Assembly: GCA_965215005.1 (NCBI GenBank) | Contig: CBDCCZ010000061.1 | Coordinates: forward strand, 123,055 to 187,054 | Reading direction: 5' to 3' | Length of the DNA: 64,000 nt | Source of the DNA: Kofleriaceae bacterium | GTDB taxonomy: Bacteria; Myxococcota_A; Polyangia; Haliangiales; Haliangiaceae | Shown: in pieces, positions 1 through 64,000 of the stretch | Position numbering within the stretch: position 1 is the stretch's first letter | Layout of the letters: each line of letters opens with the position of its first letter | Notes under the pieces: generated by a model | Database searches by the model: none | What the model saw: the letters and a program-made list of their open reading frames with translations, nothing else | Told to the model about the DNA's origin: nothing | Translations under genes and position numbers: made by a program

Positions 1-166
1 GTTACTGCGCCTGACAGCGGTCCGGAGACAAGGCCTCGATGGGAAGAGTGGGTCGTGTTTCGGCACTCGCCGCTTCCCCTGGTGCTGCTTTGAGACGTGA
101 TCACCATCGTTTGCCGGTCCGCGGTCGTCGCCGGACGGGGCGTCTTTGCGGTAGGCTTTGCGCCGC

Positions 167-739
167 ATGCAGGCTCCCGATGCCACCGCGGCCGCTCAAG
201 CCAGCGCCAGTGCCGAACTTGCTCGTGCGGTGGCGTTCGTGCCCAGCGCAGTCGCGCCGGCGGGCAGCGCCGCAGCGTTCTTGCTGCGAACGATTGCCGC
301 GCGAGCCGGATGTTACGCGCCAGGCATCCAGGAGCGGCTGTTCTTCGAGCTCACCCGCCCGCGCTCAGGCGCCTCGATCGATGGCGTTAGCGCGTGGCTC
401 GGCACGCGCCTCAGCGAGTTGTCCTACCTCGGGTATCGCGTCTTGGCTCGGCGGGGCGCGGTGCCGACGCCGGAGCTGCTCGACTGGGTGGGGGCGGGCC
501 GCGGCTTCCGCGGTGCGCTGCTCGCGACCGACACGCAGCGGCTCCACCCCGACTCCCAGCACCGCGGCGCCGGCGCGGTGGGGCTTTGGTGGGGGAGTCA
601 CGAGGACGAAGGCGAGGCGCTGCGCGTCAGCGACGCGTTGCTGGGCGTCGCCCCCGCGCCCCCGCCGGCCACGTTAGAAGCCGCGCACCGGATGCAAAAG
701 TACGCGGTCCTGTGTCTATTCTGGGCTGGCTATTCGTGA
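167..739 (+). CDS. Hypothetical protein
   Basis: Protein-like ORF (track 158..739; first ATG at 167) ending 92 bp before the helicase; no recognisable motif. Confidence 0.55.
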   Translation: MQAPDATAAAQASASAELARAVAFVPSAVAPAGSAAAFLLRTIAARAGCYAPGIQERLFFELTRPRSGASIDGVSAWLGTRLSELSYLGYRVLARRGAVPTPELLDWVGAGRGFRGALLATDTQRLHPDSQHRGAGAVGLWWGSHEDEGEALRVSDALLGVAPAPPPATLEAAHRMQKYAVLCLFWAGYS

Positions 740-831
740 TCCGGCCGGTGGTTTCGCTTGCTCGGCTCCACGGCGGTTGCTAGAAACCCGCGACCCCGGC
801 GTCCGCCGCCCTCCCTCAGCGTTAGGTTTCC

Positions 832-2523
<1,692 letters not shown>

Positions 2524-2535
<12 letters not shown>

Positions 2536-2678
2536 CCCGCGGCCGTCGCTGACCCGCGGCCGTCGCTGACCCGCGGCCGTCGCTGACCCGCGGCCGCCAA
2601 GGCCGTCGCTGACCTGCGACCGTCCAGGGCCGTCGCTGACCCGCGGCCGTCGCTGACCCGCGGCCGTCGCTGACCCGC
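2524..2678 (+). repeat. 17-bp tandem repeat GGCCGTCGCTGACCCGC, 8 copies
   Basis: Four perfect copies (2524-2591), a 9-bp partial, one copy with 1 mismatch (2601-2617), a 10-bp degenerate piece, then three perfect copies (2628-2678). The first copy contains the helicase stop codon. Confidence 0.95.
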
Positions 2679-2735
2679 GGCCGCTCCCCGACCCGACTCA
2701 CACCAGCGCGGCATTCCCGCACTTACCCGAACACG

Positions 2736-3344
2736 TCAGACCCGCCGACGGCGCAATCCAAGGAACGCGGCGATCACGAGCAGCGCACCGGCAAACGCTG
2801 GTGGCTCGCTCGATTGACAGCCGCAGCCGCGAGCGCCGCGATCCACCTTTGCCGGAGCCGGAGCGGCCGGTGACTCCTGCTCTGGCGGAGTCGCAGGGTC
2901 TGGCGGAGCAGCGCTGGGCGCGGTGGGGGGAGCCACCGCGTTCAACGCGGCGATATCGTCGGCTGCATCGGCCAGCCGCGCCGTGCGTGAGCACAACGTC
3001 ACGTGGTAGCCGCCATCTTGCTCGCCGGCATACACCAGATAGCGTTCCCCTTCGCTAAAGCCATACCCGCACGAAGCGCTGCTATCGGACGTGGTGAACG
3101 TGAGCGTTGGCTCCTGCGAGCCTTTGTAAATCGTCTCGACCGCAAACGAGATCCGCACCAGAGTGCCCGCATCGGCGGGTTCCACCGCTTGCACGCTGCC
3201 GACCCAAACACCCGCAGCAGCCTCCAATGCCTCGGCCGGCGGCGGCGGCCGCATGCAGCTGCAGGCATGAGCGGCATCGACTGCCAAAAGCGAGGTCGCG
3301 GTGAATGCCAGAGCGGCGATCAAAATGACCTTTGTTTGCAACAT
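2736..3344 (-). CDS. Secreted TIMP/NTR-like protein with MYXO-CTERM-like anchor
   Basis: ATG 3344; signal peptide ending AHA then CSC; 'SSASCGYGF..GERYLVYA...LCSRT'; Pro-rich linker; GCGC + hydrophobic helix + RRRR C-terminus. Confidence 0.8.
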   Translation of the reverse strand: MLQTKVILIAALAFTATSLLAVDAAHACSCMRPPPPAEALEAAAGVWVGSVQAVEPADAGTLVRISFAVETIYKGSQEPTLTFTTSDSSASCGYGFSEGERYLVYAGEQDGGYHVTLCSRTARLADAADDIAALNAVAPPTAPSAAPPDPATPPEQESPAAPAPAKVDRGARGCGCQSSEPPAFAGALLVIAAFLGLRRRRV

Positions 3345-3579
3345 TGTCCTACTATAAGTGAAAGGCGCTTGCTCCCGACGATGCAACAGCCGCAGTAGTA
3401 TGCCTCCGCTGAGCCACTCTTCGCTTGGCCAGTATTTGGACGCGAACGCAAACACTTGTGCGCGGCTCGCTGTCGTATGTCCGTTCCAAGAGAAGTCGGC
3501 CGGTATGGAGCAGCGTAAGTGCTCGACGAACCCCGGGTGGCGGCGGGCGCGAATACGTGGTTGACCGGCGGCTTGGTCG

Positions 3580-5151
3580 CTACGGTGCCGGCGGATCAGC
3601 GAGCCAGTTTTCCGGCAGCAGCTCGTCCAGGCGCGACATCATCCAGCCAGACGACAGCTTGACGAGGACGTCGCGCACGTACGCATGCAGGTCGAGTCCT
3701 TCACGCGCGGCGGTCTCCAGGACGGTCAGGATGATGGATGCGCGCTGCCCGCCGGTGTCGGCGCCAGCGAAGAGCCAATTCTTGCGACCGATCGCCGGTC
3801 CGCGAATGATGCGCTCGACATCGCCGTTGTCGAGCTCGAGGGCGCCGTCCTTTTCGACAACGCGCAGAATGTCCCAGTGGTTCAACGCGTAGGTGATCGC
3901 TTGCCCGAGACGCGACTTCGGCGGCACGGCATCGCGGTGCTCCTCGAGCCATGCTTCGAGCTGATCGAGCAGGGGGACGAGCTCGAGCTGCCGGCGGTCG
4001 TAACGCGCGTCGTGGCTGTCATCGGCCTCGCGCGCGGCGCGCTCGATGGCGTACATGCCCCTAATGAGCTCGAGCGGCACGGCTGCGCGTGCGTCCTTGG
4101 CTTCGAACGCTTTGACGAAGTAGCGGCGTGCATGCATCCAACAGCCGACGAGCAAGATTGGCCGATCGCGAGCGATGGAGTCGTAGCCCTTGTAGCCGTC
4201 GACCTGCATCCACCCAATCCGCGATCCGAGAAATGTCTCGGCGGTCTTAGCATTCCAGTCCGGCGTGTACTTGAACGCGATGTATTTGTGGTCGCCGACG
4301 AGCACCCAGAGATGTGCGCGCTTGATGCCCCGCTTCTTGCGGCGGTCCAGCACATCGATGCGGGTATCGTCGACCTGCAACGCGTGCGCGAGCATCGCCA
4401 GCTCGTAGATGCGGTTGGCGATCGGCTCGAGTAAGAAAGCGACGGCGGCGACCCAATCGACGAGCGTATTTCGATGAAGCTCGACGCCCGAGCGCTGGTA
4501 GATCCGCGTCTGCCGCGCCAGCGGGCAGCGGTCCTTGTACTTGGAAACCACCACCTGCGTGAGCAATCCGGGACCGGCCAGGCCTTTGTCGATGACCTTT
4601 GCGGGGACCGGCGCGGTCATGATCTCGCCGGCGGCGTTCGACCACGTCTCGCGCACGTAGACGAGCACCTTGAAGCGCGCGGGCTCGTACTCGAGCACTT
4701 CACTTCGCTCCTCACCGACTTTGGTCATCCCGACCCGATCTGTCAGCTGCTCCTCGGTAGGCGCGATGCGAACTTCTTCACGCGGCAGCTCGGCGGGCAG
4801 AGGACGGCGTCCATTGCCGTCTCCACGCTTGCGCGTCCGAGGCGGATCATCCGGGAGCATCGCATCAGGGGCGGGTGCATCCGCAGGCACCGATAGGTCT
4901 TGCCGCAGCTCGTCGAACGCTAGCCGCAGCTGGTTCGGATCGACCCGTTCGCTCGAGCGGCCATAGACCTTCTTGGTCAGCTCGACCACCTTCTGCGTGA
5001 GCAGAAGGTTCTCGGTCCGCGCTGCGCTGAGCACCGAGCGGACCGCGCCCAAAAGGATGTCTTTACGACCGGCGTCGAAGAGCTTGCCGAGCTCGGCAAC
5101 GACCTCGTCGAGGTCCGAATCGCTGCGTGCGTCGCCTGCCACTCCTTCCAT
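3580..5151 (-). CDS. tnpC: IS66 DDE transposase TnpC
   Basis: YGRSSE, PLARQ, QVDDT, QVDGYKGY, CWMHARRYF, LDNGDVER, GRKNWLFAG. Confidence 0.95.
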   Translation of the reverse strand: MEGVAGDARSDSDLDEVVAELGKLFDAGRKDILLGAVRSVLSAARTENLLLTQKVVELTKKVYGRSSERVDPNQLRLAFDELRQDLSVPADAPAPDAMLPDDPPRTRKRGDGNGRRPLPAELPREEVRIAPTEEQLTDRVGMTKVGEERSEVLEYEPARFKVLVYVRETWSNAAGEIMTAPVPAKVIDKGLAGPGLLTQVVVSKYKDRCPLARQTRIYQRSGVELHRNTLVDWVAAVAFLLEPIANRIYELAMLAHALQVDDTRIDVLDRRKKRGIKRAHLWVLVGDHKYIAFKYTPDWNAKTAETFLGSRIGWMQVDGYKGYDSIARDRPILLVGCWMHARRYFVKAFEAKDARAAVPLELIRGMYAIERAAREADDSHDARYDRRQLELVPLLDQLEAWLEEHRDAVPPKSRLGQAITYALNHWDILRVVEKDGALELDNGDVERIIRGPAIGRKNWLFAGADTGGQRASIILTVLETAAREGLDLHAYVRDVLVKLSSGWMMSRLDELLPENWLADPPAP

Positions 5152-5207
5152 TAGCCATGGCGATCCGCCGCAATCAAACCGTCCCGAAACCTATTTGCAG
5201 ACTTTCT

Positions 5208-5567
5208 CTATTTCCACTGCGTCGATGGTTGCCAGCGCGGCCGCCTCCGCGCATTCGACAGATCGATTCCCTCCACGATCAGCGCCAGCTCTGCGGCTTC
5301 TAACTCGATCACGCCATCCGTGGTCCCGTTCGGCAGCACGAACGTGCCGCACTCGAGCCGTTTGGCCACCAACGCATAGCCGTTTCGATCCCAGTACACA
5401 GCCTTCATCATCGTGCGGCGGCGATTGAAAAACACGAACAGGTGCCCAGAGAGCGGATCCTGCGCGATCACGCTCTGCACTGCGCTCGAGAGCCCATCGA
5501 ACGACTTGCGCATACCCATCGGCGCGACCGCGACGAACACGCGCATCGTCGGCGCTACGCTGAGCAT
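5208..5567 (-). CDS. tnpB: IS66 accessory protein TnpB
   Basis: MRKSFDGL, LFVFFNRRR, YWDRNG, KRLE..F. Confidence 0.93.
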   Translation of the reverse strand: MLSVAPTMRVFVAVAPMGMRKSFDGLSSAVQSVIAQDPLSGHLFVFFNRRRTMMKAVYWDRNGYALVAKRLECGTFVLPNGTTDGVIELEAAELALIVEGIDLSNARRRPRWQPSTQWK

Positions 5568-5917
5568 CGACCCTCAAGCGCGTTGGCCAGTCGCGCGAGA
5601 CGCTCAGCGTCGATCTGTTCGCTGACGCGAAGCTGTCGCCCATTCGTCAGCAACACCTCCACGACTGTCCCGCTCGACGCGCGACCACTCGCGGCGCTCG
5701 CGACCTGCGTGACCTCGACGAACGCTACTGGTTCGGTGCGCTCACGATCGAGCCGCTGACCGCGCCGCGGTCGATCAAGCTGCCCTCGCCACCACGAGAG
5801 CCGCTGCGCATTGATCCCGATCCTGTCAGCGAACGACTGATCGCTCGGCGCCCGGTCGGCCTGATCGAGAACTCGGCCGGCGTGGTCCGCCGTCCATCGC
5901 TTCTGCTGTTTTGCCAT
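5555..5917 (-). CDS. tnpA: IS66 TnpA-like HTH protein
   Basis: First ORF inside the IR, overlapping tnpB; 'SFADRIGINAQRLSWWR', 'AFVEV', 'VEVLLTNGRQLRV'. Confidence 0.8.
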   Translation of the reverse strand: MAKQQKRWTADHAGRVLDQADRAPSDQSFADRIGINAQRLSWWRGQLDRPRRGQRLDRERTEPVAFVEVTQVASAASGRASSGTVVEVLLTNGRQLRVSEQIDAERLARLANALEGRCSA

Positions 5918-7077
5918 CCAGGGACCGTCGCCCGCTGGCAGCTTTTATCAACCCGGGGTTCGTCGGGCACTTACGGAGCAGCGGAGTTATCGGCTAACCA
6001 AACCGTGAGAACGCTCTTGGCTTTTGCCATTTACGCATCTCGGGCGGCTGGAGAGCTCGCCATATCCGCAGCGTCGAACAGCCAAAGCACGTCGCCAAGG
6101 TTGTGTAGGCTCAACCGCGAAGAGAAGATGAGTTGTCGAATGGGTCCTGAGACTTACCGACGTCGTCCCAATCGCAGCCGCCGGAAAATGCTCAATAAGT
6201 GAATCCCATTCTACCAGCTACCAGCCCATCTGCCACCTTTCGTTACGTTCTTAGGAGTGACGCGCGGACGTGAAACAGCGAGGAGAGCTACCTTACTTGG
6301 TTGCCGATTTACCCTTGGAGAAGTTGGCCATGGTTAGGACCACGCTCAAGAGAAGAAGCAAAGTAAGGAGTCGCGGGATGACCAAGCATGCTCGATCCAG
6401 TTGCCCAGCTGAAGGAGCGGACTGAATGCCGTAGAGTCAGAGGTTAAAAATCTTGGTTAGATTGGAAATGTGATCGGACGGATACCCTTTATCGGGACAG
6501 CTCGTAGGATTCACCACGCAATACGTACTAGCTTGTCCCGATGGCACGTCGGGGTTGTACAGGATAATGACCTTTCCGCCGATATTGCCCGTGATGGTAT
6601 TGCCATGGATGCAGATGCCGTTGTCGCAGTCATTCGGTGGAAGATGATAGTCATCGCTTAGTATCGCACCATCACCTGATTCTAGCGCCGCCTGCTTCGG
6701 AGCCGTCAACAAGTGGTTCCGCGTCACTCCACTGTCGTCCTTTGGATCGTAACCCTTGTGGGTCATCATCAGAGGTACACAGAAATTCTCAGTTGGATCA
6801 CACGTGCTTTTCTGCCCGAATGTGAAGTGGTTGTCGGCAAGGTTATAGCCTCGACCAAACCATTCATCACCGGGATCCACTGCGTCATTCTCGGCCGAAA
6901 TGTTTATAAATGGCACATTGACCTCGGCAGATCCGAGTGAATCGAAGCTGCCGGTGGAGTAGAATCGGGAACGGGAAACCTTTGAAGCAATGATTTCGTC
7001 GCGGAACTTGACGTAGGTCCCAGAGCAGTCCTCGAAATAGCTTCTGTCAATATCGAGATTGACCACCGCAAACTGCA

Positions 7078-8645
7078 GGGTGTAGATCCAATCCTGAATT
7101 TGCGCCGCACCGGGAATCCGGATCGATTTCAGTTGGTTAGAGGGGCATGAGCAAGAAAGCCACCGCCCGAAAGAGCGCGCCTTGTACAACCACCACGGCG
7201 AAAACCCGTAGCGATCGCGTCGCAGAGATCATGGGCTTCGTCGATGCTCAGCGGATGCAAAAGGATCTCAAGCCCGGCTGGTTCGAGGAGGTCGAGGCGG
7301 AGCTGCGGGAAAAGATGCTCGAGCTTGAGCGTGACCTGACGGCCGAAGTGATGGCCGCGCACGACGTGGACGCCGCAGCCCTCGAGATCGATGGCAAGGT
7401 TCACCGACGAGTGCTCCGCGCCGCGCAGACCTACATGACGGCGGCTGGGCCGGTGACGGTCGAGCGGTGGCTCTACCGTGATCGCAACGACGATACTGCG
7501 CGCAGTGTCAGCCCGATGGAGGCCAAGCTCGGGTTGATCGACTTCTGGACGCCGCGCGCAGCCAAGCAAGGATTCTGGCTGGTCTCGCAAATGACGCCGC
7601 AGAAGGCCGAAGAGGCGCTTCGACGCTTGGGAATCATGAATCCGTCCAAGAGCAGTCTCGACCGGCTGCCGAAGTTGCTGAGCGAGCGGTGGGAGGCCGA
7701 CCGCGCGGCGCACGAAGCCGCACTCCGCGATGCCCTGACCGTCCCGGAAGGAACGACGTCTGTCGCCGTATCGCTCGACGGCGTGCTAGCACCCATAGAC
7801 GGCGGGAAGCGGCCAAGCGAGGTGCGCAACGCTGCCGCCCGACAAGGCCGTATCAGCAAAGGGCCCGCCGGCTACCGTGAAGTGGGATGCGGTACCGTTT
7901 CGTTCTGCGATTCCGAGGGAGACCTGCTGGGTGCGATCCGCATTGCGCGCGCACCGGAGGCAAAGAAGCGAACGCTTAAAGAGTCGCTCATCGCCGAGTT
8001 AACGGCGGTCCTTCGGCAGCGCCCCGACCTCAAGGTCGTCAAAGTCGCCGACGGCGCGATCGACAACTGGAACTTCCTCACGAATGAGCTTCCCGACGGT
8101 GAGGAAGCGCTCGACTTTTTCCACGCCACCGAGCACCTGCACGCTGCCATTGCCGCTGCCTACGGCGACGGCACTCGAGAAGCTCGGCTGCGGTTCGAAG
8201 AGCTCCGTGAGATTCTGCGCGACGATGATGGCGGGGTGGAGCGAGTCATCCGCGCGCTCGACAACCTCCGACGCCGATTCCCGCGTCGAGAGAAGCTCCG
8301 CCAGTGTGCTGCCTACTTCCGCAAGAACCGGCGTCGCATGCAGTACGCGGCGCTCAAAGCGGAGGGCCTACCCATCGGCTCGGGCGTCGTTGAGGCCGCA
8401 TGCAAGACTCTCGTTGCGCAGCGCCTCAAGCTCAGCGGTATGCGCTGGGGCCACGGCGCGCAAGCCATTCTTACCGCACGCGGCTGGGATCAAAGCGAGC
8501 GTTTCGACCAAGCCTGGGCACTGCTCGCTGCGCACTACCAGGCTGAAGTTCATGTCCTAGCCAACGTGGTGCCTTTCAGTCCAGCGTGGTCTCGAAAGCG
8601 GTGACGCCGCTGCGGCCTGAGATGCGCAGGATCAGAACTACACCC
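7078..8645 (+). mobile_element. ISKra4/ISLre2-like (Mutator-type) insertion sequence (1568 bp)
   Basis: IRs GGGTGTAGATCCAATCCTG (7078-7096) and reverse complement GGGTGTAGTTCTGATCCTG (8627-8645), 16/19; 8-bp target duplication AAACTGCA (7070-7077 / 8646-8653). Confidence 0.92.
7147..8604 (+). CDS. ISKra4/ISLre2-like DDE transposase
   Basis: VSLDG, VADGA, LDFFHATEHL, GLPIGSGVVEAACK, RLKLSGMRW. Confidence 0.88.
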   Translation: MSKKATARKSAPCTTTTAKTRSDRVAEIMGFVDAQRMQKDLKPGWFEEVEAELREKMLELERDLTAEVMAAHDVDAAALEIDGKVHRRVLRAAQTYMTAAGPVTVERWLYRDRNDDTARSVSPMEAKLGLIDFWTPRAAKQGFWLVSQMTPQKAEEALRRLGIMNPSKSSLDRLPKLLSERWEADRAAHEAALRDALTVPEGTTSVAVSLDGVLAPIDGGKRPSEVRNAAARQGRISKGPAGYREVGCGTVSFCDSEGDLLGAIRIARAPEAKKRTLKESLIAELTAVLRQRPDLKVVKVADGAIDNWNFLTNELPDGEEALDFFHATEHLHAAIAAAYGDGTREARLRFEELREILRDDDGGVERVIRALDNLRRRFPRREKLRQCAAYFRKNRRRMQYAALKAEGLPIGSGVVEAACKTLVAQRLKLSGMRWGHGAQAILTARGWDQSERFDQAWALLAAHYQAEVHVLANVVPFSPAWSRKR

Positions 8646-10404
8646 AAACTGCACGTAGATGTGATGAGCGCCGGGATCATAACCGTTACGAATGAAATCG
8701 CTGTATCGGACTTGAACGTCCTCGACCTGACCGTCGCTCTCGAATGTGCCCGGTGCCTTCTGGTGCGCATAAAAGCTCAACGCTCCGTATCTGAGCGACG
8801 TCATCTCACGCACGGTGAGCCCCTCAACTCGGATGCCTTTGCTCGTCCTATTAGGGCCGGCATAGAATTGAATTCCAGTGCTTATTGTTCCTACTGTGTT
8901 CGCTGTAAGATGAATGTTTCGAACAGTGACATTGTTGGAGTTACAAATCCGCACTAGGTGATTGACGGCTCCGGTTGCTTTTATGCTGACTCCGTGCGCC
9001 GACGCCCCTTCGATTAGTAGCCGACTCGTTTCGGTCCAGCCGGCACTTCCACACGATGATAGTGTGTCGGTGCCCCTCGGAATACGGAGAGCATCAGCGT
9101 CGGACGCGATTATATAATTCCCGTCCGCGATGACCACTCGCACTGGGCCGGTCGCGAGCGATGCTACGACGTCTTCCCACATGTTGTCGTTATTCAATGT
9201 AGTGGGTGAGCTAGGCGTGTTCTTTCCTAGCACTGCGTCGCTTCCCGTGGGAGCTACGTAGTAGGTGTTGTCAAACTTTTCGACGATGACGACGTCGTCG
9301 AAATAGGCGTCGCACAAGGATGAGAGTGGACAGTACAGGATGACCTCTGCCTGCGTGGTACCATCTGGAGGCACGGACGTCACTGTTGTAGAGAGAGCCG
9401 AGTGCCAGGCCGACGTCGCATCGGGCGAAATGACGTGGCTTGACAGTAGCTCGGTTCCATGGTGATCGTAGAATTTCAGATATAGGCTCACCGGAGCGGA
9501 ACCCGCAGCTAAGTAGACAGGGACCGACGCTGTGTAGCGCGTGCCCGCGGACGCCTTAAAACTCGTAGCTGCACTTCCCGATGAGGTAGGGGAGCTGTCG
9601 ACGAGTCGGAGTACGCGATTGCCGGAATCGACCCGGATCGAGCGCGGTACTGACATTTTTCGCCCGATGGATAACGTTCATACCAGCTTGTAGGATATCC
9701 GCTACTGACCGGGTCAAATTCAAAGTCGTGATTGGCAGCAAGGCTTTGGTCTGTCCGCTTGAAGACGAAATTGTCCCAGTCGGAGCTGCCGATTCTCGAG
9801 CTCGATGAGTAGGCGACAAGTTTTGCTTCGACAGCACCTATGGGAACAGAGCTTGAGCCAGAGCTGACAGTCTGCCATGCGCCGGTTTGGCCGGAGGCCT
9901 CGTGTGCTGTGCTCTGGAGCAGCCTCCCGGCGGCGTCGAAGTATTGGACATAGAGGTAAGGGGCCTGTCCGCTACGTCGGTAGACCTGAGCCTCGGCCAC
10001 AAACTGGGCCCCGGGCGTTACTGGAATACCCCGCGAGCTCCAACCTTCGCTTGCGGATGTTGAAACGTCACTAATGTTGAGGGCGTACTTACCGCTCTTG
10101 CTGCGATCCGTTGTCGCACCCGAAGCCGAGGAACTATCGTACGTGTTCTCCCAAGCATTGGTCCCTTCGAAGCTTCCGTCGATGATCTGATTGATTTGCG
10201 CATGTGCCGGCGCCGCGAGGAGGCTACTCGCGATCCCCAAAGCTAGGCATGCCCAGCTACACGCGAAGGCTCCGCGTGTGCATCGACCACGAGTTCTATC
10301 CATACGGTAAGTTAGCGACAAACTAGTTCTGGTCACAACGGGGCGCGGAGCCGTATTCAGGCGAAGGCAAGCTTTGTCGTCGCAGCGTCGCAGCAGCCGC
10401 TATC

Positions 10405-11601
10405 TCACTGCTGGCGCAGCTTGAGTCCGGCGGGCCCTTCGCGGTCGACCTCGATCGAGGCGTCGCCAAACAGCCAGGCTAGCGCCGCCTCTCCAGCCAA
10501 CTCCCGACGCCATCCGGTTAACAGATCAATGGCCGGCTCAGAGGTGCCACGCTCACCACCGCCATCGGCCCACTCGGCCAGAACCTCGGCCTCCGACTTG
10601 GTCGCAACGAATCGCGGTGCGATGCCGGATTCGGCACAGCGCGCGTTCACCAAGCTGGCGACGATCTGCGCCCACATCTGCGCCCGCGGGCTCAAGGGTC
10701 TTGGCAAAACCGAATCGCCCTTCACCGGCCGCTGGCTACCATGCGCGATAGCCGCCAAGATCGCCGCGCCGTAGCGCCGCACGGTGCCATCGCCCACGCC
10801 ACGCGCGGCACGCAGCTCGCGCTCGTTCTTCGCGCCAGCCTTACACACCTCGAGCATCGCCCGATCCGCCAGGATCCACGATGGCGGCCGATTCGACGCC
10901 AGCGCTTCCTCCATGCGCCAACTCGCGAGCGCCTTGAGCGCACCGAGCGCTTTCCCCTTGAGCGCCCTGCTGCCCTTGATGTCGAGATAGGCCTCTTGCG
11001 GCGGCACTCGTTGGCTCGCGCTCGCGACCAGACGTGCCGACTCCTCGCGCACCCACTCCAAGCGATGCGACGCCGCCAACATCTCGTGCAGCGCGCTCCA
11101 CACCCGCGGCAGATACCGCACGTCATCGAGCGCGTAGCGCAGTTGATCGGCGGTGAGTGGACGCTTGAGCCAAGCGGTGTACTGCGCGCCCTTGTCGAGG
11201 CTGACCCCGACCAATCGCTCCACCAGCTTTGCGTAACCAATTTGATCGCCGATGCCGACGAAGGCCGCGGCGATCTGGGTGTCCCATAGCGAGGTGGCGG
11301 TAACTTCGAACCGCGTCGATAGCAGCGAGAGGTCTTGTTTGGCGCCATGGGCCACCAGCTGCACCGCGGGGTCGGCAATCACTGCGAAGAGCGCGTGCGG
11401 CACCAGCGCCAGGCAATCGATCGCCGCGACCTGGGGTGCCTCGATCTCGCCCCATGCCACCTGCAACACCGCCAACTCGGGAACGTATCGACCTTCGGAG
11501 ACGAACTCGAGATCGAAGTACATCACTGCCGAGCTACGCACCGCCAAAGCGATCCGTTCGACGTCTTCGGAGGTTGTGATCAACTGCTGCGTGCTCGCCA
11601 C
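10405..11601 (-). CDS. rnd: Ribonuclease D (DEDD 3'-5' exonuclease plus HRDC)
   Basis: [39 protein letters not shown] '[17 protein letters not shown]'. GTG start at 11601 is inferred. Confidence 0.9.
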
Positions 11602-11733
11602 CGGTGCCCCGTTGCGCGCCGCCAAACGCATTGGCGTCGGAGCAACGCTCGTAGATACCGGAGCCCGTCCTCCGTTGGCAAGCGCTGCCGTCGCTGCGTT
11701 CACGTGCGGCTGCCGAATCGCCACCGACGTGCA

Positions 11734-11742
11734 TGCTATAGT
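11734..11742 (+). promoter_or_regulatory. Extended -10 box (TGcTATAGT) upstream of acnA
   Basis: TG-n-TATAGT ending 10 nt before ATG 11753; no Shine-Dalgarno sequence between them. Confidence 0.5.
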
Positions 11743-11752
11743 CCGCGCCGCC

Positions 11753-14434
<2,682 letters not shown>

Positions 14435-14453
14435 CGCCGGCGCCGGGGTCTCG

Positions 14454-14485
14454 AGCCGGGCGCGGTTAGCGCGCTCGGCTGCTTT
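14454..14485 (+). terminator. Possible intrinsic terminator between convergent acnA and RND genes
   Basis: Stem AGCCGGGCGCG / CGCGCTCGGCT (one G-U pair) followed by GCTTT; weak U tract. Confidence 0.35.
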
Positions 14486-14541
14486 ACGCGGTCACTGCGT
14501 AGCGCCGTCGAGACGGCTCGCGCGGTCGTTCAAATTGCGAA

Positions 14542-17500
14542 TCAGTCGCCTCGTTCAGCGACCGCATCTGGCGATGGCGTGGGATGAAACAGCGAGTACA
14601 CCACCGGAATCAGCACCAACGTGATGACGGTGGAGCCGAGAAGCCCGCCAATCACCGCGCGAGCAAGCGGCGCCTGCGCTTCGGCGCCCTCGCCGATGCC
14701 AAGCGCCAGCGGCAAAAGGCCTAAAATGGTGGTGGCCGTGGTCATGAGAATCGGGCGCAGTCGGCGACGGCCCGCTTCGGCAACGGCGTCGGGCGTGGAC
14801 ATGCCGCGCGTCGCGCGCAGCTGTCCAGCCTGGTCAACGAGTAGGATGGCGTTGTTGACGACGATGCCGCCCAGCATGATGCAGCCGATGAACGATTGAA
14901 TGTTGAGCGTGGTGTCGGTCAGCCAAAGCGTCACCAACACGCCGGTGATGGCCACCGGCACCGACAGCATTACCACCAGCGGGTCGCGCAGCGACTCGTA
15001 TTGGCAAGCGAGCACCATATAGACGAGAACCAGGGCGATCAGCAGGCTCGTGGTGAGCTGCCCGAAGGCATCGCGCTGCTCTTCTAAGTTGCCGGCGACG
15101 GTGAGGTCATATCCGAGCGGGCGCGCAATGGCCGCCAGGCGCTCCTCCACGGCGGAGGCGACCGAGCCGAGATCGCGCCCGGCGATGTTGGCAGTGACGG
15201 TGACCAGGCGCTGCTGGTCTTTGCGATCGATAAGCACCGGCCCGCGACTCTTGTCGACCCGGACGACGTTGCGAAGCGCCACCGGATCGCCTGTCGGCGT
15301 CTGCACCGTGAGGCCGAGAATGTCATCTAGGGGCAGCTGCTCGACCTCGCGCAGTTTGACCAGGATGCGATACGATTGGCCCTCGGGACGAAACTCGCCG
15401 GCTCGTCGCCCAGCGACCGCGATTTCGATGGCCTCTGCGATTTGGCGAACGCTGAGACCGAGTTGCGCGGCCTTGTCGCGATCGACGTGAATCAGCGACT
15501 GGGGTACGCCGGCCTTGCGAGTGACCTCGACATCCGTGAGTCCAGCAACATCGGCAATGGCGTCGGCCACGCGATGGGCGAGGGTGTCGAGGACCTCGAG
15601 ATCGAAGCCGCGCACCTCGACGGTGATGCCTTCGTCGGCGCTGCCGAGGATGCGCTCGAGGATGAACTGCCCTTGCGGCGCTCGGGTGCGCACACGCATT
15701 CCCGCGACCTTGCCTTCGAGGCGACCGCGCAGGTCGGCGGCAATTTCTTCGTTGGAGCGGTCGCGCTCGGCGGCAGGCACCAGCGACAGCTGGATCTCAC
15801 CTTCAGCGCCGCTATCCGGCCGATATCCCGAGGAACCAACATTTGCGACCGCAGCGCGCGCCTCGGGCACCGCGGGGTAAACCAGCTCCTCGAGGCGTCG
15901 CGTCTGGCGATCGACGAGCCCCAGCCGACTCCCTACCTCCATCTCGCCAGTGACGATCACCTCGCCCTCATCGCTAGGCGGCATGAATTCGGTGCCGATT
16001 AGCGGAACCAAGAGCAGGCTCAAAAGGGTGGTGCCCGCAGCAACGGATATCGTGAGCACGCGGTTTTGGAGAGCGCGGCGCAGGAGATCGCGATAGCGGC
16101 TGCTGAGTGCCGTCATCGCCGCTTCGGCGCGATCGGCAAGCCGCGCCAGGCGACCGTGACGGGGCCGAGCACCGCCGCGAGAGATGAGGCGATCGGCGAG
16201 CATCGGCACCACCGTCAGCGCCACCAACAACGCGCACACCAGCGAGAACGCCACCACGAAGGCGAGCTCGCGAAACAGTAGGCCTGCAACGCCTTGCACG
16301 AACAGCAGCGGCAGGAAAATGATGACCGTGGTGATGGTGCTGGCGAGGATGGCGCTAGCGACCTCGCGCGCACCGGTGACGGCGGCGTCACTCACCGGCT
16401 CTCCCTCTTCGTCGCGGCGACGAAAGATGTTTTCGAGAACCACGATGGAGCTGTCGACCATCATCCCCACCCCGAGCGCCAGGCCGCCGAGGGTCATGAG
16501 GTTGAGCGTAAAGCCGCCAAAGTAGATGAGGCCCAGCGTGGCGACGATCGAAACCGGGATGGCAATCGAGATGATGAGAGTGCTGCGCACGCTGCGCAGA
16601 AAGAACAGCAGCACGAGAATTGCCAACACGCCGCCGTAGAGAACTGAATTCGCCACATTGGATATCGACCGCTCGATGAGGTTGCCCTGGTTGATCACGG
16701 CAACCACCTCGAGCTGAGGGAAGTCGGCGTTGACCCGCTCGATCTCGCGCAACACGCGCTCCGATACCTCCACGGTGTTGGCGTCGGCTTGCTTGCGGAT
16801 CGCGATGCGTAGGCCGGGCTCGCCGTTGACGCGCACGATGCGGCTGAGCTTCTCGTAGGTGTCGCGCACGGCGGCGATGTCGCCCAGGGTGATGGGCGCA
16901 CCATCGCGCACGGTGACGACAGTGCTCGCGATCTCGCCGACGCTGCGGAACTCTGCCGGCGCGCGCAGCCGGACTTCGTAGCGCCCTTCTTCGAGCTCGC
17001 CGGCCGGCAAGTCGACATTGGCGTCACGAATGGCCGCCAGGACTGCGTCGAGCGGCAGGTCGAGGGCGCGCAGCTTACCGAGATCGAGCTCAACGCGGAT
17101 CTCGCGCTCGTAGCCGCCCCACAAATCCACTTGGGCGACGCCGGGGATGCGCGCGAAGCGATAGCGTATCTGCTCATCGATGAGCCCGGTGAGCTCGATG
17201 GGATCGAGCTCGCTGCCGATGCCGAGGATCACCACCGGAAAGCTTGCAATATCGAACTTGCGGATCTGCGGCCGCATCACCTCATCCGGCAGCTCCTCGA
17301 GCTCGTCTTCGAGGATCGAGCGGACGTCTTGCGCGGCGACGTCGATATCGGTGCCCCACGCAAAGGTCATGCGCACCGTGCTCTGCCCTTCCGAGGACAT
17401 CGAGGTCAGCTCCTCGACTCCCGGTACGGTCGCGACGATCTCCTCGATCTGCTGCGTCACCAGCCGCTCGATAACCTCCGGATCGGCGCCTTCATAGGAA

Positions 17501-17646
17501 GTGCGCACGGTGAGCCGCGGCATCTCGATCGCCGGCAACATGTCGATGCGCACCTGCGACAGCGACACCGCGCCGAGAGTCACCACGATGAGCGTCACCA
17601 TGGTGGTGAAAATCGGTCGACGAACGCTGAAGCGAGGCAGACTCAC
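14542..17646 (-). CDS. RND efflux permease (AcrB/AcrD/AcrF family)
   Basis: 1034 aa; [34 protein letters not shown]. Confidence 0.95.
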
Positions 17647-18812
17647 GGCGCCTCCACGGCAGCAGCCGAAGCCTGCTCGGGAATGATGATTTCCGCACCG
17701 TCGGCGATGAGCTGATGGCCGAGCGTCACAACGCGCCCGTGTAGCTCGCCGAGAACCTGCACCCGATCGCCGTCACGGATCCCGATCTGCACCGGCCGCC
17801 ACGACACGTGACTTCCGTCCACGATAAACACGCCGGTCTCTCCGTCGCGGCTGGTCAACGCCGCCAGCGGCACGATGCTGGCTTGCTCGGCGGCATCTAG
17901 CACCACCTCCGCGCGAACAAACATGCCCGGCTTGAGCAATCCTTCTTCGTTGGCGATAGCGATCTCCATCCGCGCCTGCCGTGATCGCTCATTGAACACC
18001 GGCGCCAGTCGATGCACGCTCCCTGCGAAGGTGCGCTCAGGGTAGGCGTCGGCGGTAATCTTGGCGCCCTGCCCGTTCTCGAGTCGGCCATACTCGCTCT
18101 CCGTTACGTAGACCACCGCATCGATCGGCGTGAGGTCTACGATAGTGACCAGCGGATCGCCGGCAGCGACCATGTCGCCTTCGTCGACGTGGCGCTGCGC
18201 CACCGCGCGGCGCTCCTTGCCCCCGCCCCAACGAGCGACCACGCGCGTATAGCCGGAGCGAATCTTAGCCCGCGCGACCACCGCCTGCGCGCGCTCGAGC
18301 TGGGCATTGGCCACCTCCACTGCGGTTTTGCTGGCCAGATGTGCCGCCCGGCCGGCGTCGACCTCTGACTCTGAGACGACGCCGCGGGCCTGCAGACCGA
18401 CGAGCCGCTCGAGCTCGCGCTCGGCCAGTGCAAAGGCGCTCTGGGCCTCCGCAAGGCTCGCGCGGGCGACGGCCAGCTCCGCCGACGCCTCCGCCACGCC
18501 CTGAACCTCGTCATCATCATCGAGCTCGGCGACGACCTGGCCGTCTTCGACCAGATCTGCCAAATCAACCAAGAGCTCCTGCACCCGTCCGCCGACGTGA
18601 GCGGCAACCACAAACTCGGCGCGGGCTTCGAGGGTGCCGGTGAAGGTGCGCCGGAGCTCAATCGCCCCGCGCTCGACCTCGGCAACCTCTACCGGCGCGG
18701 GGCCGCCCTCCTTCCGGCGCTCGAGCTCGTCATCGCCGCCGAGACGGGAGAACACGAGCCCGCCGACGCCCCCGACGACGACCAGCCCGATCATCACAGT
18801 GTTCCAGCGCAT
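17643..18812 (-). CDS. RND periplasmic adaptor (membrane fusion protein)
   Basis: N-terminal anchor, lipoyl halves, coiled hairpin, LKPGMFVRA; 4-nt overlap with the permease start. Confidence 0.93.
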
Positions 18813-18870
18813 GCGGCTCTAGATGTAGCATCAGGCGGGGCAGCGACCCGAGCTGCACCACTCGATTTGC

Positions 18871-18896
18871 CCAAGCAGCTGGCATGGAAGCGCGCC
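18871..18896. repeat. 26-bp direct repeat, copy 1 (CCAAGCAGCTGGCATGGAAGCGCGCC)
   Basis: Matches 20397-20422 at 25/26 positions. Confidence 0.85.
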
Positions 18897-18959
18897 GGCC
18901 ACCAGCGCCTCCGCAAAGCCTGCCGTGGCATGCGCCGCGTCTTTCTAGTGAGCCGTGCG

Positions 18960-20348
18960 CTATCGCTGGACCGCGCGCGCAGCCGCGTGGAGCCGCTCTT
19001 CGAGGTTGGTGTAGCCGTTGCCGTCATCATCGCCGGATGGGTCGTCGCCGACGTCGAACACCCGGCGATTCTCGGCCAGCGCAGGCAGACCGCCCACGTC
19101 GCCTTCATGGTCGATGATGCCGCCGGTGCGAGCGACAACCTGCTCGATGACGCGAGCGTCGACGGCGTCTCGATCGCGCGGCCGTGCGCCCGCGTCGGCG
19201 AGCACCGCGGCCTGCACGTCTGCCGCCGCTAGCAGCTCGTGAACCGGCACCTCGAGCACCGGCTCGTCTGCCAACGGATCAAATCCGGCTTCGTTCAGGT
19301 ACGGCGCAACACCCTGCGCCAGCGTGTCCGCGACGTACAGCCGCGTGTCCGGATGTACAGACTGATGGACCGCGACCGCGTGGCCGTTGGCGGGCGAGCT
19401 CGGGCCGGCGATGTAGACATTCCCGATCAGGTTCGCGGTAATCGGCAGCTCCGCAGAATCCGAGCTGCCTAGCCTCGCCCCGTACGGCCGCGCCCAGTCA
19501 TAGAACACGTTGTTGACCACGACCGCCGTCGTGCCGCCTTTGATGAACGGATTTCTGTCCACATTGTGCGCCGCGACCGAGCGCACCAGCGACACGCGTT
19601 CGCTGGCGTTGCCGAACAGGATGCCCTTCGAATGCTCCCCCTCCGAGTGGCCGGCGTTGCTCAAGCTCTCGCTCACCAGCGACGCACTCACGGTGATGTC
19701 GCGGGGCTCGTAGTTGAAGCTGAGCGTCTCATCGATGCCCCAGCTGAAGGAGCAGTGATCGATGACGATCGAATGTACCTCGTCGCCGGCCAGCGCCGGG
19801 CCGAGCACGTTGAGCGTGTCCGCATCCCCGCCCGCCTCCGCGCCGGCACGAAACCGCACGTGCTGGATGAGCACGTCGTGGGTGCGAAGGGTAATCGTGC
19901 GCCCGGACACGGTGATACCCGGCGACGGCGCGGTCTGCCCGGCAATCGTTACGAACGGATCACGCACGGTGATCTTCGACGAGAGCTCGATCGTTCCAGA
20001 GACGTCAAAAACGACCACACGTGGACCGCCGGCAGAGAGCGCCGCGCGGAGCGATCCGTCGCCGTCGTCGGCGAGCGTGGTCACTCGCAGCACGCGTCCG
20101 CCACGGCCTGCGATCGTGCGCGCACCGAACCCATCTGCGCCGGGAAACACGCACAGGCCGTCGCCGCACTGCGTGATGGCCCCGGGCATGCGGCCGCCTC
20201 CGTCGGGCGCCGCAGCGTCCGGCACAGCGCCTGCGTCGCGCGACGGCACGCCGCCCTCGCTGGCGCCGCCACCCGAGGTGTCGTCGCACGCCGACGCCGT
20301 CACGCTCAGGACCAGCGCGACGGCGAGCGAATGCACCAGGTTTAGCAT
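18960..20348 (-). CDS. Pectate lyase-like (PL1-type) lipoprotein
   Basis: Lipobox ASAC; FPGADGFGA..GRGG, GSLRAAL, TIAGQTAP, IDHCSFSWGIDE, RNP, DDDGNGYTNLEE. Confidence 0.88.
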   Translation of the reverse strand: MLNLVHSLAVALVLSVTASACDDTSGGGASEGGVPSRDAGAVPDAAAPDGGGRMPGAITQCGDGLCVFPGADGFGARTIAGRGGRVLRVTTLADDGDGSLRAALSAGGPRVVVFDVSGTIELSSKITVRDPFVTIAGQTAPSPGITVSGRTITLRTHDVLIQHVRFRAGAEAGGDADTLNVLGPALAGDEVHSIVIDHCSFSWGIDETLSFNYEPRDITVSASLVSESLSNAGHSEGEHSKGILFGNASERVSLVRSVAAHNVDRNPFIKGGTTAVVVNNVFYDWARPYGARLGSSDSAELPITANLIGNVYIAGPSSPANGHAVAVHQSVHPDTRLYVADTLAQGVAPYLNEAGFDPLADEPVLEVPVHELLAAADVQAAVLADAGARPRDRDAVDARVIEQVVARTGGIIDHEGDVGGLPALAENRRVFDVGDDPSGDDDGNGYTNLEERLHAAARAVQR

Positions 20349-20393
20349 GTCGTGAGCGTGGCATTCCTAGACGCCGGCGCAATGGGCGAAGAG

Positions 20394-21344
20394 TTACCAA
20401 GCGGCTGGCATGGAAGCGCGCCATGGAGTGGTCGGCAGCGGCGGCTGTCCCGGCTGAAACGGGTCGCGTAGGAGCTTGTCGACGGGCTTGCCGGGGCCGC
20501 ACGGCGTGTTGTCCTCCCTGGAAAATCGCAGCGGGGGACAGTACGGCTCGGTGCTCCAGGGGAAGAGCCTGCTCGATTCATCCCAAACCATCGGCGCCAA
20601 CGGCTCACCTGCATTCTCGCTAGGAAACAGCACCTCGCGATAGCCACCAGGCGGCGGTCGACAGTCCTCACGGGAGCATAAAAGCTGCGAATGAGACGAG
20701 CAGGCGGCCCGACTCGCGTAGCTGGCGTGCTTGCCGCCAGAGGCGTAGATGACCCAGCGCGGCTCCCCAGAGACTGGCGACGGCCGATATTCCAGCTCCG
20801 CGAGGCTGTCGCCTCCGAAGGAACGGCCGCCGTCGAACGCGGTGTATTCGTGAGCGGCGGTGTAGGCACGCACGAGTCTCGCTACCTCCCCTTCGACGGC
20901 AAAATCCAAGACGACGCGCTCGAGATCGCCGCGGTGGCGCGCCACCGTACAGCGCCCGTAGTCGCTGGTGTACGCCATCATAAAGAAGACGCGAACCCGC
21001 CCCGGCTCAGGTCCGGGTGTCACTCGCCCGGCGCCGCTGATGACGGCGCTTATGTCGCAGAACAGGGGTTCTTCGTGCGCGAAACGAACCACCGGTCGGC
21101 CTCGGTCGAGAAGCCCAGCTTCCCGCCGATCATCGAGGCCATCCTCATCGACATCGGGACATCCAGCGCAGGCCGCGGCTAGGTAGTCGGAGCGAATCAC
21201 CAACCGACCTTCTTGTAGAAATGCCTGCGCCGCATCGTGCCCTAGATCGACAGGCTCATCGCCCCGCAGCCCGGAGAGCTGCACGCAGTCGAAGACCTCG
21301 AGACTGGTACAACCAGCGAGAACCAGCACCGCCGACGCGGCCAC
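20394..21344 (-). CDS. Cys-rich hypothetical lipoprotein; motifs reminiscent of Vps62/NPP1-like proteins
   Basis: LAGC lipobox, DVDEDGLDD, HRGDLE, YASGGKHASY. Start uncertain; the N-terminus may be lost. Confidence 0.55.
   Translation of the reverse strand: MAASAVLVLAGCTSLEVFDCVQLSGLRGDEPVDLGHDAAQAFLQEGRLVIRSDYLAAACAGCPDVDEDGLDDRREAGLLDRGRPVVRFAHEEPLFCDISAVISGAGRVTPGPEPGRVRVFFMMAYTSDYGRCTVARHRGDLERVVLDFAVEGEVARLVRAYTAAHEYTAFDGGRSFGGDSLAELEYRPSPVSGEPRWVIYASGGKHASYASRAACSSHSQLLCSREDCRPPPGGYREVLFPSENAGEPLAPMVWDESSRLFPWSTEPYCPPLRFSREDNTPCGPGKPVDKLLRDPFQPGQPPLPTTPWRASMPAAW
20397..20422. repeat. 26-bp direct repeat, copy 2 (CCAAGCGGCTGGCATGGAAGCGCGCC)
   Basis: Matches 18871-18896 at 25/26 positions. 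Confidence 0.85.
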
Positions 21345-21702
21345 TGGCCGCGAAATTATCGCGAAGCCACACTTGCGCGCTGGCGCCGAGGAACTGCTCG
21401 AAGTACAGCCGCGATGGCAGCGCTCCGCGCTCGTGACCGAGCAATGCGGTCGTCGAGCGAAACAACACGGCCACGTCGGGATGCACGAAGCCGCCCACGC
21501 CAAGCACGAGCGGTGCCGCGGCCACCTCCTCGAAGCTCGAGCTGCTGACATACGACTGCGTGACCCGCACGTGCCCAACGGCGACGCCAACCTCATAGGT
21601 AAGCCCCGCTCGCTTCGGCGATTCGGCCGCAGCCATCGAAACGCTCGCCAGAAGTGCTCCCAGGACGACGAGCGCGCTTACAACCCTTCCTACGGTCGCC
21701 AT
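21256..21702 (-). pseudogene. Apparently truncated outer-membrane beta-barrel-like protein
   Basis: Signal peptide followed by alternating beta strands (GLTYEVGVAVG, LGVGGFVHPDVAV, GASAQVWL); the frame loses protein-like character near 21340 where it overlaps the next ORF. Confidence 0.45.
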
Positions 21703-22200
21703 GAAACCCCCACGAAGGGCGCGCCAAAGAAGAGCTCGCCCGGTACGGCCATGCCCACATCCACCGCGAGCCTGCCGCCGTGAAACCGGGTGCCGTAGTA
21801 CGCATGCGAGCTGGCTCGCACGGGCGAGTCGACGTCCAGGAGAGCGGACTCAGGGCCAAGCCCGTGAACGAGCTCAGCAACAAACTTCACGTTGGCGATC
21901 AGTCGACCACGGCGGCCAGGCTGTACTCGGGCACGAGCGCCCCCGCAACGCCTGCCGTGGCATGCGCCCACGATCGACACCGGCGATCGAGACAAACTGC
22001 GCCACCAGCGCCAGCCCCGTAGAGGGTTTCGTCGTCGCGTAATACGGTGGCGGCAGCCCACACGCGCAGACGGCCGTGCGGACGCCAAGGCGTTGCAACA
22101 CGCGCCCGCCCAAACGCGCGCACCAGGTCGGTACCGCGCGCGCGAGGGAAGCAACCACGAGAATGACGGTAACAACCCTGCACTCGTCCACCAAGGCAGT
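21690..22200 (-). pseudogene. Frame-broken membrane/outer-membrane protein remnant
   Basis: Protein-like segments in different frames: 'GAVCLDRRCRSWAHATAG' and 'VKFVAEL...YYGTRFHGGRLAVDVG...PFVGVSWR'. Confidence 0.4.
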
Positions 22201-22500
22201 TCGTCTCCTTGGCCGCTGGAGACAATCTGCTTCGTGCTGAGGACCTCACCGTCCCGCAACGAGCGCGGAAGTTGTCACTCAGCAAATAAGGCGCATTAGC
22301 CCGTCACGTGAGTGTCTCGGCGAGCAAGCATGCGACACCGCACTCCGCCCTACGCTCGCCCAGCCTCTGCTCTATTTCCCGTCATTCGCATCCTGTATGG
22401 CAGGGAAAGAACGTCGCTACAGCGGGCGTGCAGCGGACATTCTCAGTGCAGTTGTGGCATTTGCCATGTGGCGACCTCAAAGCAACAACGTAGCAGCTGG

Positions 22501-22516
22501 TGGCATTGGTGATGCA
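22501..22516 (+). promoter_or_regulatory. Candidate sigma-54 promoter for the GT4-debranching enzyme operon
   Basis: TGGCATTGGTGATGCA with correct GG-N10-GC spacing, 71 nt before ATG 22588; AGGAGAG RBS upstream of the ATG. Confidence 0.55.
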
Positions 22517-22587
22517 TCCACGGGATTTCCTTTCATCAGCGACAGGAGATTCTTGTCGCGATAGCAAATCGCTCAGGAGAGCCTTCC

Positions 22588-23673
22588 ATGCGCATCGCTC
22601 AAGTTGCTCCGCTGTACGAAAGCGTCCCTCCGTCCCTTTACGGCGGCACGGAACGCGTGGTCTCGCATCTCACTGAGGAGCTGGTGCAGCTCGACCACGA
22701 GGTCGTCCTATTCGCTAGCGGCGACTCGCAGACCGCCGCTGAGCTGCGGCCCATGTGCCCCCGCTCGCTCCGGCTCGAGCCCGGCGCCAAAGACACACTG
22801 GCGCACCACGTGCGGATGCTCGAGCACGTGATGCAGGAAGCTGACAGTTTCGACCTCATCCACTATCACATTGACTATCTGCACTTTCCGTTATCAAGGC
22901 GAAGCGACACCAGCCAACTCACAACGCTACACGGGCGACTCGACCTTCCCGACTTGCAGCCGCTCTACCATGAGTTTCGCGATATGCCCGTGGTGTCGAT
23001 TTCTGCCGCGCAACGCGAGCCACTGCCGTGGGCCTCATGGGTTGGCAACGTCTATCACGGGCTGCCCGTCGACTTACATCGCTTCACCCCCGAGCCCGAA
23101 GGCTATCTCGCCTTCTTGGGGCGCATCTCACCTGAGAAACGTCTCGATGTAGCCATTGAGATCGCCTGCCGCACCGACTCAACTCTTAAGATCGCCGCGA
23201 AGGTCGATGCGGTCGACCGGGAGTACTTCAACGCGACCATCCGACCGCTCCTCGACCTCCCCAACATCGAGTACCTCGGCGAGATCGGCGACAACGACAA
23301 AACTGCCTTCTTGGGCGGCGCTAAAGCGCTGCTGTTTCCGATCGACTGGCCGGAGCCGTTCGGCCTGGTCATGATCGAAGCCATGGCCTGTGGCACGCCG
23401 GTGATCGCATTTCGGCGCGGGTCGGTTCCCGAGATTCTCGATGACGGCCTCACCGGCTTCATCTGCCGAAACGTCGAGGATGCGGTGGCCGCCGTGCGGC
23501 GCGTCGAAGGCTTGAGCCGCCAGGGATGTCGTAGAGTGTTCGAAGAGCGCTTTAGCGCCCGCCGGATGGCGCTCGACTACCTGGAGCTCTATTCGCGGCT
23601 GCGCGCGGGCCAAACTCGTCTCGCGGACACGGGGGAGATTCATGCAAGTGCAAGATCTAGTTGTCATCGATGA
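22588..23673 (+). CDS. Glycosyltransferase family 4
   Basis: MRIAQVAP..VPP..YGGTERVV, LGRISPEK, WPEPFGLVMIEAMACGTPVIA. Confidence 0.93.
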   Translation: MRIAQVAPLYESVPPSLYGGTERVVSHLTEELVQLDHEVVLFASGDSQTAAELRPMCPRSLRLEPGAKDTLAHHVRMLEHVMQEADSFDLIHYHIDYLHFPLSRRSDTSQLTTLHGRLDLPDLQPLYHEFRDMPVVSISAAQREPLPWASWVGNVYHGLPVDLHRFTPEPEGYLAFLGRISPEKRLDVAIEIACRTDSTLKIAAKVDAVDREYFNATIRPLLDLPNIEYLGEIGDNDKTAFLGGAKALLFPIDWPEPFGLVMIEAMACGTPVIAFRRGSVPEILDDGLTGFICRNVEDAVAAVRRVEGLSRQGCRRVFEERFSARRMALDYLELYSRLRAGQTRLADTGEIHASARSSCHR

Positions 23674-25819
23674 TCGCTACTACATCTTGGCGCCATCGCC
23701 GCGCGTCGACGAGCACTCGCGCGTCCTCAAGCATGGAGAGACGTTCGCCGTGTTCGATCGCATGGGAGACGTGCGCTCGCTAGGTCTAGGCGAAGAAGGC
23801 CTTTACTGCCGCGGCACCCGCCACCTCAGTCAGCTCGAGCTAACCATCAACGGACGCCCCCTGCTCCTCTTGAGCTCGACGGTTCGGGAGGACAATGCGC
23901 TCTTGGCCGTTGACCTCACCAATCCCGATCTCATGAAGGCAGACGCGGTGGACGTTCCGCGCGATACCCTCCACGTGTTTCGCAGCGCCGTGGTGTGGAA
24001 TGATAGCTGCCACATGCGCCTGGAGCTGCGCAACTACAGTGAACGGACGGTGCAGCTCTCACTCGCCATTCGGTTCGCTGCCGACTTCCGCGACATCTTC
24101 GAGATTCGCGGACAGCACCGGCAGCGCCGCGGCACGGATCTGGCGCCAACCATTGGCGACAGCGAGATCGAGTTGCGCTACCGCGGCCTCGATGACCAAG
24201 AGCGATTCACCCGACTCGCCTTCGACCCCGCGCCGCAGACGCTCACGGGTGAAGCAGCGGAGGTCACTATCGAGCTGCCGCCAGCGGGACGCTCGTCGGT
24301 TTCATGCCGCATCGATTGCTGCCCGCAGCGCACCTCATCAATGGCTCGCACTGCCGACTACAGCGCGATACTCGAAGCTGTTCAGACGGAAATCAACACG
24401 GCTAAGAGCGACGACACCCAAGTGTCTACCTCGAGCGAGCAGTTCAACCACTGGCTCGCCCGTTCTCTTGCCGACGTTCACTTGATGGTGACTCGCACGG
24501 AGCACGGCCCCTACCCTTATGCCGGCATTCCTTGGTTCAGCACTCCCTTTGGCCGCGACGGCATTATCACCGCATTGGAGTTCCTCTGGATCAATCCTGC
24601 GCTGGCGCGGGGTGTCCTCGAGTACCTTGCCAGCACCCAAGCCGATACCCTCAATCCAGAAACCGACGCCGAGCCGGGGAAGATCTTGCATGAAACTCGG
24701 CAAGGCGAGATGGCGGCGTTGGGCGAGATCCCCTTTGGGAAGTACTATGGGACCGTTGACGCGACTCCGCTGTTCGTGATGCTTGCCGGCGCCTACTACC
24801 GCCGCACGGGGGATCACGAGTTTCTGGCGTCGCTGTGGCCTACTATCGAGCGCGCCCTGCAGTGGATCGACGAATACGGCGACCCCGACGGCGATGGGTT
24901 CACCGAGTACGCTCGGAAGTCGCAGACGGGGCTGGTGACACAAGGCTGGAAGGACTCCGTCGACTCAATCTTTCATGCCGACGGCCGCCTGGCCGATGGC
25001 CCGATCGCTCTGTGCGAAGTTCAAGCATACGTGTATGGAGCACGACGCGCCGGCGCTTCCTTGGCGGCGACCCTCGGCAACGATACCCGCGCCGAGCAGC
25101 TCACGCAGCAAGCGGAAGAGCTGCGGCTACGCTTCGAAGAACGGTTCTGGTCTGAGGAGCTCGGGATGTACGTCTTGGCGCTCGACGGTGAGAAACACCA
25201 GTGTAGGGTGCGGGCTTCCAACGCCGGGCACTGCCTCCTGACTGGCATCGCCAGCCCCGAACGCGCCACGCGCACGGCGGCTCTGCTGCACAGCGAGAGC
25301 TTCTACTCCGGGTGGGGCGTGCGCACGGTGGCGAACACTGAGGCTCGCTACAATCCGATGTCCTATCACAATGGCTCTATCTGGCCACATGACAACGCGC
25401 TCATCACCGCTGGATTTGCCCGATACGGCCTCAACGATCCCATGCTGCGCGTCTTCGGTGGCCTCTTCGACGCGAGTCGCGGCGTCGATTTGCAGCGCAT
25501 GCCGGAGCTCTTTTGCGGCTTTCCACGGCGAACTGGCGAAGGACCTACGTTGTATCCTGTTGCCTGTGCTCCGCAGGCGTGGGCCGCCGCGAGTGTATTC
25601 TTGCTGCTGTCCTCGTGCCTGGGACTGCGTATCGACGCACCGGCCAGGCGAGTCGAGTTATTCCGTCCCGCGCTACCGAGTTGGCTTAAGCGGGTAGAGA
25701 TTCGCCACCTGCGAGTCGGTAACGCCACCTTACATCTCGAGCTCAACCGCCACTCCAAAGATGTTGGAGTCAACCTCCTTCATCGCGATGGTCAAGTCGA
25801 GTTGGTGGTAGTCAAGTAA
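23642..25819 (+). CDS. Amylo-alpha-1,6-glucosidase / glycogen debranching-like glycoside hydrolase
   Basis: AGIPWFSTPFGRD, EPGKILHE, YYGTVDATPLF, QGWKDS, SYHNGSIWPHDN, ACAPQAWAA. Confidence 0.92.
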   Translation: MQVQDLVVIDDRYYILAPSPRVDEHSRVLKHGETFAVFDRMGDVRSLGLGEEGLYCRGTRHLSQLELTINGRPLLLLSSTVREDNALLAVDLTNPDLMKADAVDVPRDTLHVFRSAVVWNDSCHMRLELRNYSERTVQLSLAIRFAADFRDIFEIRGQHRQRRGTDLAPTIGDSEIELRYRGLDDQERFTRLAFDPAPQTLTGEAAEVTIELPPAGRSSVSCRIDCCPQRTSSMARTADYSAILEAVQTEINTAKSDDTQVSTSSEQFNHWLARSLADVHLMVTRTEHGPYPYAGIPWFSTPFGRDGIITALEFLWINPALARGVLEYLASTQADTLNPETDAEPGKILHETRQGEMAALGEIPFGKYYGTVDATPLFVMLAGAYYRRTGDHEFLASLWPTIERALQWIDEYGDPDGDGFTEYARKSQTGLVTQGWKDSVDSIFHADGRLADGPIALCEVQAYVYGARRAGASLAATLGNDTRAEQLTQQAEELRLRFEERFWSEELGMYVLALDGEKHQCRVRASNAGHCLLTGIASPERATRTAALLHSESFYSGWGVRTVANTEARYNPMSYHNGSIWPHDNALITAGFARYGLNDPMLRVFGGLFDASRGVDLQRMPELFCGFPRRTGEGPTLYPVACAPQAWAAASVFLLLSSCLGLRIDAPARRVELFRPALPSWLKRVEIRHLRVGNATLHLELNRHSKDVGVNLLHRDGQVELVVVK

Positions 25820-26073
25820 GAACCCTCATCGCCCAGCGTTGATCCGCACGCCCACACCGGCAAAGTGCGCCCCTTATTGACGGATTTATTAGTAGGTAAG
25901 AACACGTTCGTTGCATGCCAAGTTATGGTTCAACCTCTGCGCTGCTGTAGGCCACGTCGGGACCTCCGAGCTGGTCCATTTTCAAACTATCGTTCTTCGC
26001 CCGATCCCCTATCGAGCGAGGTCCTTGGCCAGCCAGCTTGACAGCCCAAGCGCTGCGTCCCGATGCTCGAGGA

Positions 26074-26730
26074 GTGCGTCTCGTGGGCCCGCTGCTAGCG
26101 ATGTCGATTCTCGCCGCGGGTTGCGGCGAGGAGCAGCGCTCCACCCCGTCTCCGGCTCCGGTAGAACCCACGGCCGAACCTGGGGGCCCTTCGGCACCTA
26201 CGTATCCGGCCACCACCGCCGGGCTCGAGCAGCTGCTCGCCGACCTGTTGACCGCGATCGCCACCGACCGAGCTCACGCTGTCGAAATGGCTGAAAATTT
26301 GGCTCTTCCGCACCCCGACGAGTGGTTTGCCGCGACGTTTGGTGACACCGTCGGGGCTCGCCTCGCGAGCGAATATCAGCGCGCGATCCGCCATTTCGAC
26401 GATCTCGTCGAAGTGCTCGCACGGCTCGCAGACAATGGCCAAACTCGCATCGTGGTCGAGCAATTCGACGATGCCGACGATCCGTCGGCGGTAGGCTACC
26501 AGAGCGCGGCGCTGGCCGCGATGGTCGCCCCGCTCCCACTCTACTCGGTGCGCATCAGCCAGAAATCGGGCCAGCAGACGTTTCACCTGTGGTCGTTCGT
26601 CTACGAGCAGGGCAGCTTCCGCTGGATCGGCAAGCTTCAAGAGCTCGCCAAGCCGGCGCCGCACGGGGAGCTCGATCTGCAGGAGTTCCGCAAGCGCGAC
26701 GTCGAAGAAATCATCGGCCGCGGCGACTGA
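26074..26730 (+). CDS. Hypothetical lipoprotein
   Basis: AAGC lipobox, Pro-rich linker, globular domain ending 'WSFVYEQGSFRWIGK'; start approximate. Confidence 0.65.
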   Translation: MRLVGPLLAMSILAAGCGEEQRSTPSPAPVEPTAEPGGPSAPTYPATTAGLEQLLADLLTAIATDRAHAVEMAENLALPHPDEWFAATFGDTVGARLASEYQRAIRHFDDLVEVLARLADNGQTRIVVEQFDDADDPSAVGYQSAALAAMVAPLPLYSVRISQKSGQQTFHLWSFVYEQGSFRWIGKLQELAKPAPHGELDLQEFRKRDVEEIIGRGD

Positions 26731-26989
26731 CCCACGTCGAGCCCCTCCGGGCAACGGCGGCCCGCAGCCCCTCCGGGCCCCGCCCCGGGGCGAGCAAGCG
26801 GTCGGAGCGCAAGCGAAAAAGCGGCGGATCGCATCGCAGCTCGAGGCTCGCCGACCACCGATCCCTCGCCGCCGAACAAACTTTTTGGCAAGCCTGCGAA
26901 CGCGGCGATTTGCCGCACGAGCCCCTCGTAGTAGCTTCGAGCAGATAGCTATTATCCCGCAGCCTCGAAGCTAGCAGGAGCCCAGTTAC

Positions 26990-28576
<1,587 letters not shown>

Positions 28577-28639
28577 GGCTGCATTGAACGCGCGCGAGGG
28601 CCGGTCGATAGTCATCGGCTCTCGCGCCTCGCGCGCCTG

Positions 28640-29206
28640 TCAGCTCACGCGCACGTCGTCTGCGAGCACCGCCGCCAGCTCCTCCAGGGAACCAGCGGTC
28701 GTCACTCGATAGCTCGGCGGTCCCGATGCAAGTGGACTCTGCCACTCTTGCCAATGGAGCGGCACTTGGGGACTTGGCTGCTGCAGCCGCGCAAGCGCGC
28801 GACCGTCTCCCGCGAGCAGCTCGACGACGAGCAGCGCTCTGCCTCTAGCGCCGCCACTGGCGGCGATCCAGCCGAGACGATGGCGCACCGGCCACGGCAG
28901 CTGCAACACCCGGTCGGCATCGCAAAGCTCGCAGACGAGTGCGCCGCCGCGGCGAGCAACCCGAACCACCGCGGTGGCACGCTCGAGCAGAGCCACCGCA
29001 ACGAGCGCGCAAACAAACGCCGACCAGCACGCCCAGCTCGCCAGCCGCACCGGCGCGATCGGCAGCCTCGGCGCCAGCAGCAGCAGCGCCGAGGCCACGA
29101 CCACCAGCCCCACCGCGAGCGATGCGGCACCTCGCGCACGCTGCGCGTCGCCGACCGCGAGCGCACGCACCTCGCACAGAACGAGCTCCGAGCTATCAAC
29201 GTTCAT
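28640..29206 (-). CDS. Hypothetical membrane protein
   Basis: Two hydrophobic segments followed by a soluble part; fills the gap between pckA and the next gene. Confidence 0.5.
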   Translation of the reverse strand: MNVDSSELVLCEVRALAVGDAQRARGAASLAVGLVVVASALLLLAPRLPIAPVRLASWACWSAFVCALVAVALLERATAVVRVARRGGALVCELCDADRVLQLPWPVRHRLGWIAASGGARGRALLVVELLAGDGRALARLQQPSPQVPLHWQEWQSPLASGPPSYRVTTAGSLEELAAVLADDVRVS

Positions 29207-29308
29207 TCACCAGCATCGTGCCCCCTCGTGGTAGAGGGCAAAAGGCGTGAGAGCACCGAATCGCACCGCGCCCTTCCCCACCCATGAACGTTGTATGGTG
29301 TCGCCAGC

Positions 29309-30955
29309 ATGCGCATGGTGTTGACCAATGTCGCGGCCGCCGAGTACCTGCTCGAGCTGCCGAGTGCCGCGGAGGGCGACAAGGACGTTTTAGCGTTCGA
29401 AGACGTCTCGGGCCTCACTGGCGTCATCGCGCTCGACGAAGAGCGCATGACCCTGCACGAGCTCGCGGCTGATGACTTACGCCTGCGCGCCGCCAGCTGG
29501 CACTTGCCCGAAGGCGCCGCAACGCTTGGCGCCGCCGCCACCGCACGCGGTTTTCACATCGACTGCACCATCGATTCCACCGGCCAAGCGCCGCCGTTCA
29601 CCGGCAATATCGAAGCTGATCTCGTCGATGCTTCGAGCATCACGTTGCAGCTCGGCGGCCAGCGCTTCAGCGCCGCCGTTCGTTGCGAACGACTCGCGAT
29701 CGACGTCGGTCTCGACAACGGCACGGCGATCGTCGGGCATCTGGAGATTCGTGAGCTCTCGAGCTCCCTCGGAGGCCTCGAGGTGCGTGCGGCGCGAGCG
29801 ACCCTGCGCAGCGCGCGCGTCAGCTGGGGCAGCGCAGGGCTGCAGCTCGAAAGCGCCGCCGCTACGTTCTCCGGCCTCAGCCTCTCCTTTGGCGAGCTCG
29901 AGCTCGCCATCGATCATCTCGCGTTTCCACTCGGCTTCATCATCGCTGGCGAGCACTTTCATGCCGGTGAAATGCACCTCGACAAGCTTGAGCTGTTGCT
30001 GGCGGATCTATCCGCGTTCACCGCGCCGCCAGAAGCGGAGCCAGAAGCGCCGCCAGAAGCGGAGCCAGAAGCGGAGCCAGAAGCTCAGCCTGCGTCCACC
30101 GCCGGCTTCGAGCTCGACCTTCGCATCCTCGACCAGCTAACGGGCAAGGTCGACGTCGACGCCACCGTCGATGCCACCGTGCCGGTGATCGGCCGGCGCA
30201 AAGCCACCCACCATTTTCGCGTTCCGATCAGCGATGGCACCCTCAACTACCGCGAGCTGGAGCGCGACCTCTCGCGGCTCGAAGATGCCATTCTCGATAT
30301 CGAGGTGCGCAACGACAAGCTGGTGCTCGAACGCGGCGTACCGCTGCTGGGCCTTCATAAGCCGATCGTCGTGTGGGACCTCGATGACGCCGAGCTGGCT
30401 CTGGCCCGCAAGCGGCTCGTTCGCCTGCGCACGCTGCCGCGCGCACGATTGCCGCGCAGCAAGACGAGCTCTGACGAGCGCGGTGAGGACAAATCGAAGG
30501 TGGCGCTGCGCCGACTCGAGGTTGGCAACGTGCGTGTCGAGCTGGCGATGCCAAAGGAAGCGTCCATCCCGCTCGAGGGCCTGATCACCGGTATGACGCT
30601 CGGCAAGCTCTTGGTGGCCGGCAACCTGCACTACGACGCGCGGCGTGCTCTGGAGCCGACGTCGCTGTCGATGACGGCCGAGGCGCTCCAGCTCGGCTTG
30701 ACTGGCCTCGATCTCGGCAAGGTTAAGCTCGATGTGGGCATGCTCGAGCTCGCCGACGTCGAGCATGCGGCGCTGCAGTTCGAGGCGCTCACTCCCAAGC
30801 GCCTAGTGGCGTCGCTGCGCGGGCTCCATGCTCGCTCCGTCGGCACGCGCGATCCAGCCGCGCCGGCGCCGCCATCGCAATTTCGTCCCCGCCGCGATGC
30901 GACCGAAGACGCGTCTGAGCCGCTGGCGGCCGAGCACGGAGCTAGCGAGGCCTGA
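29309..30955 (+). CDS. Hypothetical beta-strand-rich protein
   Basis: About 548-aa ORF with alternating hydrophobic pattern and a central PEAE repeat linker (about 30028-30084). Confidence 0.7.
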   Translation: MRMVLTNVAAAEYLLELPSAAEGDKDVLAFEDVSGLTGVIALDEERMTLHELAADDLRLRAASWHLPEGAATLGAAATARGFHIDCTIDSTGQAPPFTGNIEADLVDASSITLQLGGQRFSAAVRCERLAIDVGLDNGTAIVGHLEIRELSSSLGGLEVRAARATLRSARVSWGSAGLQLESAAATFSGLSLSFGELELAIDHLAFPLGFIIAGEHFHAGEMHLDKLELLLADLSAFTAPPEAEPEAPPEAEPEAEPEAQPASTAGFELDLRILDQLTGKVDVDATVDATVPVIGRRKATHHFRVPISDGTLNYRELERDLSRLEDAILDIEVRNDKLVLERGVPLLGLHKPIVVWDLDDAELALARKRLVRLRTLPRARLPRSKTSSDERGEDKSKVALRRLEVGNVRVELAMPKEASIPLEGLITGMTLGKLLVAGNLHYDARRALEPTSLSMTAEALQLGLTGLDLGKVKLDVGMLELADVEHAALQFEALTPKRLVASLRGLHARSVGTRDPAAPAPPSQFRPRRDATEDASEPLAAEHGASEA

Positions 30956-30984
30956 TCGGCTGAAGTTTGGCGACGCACGGCGAC

Positions 30985-31881
30985 TCACGGAGCGCGCACC
31001 GGGGCCCGTTGCATCAGCTCAAACACCGGCAATGCGACGCCCGCGAGGATGATCGCCCCGCCGATTACCTCGACCGTGGCGGGCACGGTTCCAAACACGA
31101 CGAAGCCGAGACCAAAGGCAAACACGGGGCTTATCAGCGTGAGCAGCGTGCTGTGCGAGGCGCTTAGCCACCGCACCGCATACATGATGCACAAGCGGGC
31201 GAAAAACGGCCCACACGCAGCCGCCGCCGCGCACAATACCCACGCCCGCCCCTCGAGCTCGAGCACCGCCGCCGCACGTCGCGGCAGCATGAGCAGCACC
31301 GCTGCCCCCAACCACAGCCGGGTGGCGTTGACCCACACCGGACGAATGCGATGGATGTGCTGGCGCGTAATCACGATCATCAAGCCAAAGCTAAGCGCTG
31401 ACACCAGCACCCACGTCGCGCCGACCAGATTGACCGCCGGCATCTGCTCCTGCGGCCACCGCATGACGCCAAAGCCGACGACCGCGAGCAGCGCGCCCAG
31501 CGCGAACCGGAGCGTGATGCGCTCGTTCAGGAGCGGCCACGCCAGCACCGCAACAAAGAGGATTTGCGTCTGCTGCAGGACGCTCACCACCCCCGCATCG
31601 AGAGTCGCCAGCCCTTCCGCCACCGCGGCGTTGCCAAGCGCGGTGAAGACGGCGAGCGCCGCCGCGACCGCCCATTCCGCGCGCCGACTCGTCGCCCCTT
31701 TGGCGGTGCGCAGCTGCGGCACCATCACCAGCGTGTTGAGAACCGCAGCGGAAATCAGCATGGCCACCACCACCCCCTCGCGATCGCCCAGACGCGCCGC
31801 GGCCTTGTAGGGCACCAGAAAGGCTGCTGCGCCGACCGCCGCCAGCATCGCCAGTGAAGTTCCTTTGGAGGCGTCAGTCAC
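30985..31881 (-). CDS. EamA/DMT-family transporter
   Basis: About 10 TM helices in two repeats; 'LAWPLLNERIT', 'ISPVFA..LGFVVFG'. Confidence 0.88.
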   Translation of the reverse strand: MTDASKGTSLAMLAAVGAAAFLVPYKAAARLGDREGVVVAMLISAAVLNTLVMVPQLRTAKGATSRRAEWAVAAALAVFTALGNAAVAEGLATLDAGVVSVLQQTQILFVAVLAWPLLNERITLRFALGALLAVVGFGVMRWPQEQMPAVNLVGATWVLVSALSFGLMIVITRQHIHRIRPVWVNATRLWLGAAVLLMLPRRAAAVLELEGRAWVLCAAAAACGPFFARLCIMYAVRWLSASHSTLLTLISPVFAFGLGFVVFGTVPATVEVIGGAIILAGVALPVFELMQRAPVRAP

Positions 31882-31996
31882 GCCGGCCGCACCTTACCCG
31901 GGATCGCCGGCCGGAGCCCTCGCGTGGTGATCAAACTCGTGCTGGTGAGCGATTGAAAGTAGCAAGTGGCACCTGTCGCCGTTAACGTAACTGCCC

Positions 31997-33010
31997 ATGA
32001 AGCCTTCGCTTGCCTCTGCTCTGGCCATCCTCTTCCTCTCTGCCGGCGGTTGCGGCCCCAGCGATGACCCGGGCGGCAGCGGCGATGAAGGTGGCGATGC
32101 AGGTGACGATCTAGGCGCAGCGCCCGATGCGCGTTCCGGGTCGGACAATGGCGAATTCGTCGATGCCGCGCCCGCCGAGAGCTGCGACAAGATGGACCTC
32201 GTCTTCATCGTTGACGACTCGATCTCGATGGCGCAGGAGCAGCGCACCCTCGCCGCCAACTTTCCGCGCTTCATCGAGGTACTCGACGGCTTCCAAACCC
32301 CAGCCGGCGACCTGCTCGATTATCGCGTCGCCGTGACCACCACGGGTCGCAGCTTCGCGCGGCGATTGCGCACCTCGGGGGGCACCTTTCCCAATGGCAC
32401 TACCAACGGCGCCGACGGCGCGTTCCAGCAAGACTGCGGCATGTCGCGGCGATGGCTCGAGCGCGGCGAGCCAAACCTCACCGAGACCTTCTCCTGCATC
32501 GCCAACGTCGGGGTGCGCGGACCCACCGACGAAATGCCACTGGCGAGCACTCGCGACGCCCTCGATACGCGCGTTGCCGATGGTACCAACGACGGCTTTC
32601 TTCGCGACGACGCGCTGCTGGCCATCGTCATCCTTACCGACGAGGACGACTGCTCGGTGCCCGGCGACGAATTCACGATCGATGATCAGACTCCAGCAGG
32701 AGATCAAGGCGCATGCGTTCCTGGACGCCCCGTAGAGCTCATTGACGTGTCCGACACCATCACGTTCCTCGATGCCCTCAAAGGAGCGCCCGGCCGCTGG
32801 GCCGCGGCAGTGATCGCCGGTCCGGGCCCCGATACTTGCAGCTCCGTCTACGGCGATGCGCTTCCCGCCAATCGTCTACTCGACTTCGTCGCGCAAAAAG
32901 CCCCTAACGCCAGCTTCAGCTCGCTCTGCGAAGGCGACCTGACTCGCGGCTTAGCGGACGCACTCGCGACCTTCGATGCCGCGTGCCGCTCGTTTCCTCC
33001 GGTTGAATAG
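31997..33010 (+). CDS. Myxobacterial-type vWA-domain lipoprotein
   Basis: AGGC lipobox; MIDAS-like DLVFIVDDSISM..EQ; GFLRDDALLAIVILTDEDDCS. Confidence 0.8.
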   Translation: MKPSLASALAILFLSAGGCGPSDDPGGSGDEGGDAGDDLGAAPDARSGSDNGEFVDAAPAESCDKMDLVFIVDDSISMAQEQRTLAANFPRFIEVLDGFQTPAGDLLDYRVAVTTTGRSFARRLRTSGGTFPNGTTNGADGAFQQDCGMSRRWLERGEPNLTETFSCIANVGVRGPTDEMPLASTRDALDTRVADGTNDGFLRDDALLAIVILTDEDDCSVPGDEFTIDDQTPAGDQGACVPGRPVELIDVSDTITFLDALKGAPGRWAAAVIAGPGPDTCSSVYGDALPANRLLDFVAQKAPNASFSSLCEGDLTRGLADALATFDAACRSFPPVE

Positions 33011-33035
33011 CGGGTTATCACCAGCAGCTCAGCTG

Positions 33036-34298
33036 CTATAGCCAGCTCTGCGGCATGCTCGCCGCCACCAGCTCCGAGACGCTGAAGGTTCGAAAGCCGG
33101 CGTCGTGTGAGACCTCGGCCGCAAACGTCGAAGGAAAGTACGTCCGCGCGAGCACCAGCGCGTTGGGATATCGCTGCGCCATCCGCAGCGCTATCCGCAC
33201 GTTGAGCGAATCATCCCCGGTCGCCAACACGAACACCGGTGCACCTGCGGAGAAGTCGTGGCTTTGCTCGAGCTGCTGCCACGTCGCTAGCGCGTCCATG
33301 TCGCCCGAGATTGCACGATGGCGATACTGGCCGCTAAAGCCGACCTCTTCAGCGAACTCCATGGCGCGTTCCTCCGCGTCGAGATCCATCAGCAACACCT
33401 CGGCGAGAGCGTCGGGGGCGCGCTCTTGCAGCTCAGCGAGCACCGTCTGGCCCAGACGGCCGAACCCAGCCAGCACCAACACGTCGCGAAACTCGGTGCG
33501 TAAGAAATGCGGGTGCAGCTCGGTGAGCACCAGGTGCTCGGCCGCCGCTTGATAGATGTTGAAGATGACGCACTCGCTGGCGACCTTGGTGCGCTTCATC
33601 AGCCTTCCCAAACGGAGATCGCCAACGTGCACCACGAAGCGATCGCCACGCCCCGGCGTCGTGGCCAGAATTTTGGCCGCGGCGTCGAGATTGGCGAAGT
33701 CGTTACCGGTGAGCATCAGGACCCGCCGCGCATGCTCGACCCGCAGGGTACTGAGCACGGCGGAGGTGCTTACATCGCCAATCACGACGCGAGCGCCATA
33801 GGTCTGCCGGGCCGCTGGCAGCAGCGGATGCTCGGGCCGGGCCTCCACGACCACGATCGGCACGTGTGGCTGACGCGCGCGCAGACACGCGAGATAGATC
33901 ATCGCGAGGCGACCGCAACCGCCGATCACCACGTGGTCGCGCAGTCGCCGCAACCGCCAGCGCTCGGGGTCGACCGCGCGCAAGATTCCTTCGACCACCG
34001 CGGTTGCCGTGAGTGCCGGCGCCGCAAAATACGCAAACCACAACAGGCCTTGTGCCAATGGCGGACCGGCGATGGGAGTACCCAAATCGAGCCCACCGAG
34101 CACGAACAGCCCGAGCGTGTAGTAGAGCTTGACGCCCAAATGCGCGCCCGCCACCGCGCGATCGCTGACTTCGCCGCGGAGCACGAAACCGGCAAAGCCA
34201 CTGCCGAACACCACCGCCACCGCCAGCCCACGCCATAAGAACCACCGCGCGCGGCGTGAATCTCGCACTTGTGCGCGCATGTTCGCTAACTCGCCCAT
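33036..34298 (-). CDS. Two-TM ion channel-like protein with two TrkA-N/RCK domains
   Basis: TM-loop-TM followed by [11 protein letters not shown] and VLAGFGRLG Rossmann motifs, [16 protein letters not shown]; start approximate. Confidence 0.78.
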
Positions 34299-34629
34299 TG
34301 CCGCGCGAGAATGCCGCTGCGGCACTGCCGCCGCAAGCGGGGCGTCGGCGCGATCAACCTCGGTGGTAGCCGCTAGTTCGAGCTCCAAGCGCCGCAACAC
34401 GCCTCTGGACGCGGCGCTCGGCCGCCTCCGAGGTTGTGGGAGGTAGCCGACAACCGCTGCGCGAGGCCCTACTTCGATCAGCGTTCTTCGGCCGTGCTCC
34501 GCACGAGTTGCGTTCGCTCACACGGAACCCGCGATGTAGGGAATCATCAGCACCTTGCGCTCGTGCTGGCATGGCTTGCTAGCGTTTGTCTCTTGTCGCA
34601 GCGCGGCCTTCCGTAGAGGATAGCCGGGC

Positions 34630-36087
34630 ATGCGTGTCCAACTGTTGGCGTTCTTCGCCGCGGCCGCGCTCCTGGGGCTCGCTACGACGGCATCCGCCGA
34701 GACGTACTTCGTGAGCTCTCGAGGAGACGATGCCGCGTCCGGCTCGGATTCCGCTCCCTGGAAGACGCTCCAGCGAGCCGCCGACACCGTGGCGCCAGGC
34801 GATCGAGTCATCGTTCGACCTGGCAATTATCGCGGATTCAATCTCGAAACCAGCGGCACCGCTAGCGCGCGCATTCGCTTCACCGCTGACGCCGGAGCAA
34901 TCATCGACGCGGACAACGCCGAGTCGCCGGACGGTATCAATCTCGAAGGGTCCTCGTTCATCGAGCTCACCGGCTTCACCGTCACCGGTGCGACCCGCGC
35001 CGGTATCCGCGCCGTCAACTGCTCGCAGGTTCTGATCGCCAACAATCGAGCCGACGAAAACGGCCGCTGGGGCATCTTCACCGCCTTCTGCGATGACCTG
35101 CGAATCGAGGCCAATGAGACCTCTCGCTCCGGCGACGAGCACGGCATTTACGTCTCGAACAGCGGCGACCGACCCGTCATCCGCCGCAATCTCGCATGGG
35201 GCAACAACAAGAACGGCATCCACATGAACGGCGACATCACCTTTGGTGGCGACGGCATCATCAGCGGCGCGTTGGTCGAGAACAACACCATCTATGACAA
35301 CGGCCGCAGCGGCGGTTCAGCAATCAACGCCGACGGCGTGCAAGACAGCACCTTCCGCAACAATCTCATCTACGGCAACTTCGCCACCGGCATTGCACTC
35401 TATCGCATCGACGGCGGCGGCCCCTCACGCGGCAACCGCATCGTCAACAACACCATCGTCATGCCGGGCAACAATCGCTGGTGCATTTTGTTACGCGACG
35501 GCGCCACCGGCACGCTCCTGCGCAACAACATCCTGTGGAACACCGACTCACGGCGCGGCGCCATCGATCTCTCTGCCGACAGCCGCACCGGCCTCGACAG
35601 CAACTACAACGCCGTCGTCGATCGATTCACCGTCGATGACGCCAGCAGCTATCTCACCCTCGGCGATTGGCAGCGGACCACGGGTCAAGACGGCCGATCG
35701 CTCGTCGCCTCGCCGGAGCAGCTCTTCGTCGATCCAGCCGCCGCTGACTATCACCTGCGCAGCGATGGGCCGGCCATCGATGCCGGCGATGCCTCCCTGG
35801 CGACTGAGAGCGACTTGGCGGGCAACGCGCGGGTGGTTGGCCGCGGCGTCGATCTCGGCGCCCTCGAGCACTGCGCTGGACGCTGCGTACCATCGAGCGG
35901 CGGCGGCGGTCCTGAGGACACGCCCCCCGACGACTCCGGCAGCCCAACGCCACCAGGTCCTTCCGAGCCAGGAAGTGGCGGTGCTGAAGAGCTCCGCGGC
36001 GGCTGTAGCACCACCAGCGGCGCTCGCGGTGGCCTATTGGTCATGCTCCTCGCCCTGCTCCTGATTCGTCGCCGCGCACTGCGTTAG
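34630..36087 (+). CDS. Secreted right-handed beta-helix protein with MYXO-CTERM-like anchor
   Basis: Signal peptide, YFVS..GDD..GS..APWKTLQRA, repeated GI/N beta-helix turns, DYHL..PAIDAG, GGC + TM + RRR. Confidence 0.88.
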   Translation: MRVQLLAFFAAAALLGLATTASAETYFVSSRGDDAASGSDSAPWKTLQRAADTVAPGDRVIVRPGNYRGFNLETSGTASARIRFTADAGAIIDADNAESPDGINLEGSSFIELTGFTVTGATRAGIRAVNCSQVLIANNRADENGRWGIFTAFCDDLRIEANETSRSGDEHGIYVSNSGDRPVIRRNLAWGNNKNGIHMNGDITFGGDGIISGALVENNTIYDNGRSGGSAINADGVQDSTFRNNLIYGNFATGIALYRIDGGGPSRGNRIVNNTIVMPGNNRWCILLRDGATGTLLRNNILWNTDSRRGAIDLSADSRTGLDSNYNAVVDRFTVDDASSYLTLGDWQRTTGQDGRSLVASPEQLFVDPAAADYHLRSDGPAIDAGDASLATESDLAGNARVVGRGVDLGALEHCAGRCVPSSGGGGPEDTPPDDSGSPTPPGPSEPGSGGAEELRGGCSTTSGARGGLLVMLLALLLIRRRALR

Positions 36088-36283
36088 CGCCCGCGACTGC
36101 GACCGCTACAACGACTCGCACGCCGCTGAGCCTCTTCTGGCAACTCCATTGGCCGTCACTCGAGTTGCTGGCGACCGCCGCCGACGTGCAATCGAGTGTG
36201 GGCACCTCGGCGGAGAGCTTGCGATTTCGCGGGATGTTCGCGGCCGCGAAAACGGAACCAAACTTGCTGAGTAGCGTAATCCA

Positions 36284-37321
36284 ATGCGCACGCTCAGTCT
36301 TCTCTTCATCTCCGTCCTCGCTTCGGCGTGTCTCATGGAAGACACAGATGATTGGCAGCTCGAGGCCCCAGCCGTCGACGAAGGCGACGCCAAGGCCGAT
36401 GGCGCCTGCTCGGTGTTTGGCACCAGCTACGGCGCGTATTGGAAGACGTGCCGCATCACCGGCCAGCAGTCCGCGCTCCTCGACGGCGAGGTCGTCTTCA
36501 CCATCGATGACGGCATCGGCTCGAGCACCGCCGCCATGGCCGAGACGCTTCATGCCGGCGGCGTCTCCGGCACGTTCTTCCCAGCAACCCACAATCTCGG
36601 CCGCAGCGAGCGGCTGGAGCGACTCGACATCGCTGCGCTGCAGTCACTTTGGCCGCAGGCAACGTCGCTATCGCTCGATCGGAGCGCGGTAATAAACGAG
36701 CTTGCATGGATTCCGCGGCTTGGTCACACCGTCGCAAACCACACCTACAGCCATCCGATTGCGCAGCCCTCGCGCGGCATCCCGAGCTTTCGCGACATGC
36801 GACCGGATCAACGGCAACGCGCCGAGGTGGTGGATTCTCACGAGCTGCTGGTCGGCGCGCTAACGCTGCTCGACGCCGAAGCTGGTTTCAATGGTACTGC
36901 GCAAGCATCACTGCTGCGTTTCTTCCGCTCGCCTGGCAATAGCTGGGATGAGCACGCCGCACGGGTCCTGAGTGTCGAGCCGCTTCGCGAGTATCGCGGT
37001 CCCGTTGGCTGGGACTTGCCGGCGTCAGGAGAGGAAGATTTTCGCTGCTGGTCCGAAGGGCTGTCGGTCGCGCAGTGCGGCGAGCGCTTCATTGCCGCCT
37101 ATCGGCGAATGCCCACGGGACAACAGCGCGCCATCATCTTGTTGCATGAGCATCCAAAGTCGGTGCAGCTTGCCAGCTACTTGATCAGCCGTTTTCGAGA
37201 GCTCAGCGCCGCGGGAACCAAAGCGGGAAATTGCATCAAGTTCGTCCCATTGCGCTGCACGGTGGGTTGTACGCGAGCGCTGCTACCCGCGCAGCAGCAG
37301 CGCTGTGCGCATCAGCGGTAA
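36284..37321 (+). CDS. Polysaccharide deacetylase (CE4/NodB) lipoprotein
   Basis: ASAC lipobox, DAKADG linker, FTIDDG, NHTYSH, FFRSPG, IILLHE. Confidence 0.85.
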   Translation: MRTLSLLFISVLASACLMEDTDDWQLEAPAVDEGDAKADGACSVFGTSYGAYWKTCRITGQQSALLDGEVVFTIDDGIGSSTAAMAETLHAGGVSGTFFPATHNLGRSERLERLDIAALQSLWPQATSLSLDRSAVINELAWIPRLGHTVANHTYSHPIAQPSRGIPSFRDMRPDQRQRAEVVDSHELLVGALTLLDAEAGFNGTAQASLLRFFRSPGNSWDEHAARVLSVEPLREYRGPVGWDLPASGEEDFRCWSEGLSVAQCGERFIAAYRRMPTGQQRAIILLHEHPKSVQLASYLISRFRELSAAGTKAGNCIKFVPLRCTVGCTRALLPAQQQRCAHQR

Positions 37322-37427
37322 CTACCGGCGGCAGCGTCGGGGAGCATGCCGCCCGCGCGTCCGTGTCACGTCGTCGACGTGAGCAAGCATAGGCAACCCG
37401 GCGTCCTGCGTGTCAGAGTCGCGGGCA

Positions 37428-38102
37428 ATGCAGCAGCAATTCTGGCAGCAGCGGTGGCAGGAAGGCCGCCTCGGCTTTCACCGCGATGAGATTCATCCCG
37501 ATCTCTTGGCGCATGAAGCAGCGTTTCTCGGCACCGAGCCCCGCCGCGTGCTCGTACCCCTCTGCGGCAAAACGCTCGACCTTCTCTGGTTGCGCGACCG
37601 CGGTCATGAAGTCGTCGGCGTAGAGTTCGTCGAGGCCGCCGCCGAGGCGTTCTTCGCCGAGCACCGCATCACGCCGCAGCGCTCGCTGGTGCACGGCGCC
37701 CGCAGCTACTCGAGCCCCGGCATCCAAATCGTGTGCGCCGATCTGTTCGCGGTTACCAACGCCATCGTCGGCGCTATCGATCGCATCTGGGATCGCGGCG
37801 CCATGGTTGCCATCGAGCCCGCTCGCCGCAACGAATATGCCCAACGCTTGCGGATGCTCACGGCCGAGGGAGGCCGCATGCTGCTGAATACCGTCGAGTA
37901 CGACCAGTCGGTCATGGAGGGGCCGCCGTGGTCCGTCGACGAAGCCACCGTCCGCGCGTGCTACTCCGGAGCAACCATCGAGCGGATAGAGCGGCGCAAC
38001 GTCATCGACGAGAGCACGTGGCGCGAACGCGGTCACTCGCATTGGTTCGACAACACGTTTTTGCTCGCCTTCGACGCAACCGCTACCGCCGGCTCTCGAT
38101 AA
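37428..38102 (+). CDS. tpm: Thiopurine S-methyltransferase-family protein
   Basis: FWQQRWQEGRLGFH, VLVPLCGKTLDL, WDRGAMVA, GPPWSV. Confidence 0.9.
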   Translation: MQQQFWQQRWQEGRLGFHRDEIHPDLLAHEAAFLGTEPRRVLVPLCGKTLDLLWLRDRGHEVVGVEFVEAAAEAFFAEHRITPQRSLVHGARSYSSPGIQIVCADLFAVTNAIVGAIDRIWDRGAMVAIEPARRNEYAQRLRMLTAEGGRMLLNTVEYDQSVMEGPPWSVDEATVRACYSGATIERIERRNVIDESTWRERGHSHWFDNTFLLAFDATATAGSR

Positions 38103-38127
38103 CCAACCAAGTAGCAAGGAGCCACGC

Positions 38128-39033
38128 ATGAAGCGAGATCGGCGAGAGCTGGAAACCCTCGAAGCACCGCGTCCGCAGGCGCGGCACCTGGTGCCAGGCA
38201 AAGGAAGCAGCTCGGCAGCGCTGCAGCGAAAGCCCGGCGTAGCGCACGGCGGCGCTGCGAAGCGAGGTGGTAACCCACTGCTCGAGTCCGCGCGCATCGT
38301 GGATTTCGCGAAGACAACGCGCGGCGGGAATACCGTCACCATCAATCGCGGGCTCGACGCCGGCGTGACCCTCGGTTGGCGCTGTCGCATTGGCCACGAG
38401 CTGCTTCCCATCGACCAGGTCGGGCCTCGGCAATCCATCGTCACGCAGGTCCCCATGCGCTTAGAGGAGATCCGAGAGAGGCGTGACGTGGAGCTAGTGC
38501 CGCCGATGGAGATCGAGGGCCCCATCGAAGCCAGGATCCTCGATCTCCAAAAGATCACCGAGACCATCTTTCGCGTTGTCATCAGGCGAGGATTGACGAG
38601 CGGCGTCGTGCCGGGCTGGCTGGCGCGCCTGCACCACGACGATCAAGTGTTCATGATCGAGAAGGTAACGCGCAGCGAGGCAGAGGGTACGCTGGTGGAC
38701 CGCCGCTTCGAGTACATCCGCGCGCACCGTCAAGTCACGCTGCTTCCCCCCGGCACCGCGGCGATCAACCTCGGCACCCCCCGGACCGACGGCTCGCTCC
38801 TCAACAAGTCGCAACGAGAGCGCGCCGTTCGCCTCAACCCGCGCAGCCAAGCGCGCTATGGCTGGCGGCTCGAGCAGCTCGGTATCACCGGCCTCGACGT
38901 CGACAGCTTCGCCTTCGCTGAGCGCGTCGCCACTATGCAAAGCGCCAAGGCCATCACCGTCGACGGCGTCATCGGCCCCCAAACCCTCCAAGCCGCCGGC
39001 GTCGTCTACGGCCCCGTAAACAAGCCCGGTTAG
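38128..39033 (+). CDS. Hypothetical protein with two repeated beta domains and a C-terminal peptidoglycan-binding-like domain
   Basis: AGGAG RBS; INRGLDAGV..GW and IRRGLTSGV..GW repeats; C-terminal 'ITVDGVIGPQT'. Confidence 0.7.
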   Translation: MKRDRRELETLEAPRPQARHLVPGKGSSSAALQRKPGVAHGGAAKRGGNPLLESARIVDFAKTTRGGNTVTINRGLDAGVTLGWRCRIGHELLPIDQVGPRQSIVTQVPMRLEEIRERRDVELVPPMEIEGPIEARILDLQKITETIFRVVIRRGLTSGVVPGWLARLHHDDQVFMIEKVTRSEAEGTLVDRRFEYIRAHRQVTLLPPGTAAINLGTPRTDGSLLNKSQRERAVRLNPRSQARYGWRLEQLGITGLDVDSFAFAERVATMQSAKAITVDGVIGPQTLQAAGVVYGPVNKPG

Positions 39034-39173
39034 CGCCAGCTCGCGACCATACGCCAGGGTTCACGGCGCGGGAATGTGAATTCAGATGAGTGGCGGCTCG
39101 ATCGGGACGTTGGCAGGCCGGCGTGAGGGTGGACGATGATGTGACGCGGGGCGTGTGGCATGCTGCGGACGCG

Positions 39174-39977
39174 ATGTCTGCGCTTTTAACTGTGATGATC
39201 GATGGTCACGTGGCGACGGTGACGCTCGAAACGCTCACGATGCCGCCGGCGTTCTTTGCGGCGTGTGAGGAGCGGTTCGTCGAGCTGGCGGAGCGGCAGG
39301 AGGTGCGGGCGGTGGTGGTGCGCGCGGCGGGCAAGGCGTTCAGCTATGGGCTCGACCTGCCGCAAGCGTTCGCTGAGCACGGAACCCTGTTTGCCGGTGC
39401 TGGGTTGGCGGCGCAACGGCAAGAGCTCTACCGGCTGGTTCGTCGGCTGCAAGGGGCGTTCACGGCGATTGAGGCGTGTCCGGTGCCGGTGATTGCGGCG
39501 ATCCACGGGCGCTGCATTGGCGGCGGGCTCGACTTGGCGGCGGCCTGTGACATTCGCTTGGCGAGCGCCGACGCGCAGATCTCGCTGCGCGAGACCAAGA
39601 TCGCCATCGTTGCCGATTTAGGAAGCTTGCAGCGGTTGCCAGCGATCATCGGCCAAGGGCATACGCGCGAGCTGGCATTTACCGGCAAGGACCTCGACGC
39701 CGCGCGGGCGCGCGAGATTGGGCTCGTAAACGAGGTCTATGCGGATCGCGACGCGCTGTGGAGTGCGGCGGCGGCGATGGCCGACGAGATCGCGGCAAAC
39801 GCGCCGCTCACGGTGCGCGGGGTCAAGCAGGTGCTCGAGATGGGCAAGCAGCAGAGCGTGGCCGAAGGGCTCGACTATGTGGCTACCTACAACGCCGCGT
39901 TTCTGCCTTCCAACGATTTGTCCGAGGCGGTGCAGGCGTTTGCGCAAAAGCGTCCGCCACGTTATCGAGGCTCATGA
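39174..39977 (+). CDS. Crotonase / enoyl-CoA hydratase family (dienoyl-CoA isomerase-like)
   Basis: AFSYGLDL, PVIAAIHGRCIGGGLDLAAACDIR, ADLGSLQRLP. Confidence 0.92.
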   Translation: MSALLTVMIDGHVATVTLETLTMPPAFFAACEERFVELAERQEVRAVVVRAAGKAFSYGLDLPQAFAEHGTLFAGAGLAAQRQELYRLVRRLQGAFTAIEACPVPVIAAIHGRCIGGGLDLAAACDIRLASADAQISLRETKIAIVADLGSLQRLPAIIGQGHTRELAFTGKDLDAARAREIGLVNEVYADRDALWSAAAAMADEIAANAPLTVRGVKQVLEMGKQQSVAEGLDYVATYNAAFLPSNDLSEAVQAFAQKRPPRYRGS

Positions 39978-41026
39978 GCAGGCCTGTGACCCATCGCTAT
40001 CTCGACCCGCTCGATCAGGTTTGGCTCGCGACGGCGCGGGCAATCGGTTTACGCGTCGAGCGCTCCAGTGACGTCTACGCCGCCAGCGATGGCCGCGGCC
40101 AGCTCGCCATCGGCCGCGGCGACTCGCTCGACCCCGATGACTGCTTGGCGCAGATGATCTTTCACGAGCTCTGTCACTCGCTGGTCGAAGGGCCAGCCGC
40201 GTTCGACCGCGCCGATTGGGGCCTGGACAACACCAGCGACAGCGACGACTGGCGCGAGCACGCGTGCCTGCGGCTGCAAGCTCAGCTCGCCGCTCGCTTT
40301 GGACTTCGCCGAGTGCTGGCGCCTACCACCGAGTTTCGCGGCTTTTACGACGACCTGCCCTTGGACCCCCTCGAGCCGCGCCACGAGCGTTCGGTGCAGG
40401 CGGCGATCCGCGCCCTCGCGCGCGTGGACGTGCCGCCGTGGGGTCCTCATCTAACGAACGCGCTGAAGGCGACCGCGGCCATCGCGGGTCACGCGGCCGC
40501 TGTCGCCGGCTTGGCCGCCAGCGAGCCACTCGACTCGCTTTGGCAACTCGTCGAGCCGCCGGCTCCGCCGCATCCCACCGGCTTTGCAGCCGCGCTCGAT
40601 AGCGACCCGTCGCGCCGCTGCGGCACCTGCGCCTGGCATTATCTTGGCGGTCGCGGTACGGCCGTGGCGCGCTGTCGTCAAGCGGGCGATCAGCGCGTCC
40701 AACCCGACTGGCCAGCGTGCGAGCGCTGGGAGCCTGTGCTTGATTGCCAAGACTGCGGCGCCTGCTGCCGCGAAGCCTACGACTCGGTGACCATCTCGCG
40801 ACGCGATCCCGTGCGGCGGGTTCATCCCGAGCTCGTCGTCGACCGCGGCCGCTATCTCGAGCTGGCGCGCACCGGCTCGCGCTGTGCGGCGCTCGAAACG
40901 CCGCCAAACGCCCCGATGCGATTTGGTTGCCGCATTTACGCCAATCGGCCAGCGCCGTGCCGCGGCTTCGAGCGCGGCAGCGACAACTGCCTGACGGCGC
41001 GGCGGCGTGTGGCGATGAGCCGCTAG
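39974..41026 (+). CDS. YkgJ-type cysteine-cluster protein with an N-terminal HExxH (EpmC/YfcM-like) domain
   Basis: FHELCHSLVEG..DWGL; CGTC..C..C; CQDCGACC...CAAL...CRIYANRPAPCR; ATGA overlap with the crotonase gene. Confidence 0.78.
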   Translation: MSRPVTHRYLDPLDQVWLATARAIGLRVERSSDVYAASDGRGQLAIGRGDSLDPDDCLAQMIFHELCHSLVEGPAAFDRADWGLDNTSDSDDWREHACLRLQAQLAARFGLRRVLAPTTEFRGFYDDLPLDPLEPRHERSVQAAIRALARVDVPPWGPHLTNALKATAAIAGHAAAVAGLAASEPLDSLWQLVEPPAPPHPTGFAAALDSDPSRRCGTCAWHYLGGRGTAVARCRQAGDQRVQPDWPACERWEPVLDCQDCGACCREAYDSVTISRRDPVRRVHPELVVDRGRYLELARTGSRCAALETPPNAPMRFGCRIYANRPAPCRGFERGSDNCLTARRRVAMSR

Positions 41027-41078
41027 CGTTGGCCGCCGCTGCTGGCGGCGATCATCATCGCACCCACCGTGGCAACCG

Positions 41079-41609
41079 TCATGCGAGTCCGCGCGGCGGA
41101 TATTCGTTGTCGAGCACGAAGCGAATCGACTCTTTCATCTTGCGGAGGTCGGGGCGGCCAAACGGCATGCTGTTATAGGCAGCGTAGTAGATGGTTAGGT
41201 CCGGCTTGATGAGAAACAGCGCGGGCTCACCAAACCGATTGGGCTCGCCCTCTTTAACGGCTGACGAGATGTAGAGCCCCCACTTGCGCATCGCCTCGAT
41301 GGGCAAGCCATACCCGACCTCGAGTTGCTCGAGCTGCCATTCTTTCGCGGTTTGCATGGCGCGCTCTTTGGTGTCGCCACTCACCGCGATGACCTCAGTG
41401 CCTAGCTCCGCGTAACCGGACAGCTCTGCCTCGAGCGTCTGCAGATACGTCTTGCACATCGGGCAGTGCAGCCCGCGGTAAAAGACGACCATCTGAAAAT
41501 GCTGGGGCGCGGCTTCGTCGAGCCGCCAGCTGCGCTCGCGGGTGGTCTCAAACGCCAGCTCGGGAGCCAGCCGCCTCGGGATGAGCTTTTGGTAGAGCGA
41601 TTCTTCCAT
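41079..41609 (-). CDS. AhpC/TSA peroxiredoxin-like protein
   Basis: VVFYRGLHCPMC, EPALFLI, SMPFGRP. Confidence 0.88.
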   Translation of the reverse strand: MEESLYQKLIPRRLAPELAFETTRERSWRLDEAAPQHFQMVVFYRGLHCPMCKTYLQTLEAELSGYAELGTEVIAVSGDTKERAMQTAKEWQLEQLEVGYGLPIEAMRKWGLYISSAVKEGEPNRFGEPALFLIKPDLTIYYAAYNSMPFGRPDLRKMKESIRFVLDNEYPPRGLA

Positions 41610-41808
41610 GGTCTACAGGTGACCCATTGGCGGCGCGGCGCAACCTCCGAGTGATTCACGGCGGACGTCGTGAGTCGCTACGAAGCAACCGACAGCTCGA
41701 GACACCTGAGCAGCGCGAAATCGGCCGCCTCCTGCTTCTGGGCGGCCGAGCTCTGCCTCTGGAACCCGCGGCGTCGCGCTTCCGCGGCGCCGCGGCTCGA
41801 GCGCGCGG

Positions 41809-43095
41809 CTATTCCCGCTTGACCGGCGCAGTTCCGGTCGTGGGGCTTGCGTGGCCATTGCCACCGCCAAGGCGCCCAAGAAGCGCCGGCAGGTCGACGC
41901 CCAACGTGTGCTTGAGCTGCTCCGAGGTGACGGCCGCTTGTACCGCGAGATTCGACGTATCGCGGGTCAGCTCGCGGTCGATGAAGGTGACCTTATCGAC
42001 CGAGATGTCGCCCACCGTGCTCATCAGCGTCCGCACCAACCCACCGAGCTTCTGCGCGACGAAGATCTGCCGCGCGCTATCGCCCGCTTCACGCCAGGTG
42101 TCGGCGACGTGGCGCAGCGCCGCCGCTGTCGCTTTGCCCTCTTCGACAATGCGCGACGAGGCGCCGCGCGCTTCCTCGATCATCTGTTGGCGGTTTGCTT
42201 CTGCCGGCTTGATCTCATCGGCCTCGAGCCGCAAACGCACCTGCTCGAGCCGCGCCGATTGCACCGCTAGCTCAGCCTGCGCCTTTGCCACCTGCGCCGT
42301 CACCACGCCTCGCGATTCGGCAACCAGAGCCTGCTTTTTGGTCTGCGCATCGATGATGCGCCGCTCGGCATCGGCGCGCGCCGTGGCAATCTGCGCCATC
42401 ACCGTGGCGATTTCTTGGGTTTCCATGTTGGCTGCGCTGCGCTCCGCACTGAGCGCTTTGTTCTCGGTTTCGGCCACGCGCGACCGCATGATCAGCTCCG
42501 CCGACTGCTTACGCCCGAGCGAATCCAGGTAGCCCTTGTCATCGGAGACGTTTTGGATCTTGAGGGTATCGAGCTCGATTCCCAGCCGCCGCAGATCCTG
42601 CTCCGCCTCCTGCAGCAAACTCTCCGCGAACTTCTCGCGGTCATTGTTGACCTCTTCGGGCGTGAGGGTCGCCAATACCCCGCGCAGGTTTCCTTCGAGC
42701 GTCTCTCGCGCGATGGTCATTATTTCTTGACGCGGCTTGCCCAAGAGTCGCTCGATGGCGTTGGCCAAGGTCTTTGGCTCGCTGCCGATCTTGACGTTGG
42801 CGACTCCTGAAACGTTGAGCGGAATGCCGCCCTTCGAGTAGGCGCCATGCACCTGAATCTCGATGATCATGTTGGTTAGGTCGATGCGATCGACGCGCTC
42901 GAGCATGGGGATGCGAAATCCGCGACCGCCTTGCACCAAGCGATAGCCGATAGGCTTGCCTGCGATGGTGCGATGACTGCCGGAGAAGATCAGCACCTGG
43001 TTCGGCGAGCAGATCTCCGTCATCTTCCAGATCAAGACCACGATGCTGAGCGCGACCAGCGCGAGCAGAACGACGATGAGTCCGATGGCTTCCAT
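41809..43095 (-). CDS. Flotillin/SPFH-domain protein
   Basis: N-terminal TM, ETLEGNLRGVLATLTPEEVN.DR..F, LKIQNVSD, AE-rich coiled coil; GAGGAG RBS. Confidence 0.92.
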   Translation of the reverse strand: MEAIGLIVVLLALVALSIVVLIWKMTEICSPNQVLIFSGSHRTIAGKPIGYRLVQGGRGFRIPMLERVDRIDLTNMIIEIQVHGAYSKGGIPLNVSGVANVKIGSEPKTLANAIERLLGKPRQEIMTIARETLEGNLRGVLATLTPEEVNNDREKFAESLLQEAEQDLRRLGIELDTLKIQNVSDDKGYLDSLGRKQSAELIMRSRVAETENKALSAERSAANMETQEIATVMAQIATARADAERRIIDAQTKKQALVAESRGVVTAQVAKAQAELAVQSARLEQVRLRLEADEIKPAEANRQQMIEEARGASSRIVEEGKATAAALRHVADTWREAGDSARQIFVAQKLGGLVRTLMSTVGDISVDKVTFIDRELTRDTSNLAVQAAVTSEQLKHTLGVDLPALLGRLGGGNGHASPTTGTAPVKRE

Positions 43096-43118
43096 GATGT
43101 AGCTCCTCGAGGGCGCGC

Positions 43119-44468
43119 TCAGGCGCCCGCAAACGGGGTCTTCGGGCCAGAAAGATGACCTGCCGAAGCAGGCCGCGACACCGGCGCGCCATCGCGTTGC
43201 GCGCGATCGCCGGCGACGATCGCGGCGACATCGATGCCAAGCGTGCTGCTCACTTGCCCGAGCAACGCCGCCACCACCGCCGGATAGGCGCTGGCGTAGG
43301 CCGGCAAGGTGCGGCCGTCGCCGCCATCGACCAAATTGACCTCTTTGACTTCAAGGCGCTGCGCCGCCTGGGCGACGGTTCCGAAGATGTCTTCGAGGTT
43401 TTGCAGGACGTACATGTCCATCGCGCTGCCACCCGAGTCGCGCCACGCTTTGGCGATGACCTCGAGCGACTCGCTCATCGCCTCACCATCGGTGAAGATG
43501 CGCGCTGCATCTCCCGCGGCGCGCAGCTCACGCACGCGCCGCGCCACCTCCGCTGGGATGGTGACATCGGCCGCGAGTCGCAGTTGCTCGAGCTCGCCGC
43601 GAATGCGCTGCAGCTCCTGCTCAGCGCTCGCTCGCGCCTCTTGCGCCGCGGCGATGGCCCGTTCCTCTTCCGACTTGGCCTCGGCCTCGAGCTCCGCGCG
43701 AATCTGCCGCAACTCGTTCAGCTTGCGGTGCACGTTGGCCTGCGCGCGGGTGTGGGCGACGGTGCCGCGCGCGTCGGCGGCGGCCTCTGCCTCAGCCGCG
43801 GTGCGCACCGCATCGGACTCGGCGACCTCCGCCTCGCGCAGCACCTCGGCAATGCGCTTGCGGCCGATGCTTTCGAGGTAGTTGCGCTCGTCGGTGACGT
43901 GCTGAATCTTCAGCGTGTCGAGGTGAAGCCCGAGCTTCTCGAGATCTTGCTCGGCTTCCTCGGCAAGCGTCTCGGCGAACTTGAGCCGGTCTTCATTGAC
44001 CTCTTCGGGCGTGAGCGTGGCCAAAACCCCGCGCAGATGCCCTTCGAGGGTTTCTTTGGCAACCCTGGCGATCTCATTGCGGCCATGACCTAGAAACCGT
44101 TCGATGGCGTTGCCGATCTTGGTCGGATCCGATGAAACTTTCACGTTGGCGATGGCGTGAAGGTTCAGCGGAATGCCGCCCCGCGAGTACGCGCCTTGTA
44201 CCGTCATAGCCACCGAAATCAGTGACATGTCCATTCGCTCCACCGTCTCGATGGCGGGAATCTTGAAAGCCCTGCCGCCGAAGACGACGCGAAAGCCGAC
44301 CGACCTGCCGTCGGGCAACACGTGCTGGCGCCCGGAGAAGATGAGGATCTCGTTGGGCCGACAGATATACATCAGGCGCTTGATGATGGTGACGAGCATC
44401 ATCAAAGCTGCCAACACGATCACCGGGATGACGAGTAGCAGCGGTGACTCTTGCAGTAGCATTTCCAT
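43119..44468 (-). CDS. Flotillin/SPFH-domain protein (paralog)
   Basis: ETLEGHLRGVLATLTPEEVNEDR, LKIQHVTD, EA repeats; AAGGAG RBS. Confidence 0.92.
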   Translation of the reverse strand: MEMLLQESPLLLVIPVIVLAALMMLVTIIKRLMYICRPNEILIFSGRQHVLPDGRSVGFRVVFGGRAFKIPAIETVERMDMSLISVAMTVQGAYSRGGIPLNLHAIANVKVSSDPTKIGNAIERFLGHGRNEIARVAKETLEGHLRGVLATLTPEEVNEDRLKFAETLAEEAEQDLEKLGLHLDTLKIQHVTDERNYLESIGRKRIAEVLREAEVAESDAVRTAAEAEAAADARGTVAHTRAQANVHRKLNELRQIRAELEAEAKSEEERAIAAAQEARASAEQELQRIRGELEQLRLAADVTIPAEVARRVRELRAAGDAARIFTDGEAMSESLEVIAKAWRDSGGSAMDMYVLQNLEDIFGTVAQAAQRLEVKEVNLVDGGDGRTLPAYASAYPAVVAALLGQVSSTLGIDVAAIVAGDRAQRDGAPVSRPASAGHLSGPKTPFAGA

Positions 44469-44479
44469 GTTCATCTCCT

Positions 44480-45079
44480 TCACAGCTGCGGGGCGCGCAG
44501 CTTGTCGGTGTTGGTGATCAGCGCGTGACCGCGGTCGTTGGTGCCGTAGACGAGCACCGAGTCTTTGACGCAAAACAGCGTTTCTTCGTCGGTATCGGCA
44601 AACAGCTCGATCACCCGCCCGCGCACATCGAGGCGGACCTTGCCGGTCTTGCCAGGCCCTACCGCGATCACGACCTTGGCCGTAGCGCCCACGAAGTCGT
44701 CTGCGCTGATCGCGCTATCACTTTGACTACGGCCCGCGCGACGCAGCGCAAGCACGACGCCAACACCAGCCAAGTAGCCTATGGCGATTGCCACCATCGC
44801 CGTGAGGAGCTCGCTAGCGAGGGTTCCCGTGACGGTGAACAGCAATCCCGCGAGACCGCCGAACGCGAGGAAGAACACCCAAAACCGCAGCGAACCCACC
44901 GGAAACCAGCCATAGACGTCAAAGCCCGCCTCCGCTTGCTCGGCATCCACCTCCGCGGCGTCGACGTCAGCGGCATCGACGTCTGTGTCGACCTCGGCAT
45001 CATGGTCCCCTCCCATCAGCAGCGACGCGATCAGCAGCGTGCCGCCGACGGCGAGCGCCACCAAGTAAATCGTCAACAT
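44480..45079 (-). CDS. NfeD-like membrane protein with C-terminal OB fold
   Basis: Three hydrophobic segments and an acidic loop; 'DFVGATAKVVIAV...GKVRL'; canonical position upstream of flotillins. Confidence 0.85.
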   Translation of the reverse strand: MLTIYLVALAVGGTLLIASLLMGGDHDAEVDTDVDAADVDAAEVDAEQAEAGFDVYGWFPVGSLRFWVFFLAFGGLAGLLFTVTGTLASELLTAMVAIAIGYLAGVGVVLALRRAGRSQSDSAISADDFVGATAKVVIAVGPGKTGKVRLDVRGRVIELFADTDEETLFCVKDSVLVYGTNDRGHALITNTDKLRAPQL

Positions 45080-45130
45080 CGGTCCCTCCTTGTTTCACCC
45101 GTGGACTGGGTCTGATTGTCGGACGGAATT

Positions 45131-45146
45131 AGCTAGCGTTGTGCCA
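45131..45146 (-). promoter_or_regulatory. Sigma-54 promoter of the nfeD-flotillin operon
   Basis: Minus strand TGGCACAACGCTAGCT (GG-N10-GC), 51 nt upstream of the nfeD ATG. Confidence 0.72.
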
Positions 45147-45217
45147 TCTTGCAACGGCAGCTAGACGCGAGTGATCTCAGCACGTTAGAAAAATTCCTGC
45201 ACACGTCGCCAGCGGCG

Positions 45218-45237
45218 GGTGCAGCGGTTGCTGCACC
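45218..45237. promoter_or_regulatory. Candidate enhancer/operator palindrome GGTGCAGC-N4-GCTGCACC
   Basis: Perfect 8-bp inverted repeat about 70-90 bp upstream of the -24 box. Confidence 0.5.
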
Positions 45238-45276
45238 GTGCCTAAGCCCAATACCGCATTGCGATATCATGCAGCA

Positions 45277-46560
45277 ATGCAGCGTATCGCAGCAGCTCGC
45301 GCCGTGGATCAGCTGCTAGCGGCATACTTCGGCAATCCCTTCGCGCGCACCGCCGCCGAGGTGCGCCGGGCGGAGCGCGTGGCAACCACTCTCGACCTCG
45401 ACGCCACGATCACCGCCCTCCTCGATCAAGGCCAGCTCGACCGCGCCAAGGCGCTGCTGCTAGCGATGCAACATCGCGCGGCGATCGCCAATCCTACCCT
45501 CGCCCCCCTGCTCGCTCTGCTATCCACCGCCACCGCCAAGCGCCTGCCACGGCCGCTGCGCGACTACGCGCGCATCGCGTTGGCAGCGGGCCGCTGCTAT
45601 CGCGTGCTCGACCGCATTCACGGCGATTCGGCCGCCAACAACCGCGCCCGCCGCGACACCTGGGCCGCGTGTTTTGGCGACTCGCTTCGCCACACGCTCG
45701 AGCTCGAACGCGTCATTCGCGATCACGACGTGCTGCTACTCGGTGAGACCGGTACCGGCAAAGAGCTCTTTGCCCGGGCGATCGTCGCCGCCACCCCCGG
45801 CGACAGTCGCGGCGCCCCCGCTCCGAGCGCAGCTCTCAACGCAGCGGCGCTGCCCGACGCCCTGGTCGAAAGCGAGCTCTTTGGCCATTCGAAAGGCGCC
45901 TTCACCGGGGCCGCGGAGAACCGCATTGGCCGCTTGCGCTCCGCCCATGGCGGCACATTCTTTCTCGATGAGGTCGGCGACTTGCCGTCGACCACGCAGG
46001 TCAAGCTGCTACGCGTCATCGAGACCAACGAGGTCTACCCACTCGGCTCCGATACGCCCCATACAGTCGATGTTCGCTACGTCGCGGCGACTCACAAAGA
46101 GCTCGAGACGCTGGTCGAAGAGGGCTCGTTTCGCCGCGATCTGCTCGAGCGCCTGGCCGGAAACGTCATCCGCACCCCGGCGCTGCGCGAGCGTCCCGAA
46201 GACATTCCTGCCATTGCGATGGCGTTCGTCGCCGACTACACCACCGGCTCGGCAGCGGAGCACGTCCACGCTTGGCTCACCACCGATGAGGTCCGCCGAT
46301 ACGCCTGGCCGGGCAACGTGCGCGAGCTGCAAAACGTGCTGCGCAATCTGCTCCTGGGTCTCCCGGCGCGTCCTGCCGCCGCCGCCGCCGCCGCCGAAGC
46401 CTCCGCGACCGTGCCCGCGATCGTCATCGAAGGCCGCGCCAGCCTCCGAATGGCCACCGATTGGTACTTGCGCCACGTACTGGCCAACGTCGATGGCAAC
46501 TACAGCCGCGCTGCGCGAATCCTCGGCATTGACCGCTCGACGGTCAAACGCCGCTGCTGA
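45277..46560 (+). CDS. Sigma-54-dependent enhancer-binding protein (AAA+ plus Fis-type HTH)
   Basis: GETGTGKE, ESELFGHSKGAFTGA, FLDEVG, WPGNVREL, AARILGIDRST. Confidence 0.93.
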   Translation: MQRIAAARAVDQLLAAYFGNPFARTAAEVRRAERVATTLDLDATITALLDQGQLDRAKALLLAMQHRAAIANPTLAPLLALLSTATAKRLPRPLRDYARIALAAGRCYRVLDRIHGDSAANNRARRDTWAACFGDSLRHTLELERVIRDHDVLLLGETGTGKELFARAIVAATPGDSRGAPAPSAALNAAALPDALVESELFGHSKGAFTGAAENRIGRLRSAHGGTFFLDEVGDLPSTTQVKLLRVIETNEVYPLGSDTPHTVDVRYVAATHKELETLVEEGSFRRDLLERLAGNVIRTPALRERPEDIPAIAMAFVADYTTGSAAEHVHAWLTTDEVRRYAWPGNVRELQNVLRNLLLGLPARPAAAAAAAEASATVPAIVIEGRASLRMATDWYLRHVLANVDGNYSRAARILGIDRSTVKRRC

Positions 46561-46600
46561 CCCGGATTTCTTCTTGAATCGGCGCTTGTTAAAAGGTCCT

Positions 46601-48466
46601 TCACAGCGACACGTCGAGGCGGCGATCGGCACCGGCCCGCGTCAACAGATAGGCCAGAAGTCCCAACAGAACCACCGCAATCGCTATATTGGCGGCTGCG
46701 CCCAGCGAGGTGCCGACGGGTGAGACGCCAGCGGCTCCGACCAACCCCGCCACGGCAACCCCCGCAAGCCCTTCGCCGGCGACCAGGCCAGAGCCGAGCA
46801 ACACGCCGCCATCGATAGCAGGAACGCGACCGCGGCGGCGCCACTCGACCCACCCGCGCACGCAGCCGCCGACGAAGATCGGCAGCATCGCCGACAACGG
46901 CAAATACAAGCCGATGGCGAACGCCAAGCCACTGACGCCGGCGAGCATGGCGGCCACCGCGAGGCCAGCGCCGAGCAGCAGCTGCTGCCACGGCAAGGTT
47001 CCGTCGAGAGTGCCTTCGACCAACGTAGCGATTAGGGTTGCTTGCGGCGCCGGCAGCTCCGTGGACCCGAATTGGTAGGCACTGCCGAGAAACAACAGCG
47101 TGCCCGCCACCGCCCAACAAGAGGTCATCGCGCCGATGAACTGCCCGAGCTGTTGCCGCGCGGGCGTGGCGCCCACCAGCCGTCCGGTCTTGAGATCTTG
47201 CGAGGTATCGCCGGCGCTAGAGGCGGCAATCGCAACGATCGCGCCCACGCATAGCACCGCGACCTTGGCGCCAGGCATGGTCCATCCCGCGGCCGCGAAA
47301 ATGGCGCCAACCGCCAAGATAGTGACGATGGTGACGCCGGAGGTGGGCTGGGAGGAGGTGCCTACAATGCCGGCGATGCGGCTCATGACGGCCACGAAGA
47401 TGATCCCGCACACGCCGACCGCGGCGCCGGTGACCATCCGCTGCAGCGCCGATAGCTCGCCCGTCACCCCCGGAACGAACATCACCACCGCCACCACCGT
47501 CATGATGATGGCTACCACTACCCAGCCCGGCAAATCGCGGTCGATGCGCTCGCTGCTGCCGTGCTCGCCGGGGCGAAAGCTCGCGGCCACGGCGACAAAC
47601 GATTGCACCATCGCCGGCAGTCCGCGAATGACCGTGGCGATGCCCGCGGCGGTCACCGCGCCGGCGCCGATGTAACGGACATAGCTGGCCCACACCGCAT
47701 CTGCGTCCATGGCGGCAATCGGCATCGAACCTGGCGGCACGATTTCCTCGATGCGCGCGCCGAGCATGGTGATGAGCGGAATCAGGACCACGGCCGCGAG
47801 CAGGCTGCCGGCCACCAACACGCCCGATTGGCGATAGCCGAGAATGTAGCCAACGCCGATCAATGCCGGCGCCAGCTCGAGGCTGAGCATCGCATTGGGG
47901 AGCCCCGGAAGCGCCGCGCTCACGCTGCCCGGAACCCAGCCGGTGAGCTCGACGACGAGCTTGATGGCGACGCCTACGCCGAGCCCGATGCCGATCCATA
48001 CGCCGCCGCGAGCGCGGCTCTCGCCGTGCCCCGCCGACTGCAGCACCTCGGCGCAGGCCGTGCCTTCCGGATACGCCAGCTCATCGGCAGAACGGACGAT
48101 GAGCAGATGACGCAGGGGAATCATCGCCGCCACGCCGAGAAGACCGCCGAGCAGCGTGAGCACGACGACCTGCCCATAGGAGGGCGGCGTGCCCCAGAGA
48201 TACAACGCTGGCAGCGTGAAGATGGCGCCCGTGGCCAGCGACGTCGACGCCGAGCCGATGGTTTGCGATAGGTTGATCTCGAGCAAGCTGGCGCGGACGC
48301 GCAGCGCTCGCAGCACCGCCACGGTCATGATAGCGACCGGAATAGACGTCGAGACGGTCATGCCGACGCGCAGCCCGAGGTAGGCGTTGGCAGCGCCGAA
48401 CAAAATGCCGAATACCACGCCCGCAGCGATTGCCCGCGGCGTCCACTCTGCCGTCGACGGATTCAC
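46601..48466 (-). CDS. OPT/YSL-family oligopeptide transporter
   Basis: AANAYLGLRVGMTVSTSIP, LEINLSQTIGSA, YPEGTACAEVL, QDLKTGRLVGATP..QQ, APQATL, FAIGLYLP. Confidence 0.93.
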   Translation of the reverse strand: MNPSTAEWTPRAIAAGVVFGILFGAANAYLGLRVGMTVSTSIPVAIMTVAVLRALRVRASLLEINLSQTIGSASTSLATGAIFTLPALYLWGTPPSYGQVVVLTLLGGLLGVAAMIPLRHLLIVRSADELAYPEGTACAEVLQSAGHGESRARGGVWIGIGLGVGVAIKLVVELTGWVPGSVSAALPGLPNAMLSLELAPALIGVGYILGYRQSGVLVAGSLLAAVVLIPLITMLGARIEEIVPPGSMPIAAMDADAVWASYVRYIGAGAVTAAGIATVIRGLPAMVQSFVAVAASFRPGEHGSSERIDRDLPGWVVVAIIMTVVAVVMFVPGVTGELSALQRMVTGAAVGVCGIIFVAVMSRIAGIVGTSSQPTSGVTIVTILAVGAIFAAAGWTMPGAKVAVLCVGAIVAIAASSAGDTSQDLKTGRLVGATPARQQLGQFIGAMTSCWAVAGTLLFLGSAYQFGSTELPAPQATLIATLVEGTLDGTLPWQQLLLGAGLAVAAMLAGVSGLAFAIGLYLPLSAMLPIFVGGCVRGWVEWRRRGRVPAIDGGVLLGSGLVAGEGLAGVAVAGLVGAAGVSPVGTSLGAAANIAIAVVLLGLLAYLLTRAGADRRLDVSL

Positions 48467-49329
48467 GGCGCCGACGATGACACAGGCGGCACCGCGAAGC
48501 GCTCGCCGTTGGCCAGGATGTGCAGCGCAATGCCCCGAGCCGACCGTTTGCCGGCATTCTCGTGCATCGCCGCGGCCGTTGCATCGAAGATCATCAGCCA
48601 GCCATCGCCCACGGCTTGCACGGTGCCATCGGGGCGAAACCATGCTGCGGTGCCCTCATCGACACCGATCCCGATGTAGCCGGGATTCTCGAGCAGCACC
48701 GACAACAGCCGATTCTGCCGCCGTCGCGCGACAAAATGTTGATCGATGATGACGCTGTCGGGCGCCAGTCCCAAGCCGCGCGAGACGGCGATGTTGCCGC
48801 TCTTGAGGGTGTCGACGTCGCCGTCACCGGTGAGCATGATGTGGCTTTGACAAGCGGTGCCGGCGCTGGTGCCGCCAACCACGCCGCCGCGTTGCTTCAT
48901 CGCCACCAATGCCTCGAGAAGCGGCGTGCCGACGAGACGGCTGGTGATGCGGCGTTGATCGCCGCCGGAAAACCAGACGCCGGTGGCGCCGGCAACCGCA
49001 GCGATGTTGGTTGCGCGCAGCGCGTCGCGGCGGTCGTCGACGTGAACGACCTCTACCTTGCGCGCGCCGTACTTGCGCAATAGCTCGATGTAATACGCGC
49101 CGGTGTCGCGGCTATCGCCGCTGGCCAGGGGCATGATGACGAAGCGTCCCTCGGCGCCGCCGCCGAGCTCGACGAATAGCCGCATCGCGGCCTCGGGCTT
49201 GGCGCCGCCGCCGATGAGCACCAGGTGCCCGCCTGGCTGCCCGTGCTCGGAGGCAGGCGTTGCAGCGGTGCCCGTGGTTCCGCAACCGAGGACCAGCATC
49301 AGCGCTGCGAGATGCAGTCTAGCGATCAT
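48463..49329 (-). CDS. Cyanophycinase (peptidase S51), lipoprotein
   Basis: VLGC lipobox; LIGGG, GGDQ, GTSAG (Ser), IDQHFVARRRQNRL (His plus Arg cluster), GVDEGT (Glu). Confidence 0.88.
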   Translation of the reverse strand: MIARLHLAALMLVLGCGTTGTAATPASEHGQPGGHLVLIGGGAKPEAAMRLFVELGGGAEGRFVIMPLASGDSRDTGAYYIELLRKYGARKVEVVHVDDRRDALRATNIAAVAGATGVWFSGGDQRRITSRLVGTPLLEALVAMKQRGGVVGGTSAGTACQSHIMLTGDGDVDTLKSGNIAVSRGLGLAPDSVIIDQHFVARRRQNRLLSVLLENPGYIGIGVDEGTAAWFRPDGTVQAVGDGWLMIFDATAAAMHENAGKRSARGIALHILANGERFAVPPVSSSAP

Positions 49330-51655
49330 ATCGAACCCCCACGCGCAGCTCCAAGGGTCGCTCGAGTGCGCTCACGCTCTCAAAGAACCGGGCGCGCTCG
49401 CGAAACCCAATGATGGTATCGCTGTTGAGCAAGTTGCGGCCTTCGAGCCAAATACGCCAACGCCCGCCCGGCAGCGGCAAGTCACGCGCAATGCGTGCGT
49501 CGACGAGATGTCGACTGGGATAGCGATAGCCACCGCGGCCGGCTTCATCGAAGACGTACACCCGCGGCGCCACCGTTGGCGCAATGCGAACCACGCGCGA
49601 ATAATAGGCACCGGAACGGTAGCGATAGTCGACATCGAGGTCGAGCGCGAGCGGCGCCCGCCAGCTCGCGCCGAGGCGGCCATCGATCGCATCGTAGCCG
49701 GGCATGCGTCCGTCGCTGCGGATGGTGCCGCTGGGATCGCGCCACTCCATGGATAGATCCCCATCGCTATCGAGGTTGCCGCGGTCGCTGGTGAAGGCGA
49801 GCTCGCCACTAACGACGATTCGACTTCCGAGCTCGCCGCGCGCCTCGAGGACCGCGCGATGCACGCGCCGGCGCGCGCCCGGCGGATTGCCGAGGCGATA
49901 GCGCGGAGTCGCTCCGGCGCGCAAGTCGTAGAACTCGATGGTTTCTTCGGCGCCTTGCGGCGTGGTGAAGGTCTCCTGTCCAAGCTCGTACGAGCCTTCG
50001 GCATCGGCGCTGCTCGCCAGCGCGAAGCCGGCATCGTAAAGCCCGAGTAGGTGGCGATAGCGGCGGTATTCGTAGTGCAGCGACAGCTCGAGACCATGGT
50101 CGGGAAGACCGGTTGCGGCGCCCACGAGCAGCCGATCCACCGAGGGATGCTCGAGCTCGTCATCGACGCTGCCAACGAACGCAGCAAACTGCTGCCGGCG
50201 CGTCCACTCTTCGGCGGCTAGTGGCGGAACCGGTGCCGTCGGATCGCCGGTCCAGTCCCAGTATTCCAGCGGCGAGAATGCCGCGCCTTCTTTGGCGCGC
50301 ACGTACATGCTTGGCTCGAGATGACGATAGTGGCGCCCGAGCTGCCCAAACACGCGCGTTGCGTGGTTGCGACTGAGAGCGGCCGTCATTGCCAGCCGCG
50401 GTGCCAGCGTATTGGTGCGCCAGACCTCGGGACCACCGGCAAAGCGGCCGCGAAAGTGCTCGTAGCGCAGTCCTGGGGTCACGGTGACGCGATCGCCAAG
50501 CTCGACGTCGTCTTCGAGATACGCAGCGAAGCTGGCTTGCGCGAGCTTGGCGTGCAGCTCATCGCCGCGATCGCTGGAAAACAGCTCCCAACTGGCGCGC
50601 ACGTCTTCATCGATAGACCGCAGCGGCGTGCCGCTGGAGCCCTCGGCGGCGAGGTCTACGAACGTGAAGCCACCGTTGCGAGTCTCGTCTTCCTCGCGGC
50701 TCACGACCTCTCCGGCGATGCCGAGGGTGACGGTGTGGGCATCGGCCGCGGTCAAAACGCCATCGAGAAATCCCGAGAGGTGGGCATCGACGCGGTGCCG
50801 CCTGCTGCGGCGGCGCATGGTGAACGGATAGTTGCCCCAGCGTTCGTAGGTATCGAGGTTGTAGTGCCCCGGCTCGGCGACACCGCCAGCCGCCCGCCAG
50901 TCATCGCGCCCGCTCCACCAATCATAGGTGGCTGCCGCCTCGAGTCGCGGCGCGAGCTGGCGGCGCGCCGAAAGCACCGCCACCACATCATCGCGATAGC
51001 GCTGCCGAGCCGCGCTCGGCAAATACCACGACGACAACCCGGCGTTGTCGATGAACAGGCCGTCGTAGCGGGCGCCCGCGGTGACCTCGGTGACCGGATC
51101 CGGTGCCCAGCCGAGGTTGACGGTGTAGCGCGGCGCCACCGACTCTTCGGCGATGGCGGCGCCGAGCGCGCGCATCGACTCGCGCGCATCGACCGCCTGC
51201 ACGTAGTACCAGCCCTGCTGCGCCCCCAGGGGACCATTTGCGGCAGCGGTGGTGACGACGCCATAGCGGCGCGTGCCGCCGATGATGTCGACCGGCAATG
51301 TCGATGGATAGCGCGCAAGCAAATCTGCGGCGTCGACATTGTTGAACGTGAGCGCACCGCCGGTCACGACGCTTTGCACCGACAACCGGTGGACATCGCC
51401 ACCGCGCGGCAGCAGCCAAGTGGGCGAGTCGTAGCCGAGGCCAAACCCTTCGCTGCTGGGCCGGGTTGCAAGCTCCGTCGACCAGCCACGCGCGGCGGCG
51501 CCCGCATACCCGCCCACGTCGATGCCATCAGCAGGCTCGTGACGCCAAAGCCGCGAGTACGCAACCGTCGCCGATAGCGTGTCGAGCTCATAGCGGTCGG
51601 CGTGCGCCGGCAGCGCCCACGACACCGCCGCCGTCACCACCAGCGCGCGATGCAT
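49319..51655 (-). CDS. TonB-dependent receptor-like outer-membrane beta-barrel
   Basis: Signal AHA; 'AAYLEDDVEL..RVTVTPGLRYE', 'LAPRL', 'GRNLLN', C-terminal 'LRVGVRY'. Confidence 0.8.
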   Translation of the reverse strand: MHRALVVTAAVSWALPAHADRYELDTLSATVAYSRLWRHEPADGIDVGGYAGAAARGWSTELATRPSSEGFGLGYDSPTWLLPRGGDVHRLSVQSVVTGGALTFNNVDAADLLARYPSTLPVDIIGGTRRYGVVTTAAANGPLGAQQGWYYVQAVDARESMRALGAAIAEESVAPRYTVNLGWAPDPVTEVTAGARYDGLFIDNAGLSSWYLPSAARQRYRDDVVAVLSARRQLAPRLEAAATYDWWSGRDDWRAAGGVAEPGHYNLDTYERWGNYPFTMRRRSRRHRVDAHLSGFLDGVLTAADAHTVTLGIAGEVVSREEDETRNGGFTFVDLAAEGSSGTPLRSIDEDVRASWELFSSDRGDELHAKLAQASFAAYLEDDVELGDRVTVTPGLRYEHFRGRFAGGPEVWRTNTLAPRLAMTAALSRNHATRVFGQLGRHYRHLEPSMYVRAKEGAAFSPLEYWDWTGDPTAPVPPLAAEEWTRRQQFAAFVGSVDDELEHPSVDRLLVGAATGLPDHGLELSLHYEYRRYRHLLGLYDAGFALASSADAEGSYELGQETFTTPQGAEETIEFYDLRAGATPRYRLGNPPGARRRVHRAVLEARGELGSRIVVSGELAFTSDRGNLDSDGDLSMEWRDPSGTIRSDGRMPGYDAIDGRLGASWRAPLALDLDVDYRYRSGAYYSRVVRIAPTVAPRVYVFDEAGRGGYRYPSRHLVDARIARDLPLPGGRWRIWLEGRNLLNSDTIIGFRERARFFESVSALERPLELRVGVRYDR

Positions 51656-51657
51656 CG

Positions 51658-52815
51658 TTAGCGATCCCGCAGATAGCGCTCGAGGGCGAGCGCGTTCATC
51701 GCCGCTCGCTGGGCGATGGTGTCGATGAGCAGAAACTCCTGGTCGGTGTGCATGGCACCGCCTTCGGGACCGACGCCGTCAAGGCAAACCGCGCCGAAAC
51801 GGGCGACCTCGTTGATGTCCCCCACGCCGGCGGTTCCAACGCCGTCGATGCGCATCCCGAGCTCGGAACCCGCGGCGACGTAGTAGCCGAGCAGCCTTCG
51901 CGACGCCTCGCTGGCGTGCATCGGCACGGTCTCGACACCGCCGTCTATGGTGAGTTTGGCGCCGCTCTCAGCACCGATGGCGGCGGCAGCCGCCTGCATC
52001 TCGGCGGCGACGCGCTCCCCCGCGGCGAGCTCCTCGAAACGCCACTCGAGCTCGCATTCGGCATGATCGGGAACCGAGCCGAGGTTACGCGGCGCCGACG
52101 AAACCAACCCACCGGCCGACACGGTGACACCGCCGATGCGCTGCTCGAGCCCCTCGGCGGCGACGACCAAGCGACACAGCGCCGTGAAGGCGTTCACGGC
52201 GCTATCATGGTCGATGCCAGCGTGTCCGCTCTTGCCGCTAGCAATCACGCGGGCGGCGCCGTAGCCTCTGCGCGCCACCACCACGTCGCCGCTAGCACGC
52301 GCTGCCTCGAACGAGAGCGCCAGCGTTGCCCCAGGCGCCGCCGCGCGCACCACTTCGATACCGGTGGGCGAGCCAACCTCTTCGTCACTGACCACCAGCC
52401 ACCGCGCACGCATGGTGTCGAGCACACCGCGCGCCGCCAGCAGCCGCAGCGTGAGCAGCCCGCACACCAGACCGCCTTTCATGTCGGCAACGCCGGGACC
52501 GTGCCAGCGCTCCACCCCGCGCTGGAGCCGCTGAAAGGGGTGCTCGGGCGTAAAGACGGTATCGACGTGGCCCATCATCAGCACGGTCGGCCCTGCGCCG
52601 TCTCGCTCCGCCAGAAGGTGCGAACGGTCGCCAGCCGAGATCGACTGCACCGCAAATCCCAGCGCCTCGAGCGGCGGCGCGAGCAGCGCCAAGCACCGCG
52701 CAACTCCGGCGGTATGAGTTGCGTGGCTGTTGATGTCGACGAGCTCGGCGAGCAGCTCGAGGTGCACAGCAAGCTCCTCGCGCGCGGCGGCAAGCAGGGC
52801 TGCTGCGCTCGTCAT
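51658..52815 (-). CDS. M20-family metallopeptidase (glutamate carboxypeptidase-like)
   Basis: GHVDTVF, GPGVADMKGG, SDEEVGS, FE, GHAG, MHTDQE; no signal peptide. Confidence 0.9.
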   Translation of the reverse strand: MTSAAALLAAAREELAVHLELLAELVDINSHATHTAGVARCLALLAPPLEALGFAVQSISAGDRSHLLAERDGAGPTVLMMGHVDTVFTPEHPFQRLQRGVERWHGPGVADMKGGLVCGLLTLRLLAARGVLDTMRARWLVVSDEEVGSPTGIEVVRAAAPGATLALSFEAARASGDVVVARRGYGAARVIASGKSGHAGIDHDSAVNAFTALCRLVVAAEGLEQRIGGVTVSAGGLVSSAPRNLGSVPDHAECELEWRFEELAAGERVAAEMQAAAAAIGAESGAKLTIDGGVETVPMHASEASRRLLGYYVAAGSELGMRIDGVGTAGVGDINEVARFGAVCLDGVGPEGGAMHTDQEFLLIDTIAQRAAMNALALERYLRDR

Positions 52816-54326
52816 TAGCGAACCTCGACATCGGCGGCCGAGCGCGGCGCCAGCGCGCAGTAGGTCTCGCCGCAAAACACCACGCCGGTGATTGAGGCCA
52901 CGGCGTCGTCTTCCGAAGGAATACCATCGTAGAGCAAGGTATCGATGCGCATCGTTTCCGTGCCATCGCTGACTTCATACGTATAGGGATCGAGCATTGG
53001 ATCGCTCACCCGCACGTCTTCGATGCGAACCAGCGAGCTCTGATAGGGAGCCAGCTCAGTGCCAACAGCGACCATATCCGCCATGGGCGCTCGCATGCCG
53101 GTGGTGCGCAGCGCGGTGACGTCAATCGTGTGGCGGGTGCGTATTACGATATACACGCCGGTTACGTCGATGACGTCTCCCACCGCCACCGGCGAGGGCG
53201 GGGAGCGCTGATCGACCAGATACACGCCCGACGCGGGGCCGCCGCGCGGATCTTGCGCAAACATATCGACGTTGCCATTCGCGTCGCGGTCGAGCGCGGT
53301 CACCACCAGCCCTGCAAGGTCGAGCTCAGTGCCTTCAGGCACGTCGCCGGCGTGGAGGTCGGCGACGTCCACACGACTCGAGTCGCCCTCGAGATCCTCG
53401 GCGCCGCGCGGGGCGATCGCGTAGTGCAGCGCATCGGCCTCGTCGAGGAAGAGATAGAGCGGTCCAGCGAGGCGCGAGAGCTGCAGGCCCGCGCTCCGCG
53501 GTGGGTCGTATAGCAGCGTCTCGACCAACAACGTGACGCCGTCGGGCGCTGCTTGGGCGGCGACCGACCAGGTGTAGTCATCGATCATTGGCTGCGCGAC
53601 CACCACATCTTCAATAGCGATGAAGCTGCTGTCCCATACCGACGGATCCACCGCGGTGAGCTCGAGCGTGGTCGCTACGGGCGTTGCGCTGCCGACCACC
53701 TCGATGGTGTCGTACTCAATCGTGGTGCGCCCGGCGCGCTCAAGGTAGCTGCCCGCGATTCGCACCACGTCGCCAATGGCGGCGGGATCGACGCCCACTT
53801 GCGCCATCGTCAGCTCGCGAACATCGCGCAGGTAGATCCCACTCTTCTCGCCGCCGCCCTCGTCTTGCGCAAAGAGGTTGGTGTAGTCGCGATCGCGATC
53901 GAGCGCGTAGACCACCAGCTCGAGCTCGACACGGGTGCCTTCTGGCACCTGCCCGGCCTGCACCGCCGCCGCACTGGTCTCGACCAGGCCTTGTACGGTG
54001 ACCGCAACGCTGCCGCGCGCATCGCGATAGCTGCAGGCGATATCAGCCGTTCCCGGCCGCTCCGCCACGAAGGTGGCCTCGGCCAACGTTCCCGGCGGCA
54101 TCTGGCTATCGAGCTCGCAGGTTGCCGCGGCGGTCACGTCGTCCGATGAGCCATCACCGTGAATTGCGCGCACCACCAACCGCACCTCCTCCCCCACGGC
54201 GGGCTCGAGCGAATCGGGGCTGGTGATGCTCAGGGAGACGAGGCCGGCGTCACCGCCGCCTGCACAGCTCCCCCATATGCCGATCACGCAGCCAATAGCC
54301 CAGCTCACGGTCGCTGTTGGTTTCAC
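52815..54326 (-). CDS. Putative lipoprotein: Ig-like domain plus two tandem OB-fold-like modules
   Basis: Hydrophobic leader ending WGSC; 'GDGSSDDVTAAA' Ig-like motif; two ~180-200-aa repeats each with VPEGT, ALDRD, FAQD..GG..SG[I/V]YL, GDV, IEDV, TLLYD, APR.A.D. Confidence 0.72.
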   Translation of the reverse strand: MKPTATVSWAIGCVIGIWGSCAGGGDAGLVSLSITSPDSLEPAVGEEVRLVVRAIHGDGSSDDVTAAATCELDSQMPPGTLAEATFVAERPGTADIACSYRDARGSVAVTVQGLVETSAAAVQAGQVPEGTRVELELVVYALDRDRDYTNLFAQDEGGGEKSGIYLRDVRELTMAQVGVDPAAIGDVVRIAGSYLERAGRTTIEYDTIEVVGSATPVATTLELTAVDPSVWDSSFIAIEDVVVAQPMIDDYTWSVAAQAAPDGVTLLVETLLYDPPRSAGLQLSRLAGPLYLFLDEADALHYAIAPRGAEDLEGDSSRVDVADLHAGDVPEGTELDLAGLVVTALDRDANGNVDMFAQDPRGGPASGVYLVDQRSPPSPVAVGDVIDVTGVYIVIRTRHTIDVTALRTTGMRAPMADMVAVGTELAPYQSSLVRIEDVRVSDPMLDPYTYEVSDGTETMRIDTLLYDGIPSEDDAVASITGVVFCGETYCALAPRSAADVEVR

Positions 54327-54345
54327 CGCTATGGCGTAGCAATCA

Positions 54346-54391
54346 TGAAACTGTTCTTGCAAGAACAAAATTCTGAGAAAATTTTATTTCA
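54346..54391. promoter_or_regulatory. Candidate RpiR operator region
   Basis: AT-rich; TGAAA-N6-TTGCA (54346-54361), AGAAA-N6-TTTCA (54376-54391) and perfect palindrome TGTTCTTGCAAGAACA (54352-54367). Confidence 0.55.
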
Positions 54392-54467
54392 CCGACACCG
54401 CGATGCGCGGCCTCACTTCCACGGCAATGCACATGTTCCTCGCCGCGGCAGCCAGCGCGGCGTATCG

Positions 54468-55352
54468 CTACGAGTCGCCGGCCTCGATGACGTCGTCAGC
54501 GCCGGCCGCTTCGAGCGCGCGCAGCTGCGCAAGAGCGCGGCGTTTATCCGTGAGCGCCAAGTCGGTGACGATGGCGTTTACGAGCAACAGCGTCGCCGAG
54601 ATGTTGTTGGTGAACAGGAGATTTTCGCCGCGGGCATACAACGTGGCGTGGGCGTGCTCGCGCAGCGGCGATGCAACCCCGTCGGTGATTGCGACCACAG
54701 CCAGACCGCGGCTCCGCGCCTGACGTGCCGCCGCCACGGTTTCGCGGCTGTAGGGCGGAAACGCGAACGCCCATACCGCCGCGCGCGCCGGCAATAGCGC
54801 GACCTGCTCGGGAAGCGAGAGGGTCTCACGGGCGAGATAGGCGCTGCGAATCCCAACCTGGCTGAGCGAGTAGGCCGCCATGCGCGCGCAGATCGAGCTC
54901 ACGCCAAGGCCCATGGTGCCCACGTGCACAGCGCCGCGCAGGCGGCGGCAGAGCTGCGCGAGCGCCGCGCGATCCACTTCGTCGACCGCCGCCCGCAAGT
55001 TGCGCAGCTCCGCCTCGGCGACCTCTTCGAGAGTGCCCGATGACGGGCGAGGCGGGCGGGCGGCAAAGCGCCGCGCCGGACTGAGATCGGCTTTGGCTTC
55101 GCCAGTGAGCGCTGCGCGAAGCTCGAGATAGCCGCTGTAGCCCACCTGTTTGGCAAAGCGCACCACGGTGGCTTCAGAGACGTCGGCCGCGCGCGCAAGC
55201 TCGTGCACCGACAGCCCAAAGGCGGTCGCCTGATGGGCCAAAAGATACTGCGCCACGCGCCGCTGCTGCGCGCTGAGCTGCGCAAATGCCAGCTCGATAG
55301 CCTGCCTCACTGCCGATTTACTGCTGCGCAAGAGCTTTACTTTCTGCCGCAC
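54468..55352 (-). CDS. RpiR/MurR-family transcriptional regulator (HTH plus SIS)
   Basis: LSAQQRRVAQYLL, ELARAADVSEATVVRFAKQVGYSGYLELR, FPPYSRET, VAITD..SPL; start approximate. Confidence 0.92.
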   Translation of the reverse strand: MRQKVKLLRSSKSAVRQAIELAFAQLSAQQRRVAQYLLAHQATAFGLSVHELARAADVSEATVVRFAKQVGYSGYLELRAALTGEAKADLSPARRFAARPPRPSSGTLEEVAEAELRNLRAAVDEVDRAALAQLCRRLRGAVHVGTMGLGVSSICARMAAYSLSQVGIRSAYLARETLSLPEQVALLPARAAVWAFAFPPYSRETVAAARQARSRGLAVVAITDGVASPLREHAHATLYARGENLLFTNNISATLLLVNAIVTDLALTDKRRALAQLRALEAAGADDVIEAGDS

Positions 55353-55462
55353 ACCGCGACCGGCCGCCAGAATATCCCGTGCGTTTGGCGATCGTGAAAT
55401 CGCGGACGGCACTCTTCGTGGCGATTTGCCACACGAGCGGCTGGGAATTGCCGCGGCGGCGC

Positions 55463-55921
55463 ATGGTACGCCTAGCAAGCAGCGTGGACGCCCTCGAAGT
55501 CATCGTCGACGAAACCTCCTACCTGGTGCCGATGAGCCGGGTAGTCGAGGTGGCGCTGCGAGTTTCCATCGAGCCTGCGGCCGAGCTACATCCGCCGGTG
55601 CTCGGCTTCGTGCGCTTTCGCGGCCAGCCGGTGCCAGCCATCGATCTCCGTCGCTGCCTCGGCCACCCGCCGCGTCCACCCAAGCTTTCGGATCGCTTCG
55701 TGCTCGTGCGAGTGCGCGACCGGATCGTCGCCCTCATCGTCGATGAGACGTGCGGCTTGCGCTCGGTCTCAGAGCTGCGCGGCGTGCCGGTGAGCGCCAC
55801 GCACCTGGCTGGAGCCGCCCTCACCGACGAGGGCATTACGTACCTCGCCGAGCTCGATGCAGCGCTTTCACTCGAGGACGAAAAACGCATCGACGCAGCG
55901 CTGGCGGCCGAGGATCGATGA
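55463..55921 (+). CDS. cheW: CheW-like coupling protein
   Basis: VLGFVRFRGQPVPAIDLR, VALIVDE. Confidence 0.85.
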   Translation: MVRLASSVDALEVIVDETSYLVPMSRVVEVALRVSIEPAAELHPPVLGFVRFRGQPVPAIDLRRCLGHPPRPPKLSDRFVLVRVRDRIVALIVDETCGLRSVSELRGVPVSATHLAGAALTDEGITYLAELDAALSLEDEKRIDAALAAEDR

Positions 55922-57261
55922 AGCGGTCAACCGCAGAGCTGGTCGATCCTGCGCTGCGCCACGCGCTGGTCGTGGCCCTCCACGAGCAACTCGGGCTCAG
56001 CCCGGCGACGTGCGAGATGCGCGCCACCGACGCGGCGCTGCGCCGCCTCGCTACCTTGCTATGTGGCGGCAACCTCGCGGCGCTGCTCGAGCGCACCCGC
56101 GCCGGCGATGCGGTGGCCCTGGCCGCCTTCGCCGATGAGCTCACGGTGGCTGAAAGCTACTTCTTTCGCCATCCGCCTCACTTCGACGCTTTGCGACAGC
56201 TGCTCTCAAACGCGCGCGCCGAGGGACGCCGCGTACGCTTGTGGTCGGCCGGATGCGCGGGCGGCGAAGAAGCGTATTCGATGGCGATCAGCGCGTGCGA
56301 GGTGTTTGGCAACGCCGCCGCCGTCGAGGTCGTTGCCACCGATCTATCGCCGGCGAGCCTAACCCGCGCCCGCGCCGGCGTGTATCGACCGTGGGCGCTG
56401 CGAGGCACAGACGAGGCGTTTCGCCAGCGGTGGTTTCGTCCTACGCAGAGCGGCTTGATGATCTGCGATGAGGTGCGCGCGCTGGTGACGTTTGCCGTCG
56501 GCAACCTCTTGCGCGCCAACGAGGCTCCGCCTGCGATCGACATCGCGTTCTGCCGCAACGTGCTCATCTACTTCGATGACCACGGCATCGCGGCGATTGG
56601 TGACTCACTTGCCACCGCGCTCGAGCCAGGCGGCTGGCTCGTGCTCGGTCCTGCCGACCCGCTGCTGCGTCGCGCGGAGCTCGCCGTCGACAGCACCTAT
56701 GGCTTTATCGGCTATCGCCGTCGCAATGCCGCGGCTATCGCGCCGCAGCGCGAGCGACCGCGCCGCCCTGCCGTCAGCCGTCCGCGGCAATCGCGTCGCC
56801 CTCGCACTCCGAGCGCAGCGTCGCCTCCTGCGGCACCACCCGAGCTCGACGCCACGCTCTTGGCCAGCGCTCGACGCGCAGCGGATCGCGGCGAGCTCGC
56901 CGAGGCGCGCGTGTTAGTGGACCGCGTGTTGGCCGCTGCACCCGTGCCAGCCGCGTACGTGTTGCGCGCCGAGCTCGCCAGTGCCGTTGGTGATTACGAA
57001 GCGGTCGAGCTCGATGCCCGGCGGGCGTTGCTGCTCGATCGCCAGCTGATCATCGCCCAGGTCCTACTCGCTACCGCCCACGCCAATCGCGGCAATCGCG
57101 CCGCTGCGGCCCGGGGGCTTGCGCTCGCGGTCGCCGAGCTCGCGGCGTTGCCGCCCGAGGCGCCGATTCGCGGTGCAACCGCCTGCGCCGCCGACGTCTT
57201 GAGCCATTGTCGGCAGCTGGCGCGTGCCCTCAGGCTCGGCAACGAGCGGGAGAGTTCATGA
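55918..57261 (+). CDS. cheR: CheR methyltransferase with C-terminal TPR (WspC-like)
   Basis: TVAESYFFRHP, WSAGCAGGEEAYS, ATDLS, FCRNVLIYF; TPR 'RRALLLDR'. Confidence 0.9.
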   Translation: MKRSTAELVDPALRHALVVALHEQLGLSPATCEMRATDAALRRLATLLCGGNLAALLERTRAGDAVALAAFADELTVAESYFFRHPPHFDALRQLLSNARAEGRRVRLWSAGCAGGEEAYSMAISACEVFGNAAAVEVVATDLSPASLTRARAGVYRPWALRGTDEAFRQRWFRPTQSGLMICDEVRALVTFAVGNLLRANEAPPAIDIAFCRNVLIYFDDHGIAAIGDSLATALEPGGWLVLGPADPLLRRAELAVDSTYGFIGYRRRNAAAIAPQRERPRRPAVSRPRQSRRPRTPSAASPPAAPPELDATLLASARRAADRGELAEARVLVDRVLAAAPVPAAYVLRAELASAVGDYEAVELDARRALLLDRQLIIAQVLLATAHANRGNRAAAARGLALAVAELAALPPEAPIRGATACAADVLSHCRQLARALRLGNERESS

Positions 57262-57803
57262 GCAGGCACCGCTGGACCGCGGAGGAGCAGGCGATTCTCA
57301 TGGCCCGCAGTCGTGCTCTTGCCACCGCGCCCGCGCCGCCGCAACGACGCGCTTCCATGGTCGTGGTGCGGGTGACCGTGAGCGGCGAGCGCTACGCCAT
57401 CGATGCGACCGCGGTGCGCCACGTAGGCGCGCTGCGGCGAATTACGCCGCTGCCATTTTCGCCCCCAGAGGTCGCAGGGCTCATCGCTCATCAAGGCCAG
57501 GTGTTGCCCGCGTTCCACCTGCGCGCGCTCCTAGACCTGCCGCTGTCGGCGCTTCCCGAGCACGGCCGCGCCGTCTTTGTCGGTCGCACCGGCCCGGAGC
57601 TCGCGCTGGTGGTCGACACCGTGACGGCAACCGAGCGCCTCGCGCTCGACGAGCTCACCCTGCCTCCGCAAGCGCTGAGCTCCCGCGCCCGCGAGCTCAT
57701 CGCCGGAATCGACCCCAGCGGCGTTGCGGTGCTCGGCGCCGAGGCGCTGCTGTCGAGCCCCCGACTCATCGTCGACATCGAACCCGCAGAGAGGCCTACG
57801 TGA
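57258..57803 (+). CDS. cheW: Second CheW-like protein (WspD-like)
   Basis: ILMARSRALA N-terminus, GERYAI, ITPLPFSPPEVAGL, LALVVD. Confidence 0.87.
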   Translation: MSRHRWTAEEQAILMARSRALATAPAPPQRRASMVVVRVTVSGERYAIDATAVRHVGALRRITPLPFSPPEVAGLIAHQGQVLPAFHLRALLDLPLSALPEHGRAVFVGRTGPELALVVDTVTATERLALDELTLPPQALSSRARELIAGIDPSGVAVLGAEALLSSPRLIVDIEPAERPT

Positions 57804-59656
57804 CGGTTAGCAACAAGCTCTACACTGGCTTTGCCGTGGTCATCGCACTCATTCTGGCGATGACGCTCGCGCAAGTGCGGCAAGCGCGGCTCATCGACGC
57901 CGAGCTCGACCGGCTGTACGAACGCGGCGTGGTTGGCGCGGAAGCGCTCGGAGAAGCCACCGAGAAGCTGCAATCGATCCGCGCGCTGACGTTCCACCAC
58001 GTTGCCACGCGCGATAGCGATGTCGAGACCCGCCTCGAGCTGCAGATCGAAACCGAAGAAAAAGAGCTGCTCGAGGCGCTCGACCGCGTCGACGCGGTCT
58101 TGCCCGTAGAAGATGGCCGCCGCGGCAAGCTGCAGCGCATTCGCGAGGATTATCAGCAGCTCGCCCAGCGACGCGGCGAGGAGGTGCTATCGGTAAGTCG
58201 TACCCGCAGCGCGACGCCGCCGATCGCGCCCACACAAGCGGAGGAAGACTCCACTGCCGCCGCGTTGCGGGCGATGGAAGAGCGCACGGGACCGCTGATG
58301 CAGCAGGTTGGCGCGAGCCTCGAAGAGCTGATCAAGGCCCACGTCGGCTTCAATCGCAAGACCTACGAAGATGCGCGGGAAGCGCTGGCGCAGTCCACGG
58401 CGGTGGTCGTGCTCGGCAGCATCTTGGCGACTGTCGTGGCATTGGTCGTGGCGCTGCTGCTATCGAGATCGATCTCCACCCGGCTTCGTCACCTCACCCG
58501 CACTGCCAAAGAGATCTCCGCCGGCGAGCTCACGCTGCGCGCCGCTGCCGCCGGCGAAGACGACATCGCCCATCTCGCGCGAGCCTTCAACGACATGACG
58601 GGAGAGCTGGCACGACGCGTCGAGGAGCAGCATGCGCAAGCCGCTGAGCAGGAGAGCGAACGGCAGAAGCTCGCAACAGCGGTGGCAAGCTACGCCAGCA
58701 TCGTCGAGCGGGTGGCCCGCGGCGATCTCACCGCCCAAGTCACCGTGGTCGGCGACGCCGGCATGGCCAACTTAGGGACCAACCTCGACGTCATGGTCAA
58801 AGCCCTGCGGACGATGACGCTTCGCACGCACGAGGCGGTCGGCGCTCTCACCACCGCCACCGCCGAGATCCTCACCACGGTGCAGGAGCATGCCACCAGC
58901 GCCAACGAGTCGGCGTCTGCGGTGGCCGAGACCGTCGCGACCGTCGATGAGGTCACTCAGTCCGCGCGTCGGGTCGCTGACGAAGCCGGTAGCGTGGTGG
59001 AGGGCGCGCGCCAGACACTCGAGGAGTCGAGTGTCGGCCGGCAAGCGGTCGACCGCAGCGTCGACGCGATGAACGACGTGCGCCGCCAGATGGACTCGAT
59101 CGGCGAGCGCATCTTGGCGCTCTCGGAGCAAACCCAGGCCGTCGGGCAGATCATCACCACGGTCAACGAGCTGGCTGAACAGTCCAACATGCTGGCTCTC
59201 AACGCATCGATCGAGGCCGCTCGCGCTGGCGAAGAGGGCCGCGGGTTCGCCATCGTCGCTCAAGAAATTCGCTCGCTGGCGGATCAATCCAAAGACGCAA
59301 CCGCGCAGGTGCGCCGGATTCTCGGCGAGATTCAGCGCTCGACCGGAGAGGCGGTGCTGGTGACCGAGCAAGGCGCCAAAGCGGTGCGCGGCGCCGTGGA
59401 TGCGGTAACCGACGTCGGCGAGAAGATCACCATTCTGAGCGATACGCTTGCCGAGTCGGCGGACGCGGCGGAGCACATTCTCACGGCCTCCGAGCAGCAG
59501 GTGCTGGGAGTGGGGCAAATCTCGCAAGCGATGCAGTCCATCAATGAAGCATCGCGGCAAACCGTGGACGGCACCCGGCAGATCGATGGCGCCGCGCGCG
59601 ACTTGAGCCGGCTGAGCGGCGATTTGCGCGACGCCGCGGCGCAGTACCGCACGTGA
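57800..59656 (+). CDS. Methyl-accepting chemotaxis protein (four-helix-bundle sensor, HAMP domains)
   Basis: Two TMs, HAMP 'DDIAHLARAFNDM', signalling hairpin LAEQSNMLALNASIEAARAGEEGRGFAIVAQEIRSLA. Confidence 0.95.
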   Translation: MTVSNKLYTGFAVVIALILAMTLAQVRQARLIDAELDRLYERGVVGAEALGEATEKLQSIRALTFHHVATRDSDVETRLELQIETEEKELLEALDRVDAVLPVEDGRRGKLQRIREDYQQLAQRRGEEVLSVSRTRSATPPIAPTQAEEDSTAAALRAMEERTGPLMQQVGASLEELIKAHVGFNRKTYEDAREALAQSTAVVVLGSILATVVALVVALLLSRSISTRLRHLTRTAKEISAGELTLRAAAAGEDDIAHLARAFNDMTGELARRVEEQHAQAAEQESERQKLATAVASYASIVERVARGDLTAQVTVVGDAGMANLGTNLDVMVKALRTMTLRTHEAVGALTTATAEILTTVQEHATSANESASAVAETVATVDEVTQSARRVADEAGSVVEGARQTLEESSVGRQAVDRSVDAMNDVRRQMDSIGERILALSEQTQAVGQIITTVNELAEQSNMLALNASIEAARAGEEGRGFAIVAQEIRSLADQSKDATAQVRRILGEIQRSTGEAVLVTEQGAKAVRGAVDAVTDVGEKITILSDTLAESADAAEHILTASEQQVLGVGQISQAMQSINEASRQTVDGTRQIDGAARDLSRLSGDLRDAAAQYRT

Positions 59657-59663
59657 GCGACTC

Positions 59664-61793
59664 ATGAATGAGGAGGCAGTTCTCGAGCGCCTGCGGGGCA
59701 TCTTTCGCGGCGAGCTCGTCGACCAGATCGCGGTCCTCGAGCGTGGTGGAGTGGTGCTGGAGCGCCGCGACTCGCCTCTCGAAGCGCGACGCCACGCGGT
59801 GCTCGAGATCTATCGCGCCGCCCACAGCTTGAAAGGTGCCGCGAGGGCCGTGGGCTTCGAAGACATCGAGCACCGCTGCCATGCCTTGGAGTCGACGCTC
59901 TCACCGCTGCGCGGCAGCAGTCTTAGCGATGGCGACGGCGAGCTCGACAACGCATTACACGAGCTGCGCGAGCTGATTTTCTGGCTCGAAGACTGGCAGC
60001 GCGAGCACTTCGCGGAGCCGGCGCAATCGCCGCCGCAACCGCAAGCCGCTGCTCCAGAGCCAACGACTCTGGCGCCGACTCCAGAGCCCCTCGATTCGAT
60101 TCGCGTTGCGCGGCGGCGCGTCGATGCTCTCATTCGCCACGGCGAAGGTCTGCTCGGCACCGTCGATCGCGCCGAGCGCGTCGATTTCGCCGTCTTGGCC
60201 GACTGTCTCGAAGAGCTCGGCCGCCGCCTCGCTCAGCTCGGCCGCACCAGTCGGGAGCTCGGCGACAGGCACAGTCGGGACAATGCTCTCGCGGCCGTCG
60301 AAGCCGCGCGCAACGCGGTGCAGACCGCCTCGCTTTGGTCCTTTAGCGCCCGCCAAAGCCAGGTCCGCGCGTGGCAGAGCACCCGCCAAAGTGCCCGCCG
60401 GCTTGCCGATGCCGCGCGCCAGCTCGGCCTGGTCGAGCTCCGCGTTCTCGAGCCACTTCTCGAACGCACCGCCATCGACACCGCGCGCACGCTCGGCAGG
60501 CGCGTGGTGTTCGAGCTCACCGGCGGCGGCGTAGAAATCGACCGGCACGTGCTCGAGCGCCTGCGCGACCCGCTAGTCCACTTGATCCGCAACGCCGTCG
60601 ATCACGGTTTCGAGCCGCCGCAGGAGCGCCGTGAACGCGGCAAGCGCCCGGAGGGCCAGCTGCGAGTGACCGCGACCTCTTCGGCCGCGGAGTTCTCCAT
60701 CCGAATCGCCGACGATGGCCGGGGCTTGGATCCCCAAGCGCTCCTCGCCGCCGCCGCCGCTCGCGGCCTCGAGGTTGCGGGCCGCAGCGGCAACGCCATC
60801 TTCGAGCTCGCGTTCGAGCCCGGCCTCACCACCCGCGATACGGTCAGCGAGACCAGCGGTCGCGGTATCGGGCTCGATGTCGTCAAGCAACACGTGAGCG
60901 AGCTCGGCGGCCGCATCACCGTCACCAGCACGGCTGGCGCTGGAACCGAGATCAGCATGTCGGTGCCGCTGAGCCTGCGCGCGCTGCGCATCCTGCCGGT
61001 AACCACCCGCGGCGCAAGCTTTGGGCTTCACGAAGCCGCGGTGGTGCGCGTGGTGCGGCTCGCAGAGGACGATATCGTCGCCGTCGAAGGCGCGGCCTAC
61101 ACGCACCTCGAAGGTGCGTTATTACCAATCGCCGATCTCGGTGATGCGCTCGAGCTGCCGCAGCGCCGCGCTAGCGAACGTATCGGCAAGCGAGTGTGCC
61201 TGCTGCTAGCCGCCGGCGATCGCCGCTTCGGCCTTCTGGTCGATGACGTTCGCCCGGTGCAGGATGCGGTCGTCCAGCGGCTCGGAGCGCGAATTCGCCG
61301 GGTGCCGCTCATCGCCAGCGTCACGGTGCTGGCCGGCGACCTCGTGGTTCCAGTGCTCGACAACGCTACGTTGCTCGCCGCGCTGCGCCCCGCCGCCACC
61401 GCGCGCGCCACCGCGCCTGCGCCGCGCCGACGCCGCGTGCTCGTGGCGGATGACTCGGTCACCACGCGCGAGCTGCTGCGCTCGATCTTGCAGCTCTCGG
61501 GGTTTGAAGTAGCGGTCGCCAGCGACGGCGCGCAGGCGTTGCGGTCGCTGGCAGCCGAGTCCTTCGATGGCGTCGTGAGCGACGTCGAGATGCCACACAT
61601 GGACGGATTTCAGCTGCTCGGCCGGCTGCGTTCCTCACCGCGCACCGCGAGACTACCGGTGGTGCTGGTGACGGCGCTATCGCGTGAAGAAGATCGCCGT
61701 CGGGCTGCCGAGCTCGGCGCAGATGCGTATATCGTCAAGAGTACCTTCGATCAGGAAACCCTGCTCGATCTGCTTCACGAGCTGATCCCATGA
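59664..61793 (+). CDS. cheA: Hybrid CheA kinase with receiver domain (WspE/FrzE-like)
   Basis: Hpt RAAHSLKGAAR, HLIRNAVDHG, DDGRG, SGRGIGLDVV, CheW domain, REC (VADDS, SDVEMP, YIVK). Confidence 0.95.
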   Translation: MNEEAVLERLRGIFRGELVDQIAVLERGGVVLERRDSPLEARRHAVLEIYRAAHSLKGAARAVGFEDIEHRCHALESTLSPLRGSSLSDGDGELDNALHELRELIFWLEDWQREHFAEPAQSPPQPQAAAPEPTTLAPTPEPLDSIRVARRRVDALIRHGEGLLGTVDRAERVDFAVLADCLEELGRRLAQLGRTSRELGDRHSRDNALAAVEAARNAVQTASLWSFSARQSQVRAWQSTRQSARRLADAARQLGLVELRVLEPLLERTAIDTARTLGRRVVFELTGGGVEIDRHVLERLRDPLVHLIRNAVDHGFEPPQERRERGKRPEGQLRVTATSSAAEFSIRIADDGRGLDPQALLAAAAARGLEVAGRSGNAIFELAFEPGLTTRDTVSETSGRGIGLDVVKQHVSELGGRITVTSTAGAGTEISMSVPLSLRALRILPVTTRGASFGLHEAAVVRVVRLAEDDIVAVEGAAYTHLEGALLPIADLGDALELPQRRASERIGKRVCLLLAAGDRRFGLLVDDVRPVQDAVVQRLGARIRRVPLIASVTVLAGDLVVPVLDNATLLAALRPAATARATAPAPRRRRVLVADDSVTTRELLRSILQLSGFEVAVASDGAQALRSLAAESFDGVVSDVEMPHMDGFQLLGRLRSSPRTARLPVVLVTALSREEDRRRAAELGADAYIVKSTFDQETLLDLLHELIP

Positions 61794-62827
61794 AAGACTC
61801 CCTCGACGTCGTCATCTTCAACGACTCGGTCACCATGCGCGCATCGCTGCGCGCAGTGCTCGAAAGCGCCGGCATGACCATCGTCGACGAGCGCGCCAGC
61901 GGCAGGGACGCGGCGGCCGTAGTCGAGGCTGGCAACCCCGACATCGTCATCATGGACGTCATCATGCCCGAGGTCGACGGCTACGAGGCAACGCGCGCGA
62001 TCATGGCCGAGTGCCCGCGGCCGATTTTGATGGTGAGCGCAGCGCTCGACCCGCGCGACAGCGAGGTCATCTTTCGCGCGCTCAGCGCCGGCGCCGTGCA
62101 CATGACCGAGCCACCGAGCCCCGGTCGCCACGACATCACCACCGCTGCATTCATTCACCTGGTGCGCACCGTCGCCGGTGCCGGTCGCACCCCTCCGGCG
62201 GCGTCAGGCCCCGCGCAGCCGGCGCTGCCCGCCAACAGCGCCAGCCCCTCCGCCGCCGAAGCGCTGCCGTTCGATGTGGTGGGCATCGCGGCCTCGGCCG
62301 GCGGTCCCGCTGCACTGCTGCACCTCCTTGGGGGCCTTCGCGCTACGGTGATGCCGCCGATGCTCATCGTTCAGCACCTGGCCCGCGGTTTCGCTGCGAC
62401 CTACGGCACGTGGCTCGCCGATGCGACCGGCTATCCGGTGCGTGTTGCTGAGACCGGCATCGTCGCCGAGCCTGGAGTTGCGTACATGCCGCCCGAGGAC
62501 CGTCACCTCGGCATCGACCGCCAGCGTCGGTTGATCGTGAGCGCCGAGCCTGCCATCGGGCGATTTCGGCCGTCGGCCACCTACTTGTTGCGCAGCGTGG
62601 CTTTGCTGGGAAGCCGCGCCATCGGCGTGGTGCTGTCAGGCATGGGCGACGACGGTGCCGAAGGAGCCGCAGCGCTTGCGAGTGCTGGCGGGATTGTGAT
62701 TGCGCAGGATCGCGACAGCTCGGCGGTCTGGGGGATGCCTCAGGCAGCGGTGAACCGCGGTGCCGTTACCGAGCAGGTCGGCATCACCGAGATGGCCACC
62801 TGGCTGCGGAAAAGGATGATTTCATGA
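61790..62827 (+). CDS. cheB: CheB methylesterase with N-terminal REC domain
   Basis: MDVIMP; ASAGG, VQHL, RPS, LSGMGDDGA, VWGMP. Confidence 0.92.
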   Translation: MKDSLDVVIFNDSVTMRASLRAVLESAGMTIVDERASGRDAAAVVEAGNPDIVIMDVIMPEVDGYEATRAIMAECPRPILMVSAALDPRDSEVIFRALSAGAVHMTEPPSPGRHDITTAAFIHLVRTVAGAGRTPPAASGPAQPALPANSASPSAAEALPFDVVGIAASAGGPAALLHLLGGLRATVMPPMLIVQHLARGFAATYGTWLADATGYPVRVAETGIVAEPGVAYMPPEDRHLGIDRQRRLIVSAEPAIGRFRPSATYLLRSVALLGSRAIGVVLSGMGDDGAEGAAALASAGGIVIAQDRDSSAVWGMPQAAVNRGAVTEQVGITEMATWLRKRMIS

Positions 62828-64000
62828 GGTTGGTCGTCATCGAAGATAGTGCCACGCAGGCCGAAAGGATCCGGGTGGTCTTAGCCGCCAGCGGCCACGA
62901 CGTGGCGGTAGCGCGCGATGGCGCCGAGGGCCTGGAGCTCTGCTACCAGCTCGATCCGCCACCCGATGCAGTGCTCACCGATGTCGTCATGCCCAACATC
63001 GATGGCTTCGAGGTGTGCCGGCGACTGCGTGCCGATGCGCGGCTCAGCAAGGTACCCATCATGTTTCTCACCTCGCTGGCCGACCCCAAGGATGTTCTCG
63101 AAGCCATCGCCGCCGGCGGCGACAACTTCGTCACCAAGCCCGTCGATCCCGCGGTTCTCGAGGCGCGCCTGCAGCGCATGGTCCATCATCGCGATCCCAC
63201 CGACGCTCGGGTCGAGCTCGACGGCAAGACCTACGACCTCGGTGCATCGCCGGCCCAGCTCGTCGACATCCTGGTGTCATGTCTAACCGATGCCGCCGCC
63301 CGCTATCACGAGCTCGAGCGCAAACGCGAAGAGATGGCCCGCGACAACGCCGCCCGTGAGGAGATGATGCGGGTGGTTGCTCACGAGCTGCGCAATCCGC
63401 TCCAGAGCCTGTCGCTGATGGCCGACTTGTTGCGGCAGAGCGAGCTCGGTCCCGACATCGTCACCATTCCCGATCGCCTCGACCGGCAGTCCAAGCGAAT
63501 GGTGCGCATCATCGACGATCTCAGCGACGTCTCGAAGATCGAGATCGGCTCACTGCGGGTAACGCGGCGCGCAGGCGAGCTTGGTAGCCTGGTGCGCGAA
63601 GCGGTCGAGCGCGCCATCGACACCTATCCCAGCCACCGCTTCGAGCTCGAGTTGAAGAGTGAGTTTGCAGCTCGATTTGACGGTGGCCGTATCGAGCAGG
63701 TGCTGGGCAACTTCCTCTCCAACGCGGTCAAGTACTCGCCGGAGGGCAGCCTGGTGCGCGCTCAAGTGGTGGCTCAGGATGGGGCGGCGCGGGTGTTGGT
63801 GAGCGATGAAGGCATCGGCATCGCCGAGGATGACCGCGATCGGGTGTTTGATCGCTACTTCCCGCGCCCGCAAGGGCGAGCGCCGCGCCGATGGCGTTGG
63901 GCTCGGGTTGTTCATCTGCAAACACTTGATAGAGGCCCACGGAGGCCGGGTGGGCGTCATTAGCACGCCCGGCGCAGGCAGCACGTTCTGGTTCGAGCTG
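62824..64000 (+). CDS. Hybrid REC-histidine kinase; apparent +1 frameshift at 63861-63863; runs off the window end
   Basis: REC (IEDS, TDVVMP, FVTKP), [24 protein letters not shown]; the G2 box [18 protein letters not shown]...GSTFWFEL lies in the +1 frame. Confidence 0.88.

Follow-up and report, generated by a model that had tools for sequence, protein, structure and literature searches.

The systems closest to the locus described here scavenge cyanophycin, a polymer in which microbes store nitrogen, or its dipeptide from outside the cell. A "cyanophycin utilization locus" is known from strain L21-Spi-D4 (PMC10206079 and PMC6243061, citing Ben Hania et al. 2017), and scavenging clusters joining a cyanophycinase to iadA or iaaA have been counted (PMC10206079); as far as the citing papers describe such loci, they combine a cyanophycinase with a transporter, lack cphA, and act on polymer from outside. 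"Candidatus Sulfomarinibacter" was reported in 2021 to encode Sec-exported cyanophycinases and no synthetase (PMC8528874), and the parts of that paper considered here mention an isoaspartyl dipeptidase besides the enzyme but no locus of receptor, M20 peptidase, and transporter. CphZ/AotO with AotJQMP (PMC9974463) likewise gives nonproducers dedicated uptake and splitting of beta-Asp-Arg, and in CphZ a deacylase scaffold has been co-opted to act on this dipeptide, as we propose for the M20 enzyme below.

The window (the whole stretch of 64,000 nucleotides that was analyzed) holds a locus in a myxobacterial host that also clusters a cyanophycinase with a transporter and has no detectable cphA in its genome, but it does not include the iadA or iaaA of the clusters in PMC10206079. 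Compared with L21-Spi-D4-type loci, as these are summarized in the citing papers, it has an M20 peptidase in place of IadA/IaaA, an OPT carrier, an RpiR operator, and a plug-less barrel with an OB-fold lipoprotein and no SusD. As in "Ca. Sulfomarinibacter," the cyanophycinase is predicted to be exported and lacks a companion synthetase; genomes labeled Ca. Sulfomarinibacteraceae are among those with the closest loci, but these use a full Oar-type TonB-dependent transporter (TBDT) and YfcC. Relative to CphZ/AotO, the enzyme is M20 rather than AstE/AspA, the transporter is OPT rather than ABC, and the activity is a candidate one. The new features are the plug-less barrel with its OB-fold lipoprotein, an M20 enzyme at the position of an isoaspartyl dipeptidase, and OPT taking the place of YfcC. 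The preliminary description of this DNA knew of no characterized example of the combination: the concept is in print (the 2017 locus and the 2021 exported enzymes), but this gene set was not found described in a literature search covering few subscription journals. If our reading is true, cyanophycin recycling extends to myxobacteria and to many sediment Acidobacteriota.

All six open reading frames lie on the minus strand at the positions first given for them (Table 1), and the four junctions reported between them can be read from the letters: three overlaps (TAATG at 52815, 11 nt at 49319-49329, and GTGA at 48463-48466) and one 2-nt gap (51656-51657). The families originally named for the OPT, S51, M20, and RpiR proteins all score above profile cut-offs. 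A GTG at 55352 is a possible start of rpiR, and the lipoprotein most likely starts at the GTG at 54326 (the matching database protein has 503 aa); a spacer of ~140 bp between the two genes contains the predicted operator. A scan for sigma-70 promoters and terminators returned nothing exceeding chance. One public contig, possibly the source of this DNA itself, covers 46401-55700 with zero mismatched letters. The locus is a conserved operon, likely repressed by RpiR.

Table 1. Features of the locus, in window coordinates
Feature	Position	Strand	Basis
rpiR, RpiR/MurR-family regulator (HTH + SIS)	54468..55352	-	PF01418 + PF01380
Predicted RpiR operator, two 16-bp boxes	54346..54391		matrix match
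Acidic lipoprotein, predicted Ig-like domain and two tandem OB-type repeats	52815..54326	-	alignment A3, atlas leads
M20 metallopeptidase, carboxypeptidase-G2-like, without signal peptide	51658..52815	-	PF01546/PF07687
Outer-membrane 22-strand beta-barrel, Oar-type TBDT-derived	49319..51655	-	alignment A2, AF2 model
CphB-type cyanophycinase, family S51, predicted exported lipoprotein	48463..49329	-	TIGR02069, residues, AF2 fold
OPT-family inner-membrane transporter	46601..48466	-	TIGR00733

The S51 protein scores 181.5 against TIGR02069 (cut-off, 126.6) and contains the GGDQ, GTSAG, DQH-x3-R-x-R-x2-R, and DE motifs previously pointed out. Its Ser-His-Glu triad is S155/H198/E225, and its pocket is complete, with Q125, D196, Q197, R202, R204, and R207 matching all six residues published for CphB (Q101, D172, Q173, R178, R180, and R183, as given in PMC3235067). 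This pocket is near-invariant across 181 aligned S51 domains (Q125, D196, R204, and R207 in 181/181; R202 in 180/181). The AF2 model (pLDDT 91) aligns with CphB structures at a TM of 0.78-0.80, versus 0.47-0.62 for PepE structures; a PepE-type dipeptidase is ruled out by this nearer fold and by a PepE model score of 19.5, below the cut-off of 156. Fold, triad, and Gln/Asp/Gln/Arg3 pocket are shared with CphB (PDB 3en0 and 7uqw), pseudo-CphB (7uqv), and CphE. The protein differs from CphB in its predicted lipoprotein-type signal, in line with the export originally proposed, and in carrying GGGAKP (GGGxKP) and DEGT where CphB and cphA-linked homologues have the GGAEDK loop and Asp202; in the alignment, both are absent throughout the clade of window-type S51 proteins, and CphE-like proteins likewise lack the loop. 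A quick tree separates window-type S51 from CphE-like proteins, as a distinct clade next to cphA-linked CphB. A CphE-like second S51 is present in 4 loci, and the host genome (G000) encodes one elsewhere. Judged from its sequence, the S51 protein probably cleaves cyanophycin, releasing beta-Asp-Arg.

The product first described as a TonB-dependent-like receptor has the 22-strand barrel of a TBDT (residues 90-777 of an AF2 model with a pLDDT of 86) but not the canonical folded N-terminal plug with its TonB box. It scores 26.6 against PF00593, marginally under the cut-off of 27, and Foldseek matches its fold to the TBDTs FusA and YddB at a TM of 0.56; a PDB sequence search using the barrel alignment gave zero matches. 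Residues 20-89 contain no folded plug in the model, whose confidence is low there, and a small plug could lie within this N terminus. The pre-barrel segment spans ~70 residues, versus ~215 in Oar-type relatives (alignment A2), and the CarboxypepD domain of Oar-type transporters is missing. Because all 15 homologues (763-829 aa) share the plug loss, an assembly artifact is ruled out. On the alignment and the model, the barrel descends from an Oar-type TBDT that lost its plug. Plug-less "Type S" transporters of Bacteroides have been tied to short-substrate import, according to the portion of a preprint considered here (bioRxiv 10.1101/2025.11.13.688124); compared with these as described there, the window barrel also lacks a plug but differs in descending from Oar-type proteins, in having a context of peptides instead of glycans, and in its N-terminal remnant and OB-fold lipoprotein partner. 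Profile searches matched no SusD or SusC family at the locus, and SusD occurs in 3/63 loci, all distant ones. The missing plug makes TonB-driven import of polymer ahead of cleavage doubtful; short products, rather than polymer, more likely enter through the barrel, with an even chance that they cross energy-independently.

The lipoprotein matched no Pfam family, and an atlas search points to OB and Big_2 clusters at 0.80-0.87, values that serve as leads only. It has four homologues, its signal Cys and repeat are kept across alignment A3, it is acidic (D+E 80 versus K+R 31), and it was found only next to the plug-less barrel type. The OB fold earlier assigned to it persists as predicted OB-type repeats, and the substrate binding assigned with it is plausible only; tentatively, the protein might be a surface binder or lid.

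The OPT protein scores 288.9 against TIGR00733 (cut-off, 182.5). OPT occurs in 3 and YfcC in 43 of 63 well-covered loci, never both, and we think it rather likely that OPT imports the dipeptide across the inner membrane. For the M20 protein, the closest solved structure is CPG2, whose Arg288 equivalent it retains. The equivalent of Arg324, which we take to be the Glu side chain binder of CPG2, is kept by the unlinked M20s L201 and L202 as by CPG2 but lost here. The locus peptidase is M20 and not AstE/AspA, M38, or Ntn-hydrolase, matching none of the IadA, IaaA, and CphZ families. Neither cphA nor iadA nor iaaA, nor any PF01112 (IaaA family) member, was found in G000 (92.8% complete); a PF01112 member is present in 44/50 locus-bearing genomes. 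One AstE/AspA-family protein of G000 was compared with the PDB, and no entry bearing the name CphZ was among its matches. Inside the 63 loci, 36 have M20 only, 3 IadA/IaaA only, 2 both, and 22 neither, an exclusivity that is not significant. By hand tally, IadA or a strong IaaA match occurs in 9/13 genomes without a locus M20 versus 9/37 with one, the E < 1e-90 cut having been picked post hoc and the genomes being incomplete and related. Six sister loci contain iadA or iaaA, with iaaA in L038, L131, L134, and L187. A phylum-wide M20 search, scoring 4 candidates per genome, found matches in 2/400 genomes at 1e-60, neither adjoining an S51. No M20 beta-Asp-Arg hydrolase was found described in the literature search, of the same coverage as above, and "M20" is absent from the texts of PMC10206079 and PMC9974463. 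The dipeptide cleavage attributed to M20 in the preliminary description is plausible, though a role in arginine catabolism competes with it: we put at about one half the chance that M20, in the place held elsewhere by isoaspartyl dipeptidases, is a beta-Asp-Arg hydrolase.

The gene set is conserved, as the neighborhood survey called for at the outset found: the complete set of six is also present at four other loci of myxobacteria (L029, L030, L050, and L215, the last reached via the barrel search), and Acidobacteriota share a wider module of regulator, outer-membrane receptor, S51, M20, and YfcC or OPT (counts across loci derive from tblastn or HMM scans). Among cultured species, Archangium gephyra (L039) and Acanthopleuribacter pedis (L075) have related loci. 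The genome check for cphA proposed with it found none in G000, nor was the gene found in 46/50 locus-bearing genomes. Five sister loci carry arginine-catabolism genes and/or iadA: L215 has an astA-like gene between rpiR and the lipoprotein gene; L050 has astA-like and astD genes behind rpiR; in L031, astA-like, astD-like, and gdh genes are divergent from an operon-heading argD/astC-type gene; and L077 and L078 have the order iadA-S51-rocD. These neighbors support an Asp-Arg substrate.

Residues, fold, conserved context, arginine-catabolism neighbors, and the failure to find cphA give good support to scavenging of cyanophycin or beta-Asp-Arg. Cyanophycin is the strongly favored substrate, and, as far as sequence can tell, it is probable that the operon scavenges it from other cells via S51, barrel, OPT, and M20. 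The S51, predicted to be exported, would cut cyanophycin to beta-Asp-Arg at the surface or in the periplasm, with the CphE-like second S51 possibly making first cuts outside the cell; the barrel would pass dipeptide or short oligomers through the outer membrane, OPT would carry the dipeptide through the inner membrane, and M20 would cleave it to yield Asp and Arg. Points against this reading are the GGAEDK loop and Asp202 missing from the clade, the M20 and IadA/IaaA counts within loci, the astB gene not found in G000, and the CapA-like, M28, M14, racemase-like, and amidohydrolase genes of GntR-type loci, for which cyanophycin offers no explanation. The order proposed originally (bind, import, depolymerize, import, cleave) survives as scavenging, but its outer-membrane import of polymer before cleavage is doubtful, the plug being absent. 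We think it unlikely that every part of a bolder reading holds: that M20s, recruited thrice beside this cyanophycinase clade, form a fourth beta-Asp-Arg hydrolase class (the PepT-like type possibly being the enzyme that Bacteroidota are said to lack), that OPT/YfcC are beta-Asp-Arg importers, and that a myxobacterial TBDT became a plug-less, energy-independent dipeptide channel with a dedicated OB-fold lipoprotein. If so, predators harvest prey nitrogen stores.

Cyanophycin might be scavenged while M20 serves as an AstE-like desuccinylase or deacylase of arginine catabolism, some unrecognized enzyme splitting beta-Asp-Arg. The best NCBIfam match of M20, PRK07338 (218.9, under the cut-off of 357), an M20 that occurs in ast operons, favors this, as do the astA-like genes of L031, L050, and L215 and the pairing of IaaA with M20 in L131 and L134. 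Yet astB occurs in only 4/20 locus genomes tested, with none found in G000 or in the Acidobacteriota among them, and the lost Arg324 equivalent, with a Glu one residue earlier in 5/6 myxobacterial copies, also counts against it; we consider it improbable. Somewhat more improbable is that the locus digests broader or different beta-aspartyl-branched or D-amino-acid peptides from necromass, cyanophycin being at most one substrate. The altered GGAEDK loop and Asp202 position, the promiscuity of partner IadA/IaaA, and recurring accessory genes across the 63 loci (CapA-like, 13; M14, 13; M28, 10; amidohydrolase-3, 9; racemase-like, 9) would fit, but GntR-type loci hold most of those genes, the window locus has none of them, the S51 pocket is complete, and the clade to which the window locus belongs repeatedly carries arginine-catabolism genes.

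A MurR-type muropeptide recycling locus, suggested by the regulator family and by a neighbor family weakly matching DgcA and Ala-Glu epimerase (below cut-off), is rejected as highly improbable: the S51 is CphB-like, the 48 annotated recurring neighbor families include no anmK, murQ, nagZ, amidase, or NlpC/P60, and the SIS loop is unlike that of 4ivn.

RpiR homologues occur in 39/166 loci. The window protein has the HTH and SIS domains of MurR/RpiR sugar-phosphate regulators (both above cut-off), but its loop is FPPYSRET, resembling 3sho, where the solved regulator 4ivn has the Ser/Gly-rich SSSGSTKE. Directly upstream of the operon lie two TGAAA-N6-TTTCA-like boxes with a 30-bp period, through which, on sequence grounds, RpiR likely represses it. 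In a genome scan, neither the CphE-like gene nor the astA-like gene of G000 had a further tandem site. With a matrix trained on 22 Acidobacteriota loci, outside the host phylum, the window site ranks first across the 6.2-Mb genome (37.0, versus 20.4 for the next tandem site), and 37/38 upstream regions of GntR loci, used as controls, score <5.

The locus is real and conserved. The four tight gene junctions reported in the preliminary description match the sequence read directly, and the GC content of the locus is about the same as that of the window. The gene-neighborhood survey proposed there shows that the gene set recurs together, with all six genes also present in L029, L030, L050, and L215; locus L110 has the same set, but its M20 is PepT-like, and L031 ends within rpiR. 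The survey covered 166 regions, one of them a duplicate: the 80 best of 155 loci from genomes, the 80 best of 481 from metagenomes, and six taken from relatives. Searched by tblastn with the window proteins, these gave homologues of the barrel in 67, M20 in 47, RpiR in 39, and the lipoprotein and OPT in 6 each. Among the 63 well-covered loci (5 kb or more on each side), 49 have the receptor, 38 have M20, and 43 have YfcC and 3 OPT, these two transporters never occurring together; RpiR (26 loci) and GntR (16 loci) also never co-occur. A regulator, a receptor, M20 or IadA/IaaA, and a transporter are all present in 31 of the 63. The locus is also rare and patchy. A close S51 occurs in 1 of 40 sampled relatives, and searching 147 genomes of the host order for the barrel gave four matches besides G000, the genome carrying the window. 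Because the only previously unseen match among these (L215) carried the whole six-gene set, the S51-barrel linkage holds from the barrel side; 10 of 15 barrel homologues match an S51 homologue in the length of the longest contig, apparently lying in the same genomes.

Features of the window, its genome, and one related locus
Location	Strand	Content	Remarks
46601-55352	-	rpiR, lipoprotein, M20 peptidase, outer-membrane barrel, S51 peptidase, OPT transporter	Locus under study
54346-54391		Tandem palindrome	Predicted operator
41809-45079	-	Small membrane protein (NfeD-like by eye, no Pfam match), two SPFH/flotillin genes	Ordinary operon
45238-46560	+	Sigma-54 activator gene	Convergent with OPT gene; not a conserved neighbor
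55379-62827	+	Chemosensory operon (CheW, CheR by Pfam; more chemotaxis genes by eye)	Divergent from rpiR; not among conserved neighbors
G000 C38:47204-47965 (L028:9477-10556)		CphE-like second S51 of 359 aa with a DSH motif; may be a lipoprotein	Convergent with Opp-type ABC peptide transporter
G000 C38:98596-99423 (L203)		Stand-alone astA-like gene	Shares 58% identity with the L050 copy
L024:9588-11957	-	One 790-codon frame, IadA-like part then canonical CphB	Immediately precedes cphA; may be an IadA-CphB fusion (in a relative)

We consider it likely that the locus works like a cyanophycin utilization locus. The S51 enzyme scores 181.5 against TIGR02069 (cutoff, 126.6) and 19.5 against the PepE model, and its AF2 model (pLDDT, 91) gives TM scores of 0.78 to 0.80 to CphB structures versus 0.47 to 0.62 to PepE structures. 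The six pocket residues listed for Synechocystis CphB (PMC3235067, in part) correspond to Q125, D196, Q197, R202, R204, and R207, and the triad is S155, H198, and E225. In 181 aligned S51 domains, found with search patterns that did not include the arginine cluster, Q125, D196, R204, and R207 never vary, and 180 domains have R202. Counting against the CphB-type reading, the window clade has GGGxKP at the position of CphB GGAEDK and mostly lacks Asp202; the GGAEDK loop is also missing from CphE-like proteins in the same alignment. A quick tree places the exported clade (69 rows; SH-aLRT, 95) next to cphA-linked CphB, the CphE-like proteins standing apart. The nearest relatives of the window enzyme are from Myxococcota, in line with a probable myxobacterial host, and its N terminus reads, by eye, as a lipoprotein signal (VLGC). 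Elsewhere, L025 resembles the L024 frame, and in L027 the IadA-like and CphB genes are separate.

The receptor had been described as TonB-dependent-like, which is upheld for its fold (22 strands over residues 90 to 777, matching TonB-dependent transporters) and not for its plug: in the alignment, 16 of 16 family members have lost the CarboxypepD domain and nearly the whole plug, and model residues 20 to 89, of low confidence, form no folded plug. Missing the plug, it falls outside the TonB-dependent transporters. BLAST matches to the 900- to 950-residue Oar-type receptors of Acidobacteriota loci begin near residue 135; the family keeps a short conserved N-terminal segment and carries an insertion in the first loop. 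The OB-fold lipoprotein, a putative binder, was found solely beside this plug-less type, and G000 encodes TonB-like proteins. Plug-less Bacteroides transporters favor short substrates, according to part of a preprint (bioRxiv 10.1101/2025.11.13.688124); from this and the plug loss, we infer that the barrel would pass dipeptide or short oligomers rather than import polymer by an energized route.

The M20 peptidase lacks a signal peptide. Its closest match is carboxypeptidase G2, and it retains both the metal ligands and an equivalent of Arg288. The equivalent of Arg324, which in carboxypeptidase G2 presumably binds the glutamate side chain of the substrate, is missing in all three separate M20 lineages adjoining this S51 clade and kept in two unlinked M20s; a Glu precedes the lost position by one residue in five of six myxobacterial copies and likewise in L215. 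Such changes would suit a basic C-terminal substrate residue. Neither IadA nor PF01112 members were found in G000; of its three main AstE/AspA family proteins, the one compared with the PDB did not match an entry named CphZ. By hand tally, an IadA or strong IaaA match occurs in 9 of 13 genomes without M20 in the locus versus 9 of 37 with one, at a cut chosen after seeing the data and among related, nonindependent genomes; exclusivity of M20 and IadA/IaaA within loci is not significant. That the candidate M20 hydrolyzes beta-Asp-Arg is, in our judgment, evenly balanced. A rival reading gives M20 an AstE-like role; against it, astB turned up in 4 of the 20 genomes tested and not in G000. As a clue to the substrate, arginine-catabolism genes recur in the window's own clade of loci, with an astA-like gene separating rpiR from the lipoprotein gene (L215), astA-like and astD (over cutoff) genes behind rpiR (L050), and an argD/astC-type gene heading the operon beside divergent astA-like, astD-like, and glutamate dehydrogenase genes (L031); the astA-like proteins score below NCBIfam cutoffs. 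Loci L077 and L078, counted with these, read iadA-S51-rocD (iadA and rocD over cutoff), and iaaA lies within L038, L131, L134, and L187.

As for the origin of the substrate, the suggested check for cphA found none in G000 (6.2 Mb, 92.8% complete), and 4 of 50 locus-bearing genomes have it. The sections of PMC10206079 drawn on here cite a cyanophycin utilization locus comprising cyanophycinases, a transporter, and iadA, report that 45 of 52 clustered cases lack cphA1, and call the dipeptidase of Firmicutes and Bacteroidota undiscovered; without iadA, the window locus falls outside strict membership. CphZ/AotO with AotJQMP has been shown (PMC9974463, in part), and exported cyanophycinases were proposed in "Candidatus Sulfomarinibacter" (excerpts of PMC8528874). 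No paper describing this gene set or an M20 with beta-Asp-Arg hydrolysis turned up in the literature searched.

A TGAAA-N6-TTTCA palindrome recurs in tandem, with a 30-bp period, upstream of RpiR loci. With a matrix trained solely on 22 Acidobacteriota loci, the window site ranks first genome-wide in G000 (37.0; next tandem site, 20.4), scores being partly raised by AT-richness within a GC-rich genome. The same matrix also locates such sites ahead of the L029, L030, and L031 operons and scores GntR-locus controls below 5 in 37 of 38; L215 has a similar predicted pair (29-bp period). No tandem operator was found at the CphE-like S51 gene of G000. Since the RpiR SIS loop is unlike that of the solved regulator 4ivn, there are hints that the predicted ligand is not a sugar.

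No muropeptide-recycling families were among the 48 recurring neighbor families annotated. CapA-like, M14, M28, amidohydrolase-3, and racemase-like genes, which lie chiefly in loci of the GntR type, are unexplained by the proposed substrate. In the GntR-type loci L084, L087, L096, L101, L106, and L124, CapA/PGA_cap, M28, M14, and an OSBS/N-acylamino-acid-racemase-like gene surround S51; by their annotation, these extra genes would point to D-amino-acid or further peptide processing. Judged by gene content, L131, L133 to L136, L146, L150, and L173 represent a version of the locus linked to type IX secretion, with the conserved order PepT-like M20, S51, YfcC (missing in L173), T9SS cargo, RpiR, receptor, a large protein of no Pfam family, and PorV. 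A second, CphE-like S51 occurs in two of these (L136 and L173) and in L055 and L066. In the Archangium loci L032, L033, L039, L046, L047, and L066, S51 is paired with amidohydrolase-3 and with a family of unannotated ORFs, M20 and OPT being present only in L066; three of these genomes carry cphA with an IadA-like gene elsewhere.
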